A stretch of DNA of 54,606 nt, from IMG/VR virus record IMGVR_UViG_3300030107_003944, positions 1 to 54,606 of that record. One strand, written 5' to 3'. Shown here piece after piece: positions 1 to 54,606 of the stretch. The notes beneath the pieces were generated by a model, which saw nothing but the letters and a program-made list of their open reading frames with translations, made no database searches and was not told the origin of the DNA. Origin of the DNA: a virus (taxonomy: Duplodnaviria > Caudoviricetes). A program made the translations under genes and the position numbers. The stretch's first letter is position 1, and every line of letters starts with the position of its first letter.

Positions 1-53
1 GGAGATAGCGAGGGATTTCCCTCAAACCCCGTCACCCTAAGAGGAAATAGAAG

Positions 54-1130
54 ATGGCAATTAGTCCTGATGTAGTCGCAACCGCACTACAGGATCTTGC
101 TCCTGGGTACTCGGAATTGTTCTCCCTTTGGCACCCCCTCATGGAACGGGTTGTGAAACGGGGAAATGTAGACCGAGCTACTCTGAAAGGTCCATATCGT
201 GAGTTCGTGGTTGTTTCCGGTGGTCCCGGAACGGTCACGCAGGTCCTTACCGGATCTGAAATCGTCGCAGGTGGTCGTACCCAATCGGCCCAACGTGGTA
301 ACTCCTACGCTCCGCGTTTGATTTATGCGTTTGACGTTCCTGGTAAAGATCTCGCTGAAGCAAATGGCGAAAACGATCTTGCCAAGATCATCAAAGCCTA
401 TCCCGAGTTGGCTCTGTCCGACTTCCACGAGCGGATCTCCGATCAGCTTGCTTCGGGTAATGGCACGGGCGTGAATGGTTTTCTCACTCTAAACGGTGAT
501 CAAAACTACAACCCCCAAGGCACCAACCGTACCGGAGCTTTCCAGTATCTGACACAAGCCGCTCAGGTCGCGGGTGCAGCTACTGTCTTCGGTTTGAATA
601 AAGGAACTACCGCTGGTTGGTACAACCAGTACGGTCAGATTGCTTCTTTTGCTACGGACGGTCGTTCAACCATGCGTCAAGTGTATTACGCAGCTTCTCG
701 CCAAGGCTCAAAAGCCAGCGGCCCCGTGGACTTGCTCCTCGGTGATGAGTTGTCTTACTTGAACTACATCGATGATCTCGATGATCAAGTTCGCGTAATG
801 CGCGTCGAGGGCGACAAGGCTCCGAAGGCTGTGCGTCAGGGAATTCCTTTCCTTGAGGCTGACTTCTTCCTTGAGCAGTCCATCGACACCACCCAGTTCA
901 CCAATGGTGGAGCCAACAACGGTGTGGTTTACATGCTCAAGACTGATACTTGGCACATGTACACCCTCGGTCACGACTCCAACATGGAAACCAAAGGTGA
1001 CTTCGCAGTTCGCGGTCCTATCCGTATTCCGGAGCAGGATATGTGGCGTTACGAGTACGTTCTCAACATGGGTATGTACTGTGATCAGCTTCGCGCGAAC
1101 GGTGTTGTTACTGGTGGCGCAATCCCATAA
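54..1130 (+). CDS. Major capsid protein (allele A)
   Basis: 358 aa. Follows the portal and scaffold across the circular junction and precedes a cement protein and hairpin. SD-like GAGGA upstream. CGT-rich Arg codons suggest high expression. Confidence 0.85.
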   Translation: MAISPDVVATALQDLAPGYSELFSLWHPLMERVVKRGNVDRATLKGPYREFVVVSGGPGTVTQVLTGSEIVAGGRTQSAQRGNSYAPRLIYAFDVPGKDLAEANGENDLAKIIKAYPELALSDFHERISDQLASGNGTGVNGFLTLNGDQNYNPQGTNRTGAFQYLTQAAQVAGAATVFGLNKGTTAGWYNQYGQIASFATDGRSTMRQVYYAASRQGSKASGPVDLLLGDELSYLNYIDDLDDQVRVMRVEGDKAPKAVRQGIPFLEADFFLEQSIDTTQFTNGGANNGVVYMLKTDTWHMYTLGHDSNMETKGDFAVRGPIRIPEQDMWRYEYVLNMGMYCDQLRANGVVTGGAIP

Positions 1131-1157
1131 ACCCCTAAAGTCTTAAGGAGACTTATC

Positions 1158-1631
1158 ATGGCTATTACAACTGCGGCTGGTATTTCAGCCACTACAGTTA
1201 CCACTGATCAGCAAGCTCCCCTGGGGTTTGAACTGGTTGTTCCTACGGCAAACCAAGGCGAGCAAGTTTGGATTTACATCTTCAACGATGAAGCTGCACT
1301 CCAACTTACCCAAGGTATGTTGATCATGCGAGACTTGGCGACCGCTACTTATGATGGAATCCGGTCTACCGGAGCCGTCTCCCCTCAACGAATCATTGGT
1401 GTTGCGCAGCACAATATCGCTGCACAGTCCTATGGATTCATTTTGAGGAAAGGCATCGGACAGGTTCTGTGCGACGGCAATGTTACTGCTGATACAGCAG
1501 TGTGCCCGGATGCAAACGCCGGTCAATGTACTGACGTTGCCGCTGTGACTAATGCTGCCATCGGAGTGGCTTTGGCCACAGACGCGGGCGCTGCAACCTT
1601 GGTTGCTGCCCACATCAACTGCACCGGCTAA
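1158..1631 (+). CDS. Capsid cement/decoration protein (DUF2190-like)
   Basis: 157 aa, rich in Ala/Gly/Thr, directly after the capsid gene. C-terminal GIGQVLCDGNV...AIGVALA pattern resembles cement proteins. SD AAGGAG. Confidence 0.65.
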   Translation: MAITTAAGISATTVTTDQQAPLGFELVVPTANQGEQVWIYIFNDEAALQLTQGMLIMRDLATATYDGIRSTGAVSPQRIIGVAQHNIAAQSYGFILRKGIGQVLCDGNVTADTAVCPDANAGQCTDVAAVTNAAIGVALATDAGAATLVAAHINCTG

Positions 1632-1657
1632 TCTCGCTGAACTGTAGTAAACTTAGG

Positions 1658-1683
1658 AAGCACCCCTCTTCGGGGGGGTGCTT
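1658..1683 (+). terminator. Hairpin after capsid and cement genes (cUUCGg tetraloop)
   Basis: AAGCACCCCTC-TTCG-GGGGGGTGCTT, an 11-bp stem with one G:U. There is no strong U-tract, so it may be a partial terminator or mRNA stabiliser. Confidence 0.65.
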
Positions 1684-1702
1684 ACCCTAATAGGAGTGCG
1701 TC

Positions 1703-3277
1703 ATGAATCTTGGAGAGATTAGAGCAGCGATGTTTTCCCAAGCAGATTGGGCACCCAAGAACTCTACTGATGCCAAGAATCGCGCTAATGAGTTCATCAA
1801 CCGGGCTTATCTGCAACTCGCGCAGGAAGCCCCTTTCTTATTTTTTGAAGAGAGAGTCGGGCTCGCTACTCTTCCAGACGACACTCCTGACACGACAGCT
1901 ATCAGAGAACTGAACCCAGCTTCTGCTGCGGACACAATCTCTGTTGGAGGTGCGGGCGCTGATCCCTGGGTTTTGAAGAGGGACCTTCCTACGACAACGG
2001 GTGGGATCACTACTTGGGACACGACCGGACGATGGAATGGTCGAATGATCTTGGTGACCGACCCTCTCGGCATTCAACATCGAAGAATGATTCGAGACAT
2101 CTGGACAGACACGAATGTCCAGTACATCTCTCTTTTCCAGCCCTGGAATAATCTGACCGATACCCTAATGGATTGGAGGATTTATTCTGAGGACTATTAT
2201 CTCCCAGACAATGTGATTGAGGTCAACTCGATTCGGCTATTCCGACAGAATCAGACTTGGCCCTTAGACATCGTTGGGCAGCTTGAAGCCGAGCAACTCT
2301 CTTTAGCAGAATCTCCCCAAGTTGTTGTGGGAGGTGTCCCTCGAACTGCTTTTCGTCGATACCATCGACAAATCGAAAGTCCTACTAAGGCACCCGAGGG
2401 CACCTACGGTGGAGCTAACAGTTGGGTAGGACCAGAGCCTGCGGGTCAGTTTGAATACTGTTTCACTTATTGTTGGGGATACCGAGACGGAGACTTCCGA
2501 AACTTTGGTCCCTCCCAACCCTACTCCGCAGCACAGAGTGTTCCTTCTCGGATGGAGCCTCTATGGGAATCTGCTCCAAGTCCTGTCCTATCGATCACGA
2601 CCTCCAACCGAGTTGAGGATCCTGTCGTATACAATGGCGCTGCAATCAACGTCATCACTCCTGACATTGACTACATGCAGGGCTTTGGTCGAACCGCAGA
2701 TCGTCGTTATCGCCATTCTGGTTGGAGGAAGCGGATCTATCGACGACGGATCACAGTCGATTCGGTGAACTACGGGGCTCTTCCCCAACAGCTTGCGGGT
2801 GCTGTAAATCAAGAGACCCCAGATGCTTTTATTCTGATCGCAGAGATTGATGGGTTCACCACGACTTTTGTGGATAATGGACAAATCCTTCCGGACTACC
2901 ACCGTCGTCTTCGAGAAGTTCATGGATATGAGTCGGTTCGATTCTTCCCCCGTCCTAATGATCGGTTTCAGATCGACATTCGTTGTCTTTTGCGCCCAGA
3001 TGAAATGAAGGATGATCAGGATGTCCCTCAGATTCATATTGACGGAGTAGAAGTCCTACTCTACCGGGCACTTGGCTTTCTCTATGAAGCCCAAGGGAAT
3101 ACGGAACTCGCAGACCGGGCCATTGGAAGGTTTCGAGAAGCCTTATTTACTCTGACGAAACGCTATGGAGACCTCCGTTATCCAGGAGAAGCTCTAATGA
3201 AGAGGCCAGCACGGGCTTCTCGTATTATGGATACCAGACGACCCTGGCGTCGGTGGTACAATCTTCCATCTTCCTAA
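1703..3277 (+). CDS. Head-tail adaptor (tail tubular protein A-like) with large internal insertions
   Basis: N-terminal helix ANEFINRAYLQLAQEAPFLF and C-terminal FFPRP...DVPQI...VLLYRAL...ADRAIGRF resemble podophage adaptors. Position after the capsid genes fits. Confidence 0.65.
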   Translation: MNLGEIRAAMFSQADWAPKNSTDAKNRANEFINRAYLQLAQEAPFLFFEERVGLATLPDDTPDTTAIRELNPASAADTISVGGAGADPWVLKRDLPTTTGGITTWDTTGRWNGRMILVTDPLGIQHRRMIRDIWTDTNVQYISLFQPWNNLTDTLMDWRIYSEDYYLPDNVIEVNSIRLFRQNQTWPLDIVGQLEAEQLSLAESPQVVVGGVPRTAFRRYHRQIESPTKAPEGTYGGANSWVGPEPAGQFEYCFTYCWGYRDGDFRNFGPSQPYSAAQSVPSRMEPLWESAPSPVLSITTSNRVEDPVVYNGAAINVITPDIDYMQGFGRTADRRYRHSGWRKRIYRRRITVDSVNYGALPQQLAGAVNQETPDAFILIAEIDGFTTTFVDNGQILPDYHRRLREVHGYESVRFFPRPNDRFQIDIRCLLRPDEMKDDQDVPQIHIDGVEVLLYRALGFLYEAQGNTELADRAIGRFREALFTLTKRYGDLRYPGEALMKRPARASRIMDTRRPWRRWYNLPSS

Positions 3278-3290
3278 AAGGAGCCCAACA

Positions 3291-3596
3291 ATGCTGGAAA
3301 AACAAGATGATACTGTCCTTAGTCCCGTTCGAATTATTACCGGAGCTGTCTATGAGCGTGCTCGGGGTGCTGAAGTCGAACAAGTTGTCTGTCTTGCTCG
3401 GATTACACAGAATGGAAAGATCCGAGGTCTCTTCCGACGATACGGAATGACCTATGAGCGGTACGACGAGAGCACTGAAGAGATGATGTCGTGGACACTC
3501 GTCTGGGCCCCAGATGGCAGCCATGAGTCCAAGAAGGTGGCGAAGAAAGCCACCAAGAAGTCTCCCCGGACAACCAAGGTCGCTGAAGCGAAGTAG
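3291..3596 (+). CDS. Hypothetical protein with Lys-rich C-terminus
   Basis: 101 aa, SD AAGGAG, in operon. Confidence 0.7.
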   Translation: MLEKQDDTVLSPVRIITGAVYERARGAEVEQVVCLARITQNGKIRGLFRRYGMTYERYDESTEEMMSWTLVWAPDGSHESKKVAKKATKKSPRTTKVAEAK

Positions 3597-3613
3597 TCCT
3601 ATAGGGAGAATCA

Positions 3614-5758
3614 ATGGCAGATACTCGGTTTCGAGTGAAATCAGATGTACTTCCGATTCGAGTAGAATCGGGAAGGCTGATTCTTCCGGAGAATATCGGA
3701 TCCAGAGTAGAGAATATGTTCCTTACAGAGGAAGGAACACTTCGCTCTGTCTGGGGTCCTGCGCCCTTTGTTCCGAACTATGGGAGTGGGAATCCCACCT
3801 ACACTAATCTCAAAGGGATTTACCATGCTCGTGTTGGGCAGGATGGGGAGCAGGACATTCTCCTGATTCAGGACGCGGACAAGGTTCGAATCTTTGAGGG
3901 ATGGGAAGCCGGGAGTGGTACTCCCAATGATGTGTGGGATCCTCCTCTCATCGCCCCTACTGGGGCCGATCTTCTCGCAGAGATCGGATCGGATGACAAG
4001 CCACGGTTCCCGTGCCAGTTTGAATCAACTCCCAATGGGATCGTGATCATTCCTTCTGGCGAGTCTTCTCGTCCCTTTTTCTTTGATGGAGAGGTAGTTC
4101 TTCCTCTTGGATACGATTCTGCTCCGGCTTCCCCCGAACCGATGGGTCCTGAAGTCTCAGGAAGTGTTTTCTATGACCATGACGGAGGAAACCTCCCCCC
4201 ATGGGCAGGAAGAGGACGTGTGGGATCTCTTTCTTTGGATTCTGTCGCTACGAACCAAGAGGGGAGGACGGCAAGATCCGGGTATCGGTATGCTGTTCAA
4301 TGGATTGATCGGTGGGGAAATCTCTCTCCTCTTTCCGGAGAAAGCGCCACAGTAGATATTCCTGGATCGGCTTCCGGAGCCAATCCAGATGACGAGCTAA
4401 AGATTCTTTTCGTCGCTGGAATCGATAAAGGACCAGATGGAACAAGAGGCCGATTTATTTGTAGAACCCGAGATGTCTTCAACGCGGGAACACTCAGGTT
4501 GTTTGAGATCCCTGGATACTCTTCAGGAGGATTCCTCTCTCCTCCCACTCTTCCAGACAACGTTGCAACCGGATTTCCAGACAATGTTCCCGATTCGTGG
4601 CTCCTATCTGAACCCCACCGTCCAGTTCATGTTGTTCCTTTCAAACTTTATACTTTAGCTTTTGGAAGAGGCTGGGCGGCTAACTTCCGAGATGATCCAG
4701 GAAAGATCCATCCATCAATGCCAGGTCGATGGGGCACCTTTCTCGAAGGGGAAGAAATCTACCCGGACCCGAGGGGGGCCGAGATTACGGGAATGTGCCA
4801 AGTACAGGACGGACTGTTAGTTTTCACGGAGAATACTACATTCATCGTCGTGGTGTCTTTCGGAGGAGAAGGGTTTCAGACAAGAACTCTTCATCCAACA
4901 ATCGGATGTGTCGCCCCCTCTTCCATCAAAACACTGCCTGATGGGACAGCCGTTTGGTTGGGGCGCGAAGGATTCTACGCGGCAGTAGGATCTGGAGATT
5001 CTTTAGGAGTTCGAATAGTCTCAGAAGAGATCACTCCGGAGCTAAAAAATATCAATAAGTCCCGGAGACTCCAGTCCACAGCAGCAATGGATGTTCGAGA
5101 AAAGAAATACCGATGCTGGGTTCCGATGGAAGGATCTCTCACAAACAATGTTTGTTGGGAGTTCGACGGAACTGGGTGGACTCGTAGAACTGATGTAGAA
5201 GCAGCAGACGTTTGCGTGACTCAAGATCACCGGGCCTACATGATTGCAGGTGGAAGAGCGACGATTCGAGGAGGCGCTCCTGCTCAGGGAGTGTGGCTTT
5301 TAGACCATCAAGTTCAGTCTTGGCTCCCATTCCCTCGGGCATCTATCGTAGAGACATGTTGGCTGCGATCTGGAGCAGCCGGACAGAGAGGAAGTCCTAC
5401 AACGATCTATCTTTGGTTTCGGGAAATGTCTTCCGGAACAGTGACCATTGAGGTTCAAAGGGATTGGAAATCCAGAGTTGTTGAGTCCGAGACTGCTCCT
5501 CTCTACCCTACTGATGACACACCACCCTTCTGGGGCACTGCAACATATGGTGGAACAGATGCAGATGGAAATCAGATTGTTTGGGAAAAGCGCCGTCCCT
5601 ACTGGACTCGGGTGGACATTTCTATTCCATCCTGCGAAGTCTTTAGACTAAAAATAACCCTCCAGGCAGAAGGCACGAACCCCGGGTTCTGGGAGTTCAT
5701 TGGAATGTCCTTCGATGAGGTTCCACATCCAGATACTTTCAGGGGGTATCCCAAATGA
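3614..5758 (+). CDS. Tail nozzle / stabilisation protein (tubular protein B or P22 gp10-like beta-propeller)
   Basis: 714 aa, beta-rich. Motifs ITGM...LLVFTEN and IGCVAPSSI...AVWLGREGFY. Position after the adaptor. Confidence 0.7.
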   Translation: MADTRFRVKSDVLPIRVESGRLILPENIGSRVENMFLTEEGTLRSVWGPAPFVPNYGSGNPTYTNLKGIYHARVGQDGEQDILLIQDADKVRIFEGWEAGSGTPNDVWDPPLIAPTGADLLAEIGSDDKPRFPCQFESTPNGIVIIPSGESSRPFFFDGEVVLPLGYDSAPASPEPMGPEVSGSVFYDHDGGNLPPWAGRGRVGSLSLDSVATNQEGRTARSGYRYAVQWIDRWGNLSPLSGESATVDIPGSASGANPDDELKILFVAGIDKGPDGTRGRFICRTRDVFNAGTLRLFEIPGYSSGGFLSPPTLPDNVATGFPDNVPDSWLLSEPHRPVHVVPFKLYTLAFGRGWAANFRDDPGKIHPSMPGRWGTFLEGEEIYPDPRGAEITGMCQVQDGLLVFTENTTFIVVVSFGGEGFQTRTLHPTIGCVAPSSIKTLPDGTAVWLGREGFYAAVGSGDSLGVRIVSEEITPELKNINKSRRLQSTAAMDVREKKYRCWVPMEGSLTNNVCWEFDGTGWTRRTDVEAADVCVTQDHRAYMIAGGRATIRGGAPAQGVWLLDHQVQSWLPFPRASIVETCWLRSGAAGQRGSPTTIYLWFREMSSGTVTIEVQRDWKSRVVESETAPLYPTDDTPPFWGTATYGGTDADGNQIVWEKRRPYWTRVDISIPSCEVFRLKITLQAEGTNPGFWEFIGMSFDEVPHPDTFRGYPK

Positions 5759-6495
5759 GTTGGAGATTTCCTAAGTACCCAGTAAAGAACACCCAAACAG
5801 TTGATTTGGAAGACGTGAATGCGAACTTCTTGGAGTACGCAGAAGAGTTGGGAGGACAACTCAATGAACACAACTGGAAAGAAGGAGCGATTGCAGCAAC
5901 CACTTCTTTAGAGAAAGATGCCGCTTTTGCATGGCATCAGGGAGGAGCCTACGACGCTCGACCAAGTCATGTTTGGCCTGGTCCTACAGCTAATTCTCAG
6001 TTGATTACGGCTCGTCCAGTCTGGACAGCTATCTCTAATTGCACTCTTACTTTTACTTCTCCGGATTGTCTCCTTTGGCTTCATGGATCAGCCCAACTAA
6101 ATCAAGGAGCTTTGGACTCCAGTTCAGGAAGACCCTCAAACACCGGATCCATTTGGGGCCCTGCGGGTGCAAGTGGAGGATCAACTCCGACTGGAGGCCC
6201 CTACTTCGTTTCAGTTCAACTCGCGATTCGACTCGATGGGTATGTGATCCCGGAATCTATCATCGGAGGGACGGAGATCGACAACGATGATGCTTCAGGA
6301 GTTCGAATGCCGATGATGCCTCTTGTGACAAGTATCGTCTTCCCCGTAGCCACAGGAAGTCATACGGTCGAGTTGGTTGCTCGCACGGTCGGAAAGGTTT
6401 TGGAGAAAGGCGGAGGCGCTCAATCTCCAGAAACATCTCCTTTAGGATTCTATGTGTCTTCCCGAGAAATGATCTGCTTAGAGATGAGGAGGTAG
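5755..6495 (+). CDS. Tail/virion protein, paralog 1 of 3
   Basis: 246 aa. ATGA overlap with the nozzle gene. Beta-rich C-terminal domain. Confidence 0.6.
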   Translation: MSWRFPKYPVKNTQTVDLEDVNANFLEYAEELGGQLNEHNWKEGAIAATTSLEKDAAFAWHQGGAYDARPSHVWPGPTANSQLITARPVWTAISNCTLTFTSPDCLLWLHGSAQLNQGALDSSSGRPSNTGSIWGPAGASGGSTPTGGPYFVSVQLAIRLDGYVIPESIIGGTEIDNDDASGVRMPMMPLVTSIVFPVATGSHTVELVARTVGKVLEKGGGAQSPETSPLGFYVSSREMICLEMRR

Positions 6496-6496
6496 C

Positions 6497-7222
6497 ATGG
6501 CTGAGATTTCTTTTGATCCTATCGATACTCAAGAGTTGTTCACTACGGGCTCTCTAAACAACCGATTTAGTGCTGGAGCCGGATCTCTTCAAGTCGCAAT
6601 CAATGATCTTGAAGAGAATGCAGTTGCTCCCGGGGCTCTGAACGAGAACCATCTTCCTTCTTTGGCTCTTTTTCGAGGAAGCATAACTCAGAACGCAGGA
6701 ACGTATACTTATGCGGTCTCTGGATACACAGGAGGAACTGGGTACGCAGCGATAGACTCGAACGGGGAGACCGGAGGAGGAACCCCCTTTGAGATCGATC
6801 TCGGAAGTCTGTACAACCTCTCTTCGGGCCAAGCTCAGGGAGTATTTGTGTTGGTGGATGTGGGAATCCACTTCATCAAGCGAGCCGCTGGAAACTATGA
6901 TGATTTAGATGGGGTAACTATTCGCGTTCAAGGCTACAACGGAGCCGCTTGGGAATCAATCAACCGAAGCCAACGATTCCTCTCTGCTCAGATTTATCAG
7001 GGAGCCGCAGAGTCTAATAACCGAAGTCTCTACGCTCGGATTCCTGTTCGGACTCTCATCAAAGCCGCAGACATGACGGGCTCCGGAGGAGGAACAGCAA
7101 GTTCAATAAGCAAAGTTCGCGTCCAGATCGCTGTTAATAGTGGAGACAACTCTACCGATGTCACGGCGGCTCTTCATACAAGAAATATGACCGCTATTGT
7201 TCTACAATCAACAGTGACATAG
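6497..7222 (+). CDS. Tail/virion protein, paralog 2 of 3
   Basis: 241 aa, Gly/Ser/Thr-rich, SD GAGGAGG. Confidence 0.6.
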   Translation: MAEISFDPIDTQELFTTGSLNNRFSAGAGSLQVAINDLEENAVAPGALNENHLPSLALFRGSITQNAGTYTYAVSGYTGGTGYAAIDSNGETGGGTPFEIDLGSLYNLSSGQAQGVFVLVDVGIHFIKRAAGNYDDLDGVTIRVQGYNGAAWESINRSQRFLSAQIYQGAAESNNRSLYARIPVRTLIKAADMTGSGGGTASSISKVRVQIAVNSGDNSTDVTAALHTRNMTAIVLQSTVT

Positions 7223-7230
7223 GAGAGAGA

Positions 7231-7995
7231 ATGGCTGACGTGACCATCCCAACTATTGGAGCCGGAGTTTCGAACGGAACTGTGGTGGAGCAGAACTTCT
7301 ACAACCCAACTGCTACGGGAACTACTTCGGCAGAGATCATCAATGGACACTTAGATGATGCCAATCGGAACCCAGCATGGAAAATCAACCGCTCTCAGAT
7401 CCAACACAGAGCCCTCTCCCTGGGCAAAAGTGAAGGCGGAAGTCTAAGTCTCGATTACTTCGGAGAACTCTTTCCTGGATGGAATGTCGCAGATGACGTT
7501 TCAGGAGCCGCCGCCACACGAGAGAGAATGGACACACTTTATCAAGTGATTCCAGGGGCTTCGGTCTCTTTCTATCTACCCTACGATCCTTCTTTTATCC
7601 TGTTCTCTTGGCAAGTCTTCGTCAGCGCTCAACAGGAAGACACGGTCAATGACACCAGTGGTGGCTTATCAATCCCCCATCCTGCAAATCATGATAACCC
7701 CGTGAAACTCCGGTTCTTTTTGAACGGAGCACGAGTGGCCCAGAGGGATCAGCCTGTTCCTACGAAGGTCTGGGATGCAACGGATACTCGGGGAACGTAT
7801 GACCGAGTGTGGACCGGACACTATATGACTACTTCAATCAACACCTCGGGCTGGTACAGTGCCAGTCTTCGAATTGCGGTAGATCCTGGATACAATGGGT
7901 CTTCTGGAGTCTCGGCTACGAGATTCCCGACTCAAAGCTCAAACACCTTGGGCCGTGTTCGTGTTCGATCAATGAGCTATGTAATCTTTAGATAG
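7231..7995 (+). CDS. Tail/virion protein, paralog 3 of 3
   Basis: 254 aa, SD AGGAG, shares motifs with the 5755 protein. Confidence 0.6.
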   Translation: MADVTIPTIGAGVSNGTVVEQNFYNPTATGTTSAEIINGHLDDANRNPAWKINRSQIQHRALSLGKSEGGSLSLDYFGELFPGWNVADDVSGAAATRERMDTLYQVIPGASVSFYLPYDPSFILFSWQVFVSAQQEDTVNDTSGGLSIPHPANHDNPVKLRFFLNGARVAQRDQPVPTKVWDATDTRGTYDRVWTGHYMTTSINTSGWYSASLRIAVDPGYNGSSGVSATRFPTQSSNTLGRVRVRSMSYVIFR

Positions 7996-8004
7996 GAGTT
8001 TAGG

Positions 8005-8751
8005 ATGGCTACAGACTCAGACTATGGGGCCGGAAAGTGGTTTCGCGACCATGTGATGGGCTCGGGAATTACAGCTAAAGGAGCTTACAATAAGAAGCTC
8101 TTTGAAGATGTCGATAGAATGAACCAGGGCCAACTCGGATTCTCTGATGCAAAGAAGCAACAGATGAAAACGGGAGCGGTAGACGATGCCGTACAGGCGG
8201 CTTCCGCAGTTGGGCAAGACGTTGCTGAAGTTGCAGGAGGAGATCCCCAGGCGACCAAAGCCCTTATGAAGGGGATGAAAGAAGCCGCTGAGGCGGGAAC
8301 TAATGCTCAGGTTGCTGTTGAGATGGCGAGTGCTCAACAGGCAGCATTAGAAGAGGAAAGAACGGTCAAGGCTCTCAACGAAAAGCGCAAAGAGTGGAAT
8401 GCAAATGTCGAAGACTTCCTGAGTGAAGGCCTGGAAGGATTGGGAGAGTCCGTAGTGGATGCGGGGGGGTTCATGGCGAAGATTGCCCCAATGCTCATCA
8501 ATTTCTGTTGGGTTGCGCGAGAAGTTCTTCCTCACCAATGGAGAGACTGTCGAACCTACATTCTTTTTGGGGCTCCAAAATGGTTTCGAACTTGGTATGT
8601 AAAGAATGGAGAGAAGACAGCCGGGTGGATTCGTCGCAATCCCTGGGCAAGAATCGCCCTCAAGCCTCTCTTCAAATACTTTGCTTGGCGAGGTAGAAAG
8701 ATGGCAGAAAGCGACCCTCGTCTTATCGAAGCGCAAGCCCATCTTCTGTAG
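8005..8751 (+). CDS. Putative ejection (internal virion) protein with C-terminal CWVAREV domain
   Basis: Ala/Gln-rich helical N-terminal part. C-terminal CWVAREV...W...APKWF..WY...GE...WI...P domain. First of three genes of rising size after the tail genes. Confidence 0.6.
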   Translation: MATDSDYGAGKWFRDHVMGSGITAKGAYNKKLFEDVDRMNQGQLGFSDAKKQQMKTGAVDDAVQAASAVGQDVAEVAGGDPQATKALMKGMKEAAEAGTNAQVAVEMASAQQAALEEERTVKALNEKRKEWNANVEDFLSEGLEGLGESVVDAGGFMAKIAPMLINFCWVAREVLPHQWRDCRTYILFGAPKWFRTWYVKNGEKTAGWIRRNPWARIALKPLFKYFAWRGRKMAESDPRLIEAQAHLL

Positions 8752-8760
8752 GAGAGTCTC

Positions 8761-11121
8761 ATGAGTAGTGCCCGTAGGAACATCGAAGTTCTAAGAAAGA
8801 TTGAGTTTCTTGAAGAGTTTCCACAACTTGCCTCTCTGTTAGAAGGGATGGCACAAGACCAGGAAGAGCAGAAGACAGCCAACATCGCACAAAACGCGGG
8901 GCTGATCGGCTATGAACTCAGAAGAGACCCGGGCCAAGCCGAGGCGGAGATCAAAGCCCTCCACTACTTGGCACAGGTAGATAAGAACACAGCCGCTCTG
9001 GCAAAGAACCTTCGGCCAGAGTTGAGTCCTCTCATTGAAGCCTACATGGACCTGTGGGGAACAGTGAAGACAGCAGAGGGAAGTGTTGACTCTGCTCAGG
9101 TTTCTCAACTCGGAAGTGCTCTGGGAAAAGCCATGGATCGACTGTCTGAGTATGACGATGGAGTTGATGCTGCGGTTTCGTCTCTTCCTGCTGAAACATA
9201 CTCCGTCCTCAAAAACGCTTTCAACAACAACACTAAGCAACATCGAGGAGTAAGAGTCTTTAGGGATAAGACTAAAGATGACATGGCTTTAGCCATGAGA
9301 GATATTTTAAACAACATTCCCTCCCCTCAACAGAGAGGGGCTGTCATATCTTGGGTGTCTTCTCGAATGGGCATGAGTCCCGCTGGTTTCATGAAAGAAC
9401 TTCGGGAGGCCCCGGGAGTATCGCCAACCGTAAAATCGGGCCTCTTAGAGGAAGAAAGAGGATTAGCAAGACACCGAAGAAATGCTTACACCGAGCGAGA
9501 TGTCCTCGAAGCAGAGAAGCAAAGCGCACTCCAGCTTATGCAGAGAGAGAGTGTTGGAATGCCTGGAGAAATGAGAGCAATGTTCCAGGCCCTCATAAAG
9601 GCAGGAAACGAGTCCCCAGAGGCGATGGCTCAGATTTTAGGGATGAGTGGACCAGGAGTCCCCGAGACTGAAGCCTCGAAAAAGATGCAAGAACTCGTAG
9701 ATGGCATTCTTGAGGAAGACGGAGATGCTGGCTATTGGCTCTCAGACGCTGAATGGCGAGAGCGAATCATTAACAGTCCTGAGTGGGATGAAGCAGTCCA
9801 AGCATACGGATACTCGGGAGACCGACACGAGATCTATGACCGACTCGTAGATCAATGGGAAGATGCTGCGGGAAATGCTCGCGACGAAAGCTGGGCTGAG
9901 GACGCTTTTCGTATTCGTCACGGACTCGCATCGAGGCCGAGTGCTGGAGACAAGGTTCGAGCATGGCTAACAGCCGTCACACCCGGACGAGCAGGAAAGG
10001 CATACCGCAAGTTTCGAGATCAACAATATGAGGCAGTTGGGGTTCCAAAGAACGAAGATGGAGAAGGATGGAAGTTGGGAGGTCGCAAGGCATACCAGGA
10101 ACTTCTCGAAAATAAGGATGACGAACTCGATTCGTTCTGGGACAACGTGGAGATCGCTCCCAAGGAAGAAGAAGAAGAAGAAGAAGAAGAAGCAGAGGAA
10201 GTAGTAGAAGATAGCGCTGTGGGAGCGACGGTAACAGAGATCACAGGACTTCCAGCCAACACGATGGGAAAGCACCTCCCCAGCCGAACCAAGGGCAATC
10301 AGTTTCGAATTTGGTTTATATCCAATCATCCAGAGAAGGCGAAAGAGATTGACCTGAACTCTATAGGTAGCCACACCAACAGCTACATAAGAAAAGCCTG
10401 GGAATACGCAGGAAAGGATTTCTTAGATCGGGAAACGCATGACGAAGCAGAGTCCAAGAAAGTGGAGGAGTCAGGAGAAGGGGAGAAAGCTCCCGACAGA
10501 CCCACTCTGCCAGGAGCAGGAACAGGAGAAGGAACAGGAGAAGGAACAGGAGAAGGAACAGTAGAGGTAGAAGAAGAAGAAACAGGGGACGTCGAGACCG
10601 CTCCCGAGGAAAAAGAAGAAGAAGAAAAAGAAGAAGAAGAGAAAGAGTCGCTTACCCGGGAGGAAGTCGAGGAACTCCTCAAGAAGCAAGCAGCGGCGGC
10701 GGCGAGAGGAGAAGCAGCGAGAGCAGAAGTCCAGAGTGGGGAGACTGATTTCGATGAGCCTTCTCAAAAAGAGAAGAATATGTTTCGAGATATCCCCCTC
10801 ACCGGGCACACAAAGGATCCGGGGTTTGCTCCGTATCCCGAAGGGGGAGGGGTCACCGAAGCTCCTCGCGGTCCCGGACACGGGGCAACTGCCTTCGAGA
10901 CTACGAAGGGAACCGGGTTTAGCAATGTTAGTGCCAAGGCAGCTTCAAATCCCAACCTGGGCCAAGCTGGAGGAATGCAGACTCCAGACAAAACGGCGAT
11001 GGCTGCTTCTACTGAAAGAATCCAGAAAGTGATGCAGTCTGCCCAGGAGAGAATGCAGAAGAAGAAACTGGAAGACGCCCAACGGGCACAAGGAGGAGCA
11101 CCCCCTCCAGGAGTGGCATAG
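8761..11121 (+). CDS. Putative ejection (internal virion) protein with acidic low-complexity C-terminal half
   Basis: 786 aa. Helical N-terminal half, poly-Glu tracts and GTGE repeats. Position between small and giant ejection-type genes. Confidence 0.55.
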   Translation: MSSARRNIEVLRKIEFLEEFPQLASLLEGMAQDQEEQKTANIAQNAGLIGYELRRDPGQAEAEIKALHYLAQVDKNTAALAKNLRPELSPLIEAYMDLWGTVKTAEGSVDSAQVSQLGSALGKAMDRLSEYDDGVDAAVSSLPAETYSVLKNAFNNNTKQHRGVRVFRDKTKDDMALAMRDILNNIPSPQQRGAVISWVSSRMGMSPAGFMKELREAPGVSPTVKSGLLEEERGLARHRRNAYTERDVLEAEKQSALQLMQRESVGMPGEMRAMFQALIKAGNESPEAMAQILGMSGPGVPETEASKKMQELVDGILEEDGDAGYWLSDAEWRERIINSPEWDEAVQAYGYSGDRHEIYDRLVDQWEDAAGNARDESWAEDAFRIRHGLASRPSAGDKVRAWLTAVTPGRAGKAYRKFRDQQYEAVGVPKNEDGEGWKLGGRKAYQELLENKDDELDSFWDNVEIAPKEEEEEEEEEAEEVVEDSAVGATVTEITGLPANTMGKHLPSRTKGNQFRIWFISNHPEKAKEIDLNSIGSHTNSYIRKAWEYAGKDFLDRETHDEAESKKVEESGEGEKAPDRPTLPGAGTGEGTGEGTGEGTVEVEEEETGDVETAPEEKEEEEKEEEEKESLTREEVEELLKKQAAAAARGEAARAEVQSGETDFDEPSQKEKNMFRDIPLTGHTKDPGFAPYPEGGGVTEAPRGPGHGATAFETTKGTGFSNVSAKAASNPNLGQAGGMQTPDKTAMAASTERIQKVMQSAQERMQKKKLEDAQRAQGGAPPPGVA
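10519..10560 (+). repeat. 12-bp in-frame tandem repeat (GGAACAGGAGAA) x3.5 encoding GTGE
   Basis: Units start at 10519, 10531 and 10543, with a partial unit at 10555. Confidence 0.9.
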
Positions 11122-11124
11122 AGA

Positions 11125-14100
11125 ATGGCATTAGAAGACCAAACTCCAACCGGGCAGGACCCTGAACAAGACACTCCTGAGAACGAGGAGATTATCCAAT
11201 TCCCCTTGGGGGGCATCGCCGCTACTCTTTTAGGAACGACTCCCAGCGCGACTCGGAGTAATCTTGCCTTGAATCCTCCTCCTTCTGAAGATCCCAAGGA
11301 CTTGCAAGAACAAGCAGAGTATGGGGTCGCGGTTGATTCTCTTGATCCCCAGGACACGAGTACTCCTCCCTCTCCCACTACTTTTGACTTAGAATCTGGA
11401 GGAGATCGGGAAGTAGAGAAGGCTACCTCTCCCGACATCTACTTGGCTTCTTCTTCCCCTCCTGTGGGGTGGACTCCATCTCGGGTAGAGATTGACAGAC
11501 TATTGGAGGAAAAGCTCCTCTCCCCCTATGAAGCGAAAGATCCTCAAAAAGTGTGGGATGCGGGAAGAGCTTCTCAAACAAGGAGAGGAGGAACAGACTG
11601 GGTGGGGAAGAAGGCGGGACAGTATCTTCGTCATCGAGCGGTAAGTGGTGAGTCCTTCATTCAGAATCTAATCCACCAACAAGTTGAAATCGGATCTATC
11701 ACTAAGCAAGTTCGAGAGAAGACTGCGATTGATCCAGACGCAGCTTGGGACTTGGTCTGGAAAGTCCACACCAATAAGCTCCAAGACGAAGATCTCAACC
11801 AGGGCAAGACTCGATCCAAAGAGGATTTTAATCGAGAGGTTGAGCGAAGAACTCAGCGCTCTTTATCCGAGTTTGCGGCGTCTCGAAGCAATATTCTCTG
11901 GATCCATCCGGACACGAATGAACTGATTGATGACATTCAAGATGACTGGCTTCCAATCAAGATGATTCGAGTTCTCGCTAATAGTATCCCCCTCTCTCGT
12001 GTGGGACCTGGAGATATTCCAGACAGTGCAGATGCAAGAGTTCGAGCACACGCCTTTACTTCGGGCCCTCAAGTAAAGGTTGAGGGACTCGCATACAGAA
12101 TCGCCCGGGCTTCCCCCTCTACTTGGCTTGCTCCTAAATGGTTTGGGGGTCACGCAATCGGATCAAGAGAGTGGACTGAGTCCATTCTGGCAGGCGATGA
12201 CATCACTCAACATATCGATGAGATGGGAGAGGCTCTCGGACGATACATTCCGGGAGAAAGGTTTGACCGCGCTGCGGGAGTCATCGCAACCCTGGGTATC
12301 ATCGCATTCGAGCCTGACTTGGGATCTTTTCTCCTCACTGGCCCTGGGTATGCTGCAAAAGGGCTCCGACTCGCGAAGACAAATAGAAAACTTCTCAAAG
12401 CAGCCCAGTTTCTCGATGAGATGTCTACGGTTAATGCCACAGGAGCAAAAAGTCTCGATCAGATCTCAGATGAACTGGAAGCCTTCGATGAGGCCATCTT
12501 CCGAGCGATCGAGATGGAGGCAGCCAGCAACTACCGAACAGTCGGAGGCTTGGAAGGAGCAACTCTCGGAAGTACGGGGGCTGCTTCAAATGTGTATAAG
12601 AAACTGGGGGAGATGAACGTCCTCAAGAGAGAAAGGATCGCAGAAGCTCGAAAGCTTGAGGCACAAGCAGTCACCGAAGAAGGGAAAGCGGCCCTCGCGT
12701 TGAAGAAGCAGCAGATCGCAGAGATCGATTTGGCCCAGGCGTACATTTTACGAGAACACGCCGAGACTCTAAAAAATAACTTCCTCGTGATGCAGGGGAT
12801 GAGTCCTGAAAAAGCGGCAGCTATCGTAAAGAAGAAAGATGCTCCTGTAGTGGGGACTGCTGCCAGGGACACAGATAAGCTCGCTTCTGATCTTGAAAAG
12901 AAAGCAGAGGAGATTCGAAAGGATCCTATCGTCCAGCAAAAGCTTAAAGAATACGATGAGGCTGCCACCGACCTCGCAAGTCTATTTGACCACATGGTTC
13001 AAGGATTTCGTCTCCTCCCCGAAGCTCGAAGGGTAGATGGAAAGCTTCGAAGGGGATGGGACATCCTTTCGACTGAAGGAAAGAGAACAGCAGCGTCTGT
13101 CTCAAGTCGAGCAAAACCGATTCGAGTTCCTACTATTGGATCGAGGATACGAGTTCCTACGGAGACGGGAGGAACCCGGATTGCAGAAGTAGAGCGCATT
13201 CGAATCACAGGTCCTGGAGGAAAGCCCCGACTTGCTCGTGGAAATGAGAACGAGATCATAATCGAGCTTACCGATGGGTCCACGTTTAAACACCCTTTCC
13301 GATTAGATAAGCCGACAGCAAAAAGGCTGAAGACTAAGATCGATAGATTCGACGAGCTTCACGAATTAGTTTCAGCAGAAGGGGGAATCGTCTCCCAGAT
13401 GCTCAAGATGAGAGAGGATGCGGCAGCCGCTCGGAGACTCGCAGAGCAGATTCGAACAGCAGGTCCTCATGCAAAGCGTCTTCAAGCATTCGAAGAAGCA
13501 ACCGAGCGCCTCCGAGAAGCATCAAAAGCGTACAAAGAAGCTTCGAAAGAAGCTGGAGTAGCCGCGAGAAGTCGAGACAAGGCTGTTAAAAAGTGGGTTG
13601 GGCAGAGTGAAGAGGCAGTTCGAGCCGAGATTCACGCTGTAGAGACTGCTCGAATTCGAGAACACTTTGGAGAGGCAATCAAGACTGTTCGAGACGGGCT
13701 TGAGAACTTTCGAGTCGCGGGCCTTACTCGCCTAAAGGCTCACAACATCTACTCCTCTCCTCGAAAGTTTGCTCGTGCTGCTTTGAATCTTAGAAAGCTG
13801 GACGATGAAGCCATCCAATCCTTTGGGATGAAGATTGACGATGAGGCACTTTTCAAGGAATATCAAGAACTTAGAAAGAAGGTCACGTCTGGTCCCGTCA
13901 AACACCCAACAAAGGAAGTAGGGATTGAGTTCGACTCGGCTTCTCTTCTTCGAGAGTTAGAAACTCTCGCTGGAGATCGGAAAGCAGTAAGCGAGTTCCT
14001 CGCCTCCGACCGGGGCAAGAGTCTCAAATGGATCTTTGAGACCGGGGCAAAAACCCCACATGGACGTCTTCTTCTGGATACCGACACTGCTTCCAAAGTG

Positions 14101-17100
14101 CTCTCGGATGTTCGAACATTCCTTCGAGAGGCCAAAGGAAGGGAACTCTATACTGAGAGTGTCGCAGTGGGACGCCTGGTCTATGACGCTTGGGATGATC
14201 TCCAACTGTTTCAGAAAGGAAAGTCCAACCTCAATCGAGGATTCGTCAACACCCTCATCCCCTGGGGCAACTGGAGAAGAGGATTCCGAAACGCAATGTC
14301 GATGGCAAAGCGGAGAGGAGCGAGCTTTGACAATGTCCAAGAGAGAATCGGTAGATACACCAAAGAGGTAGAAGATGCTTTCGTGTCTACGGAGCGCCTC
14401 CTTTCTCGGGGCAGAATGGAACTCATTGAGATCTCTCGAATGGAGGCGCTGGGAGGCACGCCTGCTGAACGGTTCGAAGTCTGGTTGGACAGCTTTGCCG
14501 AGGTCAATCTAAAAGAAGGAAAGCCTCGGTGGAATCTGGCTACTGGGAACGGAAGCCCCTATCAAAAGGGTGCCCAGCAGATGGCTGCCGACTATCGAAC
14601 AGACCCCCGAAGGCTTGAAGATGCTCGGGCGGCGGGTGAAACAAAAGCGATTCAACTGAGGGCCAAGTTGCGCCGACTCATTGAGACTGCTCGGAAGGGG
14701 AGAGGAAAGATCGTAGGAAAGGGAGAAGAAATCACTCTTTCCCCCAAGTTCTTAGATGAGCTTGAGCGTGGCATTGATCAAATTACGGGGGATCTCGTTT
14801 CCCGAGTCACAGAGAGCGCACAATACGGAAAACCATCTCGAACTCTCCAGGCTGTCTCGCGTATGTGGCTTGCTCGGGGTAAGGGACGTCCCATAGCTGT
14901 GACAGAGGATGATGCCATTCTCTTAGCTCTTGCAAGACACTTTCTCGGGAACTCAAACACTTTCGGAAAAGAAGTCAATGCTCTCGGGGAAGTAATAGAT
15001 GAAGGCTTCTCCGCGAAGATGCGAAATCTCACTTTCGCTTTGAGGAGAGAGGTGGACACGAATGTGGATCGAGTAAACGCTCTCGCTTCTTCTGCATTCA
15101 TGGCTTCCGCTTCGATTGGCACCCTGGGCTATAGGCTCCAAAGAGCATCAGGAATCTCAATCAAGGCGAGCGTGGCAGCAGACATCAACCGTATTTTCGA
15201 AGGAAATATGGCAGAGGTGAAGAACCCAGAAGCTGCTTATGATGCCCTCAATCGGATGGGGATGCCCTTCAGTCAAGACAAATGGACAAGCAGTGGGAGA
15301 CAGATAGCGGGGTTCGTCAAAGACGTCTCGGGAGAGCATCGTCGCCTGATCCAGATGGGAACAACGAAGGGAGGAAGCTCGATTGTTCCCCAAAACATGG
15401 TTGAAGCCTTAGAAGCCCGGGCTGAAGACCTCGTCAAAGAGCTTCGAGTTGCCAGTATTCGAGGTGTGGAACCCTTAGCGGCAAGAATGTACGGAGACTA
15501 CCTTGCTGCTTGGCGGGGATCCGCAGTAACTGGATTGATTATTCCCAACCCTCGCTATTGGACCAACAACATTATGGGAGACTTCTCTCAGATGTGGATG
15601 GAAGCGGGCCTGTGGCAAGCATCAAAGCGAAGTTTCTACAACCTCCCTACCAATCTTCCTTTCTTTGGAAGAAGATGGCAGGAAATGAACCTGTACATGG
15701 CAGAACAGGTAGCAGGCAAGTCTGGAAGAGGAGAAGCCCTCCCGGGCATCCTCTCCTCTGCCTTGAACCCTTTTTTGGGAAGAGTGTTCAAAGGAGAAAA
15801 AGGCCACTTCTTCACTAAGAATGGGGAGCCCATTACTTTCGATCAGTTGAGAAGATGGGCCTTAGAAGACGGTATTTCAGAGTCCTTCGTTCGAGAAGAA
15901 CTGATGCAAATGTATGGCCGAACGGCTGACGACTTCAAGAGAATGGGAAGGGAGATGTATGACTGGTGGCAAGGTCAGATTTATGACCATGCCGCCCTCG
16001 TTCAAGAGCGTCAACGAATGGGGTTCTACGCTGACCTCCTCCAGAGAGGATACTCCCGAAAAGAAGCAGCAGAGAGAACGAAGCGGGCTCTCTATGACTG
16101 GTCGCATGGAATCGCAGAGTGGGAAGGGAGGACTCTCTCTCGAATCATTCCTTTCTGGAGATTCTGGCGTCTTGGAATGAAGCAGTTGCACTACTCTTTC
16201 CTCGAACCTTTTGTCTCTCCTTCAGGAGCCTACCTCAAGAAGGCGGCCCTCGGGAATACGAAGTTGGCTCGGATGAGACAGCAGCTTCTTATTTGGCCGT
16301 CTCTTCCTGAGTTCATCTACGAAAATAATGCTCATGCAGGAATGTCTCTTCAAGAGCAGACAGACATGCTCGCCCATCAGATGGGGAAACCCGGGTACTA
16401 CCAGACTCGACCATCCCCTGGAGCGATTCCTTATGACCCGGTTCGACGGGAAGCTTACCTTCGGCGAACAGGGAAGGACATGACACACCGGCAGATTATC
16501 ATGCCGCCTGCAACTGTTCCGGACCTCTTCGATATGGGCACTGGACTTTGGACGGGACTCTTTCTTACCTTGAATAAGTTTAGTCGGGTAAAAGGAATTT
16601 TTCCGGGAGCAGACTCGGATCCAATCTTTGATATTCCAATGCGAGGAGATGTTGGAGCACAGTTCTTTGAGCCCATTCTGGGCGGTCTTGCCCCTGGGTG
16701 GGAAACTATGGCAAGGTCGGTTGCCTCTACATGGGGAGCAGACTTAGATTTTGAGATGAGGTCTTCAGATCGATACTTGAGTCCAGATGAAGAAATGATC
16801 TGGAAGAAGTTCGCCCCTCTACGAGCCCAAATGAAATGGGACAACGACTCAGGAAGGTATAAAGTATCTACCCACATTCACTGGTTGTGGAGATCCGCTC
16901 CGGTCACGGCGACTCAGGTGACGAGTTGGATGGGAGGGATTGCCACTCACAACGAGTACCGAGACCGCTCTCTCTTAGAAACCTGGGCACGAGTTTTCGG
17001 TCGGGTGACGGGAGTCTATCGAGAAGTTCCAATCAATATCTATGAGACTCTGGAGCAACGCCAGCGTGGATTGAAAGAAGAGTTTGACAAGTTTATTCGA

Positions 17101-17238
17101 AGCCATGGTGAATACCTGGGGAATCCATATGAAGGTCCTCGTGATCCGAAGTACATTCCTGCGAATCTACGTCGTCAACAAGAAGAAATCCAAGAAGGTT
17201 TAGACGAGATGGGAAGCGAGAGTCCTCTGGATTACTAA
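11125..17238 (+). CDS. Large internal virion / DNA ejection protein
   Basis: 2037 aa, charged and helical. C-terminal pattern (PRYWTNNIMGD; AAERTKRALYDW...SRIIPFWRF) resembles large podophage ejection proteins. Confidence 0.65.
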   Translation: MALEDQTPTGQDPEQDTPENEEIIQFPLGGIAATLLGTTPSATRSNLALNPPPSEDPKDLQEQAEYGVAVDSLDPQDTSTPPSPTTFDLESGGDREVEKATSPDIYLASSSPPVGWTPSRVEIDRLLEEKLLSPYEAKDPQKVWDAGRASQTRRGGTDWVGKKAGQYLRHRAVSGESFIQNLIHQQVEIGSITKQVREKTAIDPDAAWDLVWKVHTNKLQDEDLNQGKTRSKEDFNREVERRTQRSLSEFAASRSNILWIHPDTNELIDDIQDDWLPIKMIRVLANSIPLSRVGPGDIPDSADARVRAHAFTSGPQVKVEGLAYRIARASPSTWLAPKWFGGHAIGSREWTESILAGDDITQHIDEMGEALGRYIPGERFDRAAGVIATLGIIAFEPDLGSFLLTGPGYAAKGLRLAKTNRKLLKAAQFLDEMSTVNATGAKSLDQISDELEAFDEAIFRAIEMEAASNYRTVGGLEGATLGSTGAASNVYKKLGEMNVLKRERIAEARKLEAQAVTEEGKAALALKKQQIAEIDLAQAYILREHAETLKNNFLVMQGMSPEKAAAIVKKKDAPVVGTAARDTDKLASDLEKKAEEIRKDPIVQQKLKEYDEAATDLASLFDHMVQGFRLLPEARRVDGKLRRGWDILSTEGKRTAASVSSRAKPIRVPTIGSRIRVPTETGGTRIAEVERIRITGPGGKPRLARGNENEIIIELTDGSTFKHPFRLDKPTAKRLKTKIDRFDELHELVSAEGGIVSQMLKMREDAAAARRLAEQIRTAGPHAKRLQAFEEATERLREASKAYKEASKEAGVAARSRDKAVKKWVGQSEEAVRAEIHAVETARIREHFGEAIKTVRDGLENFRVAGLTRLKAHNIYSSPRKFARAALNLRKLDDEAIQSFGMKIDDEALFKEYQELRKKVTSGPVKHPTKEVGIEFDSASLLRELETLAGDRKAVSEFLASDRGKSLKWIFETGAKTPHGRLLLDTDTASKVLSDVRTFLREAKGRELYTESVAVGRLVYDAWDDLQLFQKGKSNLNRGFVNTLIPWGNWRRGFRNAMSMAKRRGASFDNVQERIGRYTKEVEDAFVSTERLLSRGRMELIEISRMEALGGTPAERFEVWLDSFAEVNLKEGKPRWNLATGNGSPYQKGAQQMAADYRTDPRRLEDARAAGETKAIQLRAKLRRLIETARKGRGKIVGKGEEITLSPKFLDELERGIDQITGDLVSRVTESAQYGKPSRTLQAVSRMWLARGKGRPIAVTEDDAILLALARHFLGNSNTFGKEVNALGEVIDEGFSAKMRNLTFALRREVDTNVDRVNALASSAFMASASIGTLGYRLQRASGISIKASVAADINRIFEGNMAEVKNPEAAYDALNRMGMPFSQDKWTSSGRQIAGFVKDVSGEHRRLIQMGTTKGGSSIVPQNMVEALEARAEDLVKELRVASIRGVEPLAARMYGDYLAAWRGSAVTGLIIPNPRYWTNNIMGDFSQMWMEAGLWQASKRSFYNLPTNLPFFGRRWQEMNLYMAEQVAGKSGRGEALPGILSSALNPFLGRVFKGEKGHFFTKNGEPITFDQLRRWALEDGISESFVREELMQMYGRTADDFKRMGREMYDWWQGQIYDHAALVQERQRMGFYADLLQRGYSRKEAAERTKRALYDWSHGIAEWEGRTLSRIIPFWRFWRLGMKQLHYSFLEPFVSPSGAYLKKAALGNTKLARMRQQLLIWPSLPEFIYENNAHAGMSLQEQTDMLAHQMGKPGYYQTRPSPGAIPYDPVRREAYLRRTGKDMTHRQIIMPPATVPDLFDMGTGLWTGLFLTLNKFSRVKGIFPGADSDPIFDIPMRGDVGAQFFEPILGGLAPGWETMARSVASTWGADLDFEMRSSDRYLSPDEEMIWKKFAPLRAQMKWDNDSGRYKVSTHIHWLWRSAPVTATQVTSWMGGIATHNEYRDRSLLETWARVFGRVTGVYREVPINIYETLEQRQRGLKEEFDKFIRSHGEYLGNPYEGPRDPKYIPANLRRQQEEIQEGLDEMGSESPLDY

Positions 17239-17255
17239 TATTAGAAGAAGCATCC

Positions 17256-17284
17256 TCGACAAATCTTTCTTCCCACAGTAAGAT
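17256..17284 (+). promoter_or_regulatory. Sigma70-like promoter TCGACA-N17-TAAGAT
   Basis: Near-consensus hexamers with a 17-bp spacer in the intergenic gap. An 8-bp hairpin follows (ACTTCCGT-GAAGA-ACGGAAGT, 17292-17312). Confidence 0.5.
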
Positions 17285-17357
17285 TTCAATAACTTCCGTG
17301 AAGAACGGAAGTCCTCACTGAAGATAGTTAGAGAAGACTCTAAATAGGAGAGTAAAA

Positions 17358-17822
17358 ATGCCAGTCATGAAGCAGAAATCCCTTCAACCCGCGACCGATA
17401 CCCCTTATGCAGAGGGAATCATGGTGTTGAACAACACGGGAGCCGACATTCCTGCGGGTCGAATCGTGACTTTCCAACGAGGCGCAAACACCGCAACCTC
17501 TGGCGCGGTGGTTACAGTCGAGCTTGCAGATGCGAGTTCTGCGGCTCGATCTAAGAATCCCCTCCTCGTCACAAAGCACCTGATTCCGACCGGAAGACGT
17601 GGCGTTTGCCTCCCCTGGAAGATGCTCACAGGACTCGATACTTCGGCACTTGCTCTCGGGGCTGTTGTTTATCTGGCTGCCGGTGCGAGTTCGGGAGCGC
17701 CAAAACTTACTGCGGGTGCAGTGGGTGGTGGAGCAGATCGAATCATCGGAGTCGTGTTTGAGGTTTCTGCCACGACGGGACGCATCTTTGTATGCCCCAC
17801 AATGATGGCTGGTTGGAACTAA
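17358..17822 (+). CDS. Virion protein (cement- or fibre-like beta domain)
   Basis: NNTGADIPAGRIV...LTGLDTSALALGAVVYLA pattern resembles phage fibre/cement domains. SD AGGAG. Confidence 0.6.
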   Translation: MPVMKQKSLQPATDTPYAEGIMVLNNTGADIPAGRIVTFQRGANTATSGAVVTVELADASSAARSKNPLLVTKHLIPTGRRGVCLPWKMLTGLDTSALALGAVVYLAAGASSGAPKLTAGAVGGGADRIIGVVFEVSATTGRIFVCPTMMAGWN

Positions 17823-17834
17823 TAGGGGGCCTGA

Positions 17835-18263
17835 ATGGCTGGACCAGTAAACAAAAAGACTTGGATTCGGGTAACGCCCGGAACTGTGGCTGACTCAGGG
17901 AACATTACCTCTGTAGGTAATGCCATGATTGAGGGCACAGCGACGAATGTTCCAATCCGAGGCTGGATTCGACGAGTTCGAGCGGACATTACCGCTGGAA
18001 CGGGTGCTGGATCTGCTACGGTTGCCCTCGAAGTTCGAGAGAACTCGGGGGGAGCCGGGGCATTCGGAAAGACACTCGTGTATTCATTGTCTACGGATCC
18101 CCTGGATCAGGAAGAAGATCCTGGAATCTTCTATGAGATCCCAGCGGTTTCTACTACGACAGGAAATCGAAATACGGGAGTTCTCTTCGTAGCTGTTGCA
18201 ACGAACAACGCTGCAACCGACCATGTAATCGCTGTCCAAATTGACATTGAGCCCGCCAATTAG
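17835..18263 (+). CDS. Putative virion structural protein
   Basis: 142 aa, beta-rich, Gly/Thr/Ala-rich. Confidence 0.55.
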   Translation: MAGPVNKKTWIRVTPGTVADSGNITSVGNAMIEGTATNVPIRGWIRRVRADITAGTGAGSATVALEVRENSGGAGAFGKTLVYSLSTDPLDQEEDPGIFYEIPAVSTTTGNRNTGVLFVAVATNNAATDHVIAVQIDIEPAN

Positions 18264-18271
18264 GGGGGTTC

Positions 18272-20161
18272 ATGTCAGTACAACCCGGGCAAGTAGAGAG
18301 GGAAAAACGAAGGCTCGAACGAAGACGTAGAAAAGCCAGAGCAAAGGCTAAACAAGAAGCCTTCCTGCGCTCTATGTCGGCAGATGACTGGCTCGATCTC
18401 GCCGCTCTGTATTCCTATTACGACCATACACACTATCGTGAAGGAGACACAGGAGATGTCCCCCGCTCCCCTCGGGCAAGAAGAAAGTGGCTGAATGACT
18501 GGCGTCCCTCCTTGAGTGAAGAGGAACAGAAAGAGGCTAAAGAAGTATTTGACGCTCTCTGGTCTGGAGGAGACCCTCCCCCGGGCACTCCTCGTAGCGT
18601 AGAAGATCTCTACAAGCTTCTATCGATACAAAAAGTCTTTCCTGATTTTTCCAAGATGACTCCAGAAGAAGCGCAGGCTGTGAGAAGAGGAGAAGATCCC
18701 TTCACTCAGTTTGATGAAGAGCGGGACTCGCCTCGGGAAAGGGAGGGAGTAGGTCCAGTTCGGGGGCGAATCTACGAGGATGTTGGAAGTCGAGGAGATC
18801 GACTCTCTGGCAGAGGAACCCGTCGAATGTTTCGCTATCATCCAGTCTTCTCTCCGGGGACTCAACCAGAAGGCATGTGGCTTTGGGGAAATCTACTCAA
18901 AGCCGGAGGAAAAAAAGTCTTCACTGAAGTCCTTGGTCCTGCTTTGGCAAAGAGACAAGATCAACAGCGAGAGATGGTTCAGGATCGTCTTGCAACACTT
19001 CGAGGACAGTATGAGCCCTCCTATTCAAGAGGGTGGTGGAATACGATGGAAGCCCTTCGCGAAGTTCCACCAGAAGATCTTCTAAAGACAGTCTTACGGG
19101 GAGATCTTCCTGGACAGGAGCCGAATCGACTGGGAGTTCAAGGAAGAGCCTATGCCCACTGGGCGTTGATCAACAAGATGAAGCCCGGATTTTTCGAGGT
19201 TCCCCAAGAGGGTCCACTCGGCATGTGGGCTCCTATCGGAGAGAGTACTGGGATAGGTCCAGAAGGACGGAACGTCCCCTGGTTTCCAGATAAACTCGAA
19301 AATGTAGCGCACTTCGTAGTGACGGGGGGACTCTCTGCCTTTCTTCCAGAAGCAGAGCCCCCCGCTTGGGAAAACCCAGGGTCTCAAATCCATCAGGCAC
19401 GAGAGGGGGATCTGATGAAAGAAGACAACTGGCATGTATGGAATATCCAAGAGAAGAATGCCGCCCTTCTTGGGCAATATGAGGCGATGGAGTTCATTCA
19501 CAGACAAATCATCGAAAACAAGGAAAGTCTGGATCAAGTCAACCAAAAGTTCGAGGCAGGAACGATCTCTGAGAGAGAAGCCACCCGAAGAACTTTAGGT
19601 CTGATGGGAGTAGAGATTACTCCATCTCTAAATGAAAGTTTGAACAAGCTTCCAGATGAGGTTCTTCCCCCAGAAGAGCCTCCAGACCCTGTTCCTCTTT
19701 CTCTCGCACAGCGAGATGCTTTGATCCGTGAGGGGAAAGAAATCCCTCCTCATTATCTCGTTAAAACGGAATGGGACGAGGAAGAGAAGAAAAAGTTTGA
19801 GGAGGAATGGGAGACTCCAACTCCTACAGGAAGTCTTCAAGAAATCTACGGATTAGATGACTCGGGATCTCCTACGGGGATGACTCCCGAGCAGGCATAT
19901 GAAGAACACTTTTGGCAAAAGCAGGATCTTCCTTCTGATCTGACTCAGACCGAGCCGTTCCCCGGCTGGAGTCCCCCCACTCCAGAACAGACATATCAAC
20001 AAGAAGTCCTGGACTGGCATCCTCCTAAGATCTTTCCTACGGATCCTTCTCCAGATCCGGCTCCTAAAACAAAGAGAGTCAAGAGGAGAACCTCATTCGC
20101 CAAAGACCCCCTCACAGGAGAGTATCTCAATCCTGAAGTGTGGATCGAGGTTCCGGAGTAG
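18272..20161 (+). CDS. Hypothetical protein (basic N-terminus, Pro/Glu-rich C-terminus)
   Basis: 629-aa ORF with genome-typical codon usage and no recognisable motif. Confidence 0.7.
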   Translation: MSVQPGQVEREKRRLERRRRKARAKAKQEAFLRSMSADDWLDLAALYSYYDHTHYREGDTGDVPRSPRARRKWLNDWRPSLSEEEQKEAKEVFDALWSGGDPPPGTPRSVEDLYKLLSIQKVFPDFSKMTPEEAQAVRRGEDPFTQFDEERDSPREREGVGPVRGRIYEDVGSRGDRLSGRGTRRMFRYHPVFSPGTQPEGMWLWGNLLKAGGKKVFTEVLGPALAKRQDQQREMVQDRLATLRGQYEPSYSRGWWNTMEALREVPPEDLLKTVLRGDLPGQEPNRLGVQGRAYAHWALINKMKPGFFEVPQEGPLGMWAPIGESTGIGPEGRNVPWFPDKLENVAHFVVTGGLSAFLPEAEPPAWENPGSQIHQAREGDLMKEDNWHVWNIQEKNAALLGQYEAMEFIHRQIIENKESLDQVNQKFEAGTISEREATRRTLGLMGVEITPSLNESLNKLPDEVLPPEEPPDPVPLSLAQRDALIREGKEIPPHYLVKTEWDEEEKKKFEEEWETPTPTGSLQEIYGLDDSGSPTGMTPEQAYEEHFWQKQDLPSDLTQTEPFPGWSPPTPEQTYQQEVLDWHPPKIFPTDPSPDPAPKTKRVKRRTSFAKDPLTGEYLNPEVWIEVPE

Positions 20162-20163
20162 AA

Positions 20164-20508
20164 ATGGCAAGTAAGATTAGTTGTCCGAGCCACAATGGTT
20201 CGAAGAAGAGAGACTATGAGTGTGAAAAAAGACAACGCGCTGATGTCCCAAAGAAAGAGTTAGAAGAGAAGAAACGAAAACACGCTGATCGTTCTCGGGC
20301 TTACCGACGTCAGAATGGCAAAAAAGGAGATGGAAAAGATAATCATTCTCCTTCGGGCCACAGAAAGAACAATGGTAAAACAGTCTCAGTGAGCGAAAAA
20401 GACAATAAAAACTACTGGGATGAGAACCGTTCCGATAAGGAAGAAATCAAGAAAAAGATTTCAGCCTCCCTCCGGGCAAACAGAAAGAAGCAAACGAGGA
20501 AATCATAA
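20164..20508 (+). CDS. Small basic protein resembling a degenerate phage HNH protein
   Basis: RDYE...RSRAYRR..GKKGDGKDNH...KNNGKTVSVSEKDN resembles the RDY..E/GDGKDVDH small HNH family. Start moved to the ATG after GGAG. Confidence 0.5.
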   Translation: MASKISCPSHNGSKKRDYECEKRQRADVPKKELEEKKRKHADRSRAYRRQNGKKGDGKDNHSPSGHRKNNGKTVSVSEKDNKNYWDENRSDKEEIKKKISASLRANRKKQTRKS

Positions 20509-21482
20509 TGGCAAGAACATCACCCGCAGCGGCGGGAGGAAGAACAGTTCCAGCACCTGCTACTGGCGGTGGCGGTGGCGGTGGAGGGGGTAATCCCTGG
20601 GAAGACTGGGTTGAGTTCGATCTTTCTAAAATCGCAGATGAGAGCGAGTGGAAGAAAATCGAGGGCGCTGGCATCGGGGCGATCGACGTCACAGCAGCCA
20701 TGTCAGGTGACCAACTTCACGTCACCTTTCCCGACATCGGCAGCGGGTACAACGCACGGAACATCACCACCACACAGCACGGGTTGTGGTTCATTAAAAA
20801 AATAAAGCTCGATCCCTGGGCGAATCAAGCGACTCCTGCGGGCCAAGCGGCGCACAACTTTCAAAGTGAGAGCACGCTCCTGAAACTTGAGATGCAGTTC
20901 GATCACACGAATGGGCCTATCAATGGAACATCCGATCAAGGTTATGGCCATCAGGTACATGCTGCTTGTGGGATTATTGCCTATGCATCTGACCAGGGCA
21001 CAGATCCACCTCTCCCTGGCACCACAAACTATGCCGGAGTGTGTGTAACAAAGAATCGGTCCAACGATCCTAACAACTTCAGCAATGCTACTCAGAAGCT
21101 CAGCATGTACAAGTCCGGCCTTTTCAGCCGTCATGGAAAAGGTCTGGGAGAGGGGAGAATCTGGCGAAACCAACCGGGTAGTGACACAACTTCCCACGAT
21201 GCGATTGTATTTCAAGCTGGTGTTTCTACAAACTTAGTTGCACATCCTATTGGCTCCTACAACGAGCAAATGCCCTCTGGCTCTTATGCTACTACCGATC
21301 CTTTTGGACCAATGGTTGCGGCTACCCAGACAACAAACAACGCTACTCGTTTTGGCGGGAAGCATTTATATCTGGCGTGCTGGTTCGGTTTCGACGTTAA
21401 CGGAAAGAAGGGTGGTGTTATCCGTATCACAAAGTTCCGCTACCTACTACAACCCCTTTCCGCACGCGCCGCACTGGAGTAA
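20508..21482 (+). CDS. Putative virion / receptor-binding protein
   Basis: 324 aa. Short N-terminal anchor, poly-Gly linker, then a beta-rich globular domain. TAATG coupling to the previous gene. Confidence 0.5.
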   Translation: MARTSPAAAGGRTVPAPATGGGGGGGGGNPWEDWVEFDLSKIADESEWKKIEGAGIGAIDVTAAMSGDQLHVTFPDIGSGYNARNITTTQHGLWFIKKIKLDPWANQATPAGQAAHNFQSESTLLKLEMQFDHTNGPINGTSDQGYGHQVHAACGIIAYASDQGTDPPLPGTTNYAGVCVTKNRSNDPNNFSNATQKLSMYKSGLFSRHGKGLGEGRIWRNQPGSDTTSHDAIVFQAGVSTNLVAHPIGSYNEQMPSGSYATTDPFGPMVAATQTTNNATRFGGKHLYLACWFGFDVNGKKGGVIRITKFRYLLQPLSARAALE

Positions 21483-21484
21483 TC

Positions 21485-21772
21485 ATGGCTGCTATCTGCC
21501 TGTTTGAGACGAAAAGTACGAGTGCAGCCGACGATATAGTTGCTGCTGTAGATACTGGAGAACTGTGGGGCGTAGACATGGGCACCACCTCCGGGAGTTC
21601 TTCTTATTCTAAGTACGCTTTAGTTGAGTGTACTGCGAACAGAGCCATTCAAATCACTGGTGTGATTCCCGAAGACGTCTCGCTTAGCGTTATTGATGAC
21701 GACGTGGCCAGCTTCACAAATGCTACAGCAAACGAAAAAGTGTGGTATTTACGCGGTAAGATTGGGGGCTAA
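21485..21772 (+). CDS. Hypothetical protein
   Basis: 95 aa, SD GGAG. Confidence 0.65.
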   Translation: MAAICLFETKSTSAADDIVAAVDTGELWGVDMGTTSGSSSYSKYALVECTANRAIQITGVIPEDVSLSVIDDDVASFTNATANEKVWYLRGKIGG

Positions 21773-21775
21773 TGA

Positions 21776-21967
21776 ATGGAACAGCGAGTTCGAAAGCTTG
21801 AAACTGATGTAGCTGTACTGGGCCAGAGACAGGACACGGTAGAGTCAGAAGTGTCTTCCATTCGGGCAGATATTCAGGGGATCAAGAAAGAGATCCACAA
21901 AGCCCAAGGTTTGATTCTGGCCACTGTGGTTATCATGCAGTGTATTGCAATCTTCATGGAGGGGTAA
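21776..21967 (+). CDS. Coiled-coil protein with C-terminal TM (XhlA-like lysis accessory)
   Basis: Heptad coiled coil followed by hydrophobic LILATVVIMQCIAIFM. Confidence 0.55.
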   Translation: MEQRVRKLETDVAVLGQRQDTVESEVSSIRADIQGIKKEIHKAQGLILATVVIMQCIAIFMEG

Positions 21968-22126
21968 ATGGAAGGCGAGGTATTAGCGCAGTACCTTGAC
22001 CTGGGCATGACTGCCGTTTTTATCGGCTATCTCATCAACCAGAATAGACGGATGGGCAGACAACTCACGAAGATGACCCGAAAGTATGAGGAACTCTTTG
22101 AGCGCGTACTGAAAGCAGTTGAATAG
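21968..22126 (+). CDS. BhlA/UviB-like holin, 52 aa (not in the ORF track)
   Basis: My translation: MEGEVLAQYLDLGMTAVFIGYLINQNRRMGRQLTKMTRKYEELFERVLKAVE. One short hydrophobic segment, then a charged helix with KYEEL. SD GGAGG. Abuts the previous stop. Confidence 0.55.
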   Translation: MEGEVLAQYLDLGMTAVFIGYLINQNRRMGRQLTKMTRKYEELFERVLKAVE

Positions 22127-22166
22127 ATAATCGCGTCCCAACTATAGCGATTTCCAAGGAACAGGC

Positions 22167-22352
22167 ATGAAAAACTTGAAGTGGCAGGAAGATGTGCCCT
22201 TTATTGATTGGCTCATCTCCAAGAACTATGCAGAAATAAAGGATGGAAAAGTCCAACCTCATACATCGTTAGGTCTTGTGTTGTATATGCATGAGGCTTA
22301 TCGAGCAGGGCTTAACCAAAGAGGAGGGCCTCGTGGCACACTTCTCTCTTGA
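22167..22352 (+). CDS. Hypothetical protein
   Basis: 61 aa filling the gap before the DUF2589-like pair. Confidence 0.55.
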   Translation: MKNLKWQEDVPFIDWLISKNYAEIKDGKVQPHTSLGLVLYMHEAYRAGLNQRGGPRGTLLS

Positions 22353-22821
22353 TGAGTTTGTTGGAGCAATCCAAGAAGCCGTCGTCAAATCAACAGACAT
22401 TGCTGAACAGCATGAACTGAACCACATTCGGCAAGAAGAATACTGGATTGATACCGGAGAGAAAGACAAAGATGGGCAACCTATCTTCCGTCCTCGAATG
22501 GTGACAGTTCGTTTGCCCGTTTGGGACGAGGGCAAACAAGTCCAGAAGGACATCCAGGTTCCGATGCAAACACTCGTCACCGGACAATCTCTCGCCATCG
22601 AAGAGCTAACCGTTCAGATGGATGTCGAACTTCAAGGCATGGAGGATGGAGCAGATCTCGGGTGTACGCATAGAAAGCTGAAGATAAATCCTTCAATAGG
22701 TGGAAATGGGTGGTTCGCCAAAAAGAGAAATACTGCTAAGATCTCAATAACTTTCAAGGGGCAGGACCCTCCAGAAGGTTATGCAAGGATTGATAACCAA
22801 CTAATCAAACTACTTCCGTAG
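22333..22821 (+). CDS. DUF2589-like protein (short paralog)
   Basis: GTG start after GAGGAGG. Motifs SLDEFVGAIQEAVV, IQVPMQTLV...SLAIEELTVQMDVEL and AKISITFKGQDPPEGYARI. Confidence 0.75.
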   Translation: MAHFSLDEFVGAIQEAVVKSTDIAEQHELNHIRQEEYWIDTGEKDKDGQPIFRPRMVTVRLPVWDEGKQVQKDIQVPMQTLVTGQSLAIEELTVQMDVELQGMEDGADLGCTHRKLKINPSIGGNGWFAKKRNTAKISITFKGQDPPEGYARIDNQLIKLLP

Positions 22822-22830
22822 GAGAGAACA

Positions 22831-23490
22831 ATGCCAGATGGCCTCGTGAAAATGTCAGATCAGTTTGGTGGATTGCCAATGGACCAGCTCATTGGTGGTC
22901 CGCTGGCGGCTGCTTGTAACTCCCAGATTCAACTCGCTAAAGCAACGGCTGACTTTATCCAGAATGTTGGCTTAGTGACTGATGCTAATGGTGTGATGAA
23001 AGCTCGGACTGTTGACTTTACCTACACGAAGCCCGTAAATGATGGAAACGGTGGGTACACAGAAGTTACCAACCAACTCGATGTTCCTATCCTGGCGATT
23101 CTGAATACTCCCTCGCTTCAAGTGAAGGAGGTTGAAGTAGACTTCACGATGGAAGTGAAATCCAGCACATCAGAGAAGTCCAGCCGAGACTACGAAGCTA
23201 CTCTCGATACCGAGATCAAAGCAGGATGGGGTCCAGTAAGCGTTGACGTGAAGATTCACGGATCGGTTTCCGCTAAAAGCGAGAATGCTCGCTCTTCTGA
23301 CAACTCAGCTAAGTACAACGTAAAGGTCATTGCCCGCGATGATGGAATGCCCGAAGGGTTGAAGCGTTGCCTGGACATCGTTCAACAAGCCATTGCAGAA
23401 AAACCCCAAGCCGGTCCTCCTGTGAATCAGCCTGTGAATCAGCCTGCGAACCCTCCGGCAAATCCAACCAATCCTCCAGGTAACGGGTGA
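22831..23490 (+). CDS. DUF2589-like protein (long paralog)
   Basis: FGGLPMDQLIGGPLAAAC.SQ..LA.AT.DFI..VG; LDVPILAIL..PSL.V.EV.VDF.MEV; SDNSAKYNVKV.A....MPEGL.R.LDI. Confidence 0.85.
   Translation: MPDGLVKMSDQFGGLPMDQLIGGPLAAACNSQIQLAKATADFIQNVGLVTDANGVMKARTVDFTYTKPVNDGNGGYTEVTNQLDVPILAILNTPSLQVKEVEVDFTMEVKSSTSEKSSRDYEATLDTEIKAGWGPVSVDVKIHGSVSAKSENARSSDNSAKYNVKVIARDDGMPEGLKRCLDIVQQAIAEKPQAGPPVNQPVNQPANPPANPTNPPGNG
23419..23451 (+). repeat. 12-bp tandem repeat (CCTGTGAATCAG) x2 plus a partial unit, encoding the PVNQ/PAN tail
   Basis: Seen directly in the sequence. Confidence 0.8.
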
Positions 23491-23496
23491 TAAGTC

Positions 23497-23724
23497 ATGA
23501 AGAATAGAGGAAAAATCCTACAACAAGCAATCATCATGGCAGAAGATCTCTTCCCCGGGCCAAAGAAGGGGAAAGAGAAGCGAGCCTGGGTTATCAAGTT
23601 CATCAACGAACACGTCAATTTCCCAATCCTCAATGAGAGGCAAGAGGCAAAGATCATTGGATTCGCTGTTGATGTTTTATGCGACCTCATGTTCCAAAAA
23701 GTCCAGGAGATCAAACAACAATGA
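23497..23724 (+). CDS. Small lysis-region protein (resembles the soluble part of LL-H-type holins)
   Basis: AIIMAEDLFPG..KGKEKR.WV motif. ATGA-coupled to the endolysin. Confidence 0.5.
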   Translation: MKNRGKILQQAIIMAEDLFPGPKKGKEKRAWVIKFINEHVNFPILNERQEAKIIGFAVDVLCDLMFQKVQEIKQQ

Positions 23725-24314
23725 TTCCTGCACTACTCCAACACGTCCAATCCCTGGGCCACAAGGTTTTCGATGGTGGCCATGCCTACAATCTGAACAT
23801 CATTGGCATCCGAAACAAGGAACAGGGAAACTCTTTCAACGATTTTCTTTGTTGCGTCTACCGAGAAGAAGAAAACGGTCCTTGGATCGTGAAGTATTGG
23901 GAAGCGACGACTGATCCGGGCAAGTTCTGTCTTGAGAACCCGGAAGTCTATGGAACATCAGCCGGGACGGCAATCATTGTCCCTGGGCAGTACCGAGGAG
24001 CCTACAAGTTAGACCTCCATCGAGGAAAATACGAAGCTTTGTGTCAGCGGAATGGAAAGATAAAAGTCTACCGAGACGGCAATAGAGACGACATCGTGGA
24101 TATGGACCCTGATACGATTCAGGAAGGATATTTCGGATGCAACATCCATAAAGCTGGCACAAACTCTACCAGAGTAGATAAATGGTCCGCAGGGTGCCAG
24201 GTTTTTGCCCGGAGTAAGGATTTTGAGGAGTTAATTTCCTTGTGCCATAAGCAAATCGAACATCACCCCAACTGGGCAAAGACTTTCACATACACCCTCA
24301 TCACGGAGTGGTAA
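23721..24314 (+). CDS. Endolysin with a YkuD/L,D-transpeptidase-like His/Cys catalytic domain
   Basis: LNIIGIR, ATTDPG, PGQY, VYRD.N.D, GCNIH...WSAGCQV, FTYTL. Start taken at the ATGA overlap. Confidence 0.75.
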   Translation: MIPALLQHVQSLGHKVFDGGHAYNLNIIGIRNKEQGNSFNDFLCCVYREEENGPWIVKYWEATTDPGKFCLENPEVYGTSAGTAIIVPGQYRGAYKLDLHRGKYEALCQRNGKIKVYRDGNRDDIVDMDPDTIQEGYFGCNIHKAGTNSTRVDKWSAGCQVFARSKDFEELISLCHKQIEHHPNWAKTFTYTLITEW

Positions 24315-24316
24315 AA

Positions 24317-24520
24317 ATGGAAAAACTCAAAGAACTTTGGAAGAAACTCAACCCCCGAGTAGCGATTGTCGGAGGAGTAGTCGTAGTTTCTACTACGCTC
24401 GGAACCTGCCATCTCTTAGGTGAAGAAGAGGCTCCCAAAACAGAAGAAGCCGCCCCGGAGGAAGCTCCAGCAGAAGAAAAACCCGCTGAAGCTCCCCAAC
24501 CAGAGGCGACTGAAGAGTAG
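24317..24520 (+). CDS. Small membrane-anchored protein with Glu/Ala/Pro tail
   Basis: Basic N-terminus, hydrophobic VAIVGGVVVVSTTLG, Cys, then an acidic disordered tail. Lies next to the endolysin. Confidence 0.6.
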   Translation: MEKLKELWKKLNPRVAIVGGVVVVSTTLGTCHLLGEEEAPKTEEAAPEEAPAEEKPAEAPQPEATEE

Positions 24521-24524
24521 AAGG

Positions 24525-24613
24525 GCGATGGGGGAGACCTTGGCGTTGGGCCCAGGAGAGTTGGACGTGCCTGTTCTTTCTGTCCTACTCCTCTCCCCCA
24601 TCGCTTATTTTTT
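24525..24613 (+). terminator. Structured RNA / terminator-like element at the end of the lysis region
   Basis: Perfect 13-bp stem GCGATGGGGGAGA (24525-24537) / TCTCCCCCATCGC (24592-24604) enclosing 54 nt, followed by TTATTTTTT. Confidence 0.55.
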
Positions 24614-24625
24614 AGGAGAAAAGAA

Positions 24626-24742
24626 ATGCCCTTCAAGAAGGTAGGTAAGGACAAGTGGAAATCCCCTTCAGGGAAGAAGATGTCCGGGAAACAAGTTCGG
24701 GCTTACTACGCCAAGGTCAATGGATCTAAGAAGAAGAAGTGA
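24626..24742 (+). CDS. 38-aa basic protein (not in the ORF track)
   Basis: MPFKKVGKDKWKSPSGKKMSGKQVRAYYAKVNGSKKKK. SD AGGAG. Resembles a small phage family I recall with an MPFKKVG..K..SPSG motif. Overlaps the convergent gene end. Confidence 0.65.
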   Translation: MPFKKVGKDKWKSPSGKKMSGKQVRAYYAKVNGSKKKK

Positions 24743-26060
24743 TTTCCAGAGGCTCTCCGACTGTCCGAGAGATCTGAACGTACTTCCAGTTTGCTTTCTT
24801 CTTCCCCTTTGGGCGAATGGTCGTCATTAAGATGACCTGGGGCTTGGCTTTCTCTAAGACTTTCATCGTCTTAGAAAGAGTATCCGCATCCCACATGCGA
24901 TCATCTACGACAATCAAGTCATTCTCATCTCCCAGGGCAGAAGCGATAGCTGCGAGAACTCGCGCCTCAGTACTCCCGGAAAGCGCCACATCCACTGGAC
25001 CACCTTCTCCTCGCCAGAGACCAATCTCAAATGTGGGAGAAGTGGGGTCGAAGTGTAGCTTTTCTGGTTTGGGAAGGAATGAAGATACGAGTTCAATGAA
25101 CTCATCTGATGCCCTATCAAGCATGTCAAACATTACTCGGAGGATCTCTCCCTTCAGTTTCTTCAAAGAATCCTGAAGACTCTTTGCTCTGACCTCACCA
25201 TTCCGGGCTGCGGAAGCGGCACGGGAAAGTCTCTTCGAGAGTAGGACTTCAGACATTTCTCCCTGAACTTCCTCTGTCGGAGGGATTCGCTTGATGGCCT
25301 CCTCTCCTCCTAAGTAGTCAATGAGATGCCGAAGAACATGCTTTGCTTGGAGAGTTGGATCCGAGCGATAATCGATGTAGATCATCTGAACTAAGTCTCG
25401 AAGGTGGGCTCGTGACAGCCCCTTTCCAATCCCTTTGACTTCTTCATCAGAAACACTCTTGAAAGAGCCGAGGGATTCCAGAGCAATCTGTCCTGCCTTC
25501 ACCACTGAGGATTGGTTTCTTTGTATCTTGCCCAGCCGTGTGAGAACTTCTACCAAACTCACAGAGCCTTCCATTCCTGGAAGGACTAAGATGAGAGCCT
25601 CTTGAAGATCAGATGGGATCTCAGAGAGTAGGTCTCCTACTGGAACAGACTCACAGAGCTTCTCCCAGAAGAACTTAGCTTTCGTCTCTGGGTTTCCTGC
25701 CATCACAGCATGGAGTTCTGCGACGGAAAGAGCCGCTCCTTCTGGTCCTTCTCTCTTGGGGCGTTTCCCCTTTTCCAACTCCCAAAAGCAAGTCTCTCCA
25801 TCACTCAACTCTGCATCAACACTACAAGAACTACTTCCGTGAGGAATCAAAGAAGAGAGGAGAGATCCATCTTTGATGGGTTTATCTCTATAGAGGAGAC
25901 CGAATGCACTCCCCACTCGGGCAAGTTGAATCGACTCGGCGATGGCACTCTTGCCTGCTTCATTGTCCCCAATAAGAACAGTGTTCTTTCCAAGGTCTAC
26001 GTTGTAGGGCAAACTGTCGGGGCTTTTCACGGTAGACGTGATTCGTACTACATGACTCAT
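24726..26060 (-). CDS. SbcC/Rad50-like ABC-type ATPase
   Basis: Walker A GDNEAGKS near the N-terminus, helical middle, signature-like LSGST, Walker B LIVVDD. Start placed at the ATGA overlap (MSHVV). Confidence 0.7.
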   Translation of the reverse strand: MSHVVRITSTVKSPDSLPYNVDLGKNTVLIGDNEAGKSAIAESIQLARVGSAFGLLYRDKPIKDGSLLSSLIPHGSSSCSVDAELSDGETCFWELEKGKRPKREGPEGAALSVAELHAVMAGNPETKAKFFWEKLCESVPVGDLLSEIPSDLQEALILVLPGMEGSVSLVEVLTRLGKIQRNQSSVVKAGQIALESLGSFKSVSDEEVKGIGKGLSRAHLRDLVQMIYIDYRSDPTLQAKHVLRHLIDYLGGEEAIKRIPPTEEVQGEMSEVLLSKRLSRAASAARNGEVRAKSLQDSLKKLKGEILRVMFDMLDRASDEFIELVSSFLPKPEKLHFDPTSPTFEIGLWRGEGGPVDVALSGSTEARVLAAIASALGDENDLIVVDDRMWDADTLSKTMKVLEKAKPQVILMTTIRPKGKKKANWKYVQISRTVGEPLEITSSS

Positions 26061-26329
26061 TTGTATTTCTCCCAAAGCTCGCAAGTAATGGAGCCGAATT
26101 TATCTTCATACACATGAACGAGGGCAGCGCCGTTCGCTCGACTGGGAATAGAAGTTCCCTTCTTCCAGCGAATTAGGCTTTGTACACTGGGATTAGTGCC
26201 TGCCAAGTAATCACTCATCTTTACAGCGATGAGTTCTAAAGACATTCCAGAGGCCAGAAGTTCTTCAACTATAGGTCCGGTGTCTGTTCTGGCTTTCGCC
26301 AGCGTTTCCATATCAATCTGTCGAGCCAT
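26057..26329 (-). CDS. XRE-like helix-turn-helix protein
   Basis: GMSLELIA...SVQSLIRWKKGTSIPS. SD AAGGAG before MARQ. Confidence 0.6.
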   Translation of the reverse strand: MARQIDMETLAKARTDTGPIVEELLASGMSLELIAVKMSDYLAGTNPSVQSLIRWKKGTSIPSRANGAALVHVYEDKFGSITCELWEKYK

Positions 26330-26783
26330 GTTCTTTCTCCTTGAAAGGAAGTTCGAGTTGTTGAGGTTGAGGCTCACAGCGGAATCCTTCTTGCCAGTCG
26401 TCTACATCAAAGGGGTAGACTTGGGTGATTCGCTCAAGCTTTTCATCAGAGAGCAAGAAGACAGGACGGCCTGCTCGAACTGCCAAATCGACAATCTGAG
26501 CAGTCGCCCTGCCTACTGTTGTGCCGGGAACTACGATAAAATCGTAGTAGGGTTTTCGAGTGATGGCGTGCTCTCTTTTCACCACACTCTTGGTCCAGAC
26601 ATTCCAGTCTCCACGACAATGGATTCGAAAGTCCTCATGTCCGGGGACTACGGATACTTTCAAATCCTTACCCGCACGCTCTCCCTTGGCACGGATAAGT
26701 TCTTGTATTCGAATACTATTCTGGGAGATCGTTTCAGTGTCCTCTCCCGAAGGATGAGCATAAAAGATTCTAATCAGTTTCAT
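26313..26783 (-). CDS. Nucleoside 2-deoxyribosyltransferase-like / Rossmannoid protein
   Basis: RIFYAHP...YDFIVVP...VGRAT..IVDLA.RAGRPVFLL. An alternative TTG start lies at 26846. Confidence 0.5.
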   Translation of the reverse strand: MKLIRIFYAHPSGEDTETISQNSIRIQELIRAKGERAGKDLKVSVVPGHEDFRIHCRGDWNVWTKSVVKREHAITRKPYYDFIVVPGTTVGRATAQIVDLAVRAGRPVFLLSDEKLERITQVYPFDVDDWQEGFRCEPQPQQLELPFKEKEHGSTD

Positions 26784-26842
26784 AAGTTTTCCCTTTCCTC
26801 GCCACTCTCGGCAGCGGTCACATTCACAGATGATCGAGCTTC

Positions 26843-29356
26843 TCAAACCTCACTCCAGCGATTACCGATGTCTGCTCCAGCGGTGTAATCAAGAAGAGGA
26901 TTCACTTTCCTACGTCGGTTCATGGCGTGTTCCAGAACTTCCGCAGCAAACTCAGCTTCTCCTTCGGGCACCTCTAAATAGAGAGCATCATGGCCATGAT
27001 TGATGAGCCACTCCACAGGAAGAGTTTCTCTTGGGGGATTGATCGCTTCTGTCGCAAACCAATCTTGGACCCCATAAATAAGTTCGAGCATCGCTTCATT
27101 CACAATCACCACACCTCCCGACTGGATGGGGTGATTCACAAGCTCATTGATCTTGTCTTCATTTCTAAAGTAGCGGCGACGGTCCCATAGAGAGTCGCCG
27201 ATAAACCCTTCTTTCCGATAGCGAGTTTCAATCATTCGCCACCAACGGGGGATCTCAGGGTCTGCTCTTTTCAGTCCTTCGACGACTTGACGGACGTCCT
27301 CAACCGTAAGGTGAGCGTAGAGGAGGTTTCCGTCGTCATCTTCGACCGAGACGATTTGCTCGTGGATACGTTTAGTAGAGGCGGCATACTGCCAAGCGTA
27401 CCGAGTGTTCTTTGTGATGTCTCGGGTTGCTTTGAAGGTCGCCTTGCCTTTCTCCTTACGATCACTGGGAGCCCCTTCGAGGTTCCAGATTCCTTTGCCA
27501 TATACGATCTCCATTGTTTCATTGTGTGGGTCGAGTCCCTCTCGAATAACTCGAAGGGAGTGTTTTGCTTGTGCCTCTTCTGCGATCAGCCGAAGCTCAA
27601 GTTGATCCATGTCTGCTCCGATGAGAACACACCCCTCCCGGGCAACAAAGATGTCCCGAAGAGAGTAGGGAATGTTCTGGGCATTTGGATTACTTGAGGA
27701 ATATCGGCCAGTTGCGGGGAGTCTGTTGTAGCTGGGATGAATCCGAGTGATCTGCTTTTCAATCAAAGGTCGGATGTAGGTGCCCAGGAGTTTCGTAACT
27801 TTTCGATAGGTTCGAACAGACTGGAGAAACTCTACTCTATCTTTGGACAAGCCATAGTGAACGATCATAGTTCGAAGTGTTTCGTCATCAGTAGAGGGAT
27901 CTCCTGTTTTCTCCGAGTAGTGATGAGGAGCGAGTCCCCATTTAGAGAAAAGAAGGTTTGCCATCTGTCTGGTGCTCTGAGGATTGAAGCCTTCTCCTAC
28001 GATGTCCTGACATCGACGAAGGTGGAGTTTTGATTCCGTATCCAACCTGAGCATGTGTTCAGTGGCTTTCCCTAAATCTACTCCCATCCCAACTCTTTCC
28101 ATCGTAGCGCCCAGGGATTGGAGCATGTGTTCCCGAGGAAGAAGATGCTGCTGTCTTCTCTTCTTCACATCCCGGGCAAGAGGGTTCGCGATTCGAGCCG
28201 TGACACAAACATCTTTTCCACAGTAGATATGAAGTTCTTCATCCGTCTTTGCCTGGACTGCTGTGTGGTCAGCCTTCCAAGCTTCCGGGTTGTCTGTATA
28301 AAATGAACCGACAAAGCCCAGGTTGTGAGGAAGTTCATTGTCCGCGAGGAGATGAAGTAAGATCGTGTCACAAGTAAGCTTTGGAGTGACCCCGAGCCAA
28401 GACTCTACGCAGAGGCGGTCGTACTGGCCTGCATTGTGTCCCAGAAGGAACACTCCAGGAAACTGAAAGAAGATTCTTAAGGCGTTTTCCAGCTCTCGAA
28501 TGATCTCCAAATCGGCTAAATATTCTCCATTGATTCCTCTAATCGCTACAACGAGAGCCTCCTTCTCTGTGCCGAGTCCTACACAACGAATGTTCGCTGT
28601 CATCGGATCAATCCCATCAGTTTCTAAATCGTAGGCGACGAAGTCTTTCTGGGTTCTCCAGCGTCTAAGAAACTCTTGGAGGACCTTGGGGTCTGTGGTT
28701 CTCGTAATCTCAGGCTCGGGCCAGTCTAAGGTCCCAGAAAAGAATCGAAACGCTTTTCTCAAGTCGTGCCGGAAGACTTCCCGGTAGGCTTGCTGGCGAA
28801 GAACCCAAGCGGGGTGCATGGTATACCCGACCTCCAAAGTCACTTCAGGATCCCAAGGGGCTGGCACGAGTTCGCATCCCCCTCGGATGTTCATGATTGA
28901 AACATCTCCCCCCCGGATTGCTTTCGCTGCTGTCTTTCCCAGACAGATGATTCGTTTGATTCCGGTAGCTTTCAGTTCTTCATAGAGAAGAGTCTTACAG
29001 GTATCGAAAGGACGTTGGAGGAGAACAGCCTCACTCTCACTCTCCCGGGCCTTCTTCACTCGCCTCTTGTTGATTCGAGAAACCTGAATGTTCACTGCCT
29101 CCAAATCATTCTTTGGAGGGCGACACCTAACAGTGTTTGCGATGTAACATCTGTCCCGAGGGATATTCAAAGCATTGAGAGCAGACTGGAGTTCCATTCC
29201 ACTCGGTCCAACGAAGGGTCTCCCCTCTACAGTCTCATGCATTCCTGGCGCTTCTCCGAGAATGATCACACGATCATCATCATGAGTTTCAGAGAGCACC
29301 GGGGCAGCGGCCCCGCCCTGACAGAGGGCGCAGTTTTTACAGATTGGATAAAACAT
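26843..29356 (-). CDS. polA: Family A DNA polymerase with N-terminal family-4 uracil-DNA glycosylase-like domain and 3'-5' exonuclease
   Basis: UDG: CKNCALC, GEAPG, GRPFVGPSG, RCRPP, HPA. Exo: YDLET, GHNAGQYD, YCGKD. Pol: TGRYSSSNPNAQNIP, ADMDQLELR, R..TK...Y...Y, HD. Confidence 0.92.
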   Translation of the reverse strand: MFYPICKNCALCQGGAAAPVLSETHDDDRVIILGEAPGMHETVEGRPFVGPSGMELQSALNALNIPRDRCYIANTVRCRPPKNDLEAVNIQVSRINKRRVKKARESESEAVLLQRPFDTCKTLLYEELKATGIKRIICLGKTAAKAIRGGDVSIMNIRGGCELVPAPWDPEVTLEVGYTMHPAWVLRQQAYREVFRHDLRKAFRFFSGTLDWPEPEITRTTDPKVLQEFLRRWRTQKDFVAYDLETDGIDPMTANIRCVGLGTEKEALVVAIRGINGEYLADLEIIRELENALRIFFQFPGVFLLGHNAGQYDRLCVESWLGVTPKLTCDTILLHLLADNELPHNLGFVGSFYTDNPEAWKADHTAVQAKTDEELHIYCGKDVCVTARIANPLARDVKKRRQQHLLPREHMLQSLGATMERVGMGVDLGKATEHMLRLDTESKLHLRRCQDIVGEGFNPQSTRQMANLLFSKWGLAPHHYSEKTGDPSTDDETLRTMIVHYGLSKDRVEFLQSVRTYRKVTKLLGTYIRPLIEKQITRIHPSYNRLPATGRYSSSNPNAQNIPYSLRDIFVAREGCVLIGADMDQLELRLIAEEAQAKHSLRVIREGLDPHNETMEIVYGKGIWNLEGAPSDRKEKGKATFKATRDITKNTRYAWQYAASTKRIHEQIVSVEDDDGNLLYAHLTVEDVRQVVEGLKRADPEIPRWWRMIETRYRKEGFIGDSLWDRRRYFRNEDKINELVNHPIQSGGVVIVNEAMLELIYGVQDWFATEAINPPRETLPVEWLINHGHDALYLEVPEGEAEFAAEVLEHAMNRRRKVNPLLDYTAGADIGNRWSEV

Positions 29357-29374
29357 AGTGTTGGGCTAAAAAGT

Positions 29375-29450
29375 GGAGACGGCGGGGGCCTGGTACAAAA
29401 CTCCGGTGAGGGCACGATGCCCTATTAGATATTTGAATCCCACCGCCTCC
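29375..29450 (-). ncRNA. Candidate structured RNA (12-bp closing stem plus internal hairpin)
   Basis: On the - strand GGAGGCGGTGGG pairs fully with CCCGCCGTCTCC using two G:U pairs, which become A:C mismatches on +. Internal hairpin AGGGCA-TCG-TGCCCT. Confidence 0.4.
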
Positions 29451-29460
29451 GGGAAAAGGA

Positions 29461-29516
29461 GAGTCACCACCGATTTTTTGAACACGCCCTTTTAGATTCG
29501 TGGTTGGCGGTGACTC
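29461..29516 (-). ncRNA. Candidate stem-loop directly 3' of the tRNA
   Basis: - strand GAGTCACCGCC / GGTGGTGACTC, 11 bp with one G:U. Confidence 0.4.
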
Positions 29517-29523
29517 ATAAGAA

Positions 29524-29596
29524 CTGGGGCAGCGGGACTTGAACCTGCAACTTCCTGATTAACAGTCAGGCGTTCTGCCAATTGAACTACACCCCA
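29524..29596 (-). tRNA. trnN: tRNA-Asn (GTT)
   Basis: Cloverleaf TGGGGTG-TA-GTTC-AATTGGCA-GAAC-G-CCTGA-CTGTTAA-TCAGG-AAGTT-GCAGG-TTCAAGT-CCCGC-TGCCCCA-G. No encoded CCA. Confidence 0.9.
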
Positions 29597-29672
29597 AAGA
29601 GTTGAGACATCTGTTTGACCACGGACATGCCTCCCTGCTCCGCCGATTTACCCCAAAAGGGTCAGGTCTAAG

Positions 29673-30200
29673 CTACTGCATTAGAAACTCAAAATCGTCA
29701 TCCGAGGACGTCGTAGCGACGGGGGCAGCAGGAGCGCCATTCGCCACTGTCTTCTCCGGCTCTACCACAAAGTTAGCAGGAGCAGGAGCAGCTTGAGCTT
29801 TCTTCATCTGATTGAAGTAGTTCTCATTGATGTAGCGATAATCAGGATAGCTTCCATCAACAGGACGACCGTTAGCACCCATATTTGGGGCGGTGTAGTT
29901 GAAGTAAACCGTCTTACCTGCGAGCTTGTCGAAGGGGAACTTAGTCTTCCCTTTCAACTTACCCTCGGGCACTCCAGCAGAAACCAGGAAGCCCATGAGG
30001 AAAGGCATCGCTTTAGGGTTCAGCGAGAAGCTGTCCTTGTGGCGAACGCCCTCTGTGATCATATAGACCAGCAGACGATTGGAATCTTCGTAGTGACGAA
30101 ACTCCAGGATTTGGGCCGAATGAAGACCCGTTTCAAGATAACCAATACCGGCTCCGGCTGGAGTGTGTCCGGTAAAGTCAAGTTCAATAGTTACAGACAT
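29673..30200 (-). CDS. Single-stranded DNA-binding protein (DUF669-like)
   Basis: 175 aa. Ala/Pro linker and acidic-aromatic tail SSDDDFEFLMQ. Follows the nuclease and Sak4-like ATPase. Confidence 0.65.
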   Translation of the reverse strand: MSVTIELDFTGHTPAGAGIGYLETGLHSAQILEFRHYEDSNRLLVYMITEGVRHKDSFSLNPKAMPFLMGFLVSAGVPEGKLKGKTKFPFDKLAGKTVYFNYTAPNMGANGRPVDGSYPDYRYINENYFNQMKKAQAAPAPANFVVEPEKTVANGAPAAPVATTSSDDDFEFLMQ

Positions 30201-30264
30201 TTGTGACTCCTAAGTCAGTCTGGGGGTGAAAACCCACAACACACACACGCGAGTGGGAAAGATG

Positions 30265-30318
30265 GGACCGGAGGTCGGAGAAACAAGCACAAAGGAAAAA
30301 GCTTGCGACCTCCGATCC
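30265..30318. other. Intergenic bulged stem-loop upstream of the SSB gene
   Basis: CGGAGGTCG / CGACCTCCG outer stem and CAAGC / GCTTG inner stem. Confidence 0.5.
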
Positions 30319-30319
30319 A

Positions 30320-31276
30320 CTAAACGAATAATCCTTCTTCTTCCTCGATGGGCCGAGAGAACAGTTCGAGAGCTTCAAAGGATTCATAATGCTTGAGAGT
30401 AGCTCTGTGAAGACCATCTTGGAGAGCCCACCGAATGTGGGGGACCTCTTTCTTGCCTTTAAGATTCTCGACGGCTTCTTTCAGAACCTCAGACCAGTTC
30501 TCGATACCACTCTCCAGAATCTTATCTGAGAGTTTCTGAGCGACTCCATCAATCCATTCCAGTCCTCTTGGGTATGGAATGAGATATCCTGCGGCTCGAA
30601 GACCTTCCGCGATATTCATCGGGGCCATGCCAGGAAAGACAGAGAGTCTGTCCCCTGAAACATAGTCAGGTTGAGGCTCGAAACAGAGTTGGTACTTCCA
30701 GGGAGCAGCGGTAGGTTCGAACATTGCTCGGCCAATCACATCGACCATGCCACTAAACTTTTCTGGAAGCTGACCGGGCAGTGAAGGACCACCGCGAACA
30801 AACTTACCGCTGCTGGTTCTGGGAGGTTGTTCATGGCAGTTGAAGATAACGATCATCCCCTGGGCAGTAGCCGCACGAGCGGCATTCCGACAGGCAAGAA
30901 CATCCCGAGTCAGAGCGGACCACATTCCACCCCGACCTTTTGAGGTCTCGTATTCATTGATCGTCGATTCTACAATCAAAGAGAAGTCATCAATCACAAT
31001 CGATGGGACTCTCTTCTTTTGAACGACGGCTGCTTCAATCGCAGCAGTGGCTTCTGGAACAGTCTGAGCTTCTGCTACCTTCAACTTCTCAAGTCCCAAG
31101 AATCTTTGGGCAGAGAGAAGACCTGCGGGGTCTCCGATGAAGAGTCCAGTTGCTCCGGCTGCTGCGGAAGCGATTGTTTTTCCGGCTTTACTTGGGCCGT
31201 AGAGGCAGATGAATACGCCCCCAGCAGGCGCACTGCTTCGGCCATTGGAGCCATTAGCTCCATTCTTGGTAGACAT
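30320..31276 (-). CDS. Sak4-like (AAA_24) recombination ATPase
   Basis: Walker A GPSKAGKT, Walker B IVIDD, FNCHE. Lies between the nuclease and SSB genes. Confidence 0.75.
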   Translation of the reverse strand: MSTKNGANGSNGRSSAPAGGVFICLYGPSKAGKTIASAAAGATGLFIGDPAGLLSAQRFLGLEKLKVAEAQTVPEATAAIEAAVVQKKRVPSIVIDDFSLIVESTINEYETSKGRGGMWSALTRDVLACRNAARAATAQGMIVIFNCHEQPPRTSSGKFVRGGPSLPGQLPEKFSGMVDVIGRAMFEPTAAPWKYQLCFEPQPDYVSGDRLSVFPGMAPMNIAEGLRAAGYLIPYPRGLEWIDGVAQKLSDKILESGIENWSEVLKEAVENLKGKKEVPHIRWALQDGLHRATLKHYESFEALELFSRPIEEEEGLFV

Positions 31277-31310
31277 GATTTTCTCCAAACACACACTTGG
31301 TTTATGAAAG

Positions 31311-31499
31311 CTAACACACTGGTTTTTTACTGGTCAACTGAATGACATCGATAATCTGGTCAAGGGTAGTAATCTTCTTGAGAACAGGATCCTGTTCATC
31401 CTCACTCTTCAGGCGACTTTGAAGTTCAGCACCAAAGAAGTGGAGAGCTTCAAGAACGACGGGCATTTCGTCCTCTGTGATTTTGAGTAGAATCATCAC
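31311..31499 (-). CDS. Hypothetical protein
   Basis: 62 aa, overlaps the nuclease stop. Confidence 0.6.
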   Translation of the reverse strand: MMILLKITEDEMPVVLEALHFFGAELQSRLKSEDEQDPVLKKITTLDQIIDVIQLTSKKPVC

Positions 31500-32308
31500 T
31501 CATCTCCAAAGCGACACAAGTCATAGGCATCGCACTGTCCGTACTTTCCAAAGCACGTCTGATTGTTTAGGGCCATTGGCCACTCTTCAATCGGCTTCCC
31601 ATCAAAGAGGGCTATCTTGCGCTCTCCTTCTTCAATGACTTGGACGAAGTGTTTGAGAGCTTGAGGAGCAGGTTCGAGAGGACGACGGTCAAAGTCAAAG
31701 GGAGGAGAGAGTTTGATTCTATTTACAAGAACTCCCGCAAACTTCTCTTTGTACCGAGCTTTCCCGAAGAGTTGGTATCCAATGAACTGTCCATCAAGAA
31801 TGTGTTGTCTAAGAGTTTTAGAGTTCAATCGATAAGCTGACTTGTGGTCAACAATCCAAACTCTCTCGTTCGCATCTTCAATGATTAGGTCTGCTCTTTG
31901 AGTATAGAGATGCTTCTTCTTTCCAAGATGAGCTTTGAGTTGGTGTTCAACATCGAGAACCTTCCACTCTTCAAAGTGCCAGTTGTGTCTATAAGCAAAG
32001 TAGGCATCTTGAATCTGAGAAATAGCTGACATCCAAAGAGGAGATTCATCCTGGTTCTTCTCAGCGAGAGCGACAATCGCATCTTCTGGAAGAAGCCAAT
32101 CATCTGGATTACCTCCAATCTGTTTCTCTTTCAATCTTTGGTAGTGGTGAGCCAAAGCAACATGAATCAAAGAACCATTTACGAGAGGAGCGGAGATCTT
32201 GAACTTCTTTCCACCGATCTCTCTCCACGCAAACAAACGTGGACATCTGATAACGTTCTGTATTCTGTGCCAACCCCTCTCAGAGGGTCCTGCATCGAGC
32301 AATTTCAT
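31496..32308 (-). CDS. PD-(D/E)XK exonuclease (RecB/Cas4-like, probable Fe-S cysteines)
   Basis: CPR...GSLIH; VE; ADLI; IVDHKS; QFIGY; C-terminal C..YGQC...DLC. Confidence 0.85.
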   Translation of the reverse strand: MKLLDAGPSERGWHRIQNVIRCPRLFAWREIGGKKFKISAPLVNGSLIHVALAHHYQRLKEKQIGGNPDDWLLPEDAIVALAEKNQDESPLWMSAISQIQDAYFAYRHNWHFEEWKVLDVEHQLKAHLGKKKHLYTQRADLIIEDANERVWIVDHKSAYRLNSKTLRQHILDGQFIGYQLFGKARYKEKFAGVLVNRIKLSPPFDFDRRPLEPAPQALKHFVQVIEEGERKIALFDGKPIEEWPMALNNQTCFGKYGQCDAYDLCRFGDE

Positions 32309-32326
32309 GAGCCTGTTCCTTCTTAT

Positions 32327-32354
32327 ATTATAGTCGAGTGAGCCTCAGATTCAA
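32327..32354 (-). promoter_or_regulatory. Sigma70-like promoter TTGAAT-N16-TATAAT
   Basis: Consensus -10 and near-consensus -35 just upstream of the nuclease gene. Confidence 0.6.
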
Positions 32355-32364
32355 CCCTCAAATG

Positions 32365-34017
32365 TCAAGTCGAGGTCAAGGCAGCCACGCGGGCCACTCT
32401 TTCCAGTAAACGTTCTGCTGCGCCTTCTGAAGTGTCTACACCGCCTAAAGCGTTCTCGACTTCTTCAGCAGCAACGTCTTCTCCGATCTCTCCAACATGA
32501 GGAAGTTTGTCCAAGAGAAGGTCTGCAACGTGTTCATCCGCAGTCGCTCGGGCAATGACATAGGAGACCAGAACTGGACGCTCTTGTCCCAAACGAGAGA
32601 AGCGGCCCTCCCATTGAATCACTTTGTCTGGAGTCCAGGGCAACATAGCAATGAGAGCGAGATCAGTATCTTGCAAGTCTACGCTCTCTCCCCATGCGTC
32701 TCCTGTTCCAACAAGAAGACAGGGACCGGGGTGAGCCATGTACTCGTGTCGAATCTTATCTCGATCTGTGGGATCAGTTCCACCGTGAGCCCACCACATT
32801 CCGCAACCTTCAATCTTCTCGGCTCCTTTTTTCAGTCGAGCAGCGAGGCGTTCACAATCTATCCGACGACCAGAGAACACGGTTACTTTCTGGCCTCCCT
32901 TCAGGGCAGTAATAATTCTCTCTTCAATGTAAGAATGCTTACGGGATGCAGCTTCCATAAGAAGGGTCTCGAAGTAACTCTCCTTGGCTTCTTCCCCTCC
33001 ACCTTTTAAGGCTTTTCTTGCCTTAGCCAGTTCTCTCTTCATAGCAGAGGGCTTGTCTTGATCAGAGATTTCTAAGCGAACTACTTCTCTCCTCTTCTTG
33101 GGCAAGTGCTTGTTCACTTCATCGCGTGTGACTCGAACCTTCACTTCCTGGAGACGGGACTTGAGTTCGTGAGGGTTACTCATTCCCAGGTACTCATAGC
33201 CATATCCATTGTGCTGTCCCGCGCAGTATCGGATACCGAACTGATGGAAACTTCCCCACTGCCAGGGCTCGATGATGTCGAGTTGAGTCCAGAGATCTCT
33301 TACTCTTCCGGGAATGGGGGTAGCAGTCAGTCCAAGCTTTCGAGGACACACGGCACTAATCCTCCGGGCAGAGTCCAGGCTGTTTCCCAGTCCATCGAAA
33401 CGAATAGAGCCATCGGGCATCACTGTGGCTTTCGTATGCTTTGGACGTCTCAGCCAATGAATCTCATCCCAGACGGAGACAGAAGGGCGAGCCTTTACGA
33501 TTTCGTCTACCCAGTATTTGATTGTTTCCCAGGCAGTAATGTACAGCTTGGTAGGATCAAGAGGGATTTCCCGAGAACGTTGTCCTGTGAGAAGGACAGG
33601 TTCCAAGACCGTATACCTCCGACATTGCTCGGCCCATGTTCCTCGGGCGGCGGCTTTGGTGATGACAAGTTTGATTCCCATCGGAGCGATTCCAATAGCG
33701 TAAACCAATCCAACGAGTGTTTTCCCAGCACCGGGGGGAGCCCACCCATGTGACCCGGGAACCGCGAATGCTTTACTGAGCATCCGTCGCTGGTGTTCCT
33801 TAGCGAATCCATTGAGGTCTTCCACCAGGAGTGGATTAGCTAAGAATCCCGACACGATCTCATCGGGAACTTCAGGAGGAACCGGGGACTCCCATCCTAA
33901 AACTGAATGACTATTCAGTGGAACTCGATACGTTCCATTCTTGTTTGTCCAGATTCCTGGAATATCTTCAGCACCCTCGGGCACACTTTTACAGAAGACG
34001 AACGGCCTGTTCTCCAT
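32365..34017 (-). CDS. SNF2-like superfamily 2 helicase
   Basis: PGAGKT, WDEIH, LTATP, GESVDLQ, QWEGRFSRLGQ. Start placed at MENRP after AAAGGAG. Confidence 0.88.
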   Translation of the reverse strand: MENRPFVFCKSVPEGAEDIPGIWTNKNGTYRVPLNSHSVLGWESPVPPEVPDEIVSGFLANPLLVEDLNGFAKEHQRRMLSKAFAVPGSHGWAPPGAGKTLVGLVYAIGIAPMGIKLVITKAAARGTWAEQCRRYTVLEPVLLTGQRSREIPLDPTKLYITAWETIKYWVDEIVKARPSVSVWDEIHWLRRPKHTKATVMPDGSIRFDGLGNSLDSARRISAVCPRKLGLTATPIPGRVRDLWTQLDIIEPWQWGSFHQFGIRYCAGQHNGYGYEYLGMSNPHELKSRLQEVKVRVTRDEVNKHLPKKRREVVRLEISDQDKPSAMKRELAKARKALKGGGEEAKESYFETLLMEAASRKHSYIEERIITALKGGQKVTVFSGRRIDCERLAARLKKGAEKIEGCGMWWAHGGTDPTDRDKIRHEYMAHPGPCLLVGTGDAWGESVDLQDTDLALIAMLPWTPDKVIQWEGRFSRLGQERPVLVSYVIARATADEHVADLLLDKLPHVGEIGEDVAAEEVENALGGVDTSEGAAERLLERVARVAALTST

Positions 34018-34034
34018 TGTCTTTTCTCCTTTGT

Positions 34035-36308
34035 TTATTCGGACGCAGTAGCGTTGGGCATCTCCAAGAGATTGTCTTGTTTCTTTGTGGGGAGTCCAAG
34101 GTAAGCTTGGAACTTCCTTCCTCCGGATTGAATCCACTGGACTCCAACCTTTGGAACTCCAATCAATGCCAACCTCAAAGTAGATTCGGGGCGAATGTCT
34201 CTTCTACCATTCCTCTCACACCATGTTCGATAGGAACCATAGAGAAGTTCACAGGGAATAATCCCCCGACCGATAGCAATGTCATTACTCGGCATCCCAA
34301 CATAGTCAGGACCTGGGGGATAATCAGAGAGAGTAGCTCCCGCACCAACCTCTGCAATGAGATCGACAAACTGATCCACACTTCCTCGGGATGCTTCTTG
34401 AAGAAGCTTGCGAGCCTTAGCAGAGTAGGGGCGAGCGATCAGACTGTAGTTTACTTCCATTGCGTGAAGGTGAGCAGCAAAGGCACGAACCTCCAAGGAA
34501 AAGGAGCGAGAGTATTTCCCCAGCTTAGGATTGAAACAGCCAGCGAGCATCTTTCGATACTCCCAATCACACTTCTCAGGCATTAGAACCGTGAAGCGGC
34601 GGTCATCCTTTTCCAGCATGAGAGGACGGCGGTCATTAGAAGTGAGCCACCAAGTCATTCGATTCTCAACTTCTGTTCGCGCAGCATAGGGAGCACGACA
34701 GGGAACTCGATCATCTGTGATGTAAGCCTTTAATGCAGGAATGACAGCATCACTATCCCGGGCACCAGAAACCGCGACCTCATCTGCTAAGACAAGAAGT
34801 CTTGTAACGTAGCTGGCGTTGAAAGAATCCTTGAGAGCACGATTGGAAACGATAGCTGAGTTTCTTTCTCCAACAGCAGCAGCAAGAACTCTTCCATACA
34901 TAGACTTACCAACACCCTGTTGCGGAGACATGCAGAGGACAGCAACCATTGAACGTCTCTCTGGACGTTGAACGATTGAGGCGCTCCAATGCATCAACCA
35001 CTCGACTGCTTTCTCATCTCCGCTACAGAGAACGTTGATGAGTTTCTCGATTCGATCCCACTTTCCTTCTAAAGGACGAATCTCAGGACGAGCATAAAGA
35101 TTGAGCATTGCTCCGAGACCATCTTCATAAACGGTGGGACCTCGGGAAGAATCACAAGTGAACCCATAAACCTGGCGAGAGAGAATGTGGTCAATCATAG
35201 CATTGACATGGTTCCCATCTAATCCATCAGAGAGCTTTCCAATGAGATGATTGAAGATGCCATCTTTTCTAAGAGGAGACCCAACCTGCCAAGCTCCTTG
35301 CTCTCTTCTATAGAAGACATTCTGAGGAGCATTGAAGACAATGTTCGAATCAATGTAGAACCTCAACTTCTCGGGCACTTCCTCAAGAAGTTCTTTTCTT
35401 TTGAGAACGGAGTGGGCTGCTCCTCTTGTCTTCTTCTTTCCATCTTTCTTATCTTTGGACCCACGAAGCCAGAACTGTTTCTTCTCGTGATCGTGTCTCT
35501 CACTGGTACACATGAGGAAAGCACGGCCATCATTCATCACACGAAGAAAGGCAGAACCGAAGGAAGCGTCTTCTTGAAAAGGACAGGCACACTTATGTTT
35601 TGCTGCACCAAGGGGAAGGATTTCTTCGACTGTTGCGACGTCCTTTCCATCTTCAGAGAGGACCAGCTTCGTAGAAGGAGTAAGGATCAAACCTCCTTCC
35701 GAAGAAGTCTTCGTTTCTTCTTTCGTATCTGCCATCAATGAATCCACACACAAGGGACTAAATGATACCTCTAAGAAGCTCTGAAAGGAAGAGCCAGTCC
35801 TACGAACCGGCACCGCATAAAGCCTCGCGATGTCACTGCATCCAGTATCTACTCCTTCTGTGTATCCGATCAGAGCCAAAGCTTCCTCTCGAACTGTAGG
35901 AAACTCCGAAGGATTGACAGGACGGGACAGGAAAAGAACCACTCGGTAACGCGGTTCTTCATCAGTATGGGACCAAGTAGTGTAGACGCAGTAGGCTACT
36001 TCTATAGTCTGAAGATGCTCTGCCATTCTCTCCGCGCTCCAACCTGGATGGTCGTAGTCGAATACGATGGCAGAGATCTGAAGAACGTTCCCATTGGCGC
36101 GTTTGCTCTTAGGTCCCTGAGTAGGAAACAGAGCAGGACTCCAGCAGTGCAGCTTGTTCTTTGGGAACTCTTTCTGTCTCCATGTCGGATCGGTAAAGAA
36201 TCTTTCCAGTTGCTGGGCGTTCTTGACAAGGATACTGGACGGGCGTACAGTGGTAAAGCCTCCCTGGAATAGACTCATGTTCCAGGGCAACCACTCAATA
36301 TCATTCAT
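34035..36308 (-). CDS. Primase-helicase (AEP-like N-terminus, SF3/DUF5906-like helicase)
   Basis: FDYD, YTTWSH, RYRVVL.L.RPV; Walker A QQGVGKS, LVLADE, LTSN, DDRRF. Confidence 0.82.
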   Translation of the reverse strand: MNDIEWLPWNMSLFQGGFTTVRPSSILVKNAQQLERFFTDPTWRQKEFPKNKLHCWSPALFPTQGPKSKRANGNVLQISAIVFDYDHPGWSAERMAEHLQTIEVAYCVYTTWSHTDEEPRYRVVLFLSRPVNPSEFPTVREEALALIGYTEGVDTGCSDIARLYAVPVRRTGSSFQSFLEVSFSPLCVDSLMADTKEETKTSSEGGLILTPSTKLVLSEDGKDVATVEEILPLGAAKHKCACPFQEDASFGSAFLRVMNDGRAFLMCTSERHDHEKKQFWLRGSKDKKDGKKKTRGAAHSVLKRKELLEEVPEKLRFYIDSNIVFNAPQNVFYRREQGAWQVGSPLRKDGIFNHLIGKLSDGLDGNHVNAMIDHILSRQVYGFTCDSSRGPTVYEDGLGAMLNLYARPEIRPLEGKWDRIEKLINVLCSGDEKAVEWLMHWSASIVQRPERRSMVAVLCMSPQQGVGKSMYGRVLAAAVGERNSAIVSNRALKDSFNASYVTRLLVLADEVAVSGARDSDAVIPALKAYITDDRVPCRAPYAARTEVENRMTWWLTSNDRRPLMLEKDDRRFTVLMPEKCDWEYRKMLAGCFNPKLGKYSRSFSLEVRAFAAHLHAMEVNYSLIARPYSAKARKLLQEASRGSVDQFVDLIAEVGAGATLSDYPPGPDYVGMPSNDIAIGRGIIPCELLYGSYRTWCERNGRRDIRPESTLRLALIGVPKVGVQWIQSGGRKFQAYLGLPTKKQDNLLEMPNATASE

Positions 36309-36321
36309 TGTTTGACTCCAT

Positions 36322-36368
36322 GGACTCCCGTCTCTTGTTCTTTCTCAGATCACAAGGGGCGGGAGTTC
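36322..36368 (+). other. 16-bp hairpin that folds fully only on the + (antisense) strand, just upstream of the primase RBS
   Basis: GGACTCCCGTCTCTTG / CAAGGGGCGGGAGTTC with three G:U pairs on +. Confidence 0.5.
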
Positions 36369-36377
36369 TATTATTGA

Positions 36378-36809
36378 TTATTCTGAAATATCACCGCAGC
36401 GATCTGGATGGAACCATAGAAGAGGGCGCTTGCCTTCCTTCCTAACTTGCTTCTGATAGAATCCTTTGGACCTCAGAGCACGAGAGAGTTGGTTCTTATA
36501 AGCTTTAGGTCGAATGATCATATCAGGGCCGACAGCTTGAATGAGATCGTCTAATGTAAAACCATAGTCTCCAAGATCGAAAGCCACCTTCAACACGGAA
36601 GAAACAGAAGGGTAGTTCGACAGAGGCTTCTCCGTGGAGTCCATAGCGAAGCTTCCAAGAAGAAGTGGGAACTCCTTGAGACCTTGTTGAACAAACTTCA
36701 GAGCGAGAAGAGAAGCTTCCAATCGGGAGACTCCAAGAGATCTTCCAACGTCGGAAGAAACCTCACTCATCTGAGCTTGAAGGGCAGTTATATCTTGATT
36801 GACACTCAT
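36378..36809 (-). CDS. Hypothetical protein, possible winged-helix C-terminus
   Basis: 143 aa. FTLDDLIQAV...LSRALRSKGF....R......LW. SD AGGAG. Confidence 0.6.
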   Translation of the reverse strand: MSVNQDITALQAQMSEVSSDVGRSLGVSRLEASLLALKFVQQGLKEFPLLLGSFAMDSTEKPLSNYPSVSSVLKVAFDLGDYGFTLDDLIQAVGPDMIIRPKAYKNQLSRALRSKGFYQKQVRKEGKRPLLWFHPDRCGDISE

Positions 36810-36952
36810 GTTTTCTCCTGTTCAAAAAACTAAGAGGGTGGAAAAGAATCATCTAACTTGAGATAGATAGATTCAGTTAGGACCTAAGTTTTATACTCTC
36901 TTTTTTCTTACTTGATAGACAGAGGGTATAATAATAATAGTAGTTTAGACCC

Positions 36953-36972
36953 GTCAACTAACGTTAGTTGAC
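36953..36972. repeat. Perfect 20-bp palindrome GTCAACTAACGTTAGTTGAC
   Basis: Seen directly, next to an AT-rich tract. Overlaps a - strand TTGACG-N18-TATTAT promoter-like site (36928-36957). Confidence 0.85.
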
Positions 36973-37028
36973 AAATAGCTGCATCGAATACCGGGGGTGA
37001 ACCTTGTCAACCGCGTCACTCTATACCC

Positions 37029-37057
37029 ATTATACTCCGGCGTGCATGTCAGTGCAA
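37029..37057 (-). promoter_or_regulatory. Sigma70-like promoter TTGCAC-N17-TATAAT for the replication operon
   Basis: Consensus -10, 17-bp spacer, downstream of the early-cassette terminator. Confidence 0.7.
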
Positions 37058-37219
37058 CCCTAAATATCGCCGTCATCCAACGTTAGTGTGACACAGTAGA
37101 CACTCTGAGAAAATGTTCCGTAGTGTTCGGAAGCGGAAGCGGCATAAAAAGGGCTGGCACGGAGGCCAGGAGAGAGGAGGCTCTCGGCTCAACTAAAGTT
37201 GGACTTCCGAGATCAAAAC

Positions 37220-37253
37220 AAAAAAGCCCCCGAGGAGCGAACTCCCCGAGGGC
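37220..37253 (-). terminator. Intrinsic terminator
   Basis: - strand GCCCTCGGGGAG-TTCG-CTCCTCGGGGGC-TTTTTT. Confidence 0.85.
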
Positions 37254-37318
37254 ATCAAGTTAGCTGAAGATGTACCAAAGCATATAGACACTAAGCCAGA
37301 ATGCAAAGGGCACAAAGA

Positions 37319-38221
37319 TCATGTCTGATTCATAGCCTGTAGAAGTGCAATAGCAGCCGTCGCTTGTACTTCTTCAACCTTCTCCTTCAAGTCGTCGAAA
37401 GTCTTCCCAAGAATACCGGAATAGGCTTCTACCTTTTCCATGAGATCTTGGGCGCTATCTCTTTTCGTTTTCAAGGCTCTCTTTCCTGGCTTCTTCTCGG
37501 GATCTTCTTCTACAAGAGAAGCCGTCAGTTCAGATAATCGAGTTTCGACTTCCTGGATCAATCCATCACAGACTGCGCTAACGGTGTCTTCATCTCCAGA
37601 AGTCCTCACTTTATAGAAAGTGTGAGAAGGATTGGCCTCTTTCACTACTCGAATGATCTCATCCCACTTGGCTTCCATGTGACTTGGAATCCAATACACT
37701 CCACCTTTCTGGCGGAGAGGAGTTCCGACCATTCTATCTTTGCAGACTTTGACCATCTGAACCCCCAACTGGGCAGCAGTTATCTTTCCCCGCTCCGAAT
37801 AGTAATCCTGAGAGAAGGCTTCAAACTTAGGATGGTTTGGGTCATTACAAAGAAGACCTCCTTTCCCGATGACCTTGACTCGGAGTTCTTCAGCATAAGT
37901 ATTCCGACGATCTCCAGTCAGGTGATCCCTATGCTCTGTTTCAAGAACAATCCCATATCCCAAGTGCCCACTTCCTTTTCCTAACGGTCGAATGATGTAC
38001 TTATGAGAAGGAAAGTTTCGAGTAAGGGCACGCTTCAAAGCATTACCGAGATTCAACTTCTTAGGAAGACAATCCCTAATCCCCAGTTCATCGAATCCAT
38101 CGACTAAAGTTTGGAAGCAAGTTCCTTCTGAAAGTGACCAATAAACGATCACTCCGTTGAACTCGACTTGGACCTCTTCACTCCCGGAAGAGTGGCTATC
38201 AAAATTGAATGCGTTTTGCAT
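37319..38221 (-). CDS. DUF6744-like protein
   Basis: GVIVYWSL, LR..GGVYWIP, C-terminal coiled coil. Adjacent to the vWA and MoxR genes. Confidence 0.6.
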   Translation of the reverse strand: MQNAFNFDSHSSGSEEVQVEFNGVIVYWSLSEGTCFQTLVDGFDELGIRDCLPKKLNLGNALKRALTRNFPSHKYIIRPLGKGSGHLGYGIVLETEHRDHLTGDRRNTYAEELRVKVIGKGGLLCNDPNHPKFEAFSQDYYSERGKITAAQLGVQMVKVCKDRMVGTPLRQKGGVYWIPSHMEAKWDEIIRVVKEANPSHTFYKVRTSGDEDTVSAVCDGLIQEVETRLSELTASLVEEDPEKKPGKRALKTKRDSAQDLMEKVEAYSGILGKTFDDLKEKVEEVQATAAIALLQAMNQT

Positions 38222-38255
38222 TTCTTTTCCTTTGTTAAGTGCGTGATTGCACCGG

Positions 38256-38283
38256 CTAACCTACGGGCGAACCCGTAAGTTAG
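38256..38283 (-). other. 12-bp UUCG hairpin in the leader of the DUF6744-like gene
   Basis: - strand CTAACTTACGGG-TTCG-CCCGTAGGTTAG, no U-tract. Confidence 0.6.
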
Positions 38284-38291
38284 AAAGAGAA

Positions 38292-38405
38292 TCATGCTTT
38301 ACTGATTACCTGATAGTGAAGAAAGACTCTCTCAAAGAAAGTCAGTTCATCTATTTCTGCGTACCATCGATCCCAATCGAATGGGATTAGAATCCTACTC
38401 TCCAT
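38292..38405 (-). CDS. 37-aa ORF (not in the ORF track)
   Basis: MESRILIPFDWDRWYAEIDELTFFERVFLHYQVISKA. SD GGAGGT. Overlaps the vWA gene stop. Confidence 0.45.
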   Translation of the reverse strand: MESRILIPFDWDRWYAEIDELTFFERVFLHYQVISKA

Positions 38406-39687
38406 CACCTACCTCCACAACGTGAACCCATTTTGGAAGAAAGTACTTTGTGAACTCCCCAATAAGGCAGACGATTAGCGGGATGCCATTCAAGTCTTCT
38501 TCTCTTGGAAAGTCGAACTCTCCGTCCGTCATCACAACAATACAGTTGGGATCCTCTCGGACTGCTCTATCAAAGAGTGGTCTCATGTCAGTTCCTCCAC
38601 GACCTCGAATCTGAATATCTGAAACATTGTGGACATACTGAGCGAATCGAACTTGAGTGTCTCCAGTCACAACGAATGTCTCAGACGCAGACATCTGAAG
38701 AACAGTTCCTATCTCTTGGAAACAGTCTGTTAGATCCTGATCTGACATTGAACCGGAAGAGTCCACAACAAGAGCAGGAACCAAAGAAGGTTCAAAGTAT
38801 GCAGGGAACACAACATCATTATAGAGAGCAGACATCCTACGGTTTGGTCGAGTGTAGGTAATCGCACTTGCGCCGATTACTTTCTCTTGGGCTTCTCGTA
38901 AGAGTTGAGAGAAGACATCTTGCCAATCTATCTTTGCTTCTCCCGCAACTTCTCCCGACCATTCAATCCACTCCCCGGGCAAAGAGCCAGGATTAGTTTT
39001 AGATGCTTTCTGAATGTCGAGAGCAGTTTCGTACTGAATCTCTTCCATCTCTTCTGAAGTTCTTCCTGGATTAGAATCAGTAGGTGGTCCAAGTTCCCAA
39101 GGACGTTCCCCATCTCCGACAGCATCTCCGTCCTGAAAGTCGGAATCACCAGACGCCTCCTCCTCGGGGCTGGCTTGCTCCTCTTCTTCTGGAATGTCGG
39201 CGTACTTCAAATAGTATTCCATAGTCTCGCCTGTCTCAAGACGAGCCCTTGGATTCTTATGGGAGAAGTGTCGAACTCTTATACATTCTGAGGGCAAGTA
39301 AGTATCGAGATAATACTGACAGTTCAAAGCCATATCGGCTGCGATGTTTACTTTCCTCATACTGATTGGATCTCCGTTCTCATCTCGCATTGAGCGGAAC
39401 CGAGAGAAGTGACACATCAGAGGATGTTGAATCTCATGAAGGATAGAAGCTACAGATTCTGTCTTCTTCTCCTTCTCCGGGCCAACGATAACCCGGAACT
39501 CAACATAGATTCTGTTGTGTTCATCCACACACCAGTTGTTCCCAGATTGATCTCTCAATCCATAGACGGGAACGAACTCGGCACTCATGATTGCTTTGGA
39601 CATTAGAGGATAGACTTGGCATGCGGCAAGTTTGAGAATCTCAATCTCTTTTCTAAACTCTGTGGTTTGTTCTTGTGTAAGGTTCAT
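38395..39687 (-). CDS. HExxH metallopeptidase-vWA fusion (DUF2201-like)
   Basis: LHEIQH, NIAADMALN, MIDAS DSSGS, GRGGTD, MTDG. Confidence 0.85.
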   Translation of the reverse strand: MNLTQEQTTEFRKEIEILKLAACQVYPLMSKAIMSAEFVPVYGLRDQSGNNWCVDEHNRIYVEFRVIVGPEKEKKTESVASILHEIQHPLMCHFSRFRSMRDENGDPISMRKVNIAADMALNCQYYLDTYLPSECIRVRHFSHKNPRARLETGETMEYYLKYADIPEEEEQASPEEEASGDSDFQDGDAVGDGERPWELGPPTDSNPGRTSEEMEEIQYETALDIQKASKTNPGSLPGEWIEWSGEVAGEAKIDWQDVFSQLLREAQEKVIGASAITYTRPNRRMSALYNDVVFPAYFEPSLVPALVVDSSGSMSDQDLTDCFQEIGTVLQMSASETFVVTGDTQVRFAQYVHNVSDIQIRGRGGTDMRPLFDRAVREDPNCIVVMTDGEFDFPREEDLNGIPLIVCLIGEFTKYFLPKWVHVVEVGDGE

Positions 39688-40913
39688 GATGTCTCCTCAT
39701 CGTCAAAGACATGGTTGAAGTCAGCGAAAAGATAGAAGTTGTTTCTCTCTTTCTTTTCTTGGGGTGAAAGATAGTTGTTTGGAGCTGGAAGTGTGTTCTT
39801 CAGAGGACCGTAGTTCCTCAAAGAAAGACTTAGGTAAGTAGTTACAAACCTGTGTTGTCCTGAATGAGTTCTTTCCCACCTTCCAACAAGTAGGAAAGAA
39901 GGAAACAAACGTTCTCCGTAGTGGAACTCCCAGAAGCTACGAGGTGGAATCTGAATGGGGAAGTACCCTTTCTCCAGAACTTCTTTCATCCAAACGGAGT
40001 TGTAGAAGTAGTGAACCCACTGTGCAACTTTGGAAGTCTTATAGATCCCGGGAGCTATAGGAGAGATGCTTCTCGTTCCTTGGATTTTGGAGAGGATCTC
40101 CCATCCTTCTTTATGAGAGAAAGAACCAACTCGATAGCTTCTCTTTCGACTTGTCTCAAACCCACACTTCTCAGCTTCTCTAACTAAGAGAGGGTAGAAC
40201 TTCCTGAAGAAATCATCTCCGAGACGTTCCTTCTCCTCAAGCGTACTGCGTACACTTCTTATGAGAAAGCTCGTCCCAAATGTTTTCGACATGAACTCTT
40301 CTACAAACTTGGGACCTCTTCCCATAGAGTCTGTGGCAAAGTCTGCGACTCTCTTTCTCTTGTTTCTCTTCTCACTTACTTGCCGAGCTTTCTTTGCAGC
40401 GGCTCGTAGAGAGAGAGGAATCAAAGCAAGAAAGTCAGAACGAGTGACAGGGTGTTCATTAAGAATATTCTTAAAGCGTTTTCCAGCCTTCTCTGGGAAA
40501 GCATTCATACAATCCAAAGCTTCCGGAATGTTCTTCCAACGTTCTGATTTATTGAAGACCCAGTTGAGTCTTTCTTGGCTCCAGTGAACGTAAACTCTCC
40601 ACGCGGAGAGAACTTCCAAACATCGACACCGAAACTCTGGAGCAAGAACTTTGATTGCTCGAACTTTGTCTAATGAATACTCCGAGCCATGGCGATGGTT
40701 CATAAGAATGAGAGAAGTTTGGACTTGTTCTCTTCTTACGGGAGTGTGTCCAAGAAAGGAACCATTTTCAATTCGTATCCTACGACGGTAGTTTTCTTCC
40801 GGAGTCAGAGAAGAGTATGTCCTCTTCCCAATCCGCTCGGAGACCGCCACAACGTGACGGCCTCCAATGCAGTTTACGTTTGCGACATGCAAAGAAGGAG
40901 ACTTGTTTGACAT
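39684..40913 (-). CDS. Hypothetical basic protein inside the MoxR-vWA cassette
   Basis: 409 aa, ATGA-coupled to the vWA gene. Confidence 0.7.
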   Translation of the reverse strand: MSNKSPSLHVANVNCIGGRHVVAVSERIGKRTYSSLTPEENYRRRIRIENGSFLGHTPVRREQVQTSLILMNHRHGSEYSLDKVRAIKVLAPEFRCRCLEVLSAWRVYVHWSQERLNWVFNKSERWKNIPEALDCMNAFPEKAGKRFKNILNEHPVTRSDFLALIPLSLRAAAKKARQVSEKRNKRKRVADFATDSMGRGPKFVEEFMSKTFGTSFLIRSVRSTLEEKERLGDDFFRKFYPLLVREAEKCGFETSRKRSYRVGSFSHKEGWEILSKIQGTRSISPIAPGIYKTSKVAQWVHYFYNSVWMKEVLEKGYFPIQIPPRSFWEFHYGERLFPSFLLVGRWERTHSGQHRFVTTYLSLSLRNYGPLKNTLPAPNNYLSPQEKKERNNFYLFADFNHVFDDEETS

Positions 40914-40925
40914 GAGTCCTTCCCC

Positions 40926-42089
40926 CTACTTCTGGAACTGGCTTAGGATTTGAGAAACACTCGACATCATCGAGGCATAAGCCAAAGCATCTCTTGGAAT
41001 CCCATTCTTGAGAAGATGCTTGTTCCCCTGGAGAAGTCCCGAAAGAGTTTGAGCCGCAAGTGCAGCCGTGTCTTTATTGGGAGCCCGTCCTAAGAGAGAC
41101 CATGCGTTATGGTATTCCGTGAGATCAAGCGTTCCTGAAACCCGGGCAGCTACTCCATTGAAGAAAGCAAACTGCTTGTCTGCTCGCGTAGGAAGATTGA
41201 CTGCATCTGGATTCTGAAGAGCATCGACGACACTCAATCCTTCCATCTGCATTCGAACCCAAGCTCCAAACTCTCTTCCAAGAGCTTCTCCGACATGGCC
41301 TCGGAAAGCTTTCTCTCGAACCTGGATAGAAACAGAAGAGAGTCGCATAACCGTGTCCATCTTGATTAGATTGGACCACGTTCTTGGATTACCCCGAGGC
41401 TTGTTCATAAACTCTCGACTTGGATCCTGAGCAAATCCAGAATGGTTTGCGAATCCCGCAGCTTCTGGAGTTCCTTTCGAATGGAGAAAGGAGATCACGT
41501 CAGCCGCAGCTTCTTGAGTTCCCGGGAACCACTTTCCTTCCATCATATTCTTGGACCAGAAAGCAAAGTCCATCTCCCAATGGATGTGCAGAAACCGAGT
41601 TGCTACTGGAGGAGCCAAGTTAGTTGGATTGACTGCGATCTCAGGCGGATTAGCCAGAGCCACAATATGAATGAGATTCTCGTCGAGTCTCTCATCTCCA
41701 ACGATCTTCTCCGAGATGAAAGAAAGACACGGAGCCATCACAGGTTTGAGCATGGTAGTGAACTCTTCCATGACAAAGACGAACTGTCTTCCTTGAGCGT
41801 TCTCTTCCATTGCTTCTTTGATTGCTCGGAGAACTGGAACCCGAGACCACTCTCCATCATCCCCCCGGGCAAAGAGACCGGCGATGTCTGTTTGTTCCAT
41901 CGAGTTTCCATTCAGGAACCAGTACTTTACTGGAGTTCCATCATCGTTCTTCATTGTCTGAATGAAAGCCTCAATCCCCCGAGACTTTCCGCAGCCGTCC
42001 ATTCCCCAAACGAGAATAGGTTGTGATGGCTTTGTTTCGAAAGCTGCATTGAGCAGCGCGAACGTTTCATGCATTTTACCAAACATCAT
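40926..42089 (-). CDS. MoxR-type AAA+ ATPase
   Basis: WGMDGCGKS, DIAGL, FVMEE, ALANP, PPVATRF, PRTW. Start at MMFGK, with an alternative coupled ATG at 42179. Confidence 0.82.
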   Translation of the reverse strand: MMFGKMHETFALLNAAFETKPSQPILVWGMDGCGKSRGIEAFIQTMKNDDGTPVKYWFLNGNSMEQTDIAGLFARGDDGEWSRVPVLRAIKEAMEENAQGRQFVFVMEEFTTMLKPVMAPCLSFISEKIVGDERLDENLIHIVALANPPEIAVNPTNLAPPVATRFLHIHWEMDFAFWSKNMMEGKWFPGTQEAAADVISFLHSKGTPEAAGFANHSGFAQDPSREFMNKPRGNPRTWSNLIKMDTVMRLSSVSIQVREKAFRGHVGEALGREFGAWVRMQMEGLSVVDALQNPDAVNLPTRADKQFAFFNGVAARVSGTLDLTEYHNAWSLLGRAPNKDTAALAAQTLSGLLQGNKHLLKNGIPRDALAYASMMSSVSQILSQFQK

Positions 42090-42175
42090 TTCTTCCTTTG
42101 TTTTAGATGTTTCCGAGTCGCAGAATGCTATCGGCAGAAACCCAGGAAGAAGAACTCCCTGAGTTTCGGTCGATG

Positions 42176-42259
42176 TCATCTCCGGACAAAGTAGTGAGCG
42201 CCGAAAGCGGCACAGGGTGGGATGATTAGAAGAACGATTGGAGCAAGCATAAGACTCAT
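42176..42259 (-). CDS. 27-aa hydrophobic micropeptide (not in the ORF track)
   Basis: MSLMLAPIVLLIIPPCAAFGAHYFVRR. SD GAGGAG. ATGA overlaps on both sides. Confidence 0.5.
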   Translation of the reverse strand: MSLMLAPIVLLIIPPCAAFGAHYFVRR

Positions 42260-42378
42260 TGGAAAGTCTCCTCTTTTGGAAGCGGCACGGATTGATGTTT
42301 GTCTCGCTCAAGTTCCTCGCCGATAGCCGCGACAACGCAAAGAAGAATGAGAAAGAAAGATAAAGTGATGAATGACAT
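42256..42378 (-). CDS. 40-aa single-TM micropeptide (not in the ORF track)
   Basis: MSFITLSFFLILLCVVAAIGEELERDKHQSVPLPKEETFQ. SD GGAG. Confidence 0.55.
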   Translation of the reverse strand: MSFITLSFFLILLCVVAAIGEELERDKHQSVPLPKEETFQ

Positions 42379-42530
42379 GTGACTATCTCCCGATAGTAAG
42401 AGAACGTTCTAATAACTTGCGGTAGCGGCAAGGCTCTCCGGGGCTGGCTCGGAGTTGGCCTTCTTAGGAACGGTAGGAGCTTCTGAACTTGAGAAGTCCA
42501 GACCGAAGAAAGGTTCGAAACTCCAGACGC

Positions 42531-42563
42531 AAAAAGGCCCCAAGGCGGAAAACCTCGGGGCCC
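42531..42563 (-). terminator. Intrinsic terminator
   Basis: - strand GGCCCCGAGG-TTTTCCG-CCTTGGGGCC-TTTTT after the 215-aa gene. Confidence 0.8.
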
Positions 42564-42582
42564 TAAGTCGAGAAGCTACGGT

Positions 42583-43230
42583 CTAAGCTTGACCGGATTC
42601 CTCAAGTGCTTTCTTTCGGGCTTGCTCGGCACGCTTGACAGCTTGTGCTTTCTCAAGTTGGAGAGCCTGAAGAGTCCACGCCTCAAGTGTAGCCGCATCA
42701 ACTTCCCATTCCTCGACAAGTGGTTCAAGCAGTAGGGAGACGTCAATCTTCCCAGCGGTTAGAGACTCACCATCTTCCGAGAGTTTAATGAACGCGCCCC
42801 AATCCCGGGATGCTGCATACTTTCCGTGTTTCACACGCAGAGCACGCGCGGCTAACTCTTCCGCACCATAGGTCCCCATTTCTTCCTGAACCATAGCGTC
42901 TTGAATGTCTGGGACGTGTTTAGCACCTGCGGCAATGTTGACCAAAGCCAGAACAGTGTCTCCCTTTTTGGCGTCCTTTGTCAGAATGATAGAGACCACA
43001 TTCTTTGAAGTCTCTTTCACTTTTGCAGAACGGCTAACACTCAGACATAGAAAAGGACGCGCCGCATTTGAGAGAGGAATGTCCTCAATATTCACGGGAA
43101 CAGAATCGCCCTTCTCAGTTTTGATTTTAGCGCCCGCTCTTGTCAGAAGAGAGAGAGGAAGGGAAGTGACTCTCCCGTCAAACTCGGTTGAAGTTGGAAG
43201 AGTGTTAGCGACTTTCTTTGCTTTCGACAT
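42583..43230 (-). CDS. Hypothetical protein, first gene of the leftward arm
   Basis: 215 aa, A-rich leader AACAAAGGAAAAACCAAAATG, own terminator. Confidence 0.75.
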   Translation of the reverse strand: MSKAKKVANTLPTSTEFDGRVTSLPLSLLTRAGAKIKTEKGDSVPVNIEDIPLSNAARPFLCLSVSRSAKVKETSKNVVSIILTKDAKKGDTVLALVNIAAGAKHVPDIQDAMVQEEMGTYGAEELAARALRVKHGKYAASRDWGAFIKLSEDGESLTAGKIDVSLLLEPLVEEWEVDAATLEAWTLQALQLEKAQAVKRAEQARKKALEESGQA

Positions 43231-43310
43231 TTTGGTTTTTCCTTTGTTGTCGACTTTCCGGGAATGCTCCCGGGAGCGAGCAAGAAAACACTTTCTTGCC
43301 TACGGCAATC

Positions 43311-43365
43311 ATATCACGATATCGGCATGATTACCAAGCGATATCCGCATGAATATCACGCTATC
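43311..43365. promoter_or_regulatory. Operator-like interleaved direct repeats
   Basis: CGATATC(G/C)GCATGA at 43317 and 43339; ATATCACG(A/C)TATC at 43311 and 43353. A - strand extended -10 (TGATATGAT) overlaps. Confidence 0.5.
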
Positions 43366-43404
43366 CTCTCACCCTACCAAACGGTAGATAAGGGGCGGGG
43401 GATA

Positions 43405-43436
43405 GGTGAACAGGCGTTCAGGTGAACAGGTGTTCA
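43405..43436. repeat. Tandem 16-bp repeat GGTGAACAGG(C/T)GTTCA, each unit containing a TGAAC-N4-GTTCA palindrome
   Basis: Seen directly in the divergent intergenic region. Confidence 0.8.
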
Positions 43437-43688
43437 GTATCCCATGGGGGGTGTGCTTCCTGGTATGGGGGGACTTCCTCAAAAGAAGAAGAAGAACACC
43501 GCAGAAAAAAAGAAGCCGGGAACTTCTCTCCGAGGGATGGGGCTGTCTCTCCTCAAGGGTCGCCCACTCACTCGCGAACTCGTGAGGGGCATCCCCTCTC
43601 GTCGAGCTTTTGTTTCCGGTTGACCCCCCTCTTTCACGCGCGACCATTTTTGAGGTGTCCATCAACGTCTACCAAGTTATCATCCAGT

Positions 43689-44588
43689 ATGCGAACGGAT
43701 TCGTGGTTAGAGCTTCTCAGGCTTCCTCAGTTCGGAAGAGATCCTCTTCCCGAGAGAGCAAAGTTCCAGCATGTGCTGTACGCGCTGGGACTATGTCCTC
43801 CGGTGATGGAAAGACAGGTCACTGCTCCCCTCCGGGCACACAAGATGATCCTCCAGATCAGGAAGAGGATGTGCTACCTCCCGATCTTTAGGGAAAATGT
43901 CTTTAGTAAGACGATGGGTGTCGCGCACAGTGAGTGGACGGATCACGCTGCGCGAGCTTTCAATCTTGAGGAACCGCCTACGCCGTATGAAGTTGCCACC
44001 TTCACCCTGGGCCAAAGAGCCGGAAATGCACCCCCAAGGAGATTTTTCCAAGGGATCGCGACGAGAGCACCGAAGATCCATACGAGCGCGTTCCAGTGGT
44101 GGTTGATGGGATTGGGGGATGAGGTTTTGGAGGAGTTGGTGCCCGGATGGGAGGGTGCGAGGAGCGAGTTCATAAAGACGCTGATGGGCACTTCTTCCTT
44201 TGCAATGTGGGCACTCGGGACCAACCTGATGCCAATCGTAAGGACACGGGCGCACGCCAGGGCACTTTTGACGGAAGACACGCGCTTTAGGAAAGTGCGG
44301 AGGGAGTTGTACGATACGACTTATGTGCAGACGCTCTTAAAGTTAGGAAAGCGTCCCCACCCGGTTCCTCGCAATCTTCCTGCGCTCTCTCCGGTGTTTA
44401 GGACGAAAGAGGAAAAAGAGGAGTACCATGAGAGTCTCTCGGAAAGAAAGAAGAGGCATCGAAGAGGTTCTCAAGGGAATGTGTGGTGGAATGTGATAGG
44501 AATAGAGAAGTATCCAACTCGGCAAGAACGCAAGAAGATGCGACAAGAAGGGTGGGGTTTTGAATATGAAGGGAGACTAAAACTATGA
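43689..44588 (+). CDS. Hypothetical protein, first gene of the rightward arm
   Basis: About 299 aa from MRTDSW. The start is uncertain. ATGA-coupled to the next gene. Confidence 0.6.
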   Translation: MRTDSWLELLRLPQFGRDPLPERAKFQHVLYALGLCPPVMERQVTAPLRAHKMILQIRKRMCYLPIFRENVFSKTMGVAHSEWTDHAARAFNLEEPPTPYEVATFTLGQRAGNAPPRRFFQGIATRAPKIHTSAFQWWLMGLGDEVLEELVPGWEGARSEFIKTLMGTSSFAMWALGTNLMPIVRTRAHARALLTEDTRFRKVRRELYDTTYVQTLLKLGKRPHPVPRNLPALSPVFRTKEEKEEYHESLSERKKRHRRGSQGNVWWNVIGIEKYPTRQERKKMRQEGWGFEYEGRLKL

Positions 44589-45076
44589 ACGATGAAGATA
44601 CTCCTAACCCTGGGCTTGAAGAGGCCGAAAAAGAAGCAGTGAAAACCCAGGTTGAAACTGCATTATCGAAGATTACATCTGTTCCAGACGACAATCAAAG
44701 CCTACTAAGTCCAGAAGCTTTAGAAGAACTACGGATTCAGGCGCTGGTAAATGAAGAGACCCTGCCTGCTACTTTTCTCGCGAAGGCTGCCCCCCATCTT
44801 CATAGTACGAATGGAGTAGTCGATTTCGCGACGACTGTATGTTTAGCGGTTGCGCGAGGAGAAATCAAGTCTGGACAATCGGCAGAGCTACGAAAATGGG
44901 CCGAACTTATGTACACTTGCATCGTGGCAAACGGTCCCAAGAATCAACAGAACGTCCAAGTCAACTATGTTGAGCAACTCATTCAACTCGCTGGGGGAGA
45001 AGAAGCTATGCAGCCAGAAGTCCTGGACGTTAGAGATGCCATAGTAAAACCCCGCAAGAAAGCTCAAGGAGAGTAA
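44585..45076 (+). CDS. Putative terminase small subunit
   Basis: 163 aa, helical, with a QQNVQVN strand and basic tail. Upstream of the large terminase. Assigned mainly by position. Confidence 0.4.
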   Translation: MNDEDTPNPGLEEAEKEAVKTQVETALSKITSVPDDNQSLLSPEALEELRIQALVNEETLPATFLAKAAPHLHSTNGVVDFATTVCLAVARGEIKSGQSAELRKWAELMYTCIVANGPKNQQNVQVNYVEQLIQLAGGEEAMQPEVLDVRDAIVKPRKKAQGE

Positions 45077-45434
45077 GAATGGCTGACGATTCGTTTAAAG
45101 CAAAGAAAATCCTGACTCCGAGTGAACAGCGTTGGTTTTCGATGATCTCAGAAAGTGCGCCAGACAGGGCAGAGCTTCACGAAGCTGGAATGCACTTGAG
45201 CCGAGATGGTAGAACTCTCTACATTAAAGATGAGGATCAGGCGTTTAAATACATAGATGAAACTATACTTAGCGAATCTCGCCCATCAGGCCCTGGAGTA
45301 AGAACCCTCCCGCCCAGCTTTTCGGCAGCTCAGTTCAAAGGGCATTTTATCGGCAAGACTGTTGAGATCCCGCCCGGTGAGACCATTGACCTTGCCTATC
45401 CCTCAGAAGCCCCAAGGAGAGTAAGAATGGCTGA
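45065..45434 (+). repeat. 22-bp direct repeat CAAGGAGAGTAAGAATGGCTGA at 45065-45086 and 45413-45434
   Basis: Two exact copies 348 bp apart, each with SD and ATG. Confidence 0.9.
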
Positions 45435-47286
45435 TAAGACCCCAACGGCCCGTGAACTTCGAATTGCTCAGATGAAACGCAAGCTCGATGAGGCCATTAA
45501 AAATCTCAGCGCTCCTCCAGCGCGAGAACCACCGAAATCTCCCCATCTACGCCCTCCGACTCTCAGCGTAAACTCCTTGGGGATTGACGGTCTGGGGCGG
45601 GCTCATCAGCAGTTTGATAAATATGGCATGTACATGGATGAGGCGGATCAATTAGCCTTCCGAGCAAAACTCGATGAGGCATATGGCCTCGTTACTGATG
45701 AGATGATCAAAAAAGTCGGAGAACAAAAAGCCCGAGCGCGGGCAAAGACCGGCCCAGACTCAGCAACAGAAAAATGGCTCCGAATGGTCGAAAAAAGACG
45801 AGGAGCGCCCGCTGACGCACCCGGAGCCGCTGGGGTATTCGAACGACAACGACGGAAACCGACTCCGGAAAGCGCGGCTCGAAGAGCCCTGGTAAAGAAG
45901 GAAATTGAAGACGCTCGGAGAGCATCAAGTCTTAATCTGGATATGTTCAAAGCGACTGAATTGCTTCCTCTTAGGCAAGAGTTTATCGAAATTAAGATGC
46001 GGAATCCCGAGTTGAGGAAGCTTGGGAGGTCTAAGTGGCTTGAATTTCTCACTGATCCGGAAAAGAGGAATGCTTTCCAAGGTGGTCCTGAGTTTAAAGA
46101 AGCTCTAAGACTTTTCGCAGAGAAGGAAAAGGCGGTCCGGACCTACAGGGCCATGCAGGCGGATGCGACCCGAAGGATAGTAGACCTCGAAGAGAAGTTG
46201 ACTTTACCTCCTACAGGGAAAGGAGGCTCTGCCCCGAAAACAAGAAAGGACCTCCGGGAAGGAGCGGCTGCCCGAGCGCTTGATGTAGATCGCTCTCGTA
46301 AGAAGATGGGGACTGGTTGGATTTCTTCAACTCCAAAAGTACCCCCTTCCTTCACGAAATTCATAACCACAGGAGGCGGGAGAAGAGACCCACTGGGGGA
46401 CGCACATATAGATAAATTAGAGTGGCGACTTAATAGGGCCGTCTCAGATCTCCTAACTCCGGCACAGTGGGGAGAAGACATGGGGATCGAAAATATTCGA
46501 AACCTGAGAGGAGAGTTAGATGCTGCCCTCGCCGATGGTCTTGTGTCTCAAGAGGACCATGCCCTTCTCCAAAAAAAGGTCGGTGAGGCAGAAAATCTCA
46601 TTACTCCTGATATGGAGAAGAGAGTAGGAGAGCGCCAAGCTCGACGGATCGAAAAAGCAGAAAAAAGACTCGCAGCCGCCGAAGAACAACTGTCATCAGC
46701 AACACCGGGGACTCCAGAACACTCGAAAGCTGCTAAGAGGCTTGACGCCGCTAAGAAGCACTTAAAGGTACTCGGGAGGCTCGCGGGAACTGCGGCTGGA
46801 GTTTACGAAGCGAATCTCCTCGCGAAGGACATAAAGGATCATGGTGTCCTGAAGGGTACTGGAGCATATCTCGCGAAAGGTATCGAAGGGACCGGAGAGT
46901 TGGCTCAACTGCCCGAGAAGGCGACTGGGCACATCAAAAAAAGGTGGGAAGATATGGGATATACCGGCGACTCCCTGGGCACACTACCACCCTCCGGCGT
47001 GAGTGCCGCAGACACAGTAGCGGAGTATGTCGGCAAAGCTGGAAGGGGGCTTGAGTGGACCGGAGATAAAATACTGAAAGGTCTCGGAATCCGAGGAGAG
47101 AAGCCCCTGTCGGGACGAGAGCTTATGATGAAGGATGATGACGATGAACTCGAAGACTTGGAACTTCTGTACCCTGAATATGATGATGAGGATGAACCGG
47201 AAGTTCCCATCGATGTGGTAGAAGATCGGAATGGGGCCATTCGGGAAGCATCGAAGAGAGCACTTAGGAAGGGACAGAATCTGTGA
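45079..47286 (+). CDS. Large charged helical protein of unknown function (second in-frame start at 45427)
   Basis: 735 aa with coiled-coil segments and an acidic tail. Confidence 0.7.
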   Translation: MADDSFKAKKILTPSEQRWFSMISESAPDRAELHEAGMHLSRDGRTLYIKDEDQAFKYIDETILSESRPSGPGVRTLPPSFSAAQFKGHFIGKTVEIPPGETIDLAYPSEAPRRVRMADKTPTARELRIAQMKRKLDEAIKNLSAPPAREPPKSPHLRPPTLSVNSLGIDGLGRAHQQFDKYGMYMDEADQLAFRAKLDEAYGLVTDEMIKKVGEQKARARAKTGPDSATEKWLRMVEKRRGAPADAPGAAGVFERQRRKPTPESAARRALVKKEIEDARRASSLNLDMFKATELLPLRQEFIEIKMRNPELRKLGRSKWLEFLTDPEKRNAFQGGPEFKEALRLFAEKEKAVRTYRAMQADATRRIVDLEEKLTLPPTGKGGSAPKTRKDLREGAAARALDVDRSRKKMGTGWISSTPKVPPSFTKFITTGGGRRDPLGDAHIDKLEWRLNRAVSDLLTPAQWGEDMGIENIRNLRGELDAALADGLVSQEDHALLQKKVGEAENLITPDMEKRVGERQARRIEKAEKRLAAAEEQLSSATPGTPEHSKAAKRLDAAKKHLKVLGRLAGTAAGVYEANLLAKDIKDHGVLKGTGAYLAKGIEGTGELAQLPEKATGHIKKRWEDMGYTGDSLGTLPPSGVSAADTVAEYVGKAGRGLEWTGDKILKGLGIRGEKPLSGRELMMKDDDDELEDLELLYPEYDDEDEPEVPIDVVEDRNGAIREASKRALRKGQNL

Positions 47287-47831
47287 GCGATAGTCCCTAC
47301 AAGCAGAAAGCTCCACTCCCTGGACAATCCGTCGATCTCGTTCCGGATGAGAGTCCGATTACGATTGCGGATATGATTCGCCAGGAGGGTGGGAGCATAC
47401 CCAAAGCGATGACAAGACATCGAAATGGAGCGGCTGAAAAGGCGCTCGCTCCCTCAAAGCCCTCCACTCCTTTCGATTGGGAGAAGCTTAGGACAGAAAG
47501 ACTTCCCTTCCTGGACAGCTTCGAGAGTGAAGAAGGAGAGGGATCAGACTCTCCCGATGTCCTTGACGGTCTCACCTCAGAGGAGAGATTAGAGCAAGAT
47601 AGGGAAAAGTTCGGAGAAGTCTTTGACCACAACCGCATCCATAGCATCTCTGTTGGACAAGAATGGCCGAAAGAGAAAAAAGACTGGGCGCACGGTACTT
47701 TTGATCAACTGAAAAAAGACGCTCCGGGCGGAGACTGGCAGCTTACTAATGAAGCAGAGGATGGCACCCTAACTTTCATTGACCTGAAAACTGGACAAGA
47801 GACAGACTACCGCTGGGACGGAGAAGAATGA
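47283..47831 (+). CDS. Hypothetical acidic protein
   Basis: 182 aa, overlap-coupled on both sides. Confidence 0.65.
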   Translation: MSDSPYKQKAPLPGQSVDLVPDESPITIADMIRQEGGSIPKAMTRHRNGAAEKALAPSKPSTPFDWEKLRTERLPFLDSFESEEGEGSDSPDVLDGLTSEERLEQDREKFGEVFDHNRIHSISVGQEWPKEKKDWAHGTFDQLKKDAPGGDWQLTNEAEDGTLTFIDLKTGQETDYRWDGEE

Positions 47832-49531
47832 GCCAAACCAATGCAGCACAGCTTCTGAATACGCTCCGGTCTCCGGCGCATGCTCTTGCTGCATTTGGAG
47901 AAGTTCATGATCAGAAAACGGGACGGTTCGTCAAATACAATCCGACAGCGATTACGGGAAGGCTTCAGTTGGAGGTCCTCGACTATATGTCGAACCCCCC
48001 AAGACTCCCCTCGGGAGAGACGATTTTCCTTACCCTTCTGGGCTACCGTCAGGCGGGAAAAAGCCTCACGACAGAATACGCAGCCTACTGTAAAGCAGCT
48101 TTCATCCCGGGCTGGGACCACGTTTGCATCGCGGATAACCGAGACCGCGCTGACTACCTCCATAAACGTGTTCACTATTTGCACCAACGGTGGCCGAAAG
48201 CTCTCAAATCGCGTTCGATGGCGACCCGAGAAAGCCGACAGCTTACGTTTGACCCCCTACAAGGGGGAAAAATGCGTGTCCTCTCTGCCGAATCGGGAGC
48301 GGTTGGTGTTGGTCAGTCTCCTGACTCTTTCCATGCTTCCGAGTGTCATCTTTGGTCAGACTTCAATGGATCAATGTTCCTCATCAACCCGTCACTCATC
48401 AATAGGCGAGAGGCGCTTGTAGTCTTTGAGGCCACCCCTTGGGAGCGAAACTGTGCTTGGCATGAGCACTATGTGATGGCAAAAAAGGGTGCGGGTAGGC
48501 ACAAGGCCGTATTTTTTCCGTTTTGGGACGGAAAACTCAACTCTCGTGCGACTCCAAAGGACTTCCAGCCCACAAATGAAGAGGTTGGTCTCCTAAATCG
48601 CTATGGTCCCCAGGGGTTGACTACCGACAATCTCACTTTCCGACGATTCATCATGGATACGGACCCTGAAGTCCGCCGAAATCCCGAAATGTTCGGGGTG
48701 ATGTACCCGTTTGACGACATCTCGTGTTGGATTGCGTCGGCAAACTCCGCAATTCCCGAACATGCCCTCAAAAAGCACCTTCAGGCCGACCTAAAACCTT
48801 GGACCGGGCCATATCAAGAGTATGAAGCCCCCCAAGAAGGCGCAATTTACGCGATTGGAGTCGATCCGAGTGGATACGCGGCCCGAGATCACGCTTCATT
48901 CCAGGTTTTGAAGTGTTGGCGCGGAGAATGGACCCAAGTCGCGTGTTTTGCGGAGCATATCGACCCTCTCTCCTTCACAAATCAGCTTGTGAGGACCGCT
49001 AAACGCTATAATAAGGCTCTGATCTGTGTTGAGTCGAATGGTGTCGGTCAATCGGTTTTGGCCCTGTTAGATGACCGAGATTACCCGAATCTGTACTATG
49101 AAGCGAAGTTCAAGGCCGGTTTTACCACTACATCCAAGTCTCTTGACCAAGCAACCGGGTGGGTAATCGATGCATTGATGGATGAACTGGTTTTGAACGA
49201 CCGAGATCTTCTTCAACAGCTACAGACCTACAAAAACGACAAACGCACCGAGGAATCTGCTGCTGCGGAGATTCTTAGAGGGTCTTCCAGCAATCGACGT
49301 CGGGATCGGCACCACTGGGATAAAGTTTCTGCTCTGATGATGGCTGTCGTGGGTGCTCGCTATCTCCCGGTTCGAGACAAACCTGGGACGCGACGAGAAG
49401 AAACGAATGTGCTCATGTTCACTGGGATGAGTTACGATGATCAAGAGAGGTATCGGAAGAAACTCTCAGAAGACAAAGTACCGGCCAGATCTCGCCCAAC
49501 CTATCGATCTGTCCGGAAGAGGAGAAAGTAG
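47828..49531 (+). CDS. terL: Terminase large subunit
   Basis: YRQAGKS (Walker A), FHASE (Walker B), FEATP, RNase H-like AIGVDPSG, VESNGVG, HWDKVSA. Confidence 0.88.
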   Translation: MSQTNAAQLLNTLRSPAHALAAFGEVHDQKTGRFVKYNPTAITGRLQLEVLDYMSNPPRLPSGETIFLTLLGYRQAGKSLTTEYAAYCKAAFIPGWDHVCIADNRDRADYLHKRVHYLHQRWPKALKSRSMATRESRQLTFDPLQGGKMRVLSAESGAVGVGQSPDSFHASECHLWSDFNGSMFLINPSLINRREALVVFEATPWERNCAWHEHYVMAKKGAGRHKAVFFPFWDGKLNSRATPKDFQPTNEEVGLLNRYGPQGLTTDNLTFRRFIMDTDPEVRRNPEMFGVMYPFDDISCWIASANSAIPEHALKKHLQADLKPWTGPYQEYEAPQEGAIYAIGVDPSGYAARDHASFQVLKCWRGEWTQVACFAEHIDPLSFTNQLVRTAKRYNKALICVESNGVGQSVLALLDDRDYPNLYYEAKFKAGFTTTSKSLDQATGWVIDALMDELVLNDRDLLQQLQTYKNDKRTEESAAAEILRGSSSNRRRDRHHWDKVSALMMAVVGARYLPVRDKPGTRREETNVLMFTGMSYDDQERYRKKLSEDKVPARSRPTYRSVRKRRK

Positions 49532-49770
49532 TGGTTACCCCTGAAATCTATCGAGATCCGACGAAAGACTTGGCAGTCGTTGAACTCGCCCCGGGCCTAA
49601 AACTCACGGTTCCCATGAGTTTTTTCGCGAAGTATGGGACACTCCAGATGGACTTAGAAGAAGTGACTCCAGTCTTGGAGGAGCTTTATTCTTTGATCAC
49701 TCTTGTTCCTGTTCAGGGGAATCCTGGAGTAACTTTGAAGGAGGCACTGAAATTCGATGGCTCAAGATGA
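49531..49770 (+). CDS. Hypothetical protein
   Basis: 79 aa, GTG start, SD AAGGAG. Confidence 0.55.
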   Translation: MVTPEIYRDPTKDLAVVELAPGLKLTVPMSFFAKYGTLQMDLEEVTPVLEELYSLITLVPVQGNPGVTLKEALKFDGSR

Positions 49771-49999
49771 AATTCCTCCTTTCGAGAAACCCGATGAACT
49801 GACATCGGAAGATGCCCTCTCCCGACTTCGCAAATATGCTTTGGGAGAGATTCAAAAAAGAACAAGAGAGGCAATGCGACCCTCTCAAATAGAAGTGAGC
49901 GAGGGGGCCATTCCCCAACCGAATCCACTTCCCGAAGGAGACATTGAGGTAGAAGATCCCTTCGAGAGTCCTTATGAATACTTCGAGGATGAAGCCTAA
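49757..49999 (+). CDS. Hypothetical acidic protein
   Basis: 80 aa, SD AAGGAGG, TAATG-coupled to the portal. Confidence 0.6.
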   Translation: MAQDEIPPFEKPDELTSEDALSRLRKYALGEIQKRTREAMRPSQIEVSEGAIPQPNPLPEGDIEVEDPFESPYEYFEDEA

Positions 50000-51852
50000 T
50001 GCTGACAAAGAAACAAATCATCGGCTTGATTGACACTCACAAGAGTCGATCACATATCGATCAACACGAGTGGGACAAGGTCCGCGCGTGGTACACCAGC
50101 CATGCGAATGAGATGGCCACTGACATTCCCCAAGGAGCGTCGGGGCCAAGCTCTGTCTCTGAAGATCTCAGCATGGAGACAAACTATCCATATGCTTTCG
50201 TGGATACGATGGTCGCCAACATCTGTCCAAACAATCCTGAAGTTACGGTGAATGCACGTCGGCGGAATCTTCACGAGCCTGCGAAGTATCGAGAAGCTCT
50301 CATCAATGACACCTTCCGCCGTTCTGGGCTTCACCGCATTCTTTGGCGAGCATCCACGATGGCGAGTGTCTATCCTCGATCATTCGTAAAGGCTGTTTGG
50401 AACTGGCGTAAGCGTTCTCCAGATTTTCTGGTCGTCGATCTTCGACACGTTTGGTTTGATCTTACCGCAGAGAGGTGGGAAGACATCCGGTACTTGATCG
50501 AGGTAACGGTCCTCACTCGTGAGGATTTCAATGCTCGCATCAAAGGAAAGGGAGACAAAGCAGATCGAGCCTATGATCCGAAAGTCGCAGAAAAGGCTAC
50601 CTTTGGCGGGTATCCTGAGTGGCTTCGAGATCGCTTGAAAGATCAGACCATCATGAACGATTCCTCTAAGGAAGTGTTTGAGTGGGTCACGGTCTATGAG
50701 GTTTATGATTTCACAGGAGAGGGGCGGTACTACCACTACATTGAGGAAGAAGAGAATCCGCTTTTCGCAGGAGAGCTTCCTTATCGGTTCTGTCGGAATC
50801 CTTTCTACCGACTTAGTTTCAACGATAATCTTCAGGATATTGGGGGGTTGAGTGATGTCACTCTGATCCAGCCGATCCTTGAGCGGTTGAACGAGTTGGA
50901 CACGCTGATGCTTTGGTTCGCCCAAACATCGATCCCAATCACCATGCTCAACTCCGGGCTGGTAGACAATCCTGAACACATTCGAAGCCAACTACGGAAC
51001 GCCACATCCCCGGGCTCAATCGTAGAGGTTGCAGGAAAAGCGAATGCCTCGATCCAAGACATCATCGGGCACACTCAAACGCCAGGACTTTCCCCAGAGT
51101 TCATCGCAACCCGAGACCGATGCATCCAAATCATTGAATTTATCTTGGGTATTCCGCAATACTCTCGGGGAGTTGTCGGTGTATCTGACGTGGCAACCGA
51201 GGTCGCGCTGGCGGATACTGCGACAAGGACTCGCAACGGTCGTCGGCAGAAAGAAGTCTACGACTTGATCGGATGGCAATCCCAGACAATCATCGGACTC
51301 TATGAGGAGTTCCTCGCAGATGATGAGGTTCTTCCGGTTCGAATGTTGCCAGACGCCCAAGTTGTTGAAATCACTCGGGCATCGATGATGGCTCGCGAGC
51401 TTCTCTCTGCCCGAGGGGAGGAACCTCTGGAGTATGACTATGAAGCCGTGCCTTACTCTCCGACCGAGAACAACCGGCTGGTGCAACTTCGGAACCTCCA
51501 ACAATTCTTCCCGCTTCTCCAGCAGAGCCCCCAAGTTGATCAAAACACCTTGGTCCGTAAGCTCGCAGAACTACTACAAATGCAGGATGTCCTCAAGACT
51601 ACCCAACAGTTGGAGCAAGAAGCGGACGCCGCCGCCCAGGAGGCGCAGGCTGCTCAAGCTAAGTTAGCTCAAGCGCAAGGACAAGCTCAGGGGCAAGATA
51701 CGATTGCTTCTGGGGCGCTTCCTCCAGGAACGGAGCCTCCTCTTCCTCCCAATCCCGCAGGGTTTGGTCCCGGAGGAGGAGAGGGGAGTCCTCTTACTGG
51801 ATTCGGAGGAGCACCCTTTGATCTGAACCCAGACATTCCGAGGAATCAATAA
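49999..51852 (+). CDS. Portal protein
   Basis: 617 aa after terL. GLSDV..I.P...RLNE, ILGIPQYSRG...ATEV, Gln/Ala/Pro-rich tail. Confidence 0.85.
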   Translation: MLTKKQIIGLIDTHKSRSHIDQHEWDKVRAWYTSHANEMATDIPQGASGPSSVSEDLSMETNYPYAFVDTMVANICPNNPEVTVNARRRNLHEPAKYREALINDTFRRSGLHRILWRASTMASVYPRSFVKAVWNWRKRSPDFLVVDLRHVWFDLTAERWEDIRYLIEVTVLTREDFNARIKGKGDKADRAYDPKVAEKATFGGYPEWLRDRLKDQTIMNDSSKEVFEWVTVYEVYDFTGEGRYYHYIEEEENPLFAGELPYRFCRNPFYRLSFNDNLQDIGGLSDVTLIQPILERLNELDTLMLWFAQTSIPITMLNSGLVDNPEHIRSQLRNATSPGSIVEVAGKANASIQDIIGHTQTPGLSPEFIATRDRCIQIIEFILGIPQYSRGVVGVSDVATEVALADTATRTRNGRRQKEVYDLIGWQSQTIIGLYEEFLADDEVLPVRMLPDAQVVEITRASMMARELLSARGEEPLEYDYEAVPYSPTENNRLVQLRNLQQFFPLLQQSPQVDQNTLVRKLAELLQMQDVLKTTQQLEQEADAAAQEAQAAQAKLAQAQGQAQGQDTIASGALPPGTEPPLPPNPAGFGPGGGEGSPLTGFGGAPFDLNPDIPRNQ

Positions 51853-52286
51853 TGCCCACTTATAATGGAAGATGTGATGAGTGCGGAGAGTTCGAGGACA
51901 TGATGAAAGCCAGTGAGTACCTCAAGGCTGGAGGTCTTACTTGTCCTTCCTGCAAGAAGTCGGCGACAACCTTGATTCGCACCGCGCCTGCAATCGTTGG
52001 CCCTCTTCCCTCTAAAACTTTAGAGATCGACCAGATCGGACAGAACTTTTCTTCTCCAGAAGAGAAGAGAGCTTATTTCAACAAGAGAAAAGACCGGGCA
52101 ATCGTAAGTAAGAGTGATTCCCGATGGACTGACCACTATGATGCTGTTCGAAATCAAGCAGATCGAACAGCTAAGTCTCAAGGTTTTCGAGACCATGAAG
52201 ATAAAAAGGGATATTTAACTCGGGAGAAACAGCAGAAAAAGGCTGTGGCTCGCGGGGATAAAAAGATTCAGGTTAGTACTTCGTAA
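51852..52286 (+). CDS. FmdB-like zinc-ribbon protein
   Basis: MPTY...CDEC...CPSC directly after the portal. Confidence 0.75.
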   Translation: MPTYNGRCDECGEFEDMMKASEYLKAGGLTCPSCKKSATTLIRTAPAIVGPLPSKTLEIDQIGQNFSSPEEKRAYFNKRKDRAIVSKSDSRWTDHYDAVRNQADRTAKSQGFRDHEDKKGYLTREKQQKKAVARGDKKIQVSTS

Positions 52287-52327
52287 CTATTCCCTGGGCA
52301 AAATGGCTAAAGTGCCATATCCTTCCC

Positions 52328-52367
52328 TTGACTATCCTTGACGGCTTAGGTAAAACCTCAACATACT
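52328..52367 (+). promoter_or_regulatory. Possible tandem sigma70 promoters for the scaffold/capsid genes
   Basis: TTGACT-N17-TAAAAC and TTGACG-N18-CATACT, with CCTTGAC repeated 10 bp apart. Confidence 0.35.
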
Positions 52368-52379
52368 TTGGAGAATTTC

Positions 52380-52724
52380 ATGGCTAAAGAAAAAATGCCC
52401 TTTATGGAAGAAGAAGTCATGGAGGAAGAAATTTCTCCGGAAGACGAAGCTCTTGAACTTGAGGGTGAAGGTCCTGATGTAGCAATCGATGTCGATGTCG
52501 AAGAAGTCACCGACTTCGCTTCTCCAACAGAAGCTCTTGCGGCTGCAATCGAAGAACATGGTGCGGATGCAGAAGCTTTGATCGCCTGGTTCGATGAGTA
52601 CGGATATGAACTCGTCAAGAAAGGTGATGAAGGAATGGGAATCGAAGAAGAGCCCATGGAGTTGGATCTCATTGCTATGCGGAATCAAGCAGCCTCGAAC
52701 GCATTCCCAGGTGAGATGGCGTGA
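52380..52724 (+). CDS. Very acidic small protein in the head module
   Basis: 114 aa from MAKEK, Glu-rich, SD GGAG. Confidence 0.7.
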   Translation: MAKEKMPFMEEEVMEEEISPEDEALELEGEGPDVAIDVDVEEVTDFASPTEALAAAIEEHGADAEALIAWFDEYGYELVKKGDEGMGIEEEPMELDLIAMRNQAASNAFPGEMA

Positions 52725-53653
52725 GCGAAGAAGTCCCTTCAACTCCTGTAGCGACTCCGGACTCGGCTGTCGCTGCTCAACCTGAGCCCTCCCAGGCGAC
52801 AGCAGACTTGAGCGTTCCCACAGGTGGGGCAGCGGCAGTCCCGGCAGGTGCTCCTGCGGTGACTTCTGCTGACGATCCGTGGCCTACAGTTGAATGGGAC
52901 TCTTGGAATGGAAGCGTAGACACTCTTCCTGAGCAGTACCACGAGACAGTCCGAGGAGTTCGTGGATACTTCGAGCGGGACTTTTCTGATCGAGCAGAAG
53001 AGATCTCAAACCTCCGTTCAATGTATGCAGCAATGCTCAGTGAGGAAGAAGACCCTCGAATCGGTCAACTCACAAATCAGCTTTCTTCTCTACAGGACAA
53101 GTATGAGAAAGAGCAGATCCAATATAAAGAACTCCAAGAACGTTTGAGTTCTACTGAGAACCGAGCAGTCGAAGAATATGTGGATCGTTTCTGGAAAGAC
53201 CATGCGGATCTTTCGGAAGATAAAGAGAAGCTCCAGGTGTTCTCTCAGTTTCTTTTGGAGAAGAATGACTATGGTGGAATGTGGGACGCTTACGTCGCCG
53301 CAGAACTCATGGCCTTCCCTCCTGAGATTATTCAGGTCGCCGTCGATGCAAAGAAAGACGGAGTTTCCGACCAATATGCACTCAAGTTAGCGAAGGCACG
53401 CGCAGAGCTTGAAGAAGTCAGAGCCCAACCAACCGGCCCTTCTCCTGAAGAGGTCGCAGCCGCTCAAGCGAAAGCACAGGCGGAAGCAAAGGCTAAAGCT
53501 CCTCGAACGGGAGCAAAGATCACGAATGGCGCTACTCGATCTTCCCGACCTCAAGTCGCGAAGAAATCGGTGAACGACGCGGATTCGTTAGACGAAATGA
53601 GACTTCTTGCTGCTCGTCGTGCATTTTCTGTGCATGGTGGGGGCAGGAGATAG
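52721..53653 (+). CDS. Capsid scaffolding protein
   Basis: Pro/Ala-rich N-terminus, coiled coil, directly before the capsid gene. Confidence 0.7.
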   Translation: MSEEVPSTPVATPDSAVAAQPEPSQATADLSVPTGGAAAVPAGAPAVTSADDPWPTVEWDSWNGSVDTLPEQYHETVRGVRGYFERDFSDRAEEISNLRSMYAAMLSEEEDPRIGQLTNQLSSLQDKYEKEQIQYKELQERLSSTENRAVEEYVDRFWKDHADLSEDKEKLQVFSQFLLEKNDYGGMWDAYVAAELMAFPPEIIQVAVDAKKDGVSDQYALKLAKARAELEEVRAQPTGPSPEEVAAAQAKAQAEAKAKAPRTGAKITNGATRSSRPQVAKKSVNDADSLDEMRLLAARRAFSVHGGGRR

Positions 53654-54606
53654 CGAGGGATTTCCCTCAAACCCCGTCACCCTAAGAGGAAATAGAAGAT
53701 GGCAATTAGTCCTGATGTAGTCGCAACCGCACTACAGGATCTTGCTCCTGGGTACTCGGAATTGTTCTCCCTTTGGCACCCCCTCATGGAACGGGTTGTG
53801 AAACGGGGCAACGTAGACCGAGCTACTCTGAAAGGTCCATATCGTGAGTTCGTGGTTGTTTCCGGTGGTCCCGGAACCGTCACGCAGGTCCTTACCGGAT
53901 CTGAAATCGTCGCAGGCGGTCGTACCCAATCGGCTCAACGCGGTAACTCCTACGCTCCACGTTTGATTTATGCGTTTGACGTTCCTGGCAAGGATCTCGC
54001 TGAAGCAAACGGCGAAAACGATCTCGCCAAGATCATCAAAGCCTATCCTGAGTTGGCGCTGTCCGATTTCCACGAGCGGATCTCGAACCAGCTTGCTTCC
54101 GGAAACGGCGTTGGTGTCAACGGCTTCTTGACCTTGAACGGTTCTGCGGGTGTTACCTACAACCCCCAAGGAACTGCTCGCACAGGAGCTTTCGAGTTCT
54201 TGAACCAAGCTGCTCAAGTTGCTGGTGGTAGTACGGTCTTTGGACTGAACAAGGCGACTACCGCAGGTTGGTACAACCAATATGGACAGATTGCTTCCTT
54301 TGCGACCGATGGTCGTCAAACGATGCGTCAGGTCTACTACGCTGCAAGTCGTCAAGGCTCTAAGGCAAGTGGTCCTGTTGATCTGCTCCTCGGTGATGAG
54401 ACTTCGTATCTCAACTACATCGACGATCTGGATGATCAGGTTCGCGTGATGCGAGTTGAGGGCGACAAGGCTCCGAAGGCTGTTCGTCAAGGAATCCCCT
54501 TCCTTGAAGCAGACTTCTTCCTTGAGCAGTCCATCAACCTTGGTCAGTTCGCTACTGGTGGATCGAACAACGGTGTTATCTACATGCTCAAGACTGACAC
54601 TTGGCA
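53646..54606 (+). repeat. Imperfect terminal overlap with positions 1-955
   Basis: Identical to positions 1-163, then increasingly divergent, with a net 6-nt insertion. Confidence 0.92.
53699..54606 (+). CDS. Major capsid protein (allele B), truncated by the window end
   Basis: Open frame to the end of the window. The first 129 aa match allele A, then roughly 20 residues differ. Confidence 0.85.
   Translation, partial: MAISPDVVATALQDLAPGYSELFSLWHPLMERVVKRGNVDRATLKGPYREFVVVSGGPGTVTQVLTGSEIVAGGRTQSAQRGNSYAPRLIYAFDVPGKDLAEANGENDLAKIIKAYPELALSDFHERISNQLASGNGVGVNGFLTLNGSAGVTYNPQGTARTGAFEFLNQAAQVAGGSTVFGLNKATTAGWYNQYGQIASFATDGRQTMRQVYYAASRQGSKASGPVDLLLGDETSYLNYIDDLDDQVRVMRVEGDKAPKAVRQGIPFLEADFFLEQSINLGQFATGGSNNGVIYMLKTDTW

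Follow-up and report, generated by a model that had tools for sequence, protein, structure and literature searches.

What a tandem pair of DUF2589 genes contributes to a phage that carries it next to its candidate endolysin is the question raised by the genome of an uncultured marine phage, complete at 54.6 kb and analysed here over its entire length (the window, 54,606 nucleotides). The genes for terminase, portal, major head and internal virion proteins occupy 47828-51852 and 54-20161; the DUF2589 pair comes after these structural genes on the same strand. From the gene at 22167 to position 24520, consecutive genes overlap or are separated by gaps of at most 9 nt (Table 1); the 3' end of the gene at 22167 extends 20 nt into the short DUF2589 gene, and the gene at 23497, with its stop, reaches 4 nt into the lysin gene. 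For 21776-24520, 20 sequencing runs were listed, none of them as holding RNA, which has no bearing on expression either way. An earlier, sequence-only reading had placed the pair in a lysis-type block, in agreement with the tight packing of this late block together with the sole candidate endolysin; its overall interpretation, a two-component pore or filament that breaks the outer membrane or a toxin released at lysis, is partly supported.

Table 1. Positions of the DUF2589 pair and of the neighbouring late genes in the window.
Feature	Position	Strand	Characteristics
Candidate holin-type membrane protein	21776..21967	+	63 aa; N-terminal coiled coil, C-terminal hydrophobic segment
52-aa protein	21968..22126	+	Weak N-terminal hydrophobic segment (KD19 maximum 1.57), charged C-terminus
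61-aa soluble protein	22167..22352	+	KD19 maximum 0.21
Short DUF2589 paralog, putative hairpin-less partner subunit	22333..22821	+	162 aa; PF11655
Long DUF2589 paralog	22831..23490	+	219 aa; PF11655; amphipathic hairpin, Pro/Asn-rich disordered tail
Hairpin region of the long paralog	23191..23271	+	Codons 121-147; GWGP tip
75-aa soluble basic protein between pair and lysin	23497..23724	+	KD19 1.27, no hydrophobic segment
Candidate endolysin, signal-less	23721..24314	+	197 aa; PHROG matches
67-aa protein, last gene of the late block	24317..24520	+	Hydrophobic N-terminus ending LGTC, acidic Ala/Pro/Glu tail

The proposed assignment of both genes to DUF2589 is borne out by Pfam PF11655, which matched the short paralog with 66.2 bits (E 5.6e-18) and the long paralog with 146.6 bits (E 9.8e-43) against a gathering cut-off of 23 bits; nearly all of the 154 model positions are spanned by both proteins, the membership was confirmed at the DNA level as well, and DUF2589 was the only Pfam family found for either at E up to 0.1. 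The short paralog starts with GTG; many of its homologs are exactly 162 aa long and cover 100% of the query, which rules out an upstream TTG start (181 aa). An AGGAG-type purine-rich stretch lies 5-6 nt 5' of the start of each paralog, consistent with the separate Shine-Dalgarno sites noted previously. A BLASTP comparison of the short with the long paralog returned nothing significant (best E 0.18); hhalign aligned them over 110 columns with 96.6% probability (E 5.5e-10), bringing into register two of the elements that had been recognised by eye as common to both, a VP-hydrophobic strand and a C-terminal PEG motif. Judged by these profiles, the two DUF2589 genes are true but very distant paralogs. 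Homologs numbered 119 for the short paralog and 674 for the long one, the latter with 1728 cluster representatives (E limit 0.001), and conservation across hundreds of contigs rules out a chance pair of open reading frames. Beyond DUF2589, PHROG searches assigned neither paralog to any family, holins and spanins included, PDB sequence searches with both paralogs gave nothing meaningful, and an ESM Atlas search without PF11655 scored no higher than 0.78, which is short of a meaningful level. Among deposited phages, a DNA-level search with positions 20000-26000 gave no match; in 50,697 deposited phage records, tblastn with the long paralog retrieved one unannotated 4-kb fragment, and two distant long paralogs retrieved none. 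With a single fragment in 50,697 records, the family is nearly absent from deposited phage genomes and has therefore escaped the model systems of lysis research.

Among 79 related viral loci, both paralogs are present in all but one, L068, which is cut by the contig end; the ORF caller recognised both in 75, and tblastn added the second copy in L011, L031 and L063, giving 78. Among bacterial loci, 40 of 56 carry at least two DUF2589 copies (2-4); the bacterial copies, 2-3 in tandem and diverged, precede a variable gene of ~200 aa. The two-paralog unit proposed earlier is thus a fixed pair. Carriers of DUF2589 include monoderm bacteria (Ruminiclostridium, Bacillota, Oscillibacter), the cassette also occurs in gut Bacteroidales, spirochaetes and Clostridia, and a run of DUF2589-related genes (AF0414-AF0417) is reported for Archaeoglobus. 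The source phage shares with these bacterial and archaeal cassettes the tandem, diverged copies, both above the gathering score; it differs in that its pair is phage-borne, abuts the phage's own lysin and runs from short to long, the order in other loci being long to short. It also differs from distant viral DUF2589 loci in lacking a 67-aa zinc-ribbon partner, which is encoded on either side of the pair in 45 of 45 distant viral loci and in none of the 34 loci of the source-phage family. As to the R-body (Reb) linkage raised in the sequence-only reading, RebB was found in none of five DUF2589-bearing bacterial genomes; since 14 control genomes were likewise silent, this count speaks neither for nor against the linkage.

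The two paralogs are distinguished by a Ser/Thr-rich alternating segment with a GWGP turn, which the sequence-only reading had attributed to the long paralog only, and this distinction has held up. In 76 aligned homologs, the mean hydropathy of residues 121-147 of the long paralog alternates strictly, with column-wise means of about +1.2 to +3.8 versus -1.4 to -2.6; the hairpin has two arms of ~10 residues, a GWGP tip and Ser/Thr-rich flanks, whereas the insert of the short paralog at this site, between the core strands, is shorter, basic and non-alternating. Arms of this length suffice to cross a bilayer, as is established for beta-barrel strands. The hairpin had also been expected to appear in structure models; contrary to this expectation, the AF2 monomer of the long paralog (mean pLDDT 75.5) leaves the hairpin region, residues 114-153, at pLDDT below 50. 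The anticipated fold likeness to beta-pore-forming toxins (beta-PFTs) or tube proteins did not materialise in Foldseek searches with the long-paralog model, which yielded no PDB match at E up to 0.001 (best E 0.54) and only two unnamed homologs in BFVD. A complex prediction for the long (residues 1-195) and short paralogs with their own alignments scored 0.06 against a mark of 0.32, a value that speaks neither for nor against binding. Both paralogs lack hydrophobic segments (KD19 maxima 0.73 for the short and 0.86 for the long), and so both should start out in the cytoplasm.

Proteins built from such hairpins could also belong to the particle, as a small tube, plug or scaffold encoded by the last genes of the structural module. 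The position of the pair after the structural genes on the same strand would fit a virion or assembly role, as would seven T4-like loci, where the module lies directly after the major capsid gene (gp23) and before a tail-fibre-assembly-like gene, and the small beta-rich proteins that flank or interrupt the block in related loci. Yet this role is very improbable: in bacterial chromosomes of several phyla, 2-3 tandem copies lie beside nucleases or amidases with no phage structural genes called, neither protein has a PHROG family, and fold similarity to tail-tube, collar and capsid proteins stays at chance level (best E at or above 0.3).

The lysin candidate itself matches phrog_3000 at 3.6e-35 and the endolysin family phrog_33083 at 2.6e-11. 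Its homologs (no names and no Pfam families among the 120 listed of 3099) share an invariant H143, S156, G158 and C159, an arrangement that we take to resemble the YkuD motif; Pfam YkuD did not match the protein even at E up to 10, and it has no sequence relative in the PDB. The AF2 model is of high quality (pLDDT 93.8), with Ldtfm (6fj1) as the best PDB fold match at an E of only 0.11 and a TM of 0.29; as far as the model indicates, the lysin may be a peptidase of the Cys/His kind that folds like an L,D-transpeptidase. Searches for eight common lysin families across the complete genome gave no match. As the sole candidate endolysin of a complete genome, this protein is a core lysis gene product and not an accessory effector.

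Linkage of the pair to lysis genes, another claim of the earlier reading, is firm within the phage family and recurs at a distance, but is not universal. In the source-phage family, 30 of 34 loci have a lysin homolog no further than about 1.1 kb from the pair, and in six of 45 distant loci such a homolog is found on the opposite side of the pair, where a strong endolysin match (phrog_7, 1.1e-50) is adjacent and accompanied by a weak holin match. The pair directly adjoins a GH19 endolysin (phrog_181, 2.8e-71) in L054, an Amidase_3 protein (3.9e-25) in L100, Endonuclease_NS and patatin in L047, and an EEP nuclease in seven Bacteroidales-type loci; the adjoining enzymes of these four lineages are all leaderless, and a weak GIY-YIG match occurs among the enzymes next to the pair as well. 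The module thus recurs beside swappable enzymes. In several other lineages it sits beside capsid or DNA-metabolism genes, and it is for this reason that the lysis linkage does not extend to all carriers: besides the T4-like loci, in the closest outgroup (L034/L035, 56% identity) genes for an SbcD-like phosphoesterase and for a PD-(D/E)XK exonuclease enclose the module, and in L051/L052 it is flanked by ligase-like and Nudix genes. At least 14 types of neighbourhood can be distinguished; the annotation covered 2-5 neighbours of each, but no neighbours of L081, L027/L028 and L032. A recognised wall hydrolase is adjacent in four of these 14 types, two of which represent one phage family; this adjacency is suggestive and does not differ significantly from a rough null of our own estimation.

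Such variety would be expected if the pair and its swappable enzyme formed a mobile accessory element (a 'moron') that has nothing to do with the release of progeny and acts in defence, counter-defence, superinfection exclusion or as a toxin, the end of the late operon being just a permissive insertion site. The number of neighbourhoods, the two gene orders, the zinc-ribbon partner on either side of the pair and its loss in the source-phage family all agree with this explanation, as do the early or middle DNA-metabolism contexts and the adjacent enzymes (Endonuclease_NS, patatin, EEP nuclease, weak GIY-YIG, amidase), which are typical of conflict-system effectors. Against it, PADLOC-DB 2.0 matched none of ten proteins (both paralogs, the lysin, a bacterial homolog and partners), the pair stays beside the lysin almost throughout the source-phage family, and that lysin belongs to the core lysis genes of the phage. 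Even as effectors, wall hydrolases would have to cross the membrane somehow; the moron explanation, in our view rather unlikely, therefore overlaps with the one that we prefer.

Whether the lysin could instead be served by conventional partners depends on the small proteins around it. Of the flanking genes previously described as holin-like, the one at 21776 retains this status (KD19 maximum 2.13 at residue 43; a weak hemolysin PHROG match at 3.8e-4; and an XhlA match in Pfam that, with E 0.0037 and 17.8 bits, falls below the cut-off of 34.7), whereas the calls for 21968, without a family in Pfam and PHROG searches, and for 23497, with a weak holin PHROG match (E 0.025), are weak. The protein at 24317, also without a family in Pfam or PHROG, has a KD19 maximum of 1.81 and fails a strict lipobox pattern. 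The small membrane proteins 21776, 21968 and 24317 are potential holins, and all three genes are kept in related loci, 24317 downstream of the lysin; homologs of 22167, upstream of the pair, and of 23497 are limited to part of the phage family. The DUF2589 proteins themselves are not holins, since neither has a transmembrane helix, and not spanins, since neither has a lipobox or an N-terminal anchor with a coiled coil. No canonical spanin had been visible at first inspection, and none was detected by PHROG (no match in the block better than E 0.084) or by a window-wide lipobox scan, whose one hit lies antisense inside a 2037-aa gene, with no plausible coding position.

The absence of a detectable spanin and the presence of potential holins invite the version favoured by the sequence-only reading, in which both proteins reach the periplasm after holin triggering and replace spanins by perforating or destabilising the outer membrane. 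The 'disruptin' of phage phiKT, a cytoplasmic membrane-active protein that reportedly permits lysis in the absence of spanins, would be a precedent, and several distant groups of phages also have small membrane ORFs near the module. This version is weakened, and made quite unlikely, by the monoderm bacteria (Bacillota, Ruminiclostridium) and the archaeon that carry the family without possessing an outer membrane. By a crude hydropathy test, 54 of 79 viral loci lack a small membrane ORF within three genes of the module, as do 44 of 53 bacterial loci, whose cassettes would thus have no holin-like neighbour to let the proteins out.

We tentatively favour the explanation, at a probability of roughly 0.38, that the pair is a membrane-perforating module made in the cytoplasm that eases the passage of leaderless enzymes across the envelope. 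The two proteins would represent the subunits of a conserved, mobile DUF2589 module, a hairpin subunit and a hairpin-less partner, both produced in the cytoplasm without signal peptides and expressed from the end of the late operon jointly with the sole candidate endolysin, which has no export signal either. The hairpin subunits would assemble into oligomers, joined or regulated by the short paralog, and a lesion resembling a beta-barrel would arise where their hairpins enter a membrane. The most likely target would be the cytoplasmic membrane, attacked from inside; the occurrence of DUF2589 in monoderms and in Archaeoglobus fits this target. The lack of small membrane ORFs near most modules, as judged by the crude hydropathy test, also counts in favour of the explanation. 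Through the lesion, leaderless enzymes could reach the wall at lysis, alongside or in place of the nearby small membrane proteins. Two points temper this proposal: with three small membrane proteins as holin candidates, it is not evident why the phage would need another device to permeabilise membranes, and the adjacent nucleases could act in the cytoplasm without export.

Current explanations of phage lysis invoke holins, endolysins and spanins, plus a few special cases, and to our knowledge all known holins are helical membrane proteins. The block resembles holin-endolysin(-spanin) cassettes in its location at the end of the late operon, its tight packing, its signal-less lysin and its small membrane proteins; it departs from them in the DUF2589 proteins, which are neither holins nor spanins. 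Hairpins of the aerolysin/ETX-MTX2 type offer a second basis for comparison. With aerolysin/ETX-MTX2 and haemolysin beta-PFTs, the long paralog shares an alternating hairpin, Ser/Thr-rich flanks and an aromatic/Pro tip; DUF2589 proteins differ in being much smaller and in lacking a secretion signal, a Pfam match or a fold match to these toxins. A third comparison concerns Pepco (Trypco1/Trypco2), described in a preprint as beta-barrel pore toxins of protease-coupled defence systems, small and soluble, which pre-assemble and form a 9-10-mer beta-barrel, with a disordered Pro/charge-rich C-terminal tail (bioRxiv 10.1101/2025.11.14.688446). Pepco and DUF2589 proteins are alike in being small, soluble prokaryotic proteins without an enzymatic domain, and a disordered tail, rich in Pro, recurs in the long DUF2589 paralog together with a hairpin that is a candidate for barrel formation; the DUF2589 proteins are larger (162 and 219 aa versus 117 aa) and come as two paralogs. 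Pfam models of Trypco/Pepco gave no match at E up to 0.1, and no protease was found among the annotated neighbours; by analogy, Pepco would provide a functional precedent and not family membership.

A wider generalisation, which we regard as doubtful, is that DUF2589 pairs constitute a new class of lysis or release systems, in which a soluble two-subunit beta-barrel pore gates leaderless wall hydrolases, nucleases and lipases. Such a class would follow a gasdermin- or Pepco-like logic for crossing the cytoplasmic membrane, distinct from that of a helical holin, and would be a mobile module common to tailed phages, bacteria of several phyla and archaea. Literature searches found no publication on the function of DUF2589, only passing mentions in two papers, although supplements (of the Pepco preprint and of Pfam-wide surveys) could mention the family; its Pfam and InterPro accession numbers were not found in the literature either, and work on beta-barrel pores in phage lysis, covered by titles and the beginnings of abstracts, yielded nothing on DUF2589. 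The pair may therefore be an undescribed membrane-breaching device that recurs in many phages and bacteria. If the favoured explanation is true, a soluble two-subunit beta-hairpin device would represent a new mechanistic class for the passage of signal-less enzymes, would explain DUF2589 with its ~1,700 cluster representatives without assigned function, and would bear on holin-independent protein release and on self-lysis in gut Bacteroidales, spirochaetes and Clostridia.

The family also includes larger proteins: in ten longer homologs (302-409 aa), Pfam shows DUF2589 only and no fused enzyme, and the extensions appear by eye to be helical or of low complexity.

On profile evidence, both products of the gene pair are members of Pfam DUF2589, scoring far above the 23-bit cut-off of PF11655 (see table); an AGGAG-type stretch precedes each start, in agreement with the sequence-only reading, which had described two adjacent paralogs with their own ribosome-binding sites; both ORFs are real. 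An upstream TTG start for the short paralog (181 aa) was ruled out in favour of the GTG at 22333, since many homologs are exactly 162 aa long and span 100% of the query. BLASTP sees no relationship between short and long paralog (E 0.18); when the homologs of each are turned into a profile, the two profiles do align (96.6% probability, E 5.5e-10, 110 columns), and the "VP + hydrophobic" strand and C-terminal PEG helix previously noticed as shared features are matched with each other. The short-paralog family has a nearly invariant C-terminus and no tail; the C-terminal tail of the long paralog is variable and Pro-rich. A word-indexed search returned 674 homologs of the long and 119 of the short paralog, and an exhaustive search 1728 family representatives at E up to 0.001. 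Deposited phage genomes contain almost no member of the family: among 50,697 records, the long paralog of the window matches one unannotated 4-kb fragment, and two distant long paralogs match none. A PHROG search gave no family for either paralog. In the text portions available, the literature mentions DUF2589 by name only in passing (expression tables or text), and a literature search for the accessions PF11655 and IPR024510 found no mention.

The pair thus forms a genuine module, conserved but so far without explanation, for which the proposed pore function is plausible. An IMG/VR scan gave 166 matching stretches, 131 of them coding for a relative, and the best 80 of these 131 represent 79 loci. 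Exactly two DUF2589 genes occur in 75 of the 79 (ORF caller and HMM); in L011, L031 and L063 (at a cut end) the other copy is recovered by tblastn, and the contig of L068 stops before it. The short gene comes first in the phage family to which the window belongs (L003-L036, 56-96% identity), the long gene in 45 distant loci (33-38% identity). All 45 distant loci encode, at most 300 nt from the pair on either side, a 67-aa zinc-ribbon partner, matched only weakly by Pfam zinc-ribbon models; it contains two Cys-x2-Cys pairs as well as a helix at its C-terminus, and none of the 34 loci in the window's family has it.

The Ser/Thr-rich segment that had been singled out in the long paralog alone is indeed conserved there; the corresponding insert of the short family is shorter and basic and does not alternate. 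In a 76-homolog alignment, mean column hydropathy over long-paralog residues 121-147 alternates between approximately +1.2 to +3.8 and -1.4 to -2.6, with the tip consensus Gly-Trp-Gly-Pro; the flanking strands (100-114 and 155-169) likewise alternate, and therefore residues 96-169 could extend as one long hairpin within an oligomer. AF2 models the long paralog (mean pLDDT 75.5) as a sheet of long strands with a helix at either end of the chain, the N-terminal one (17-47) being confidently placed; hairpin residues 114-153 fall below pLDDT 50. The suggested kinship with beta-pore-forming toxins found no structural counterpart: in Foldseek searches the model lacked a PDB fold match and retrieved only two unnamed homologs from BFVD, and neither Pfam nor Foldseek detects membership in pore-forming-toxin families. 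By analogy, the module appears akin to lysis cassettes and beta-hairpin pore formers; the nearest functional analogy found in print is Pepco (117 aa, soluble), which assembles beforehand into beta-barrels of 9-10 subunits and acts as a pore toxin after cleavage of its Pro/charge-rich tail (bioRxiv 10.1101/2025.11.14.688446). The DUF2589 pair differs in having no sequence link to Pepco and no protease recognised among its annotated neighbours.

The window is a 100% complete virus record (CheckV, 54,606 bases) of a tailed phage, whose close DNA relatives are assemblies from marine and sponge metagenomes; a DNA-level search with positions 20000-26000 gave no match among deposited phage genomes. 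The pair lies at the far end of the long late block on the + strand, the coding strand switching past 24520, and the genes starting at 22167, 22333, 22831, 23497, 23721 and 24317 overlap or lie at most 9 nt apart. The lysin is the only endolysin candidate in the genome; genome-wide, YkuD, phrog_7, Phage_lysozyme, Amidase_2, SLT, GH19, Peptidase_M15_4 and Peptidase_M23 gave no match. It has 3099 homologs, with no names among the matches listed, and a hydropathy scan finds neither signal peptide nor hydrophobic segment. Because the best PDB match of its confidently predicted fold (pLDDT 93.8), the L,D-transpeptidase Ldtfm, is weak (E 0.11), and its invariant His143, Ser156, Gly158 and Cys159 presumably resemble a YkuD motif while the Pfam YkuD model stays silent, the lysin is treated as a candidate endolysin of uncertain chemistry. 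The "holin-like" label proposed for neighbouring genes fits 21776 (clear C-terminal hydrophobic segment, weak XhlA-like matches), fits 21968 less well (weak segment) and fails for 23497, which has no such segment; its basic, soluble product, encoded between pair and lysin, has a weak holin PHROG match (E 0.025) and, by eye, resembles the cytoplasmic part of LL-H-type holins. Holin identity was rejected for the DUF2589 proteins themselves, which have no transmembrane helix, as was spanin identity, there being no anchor and no lipobox.

Selected features of the window and of related loci
Feature	Position or loci	Strand	Details
Major head protein	54-1130	+	
Internal virion proteins		+	
2037-aa ORF	11125-17238	+	structural block
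324-aa protein	20508-21482	+	
Short DUF2589 paralog	22333-22821	+	162 aa, GTG start; PF11655 66.2 bits
Long DUF2589 paralog	22831-23490	+	219 aa; PF11655 146.6 bits
75-aa protein	23497-23724	+	
Lysin (candidate endolysin)	23721-24314	+	197 aa; phrog_3000 3.6e-35; C-terminal part of endolysin phrog_33083 2.6e-11
Small protein	24317-24520		N-terminal hydrophobic segment, acidic tail
Family-A DNA polymerase	26843-29356	-	
tRNA-Asn (GTT)	29523-29597	-	
Large terminase	47828-49531	+	
Portal	49999-51852	+	
Zinc-ribbon partner, examples	L056:5713-5916; L074:5717-5920		
Small beta-rich paralogs	L004:6640-7364; also L004:2634-2987, 4903-5289		first similar in L003-L033
Neighbourhood	L064-L072 (6 loci)		in order: strong endolysin (phrog_7, 1.1e-50), weak holin match (0.0029), lysin-type protein (42% identity to window lysin), zinc ribbon, pair
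Neighbourhood	L054, L055, L063 (3 loci)		GH19 endolysin directly downstream (phrog_181, 2.8e-71; annotated in L054 only)
Neighbourhood	L047-L050 (4 loci, ~270 kb contigs)		patatin-like phospholipase and Endonuclease_NS directly upstream, ~4334-5955
Neighbourhood	L074-L080 (7 loci)		between gp23-type major capsid gene (Pfam 3.3e-76) and phrog_1084 protein
Neighbourhood	L034/L035		between SbcD-like phosphoesterase and PD-(D/E)XK exonuclease
Neighbourhood	L051/L052		between ligase-like and Nudix genes
Neighbourhood	L056 group (11 loci), L038 group		unknown proteins only; these include small proteins with two or with several TM segments, and one protein with a signal peptide
Neighbourhood	groups of L037, L041, L081; L027/L028		no informative neighbour among those annotated

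In the window phage, the module is most likely embedded in a lysis block. The favoured reading (probability roughly 0.38) is that it would perforate the membrane and thereby help the leaderless lysin to reach the wall. The sequence-only reading had instead started from the missing canonical spanin, of which window searches likewise recognise none, and cast the pair as possibly breaking the outer membrane; this version ranks lower and is improbable, because the family occurs in monoderm bacteria and, as a published run of related genes (AF0414-AF0417), in Archaeoglobus fulgidus (PMC3949148). The earlier observations were confirmed, and their interpretation partly supported.

The linkage to lysis genes expected of related phages is found in the window's family, where 30 of 34 loci (exceptions L027, L028, L034 and L035) have a lysin homolog no more than ~1.1 kb downstream of the pair, and many members encode two small beta-rich proteins in between; L032 carries the homolog on the other strand. 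Elsewhere the module has capsid or DNA-metabolism neighbours, and it is chiefly these settings that speak against a role devoted to lysis. The distant neighbourhoods were grouped by eye, with two to five neighbours annotated in most groups. Over all neighbourhood types, a recognised wall hydrolase adjoins the module in only 4 of 14, which is suggestive, not significant, against a rough null of our own estimate. By a crude hydropathy test, only 25 of 79 viral and 9 of 53 bacterial loci encode a small membrane ORF on the same strand and no more than three genes away. A structural role is very unlikely, and it is doubtful that the pair represents a lysis or release protein of a really new class.

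With a Burkholderiaceae homolog as query, 56 loci were retrieved from bacteria, namely Bacteroidales, Treponema and other spirochaetes, Desulfovibrionaceae, Ruminiclostridium, Bacillota and Oscillibacter. Two to four tandem copies were called in 40, one in 13 and none in 3 by a crude ORF caller, some single-copy calls being merged or cut ORFs. The gene directly downstream varies: Pfam searches of ten representatives give an Exo_endo_phos nuclease in 7 loci, DUF261 in 8 Treponema loci, an Amidase_3 in 1 locus (by eye without a signal peptide), and sub-threshold GIY-YIG and Endonuclea_NS_2 matches; five of the ten have no Pfam family. The pair, from a family without characterised members, is most likely a mobile module of two subunits that repeatedly, not always, adjoins envelope- or nucleic-acid-acting enzymes without export signals; to judge from sequence, one subunit most likely carries hallmarks of a membrane-inserting beta-hairpin, and both are probably cytoplasmic. 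That it serves as a moron-type conflict cassette is rather unlikely; PADLOC models match neither paralog.

Eight Treponema loci (L091, L101, L109, L115, L120, L125-L127) have three DUF2589 copies in tandem and, after them, a DUF261 protein and a ~320-aa signal-peptide protein, and L047-L050 look like a degradative-enzyme cluster around a DUF2589 trio. In related phages, two families of beta-rich paralogs (~115-135 aa), absent there in the window, are duplicated around the pair; one matches only phrog_30535 (unknown function). The phrog_17 match of the window's DNA polymerase (3.2e-88) begins only at residue 113, the first ~110 residues being, by eye, presumably a family-4 uracil-DNA-glycosylase-type domain; the tRNA-Asn gene is the only tRNA gene of the genome. 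The 2037-aa ORF found no relative in a PDB sequence search. The 324-aa protein, immediately upstream of the small membrane proteins, has a nine-glycine run near its N-terminus and, without Pfam or PHROG family, is kept across the window's phage family.
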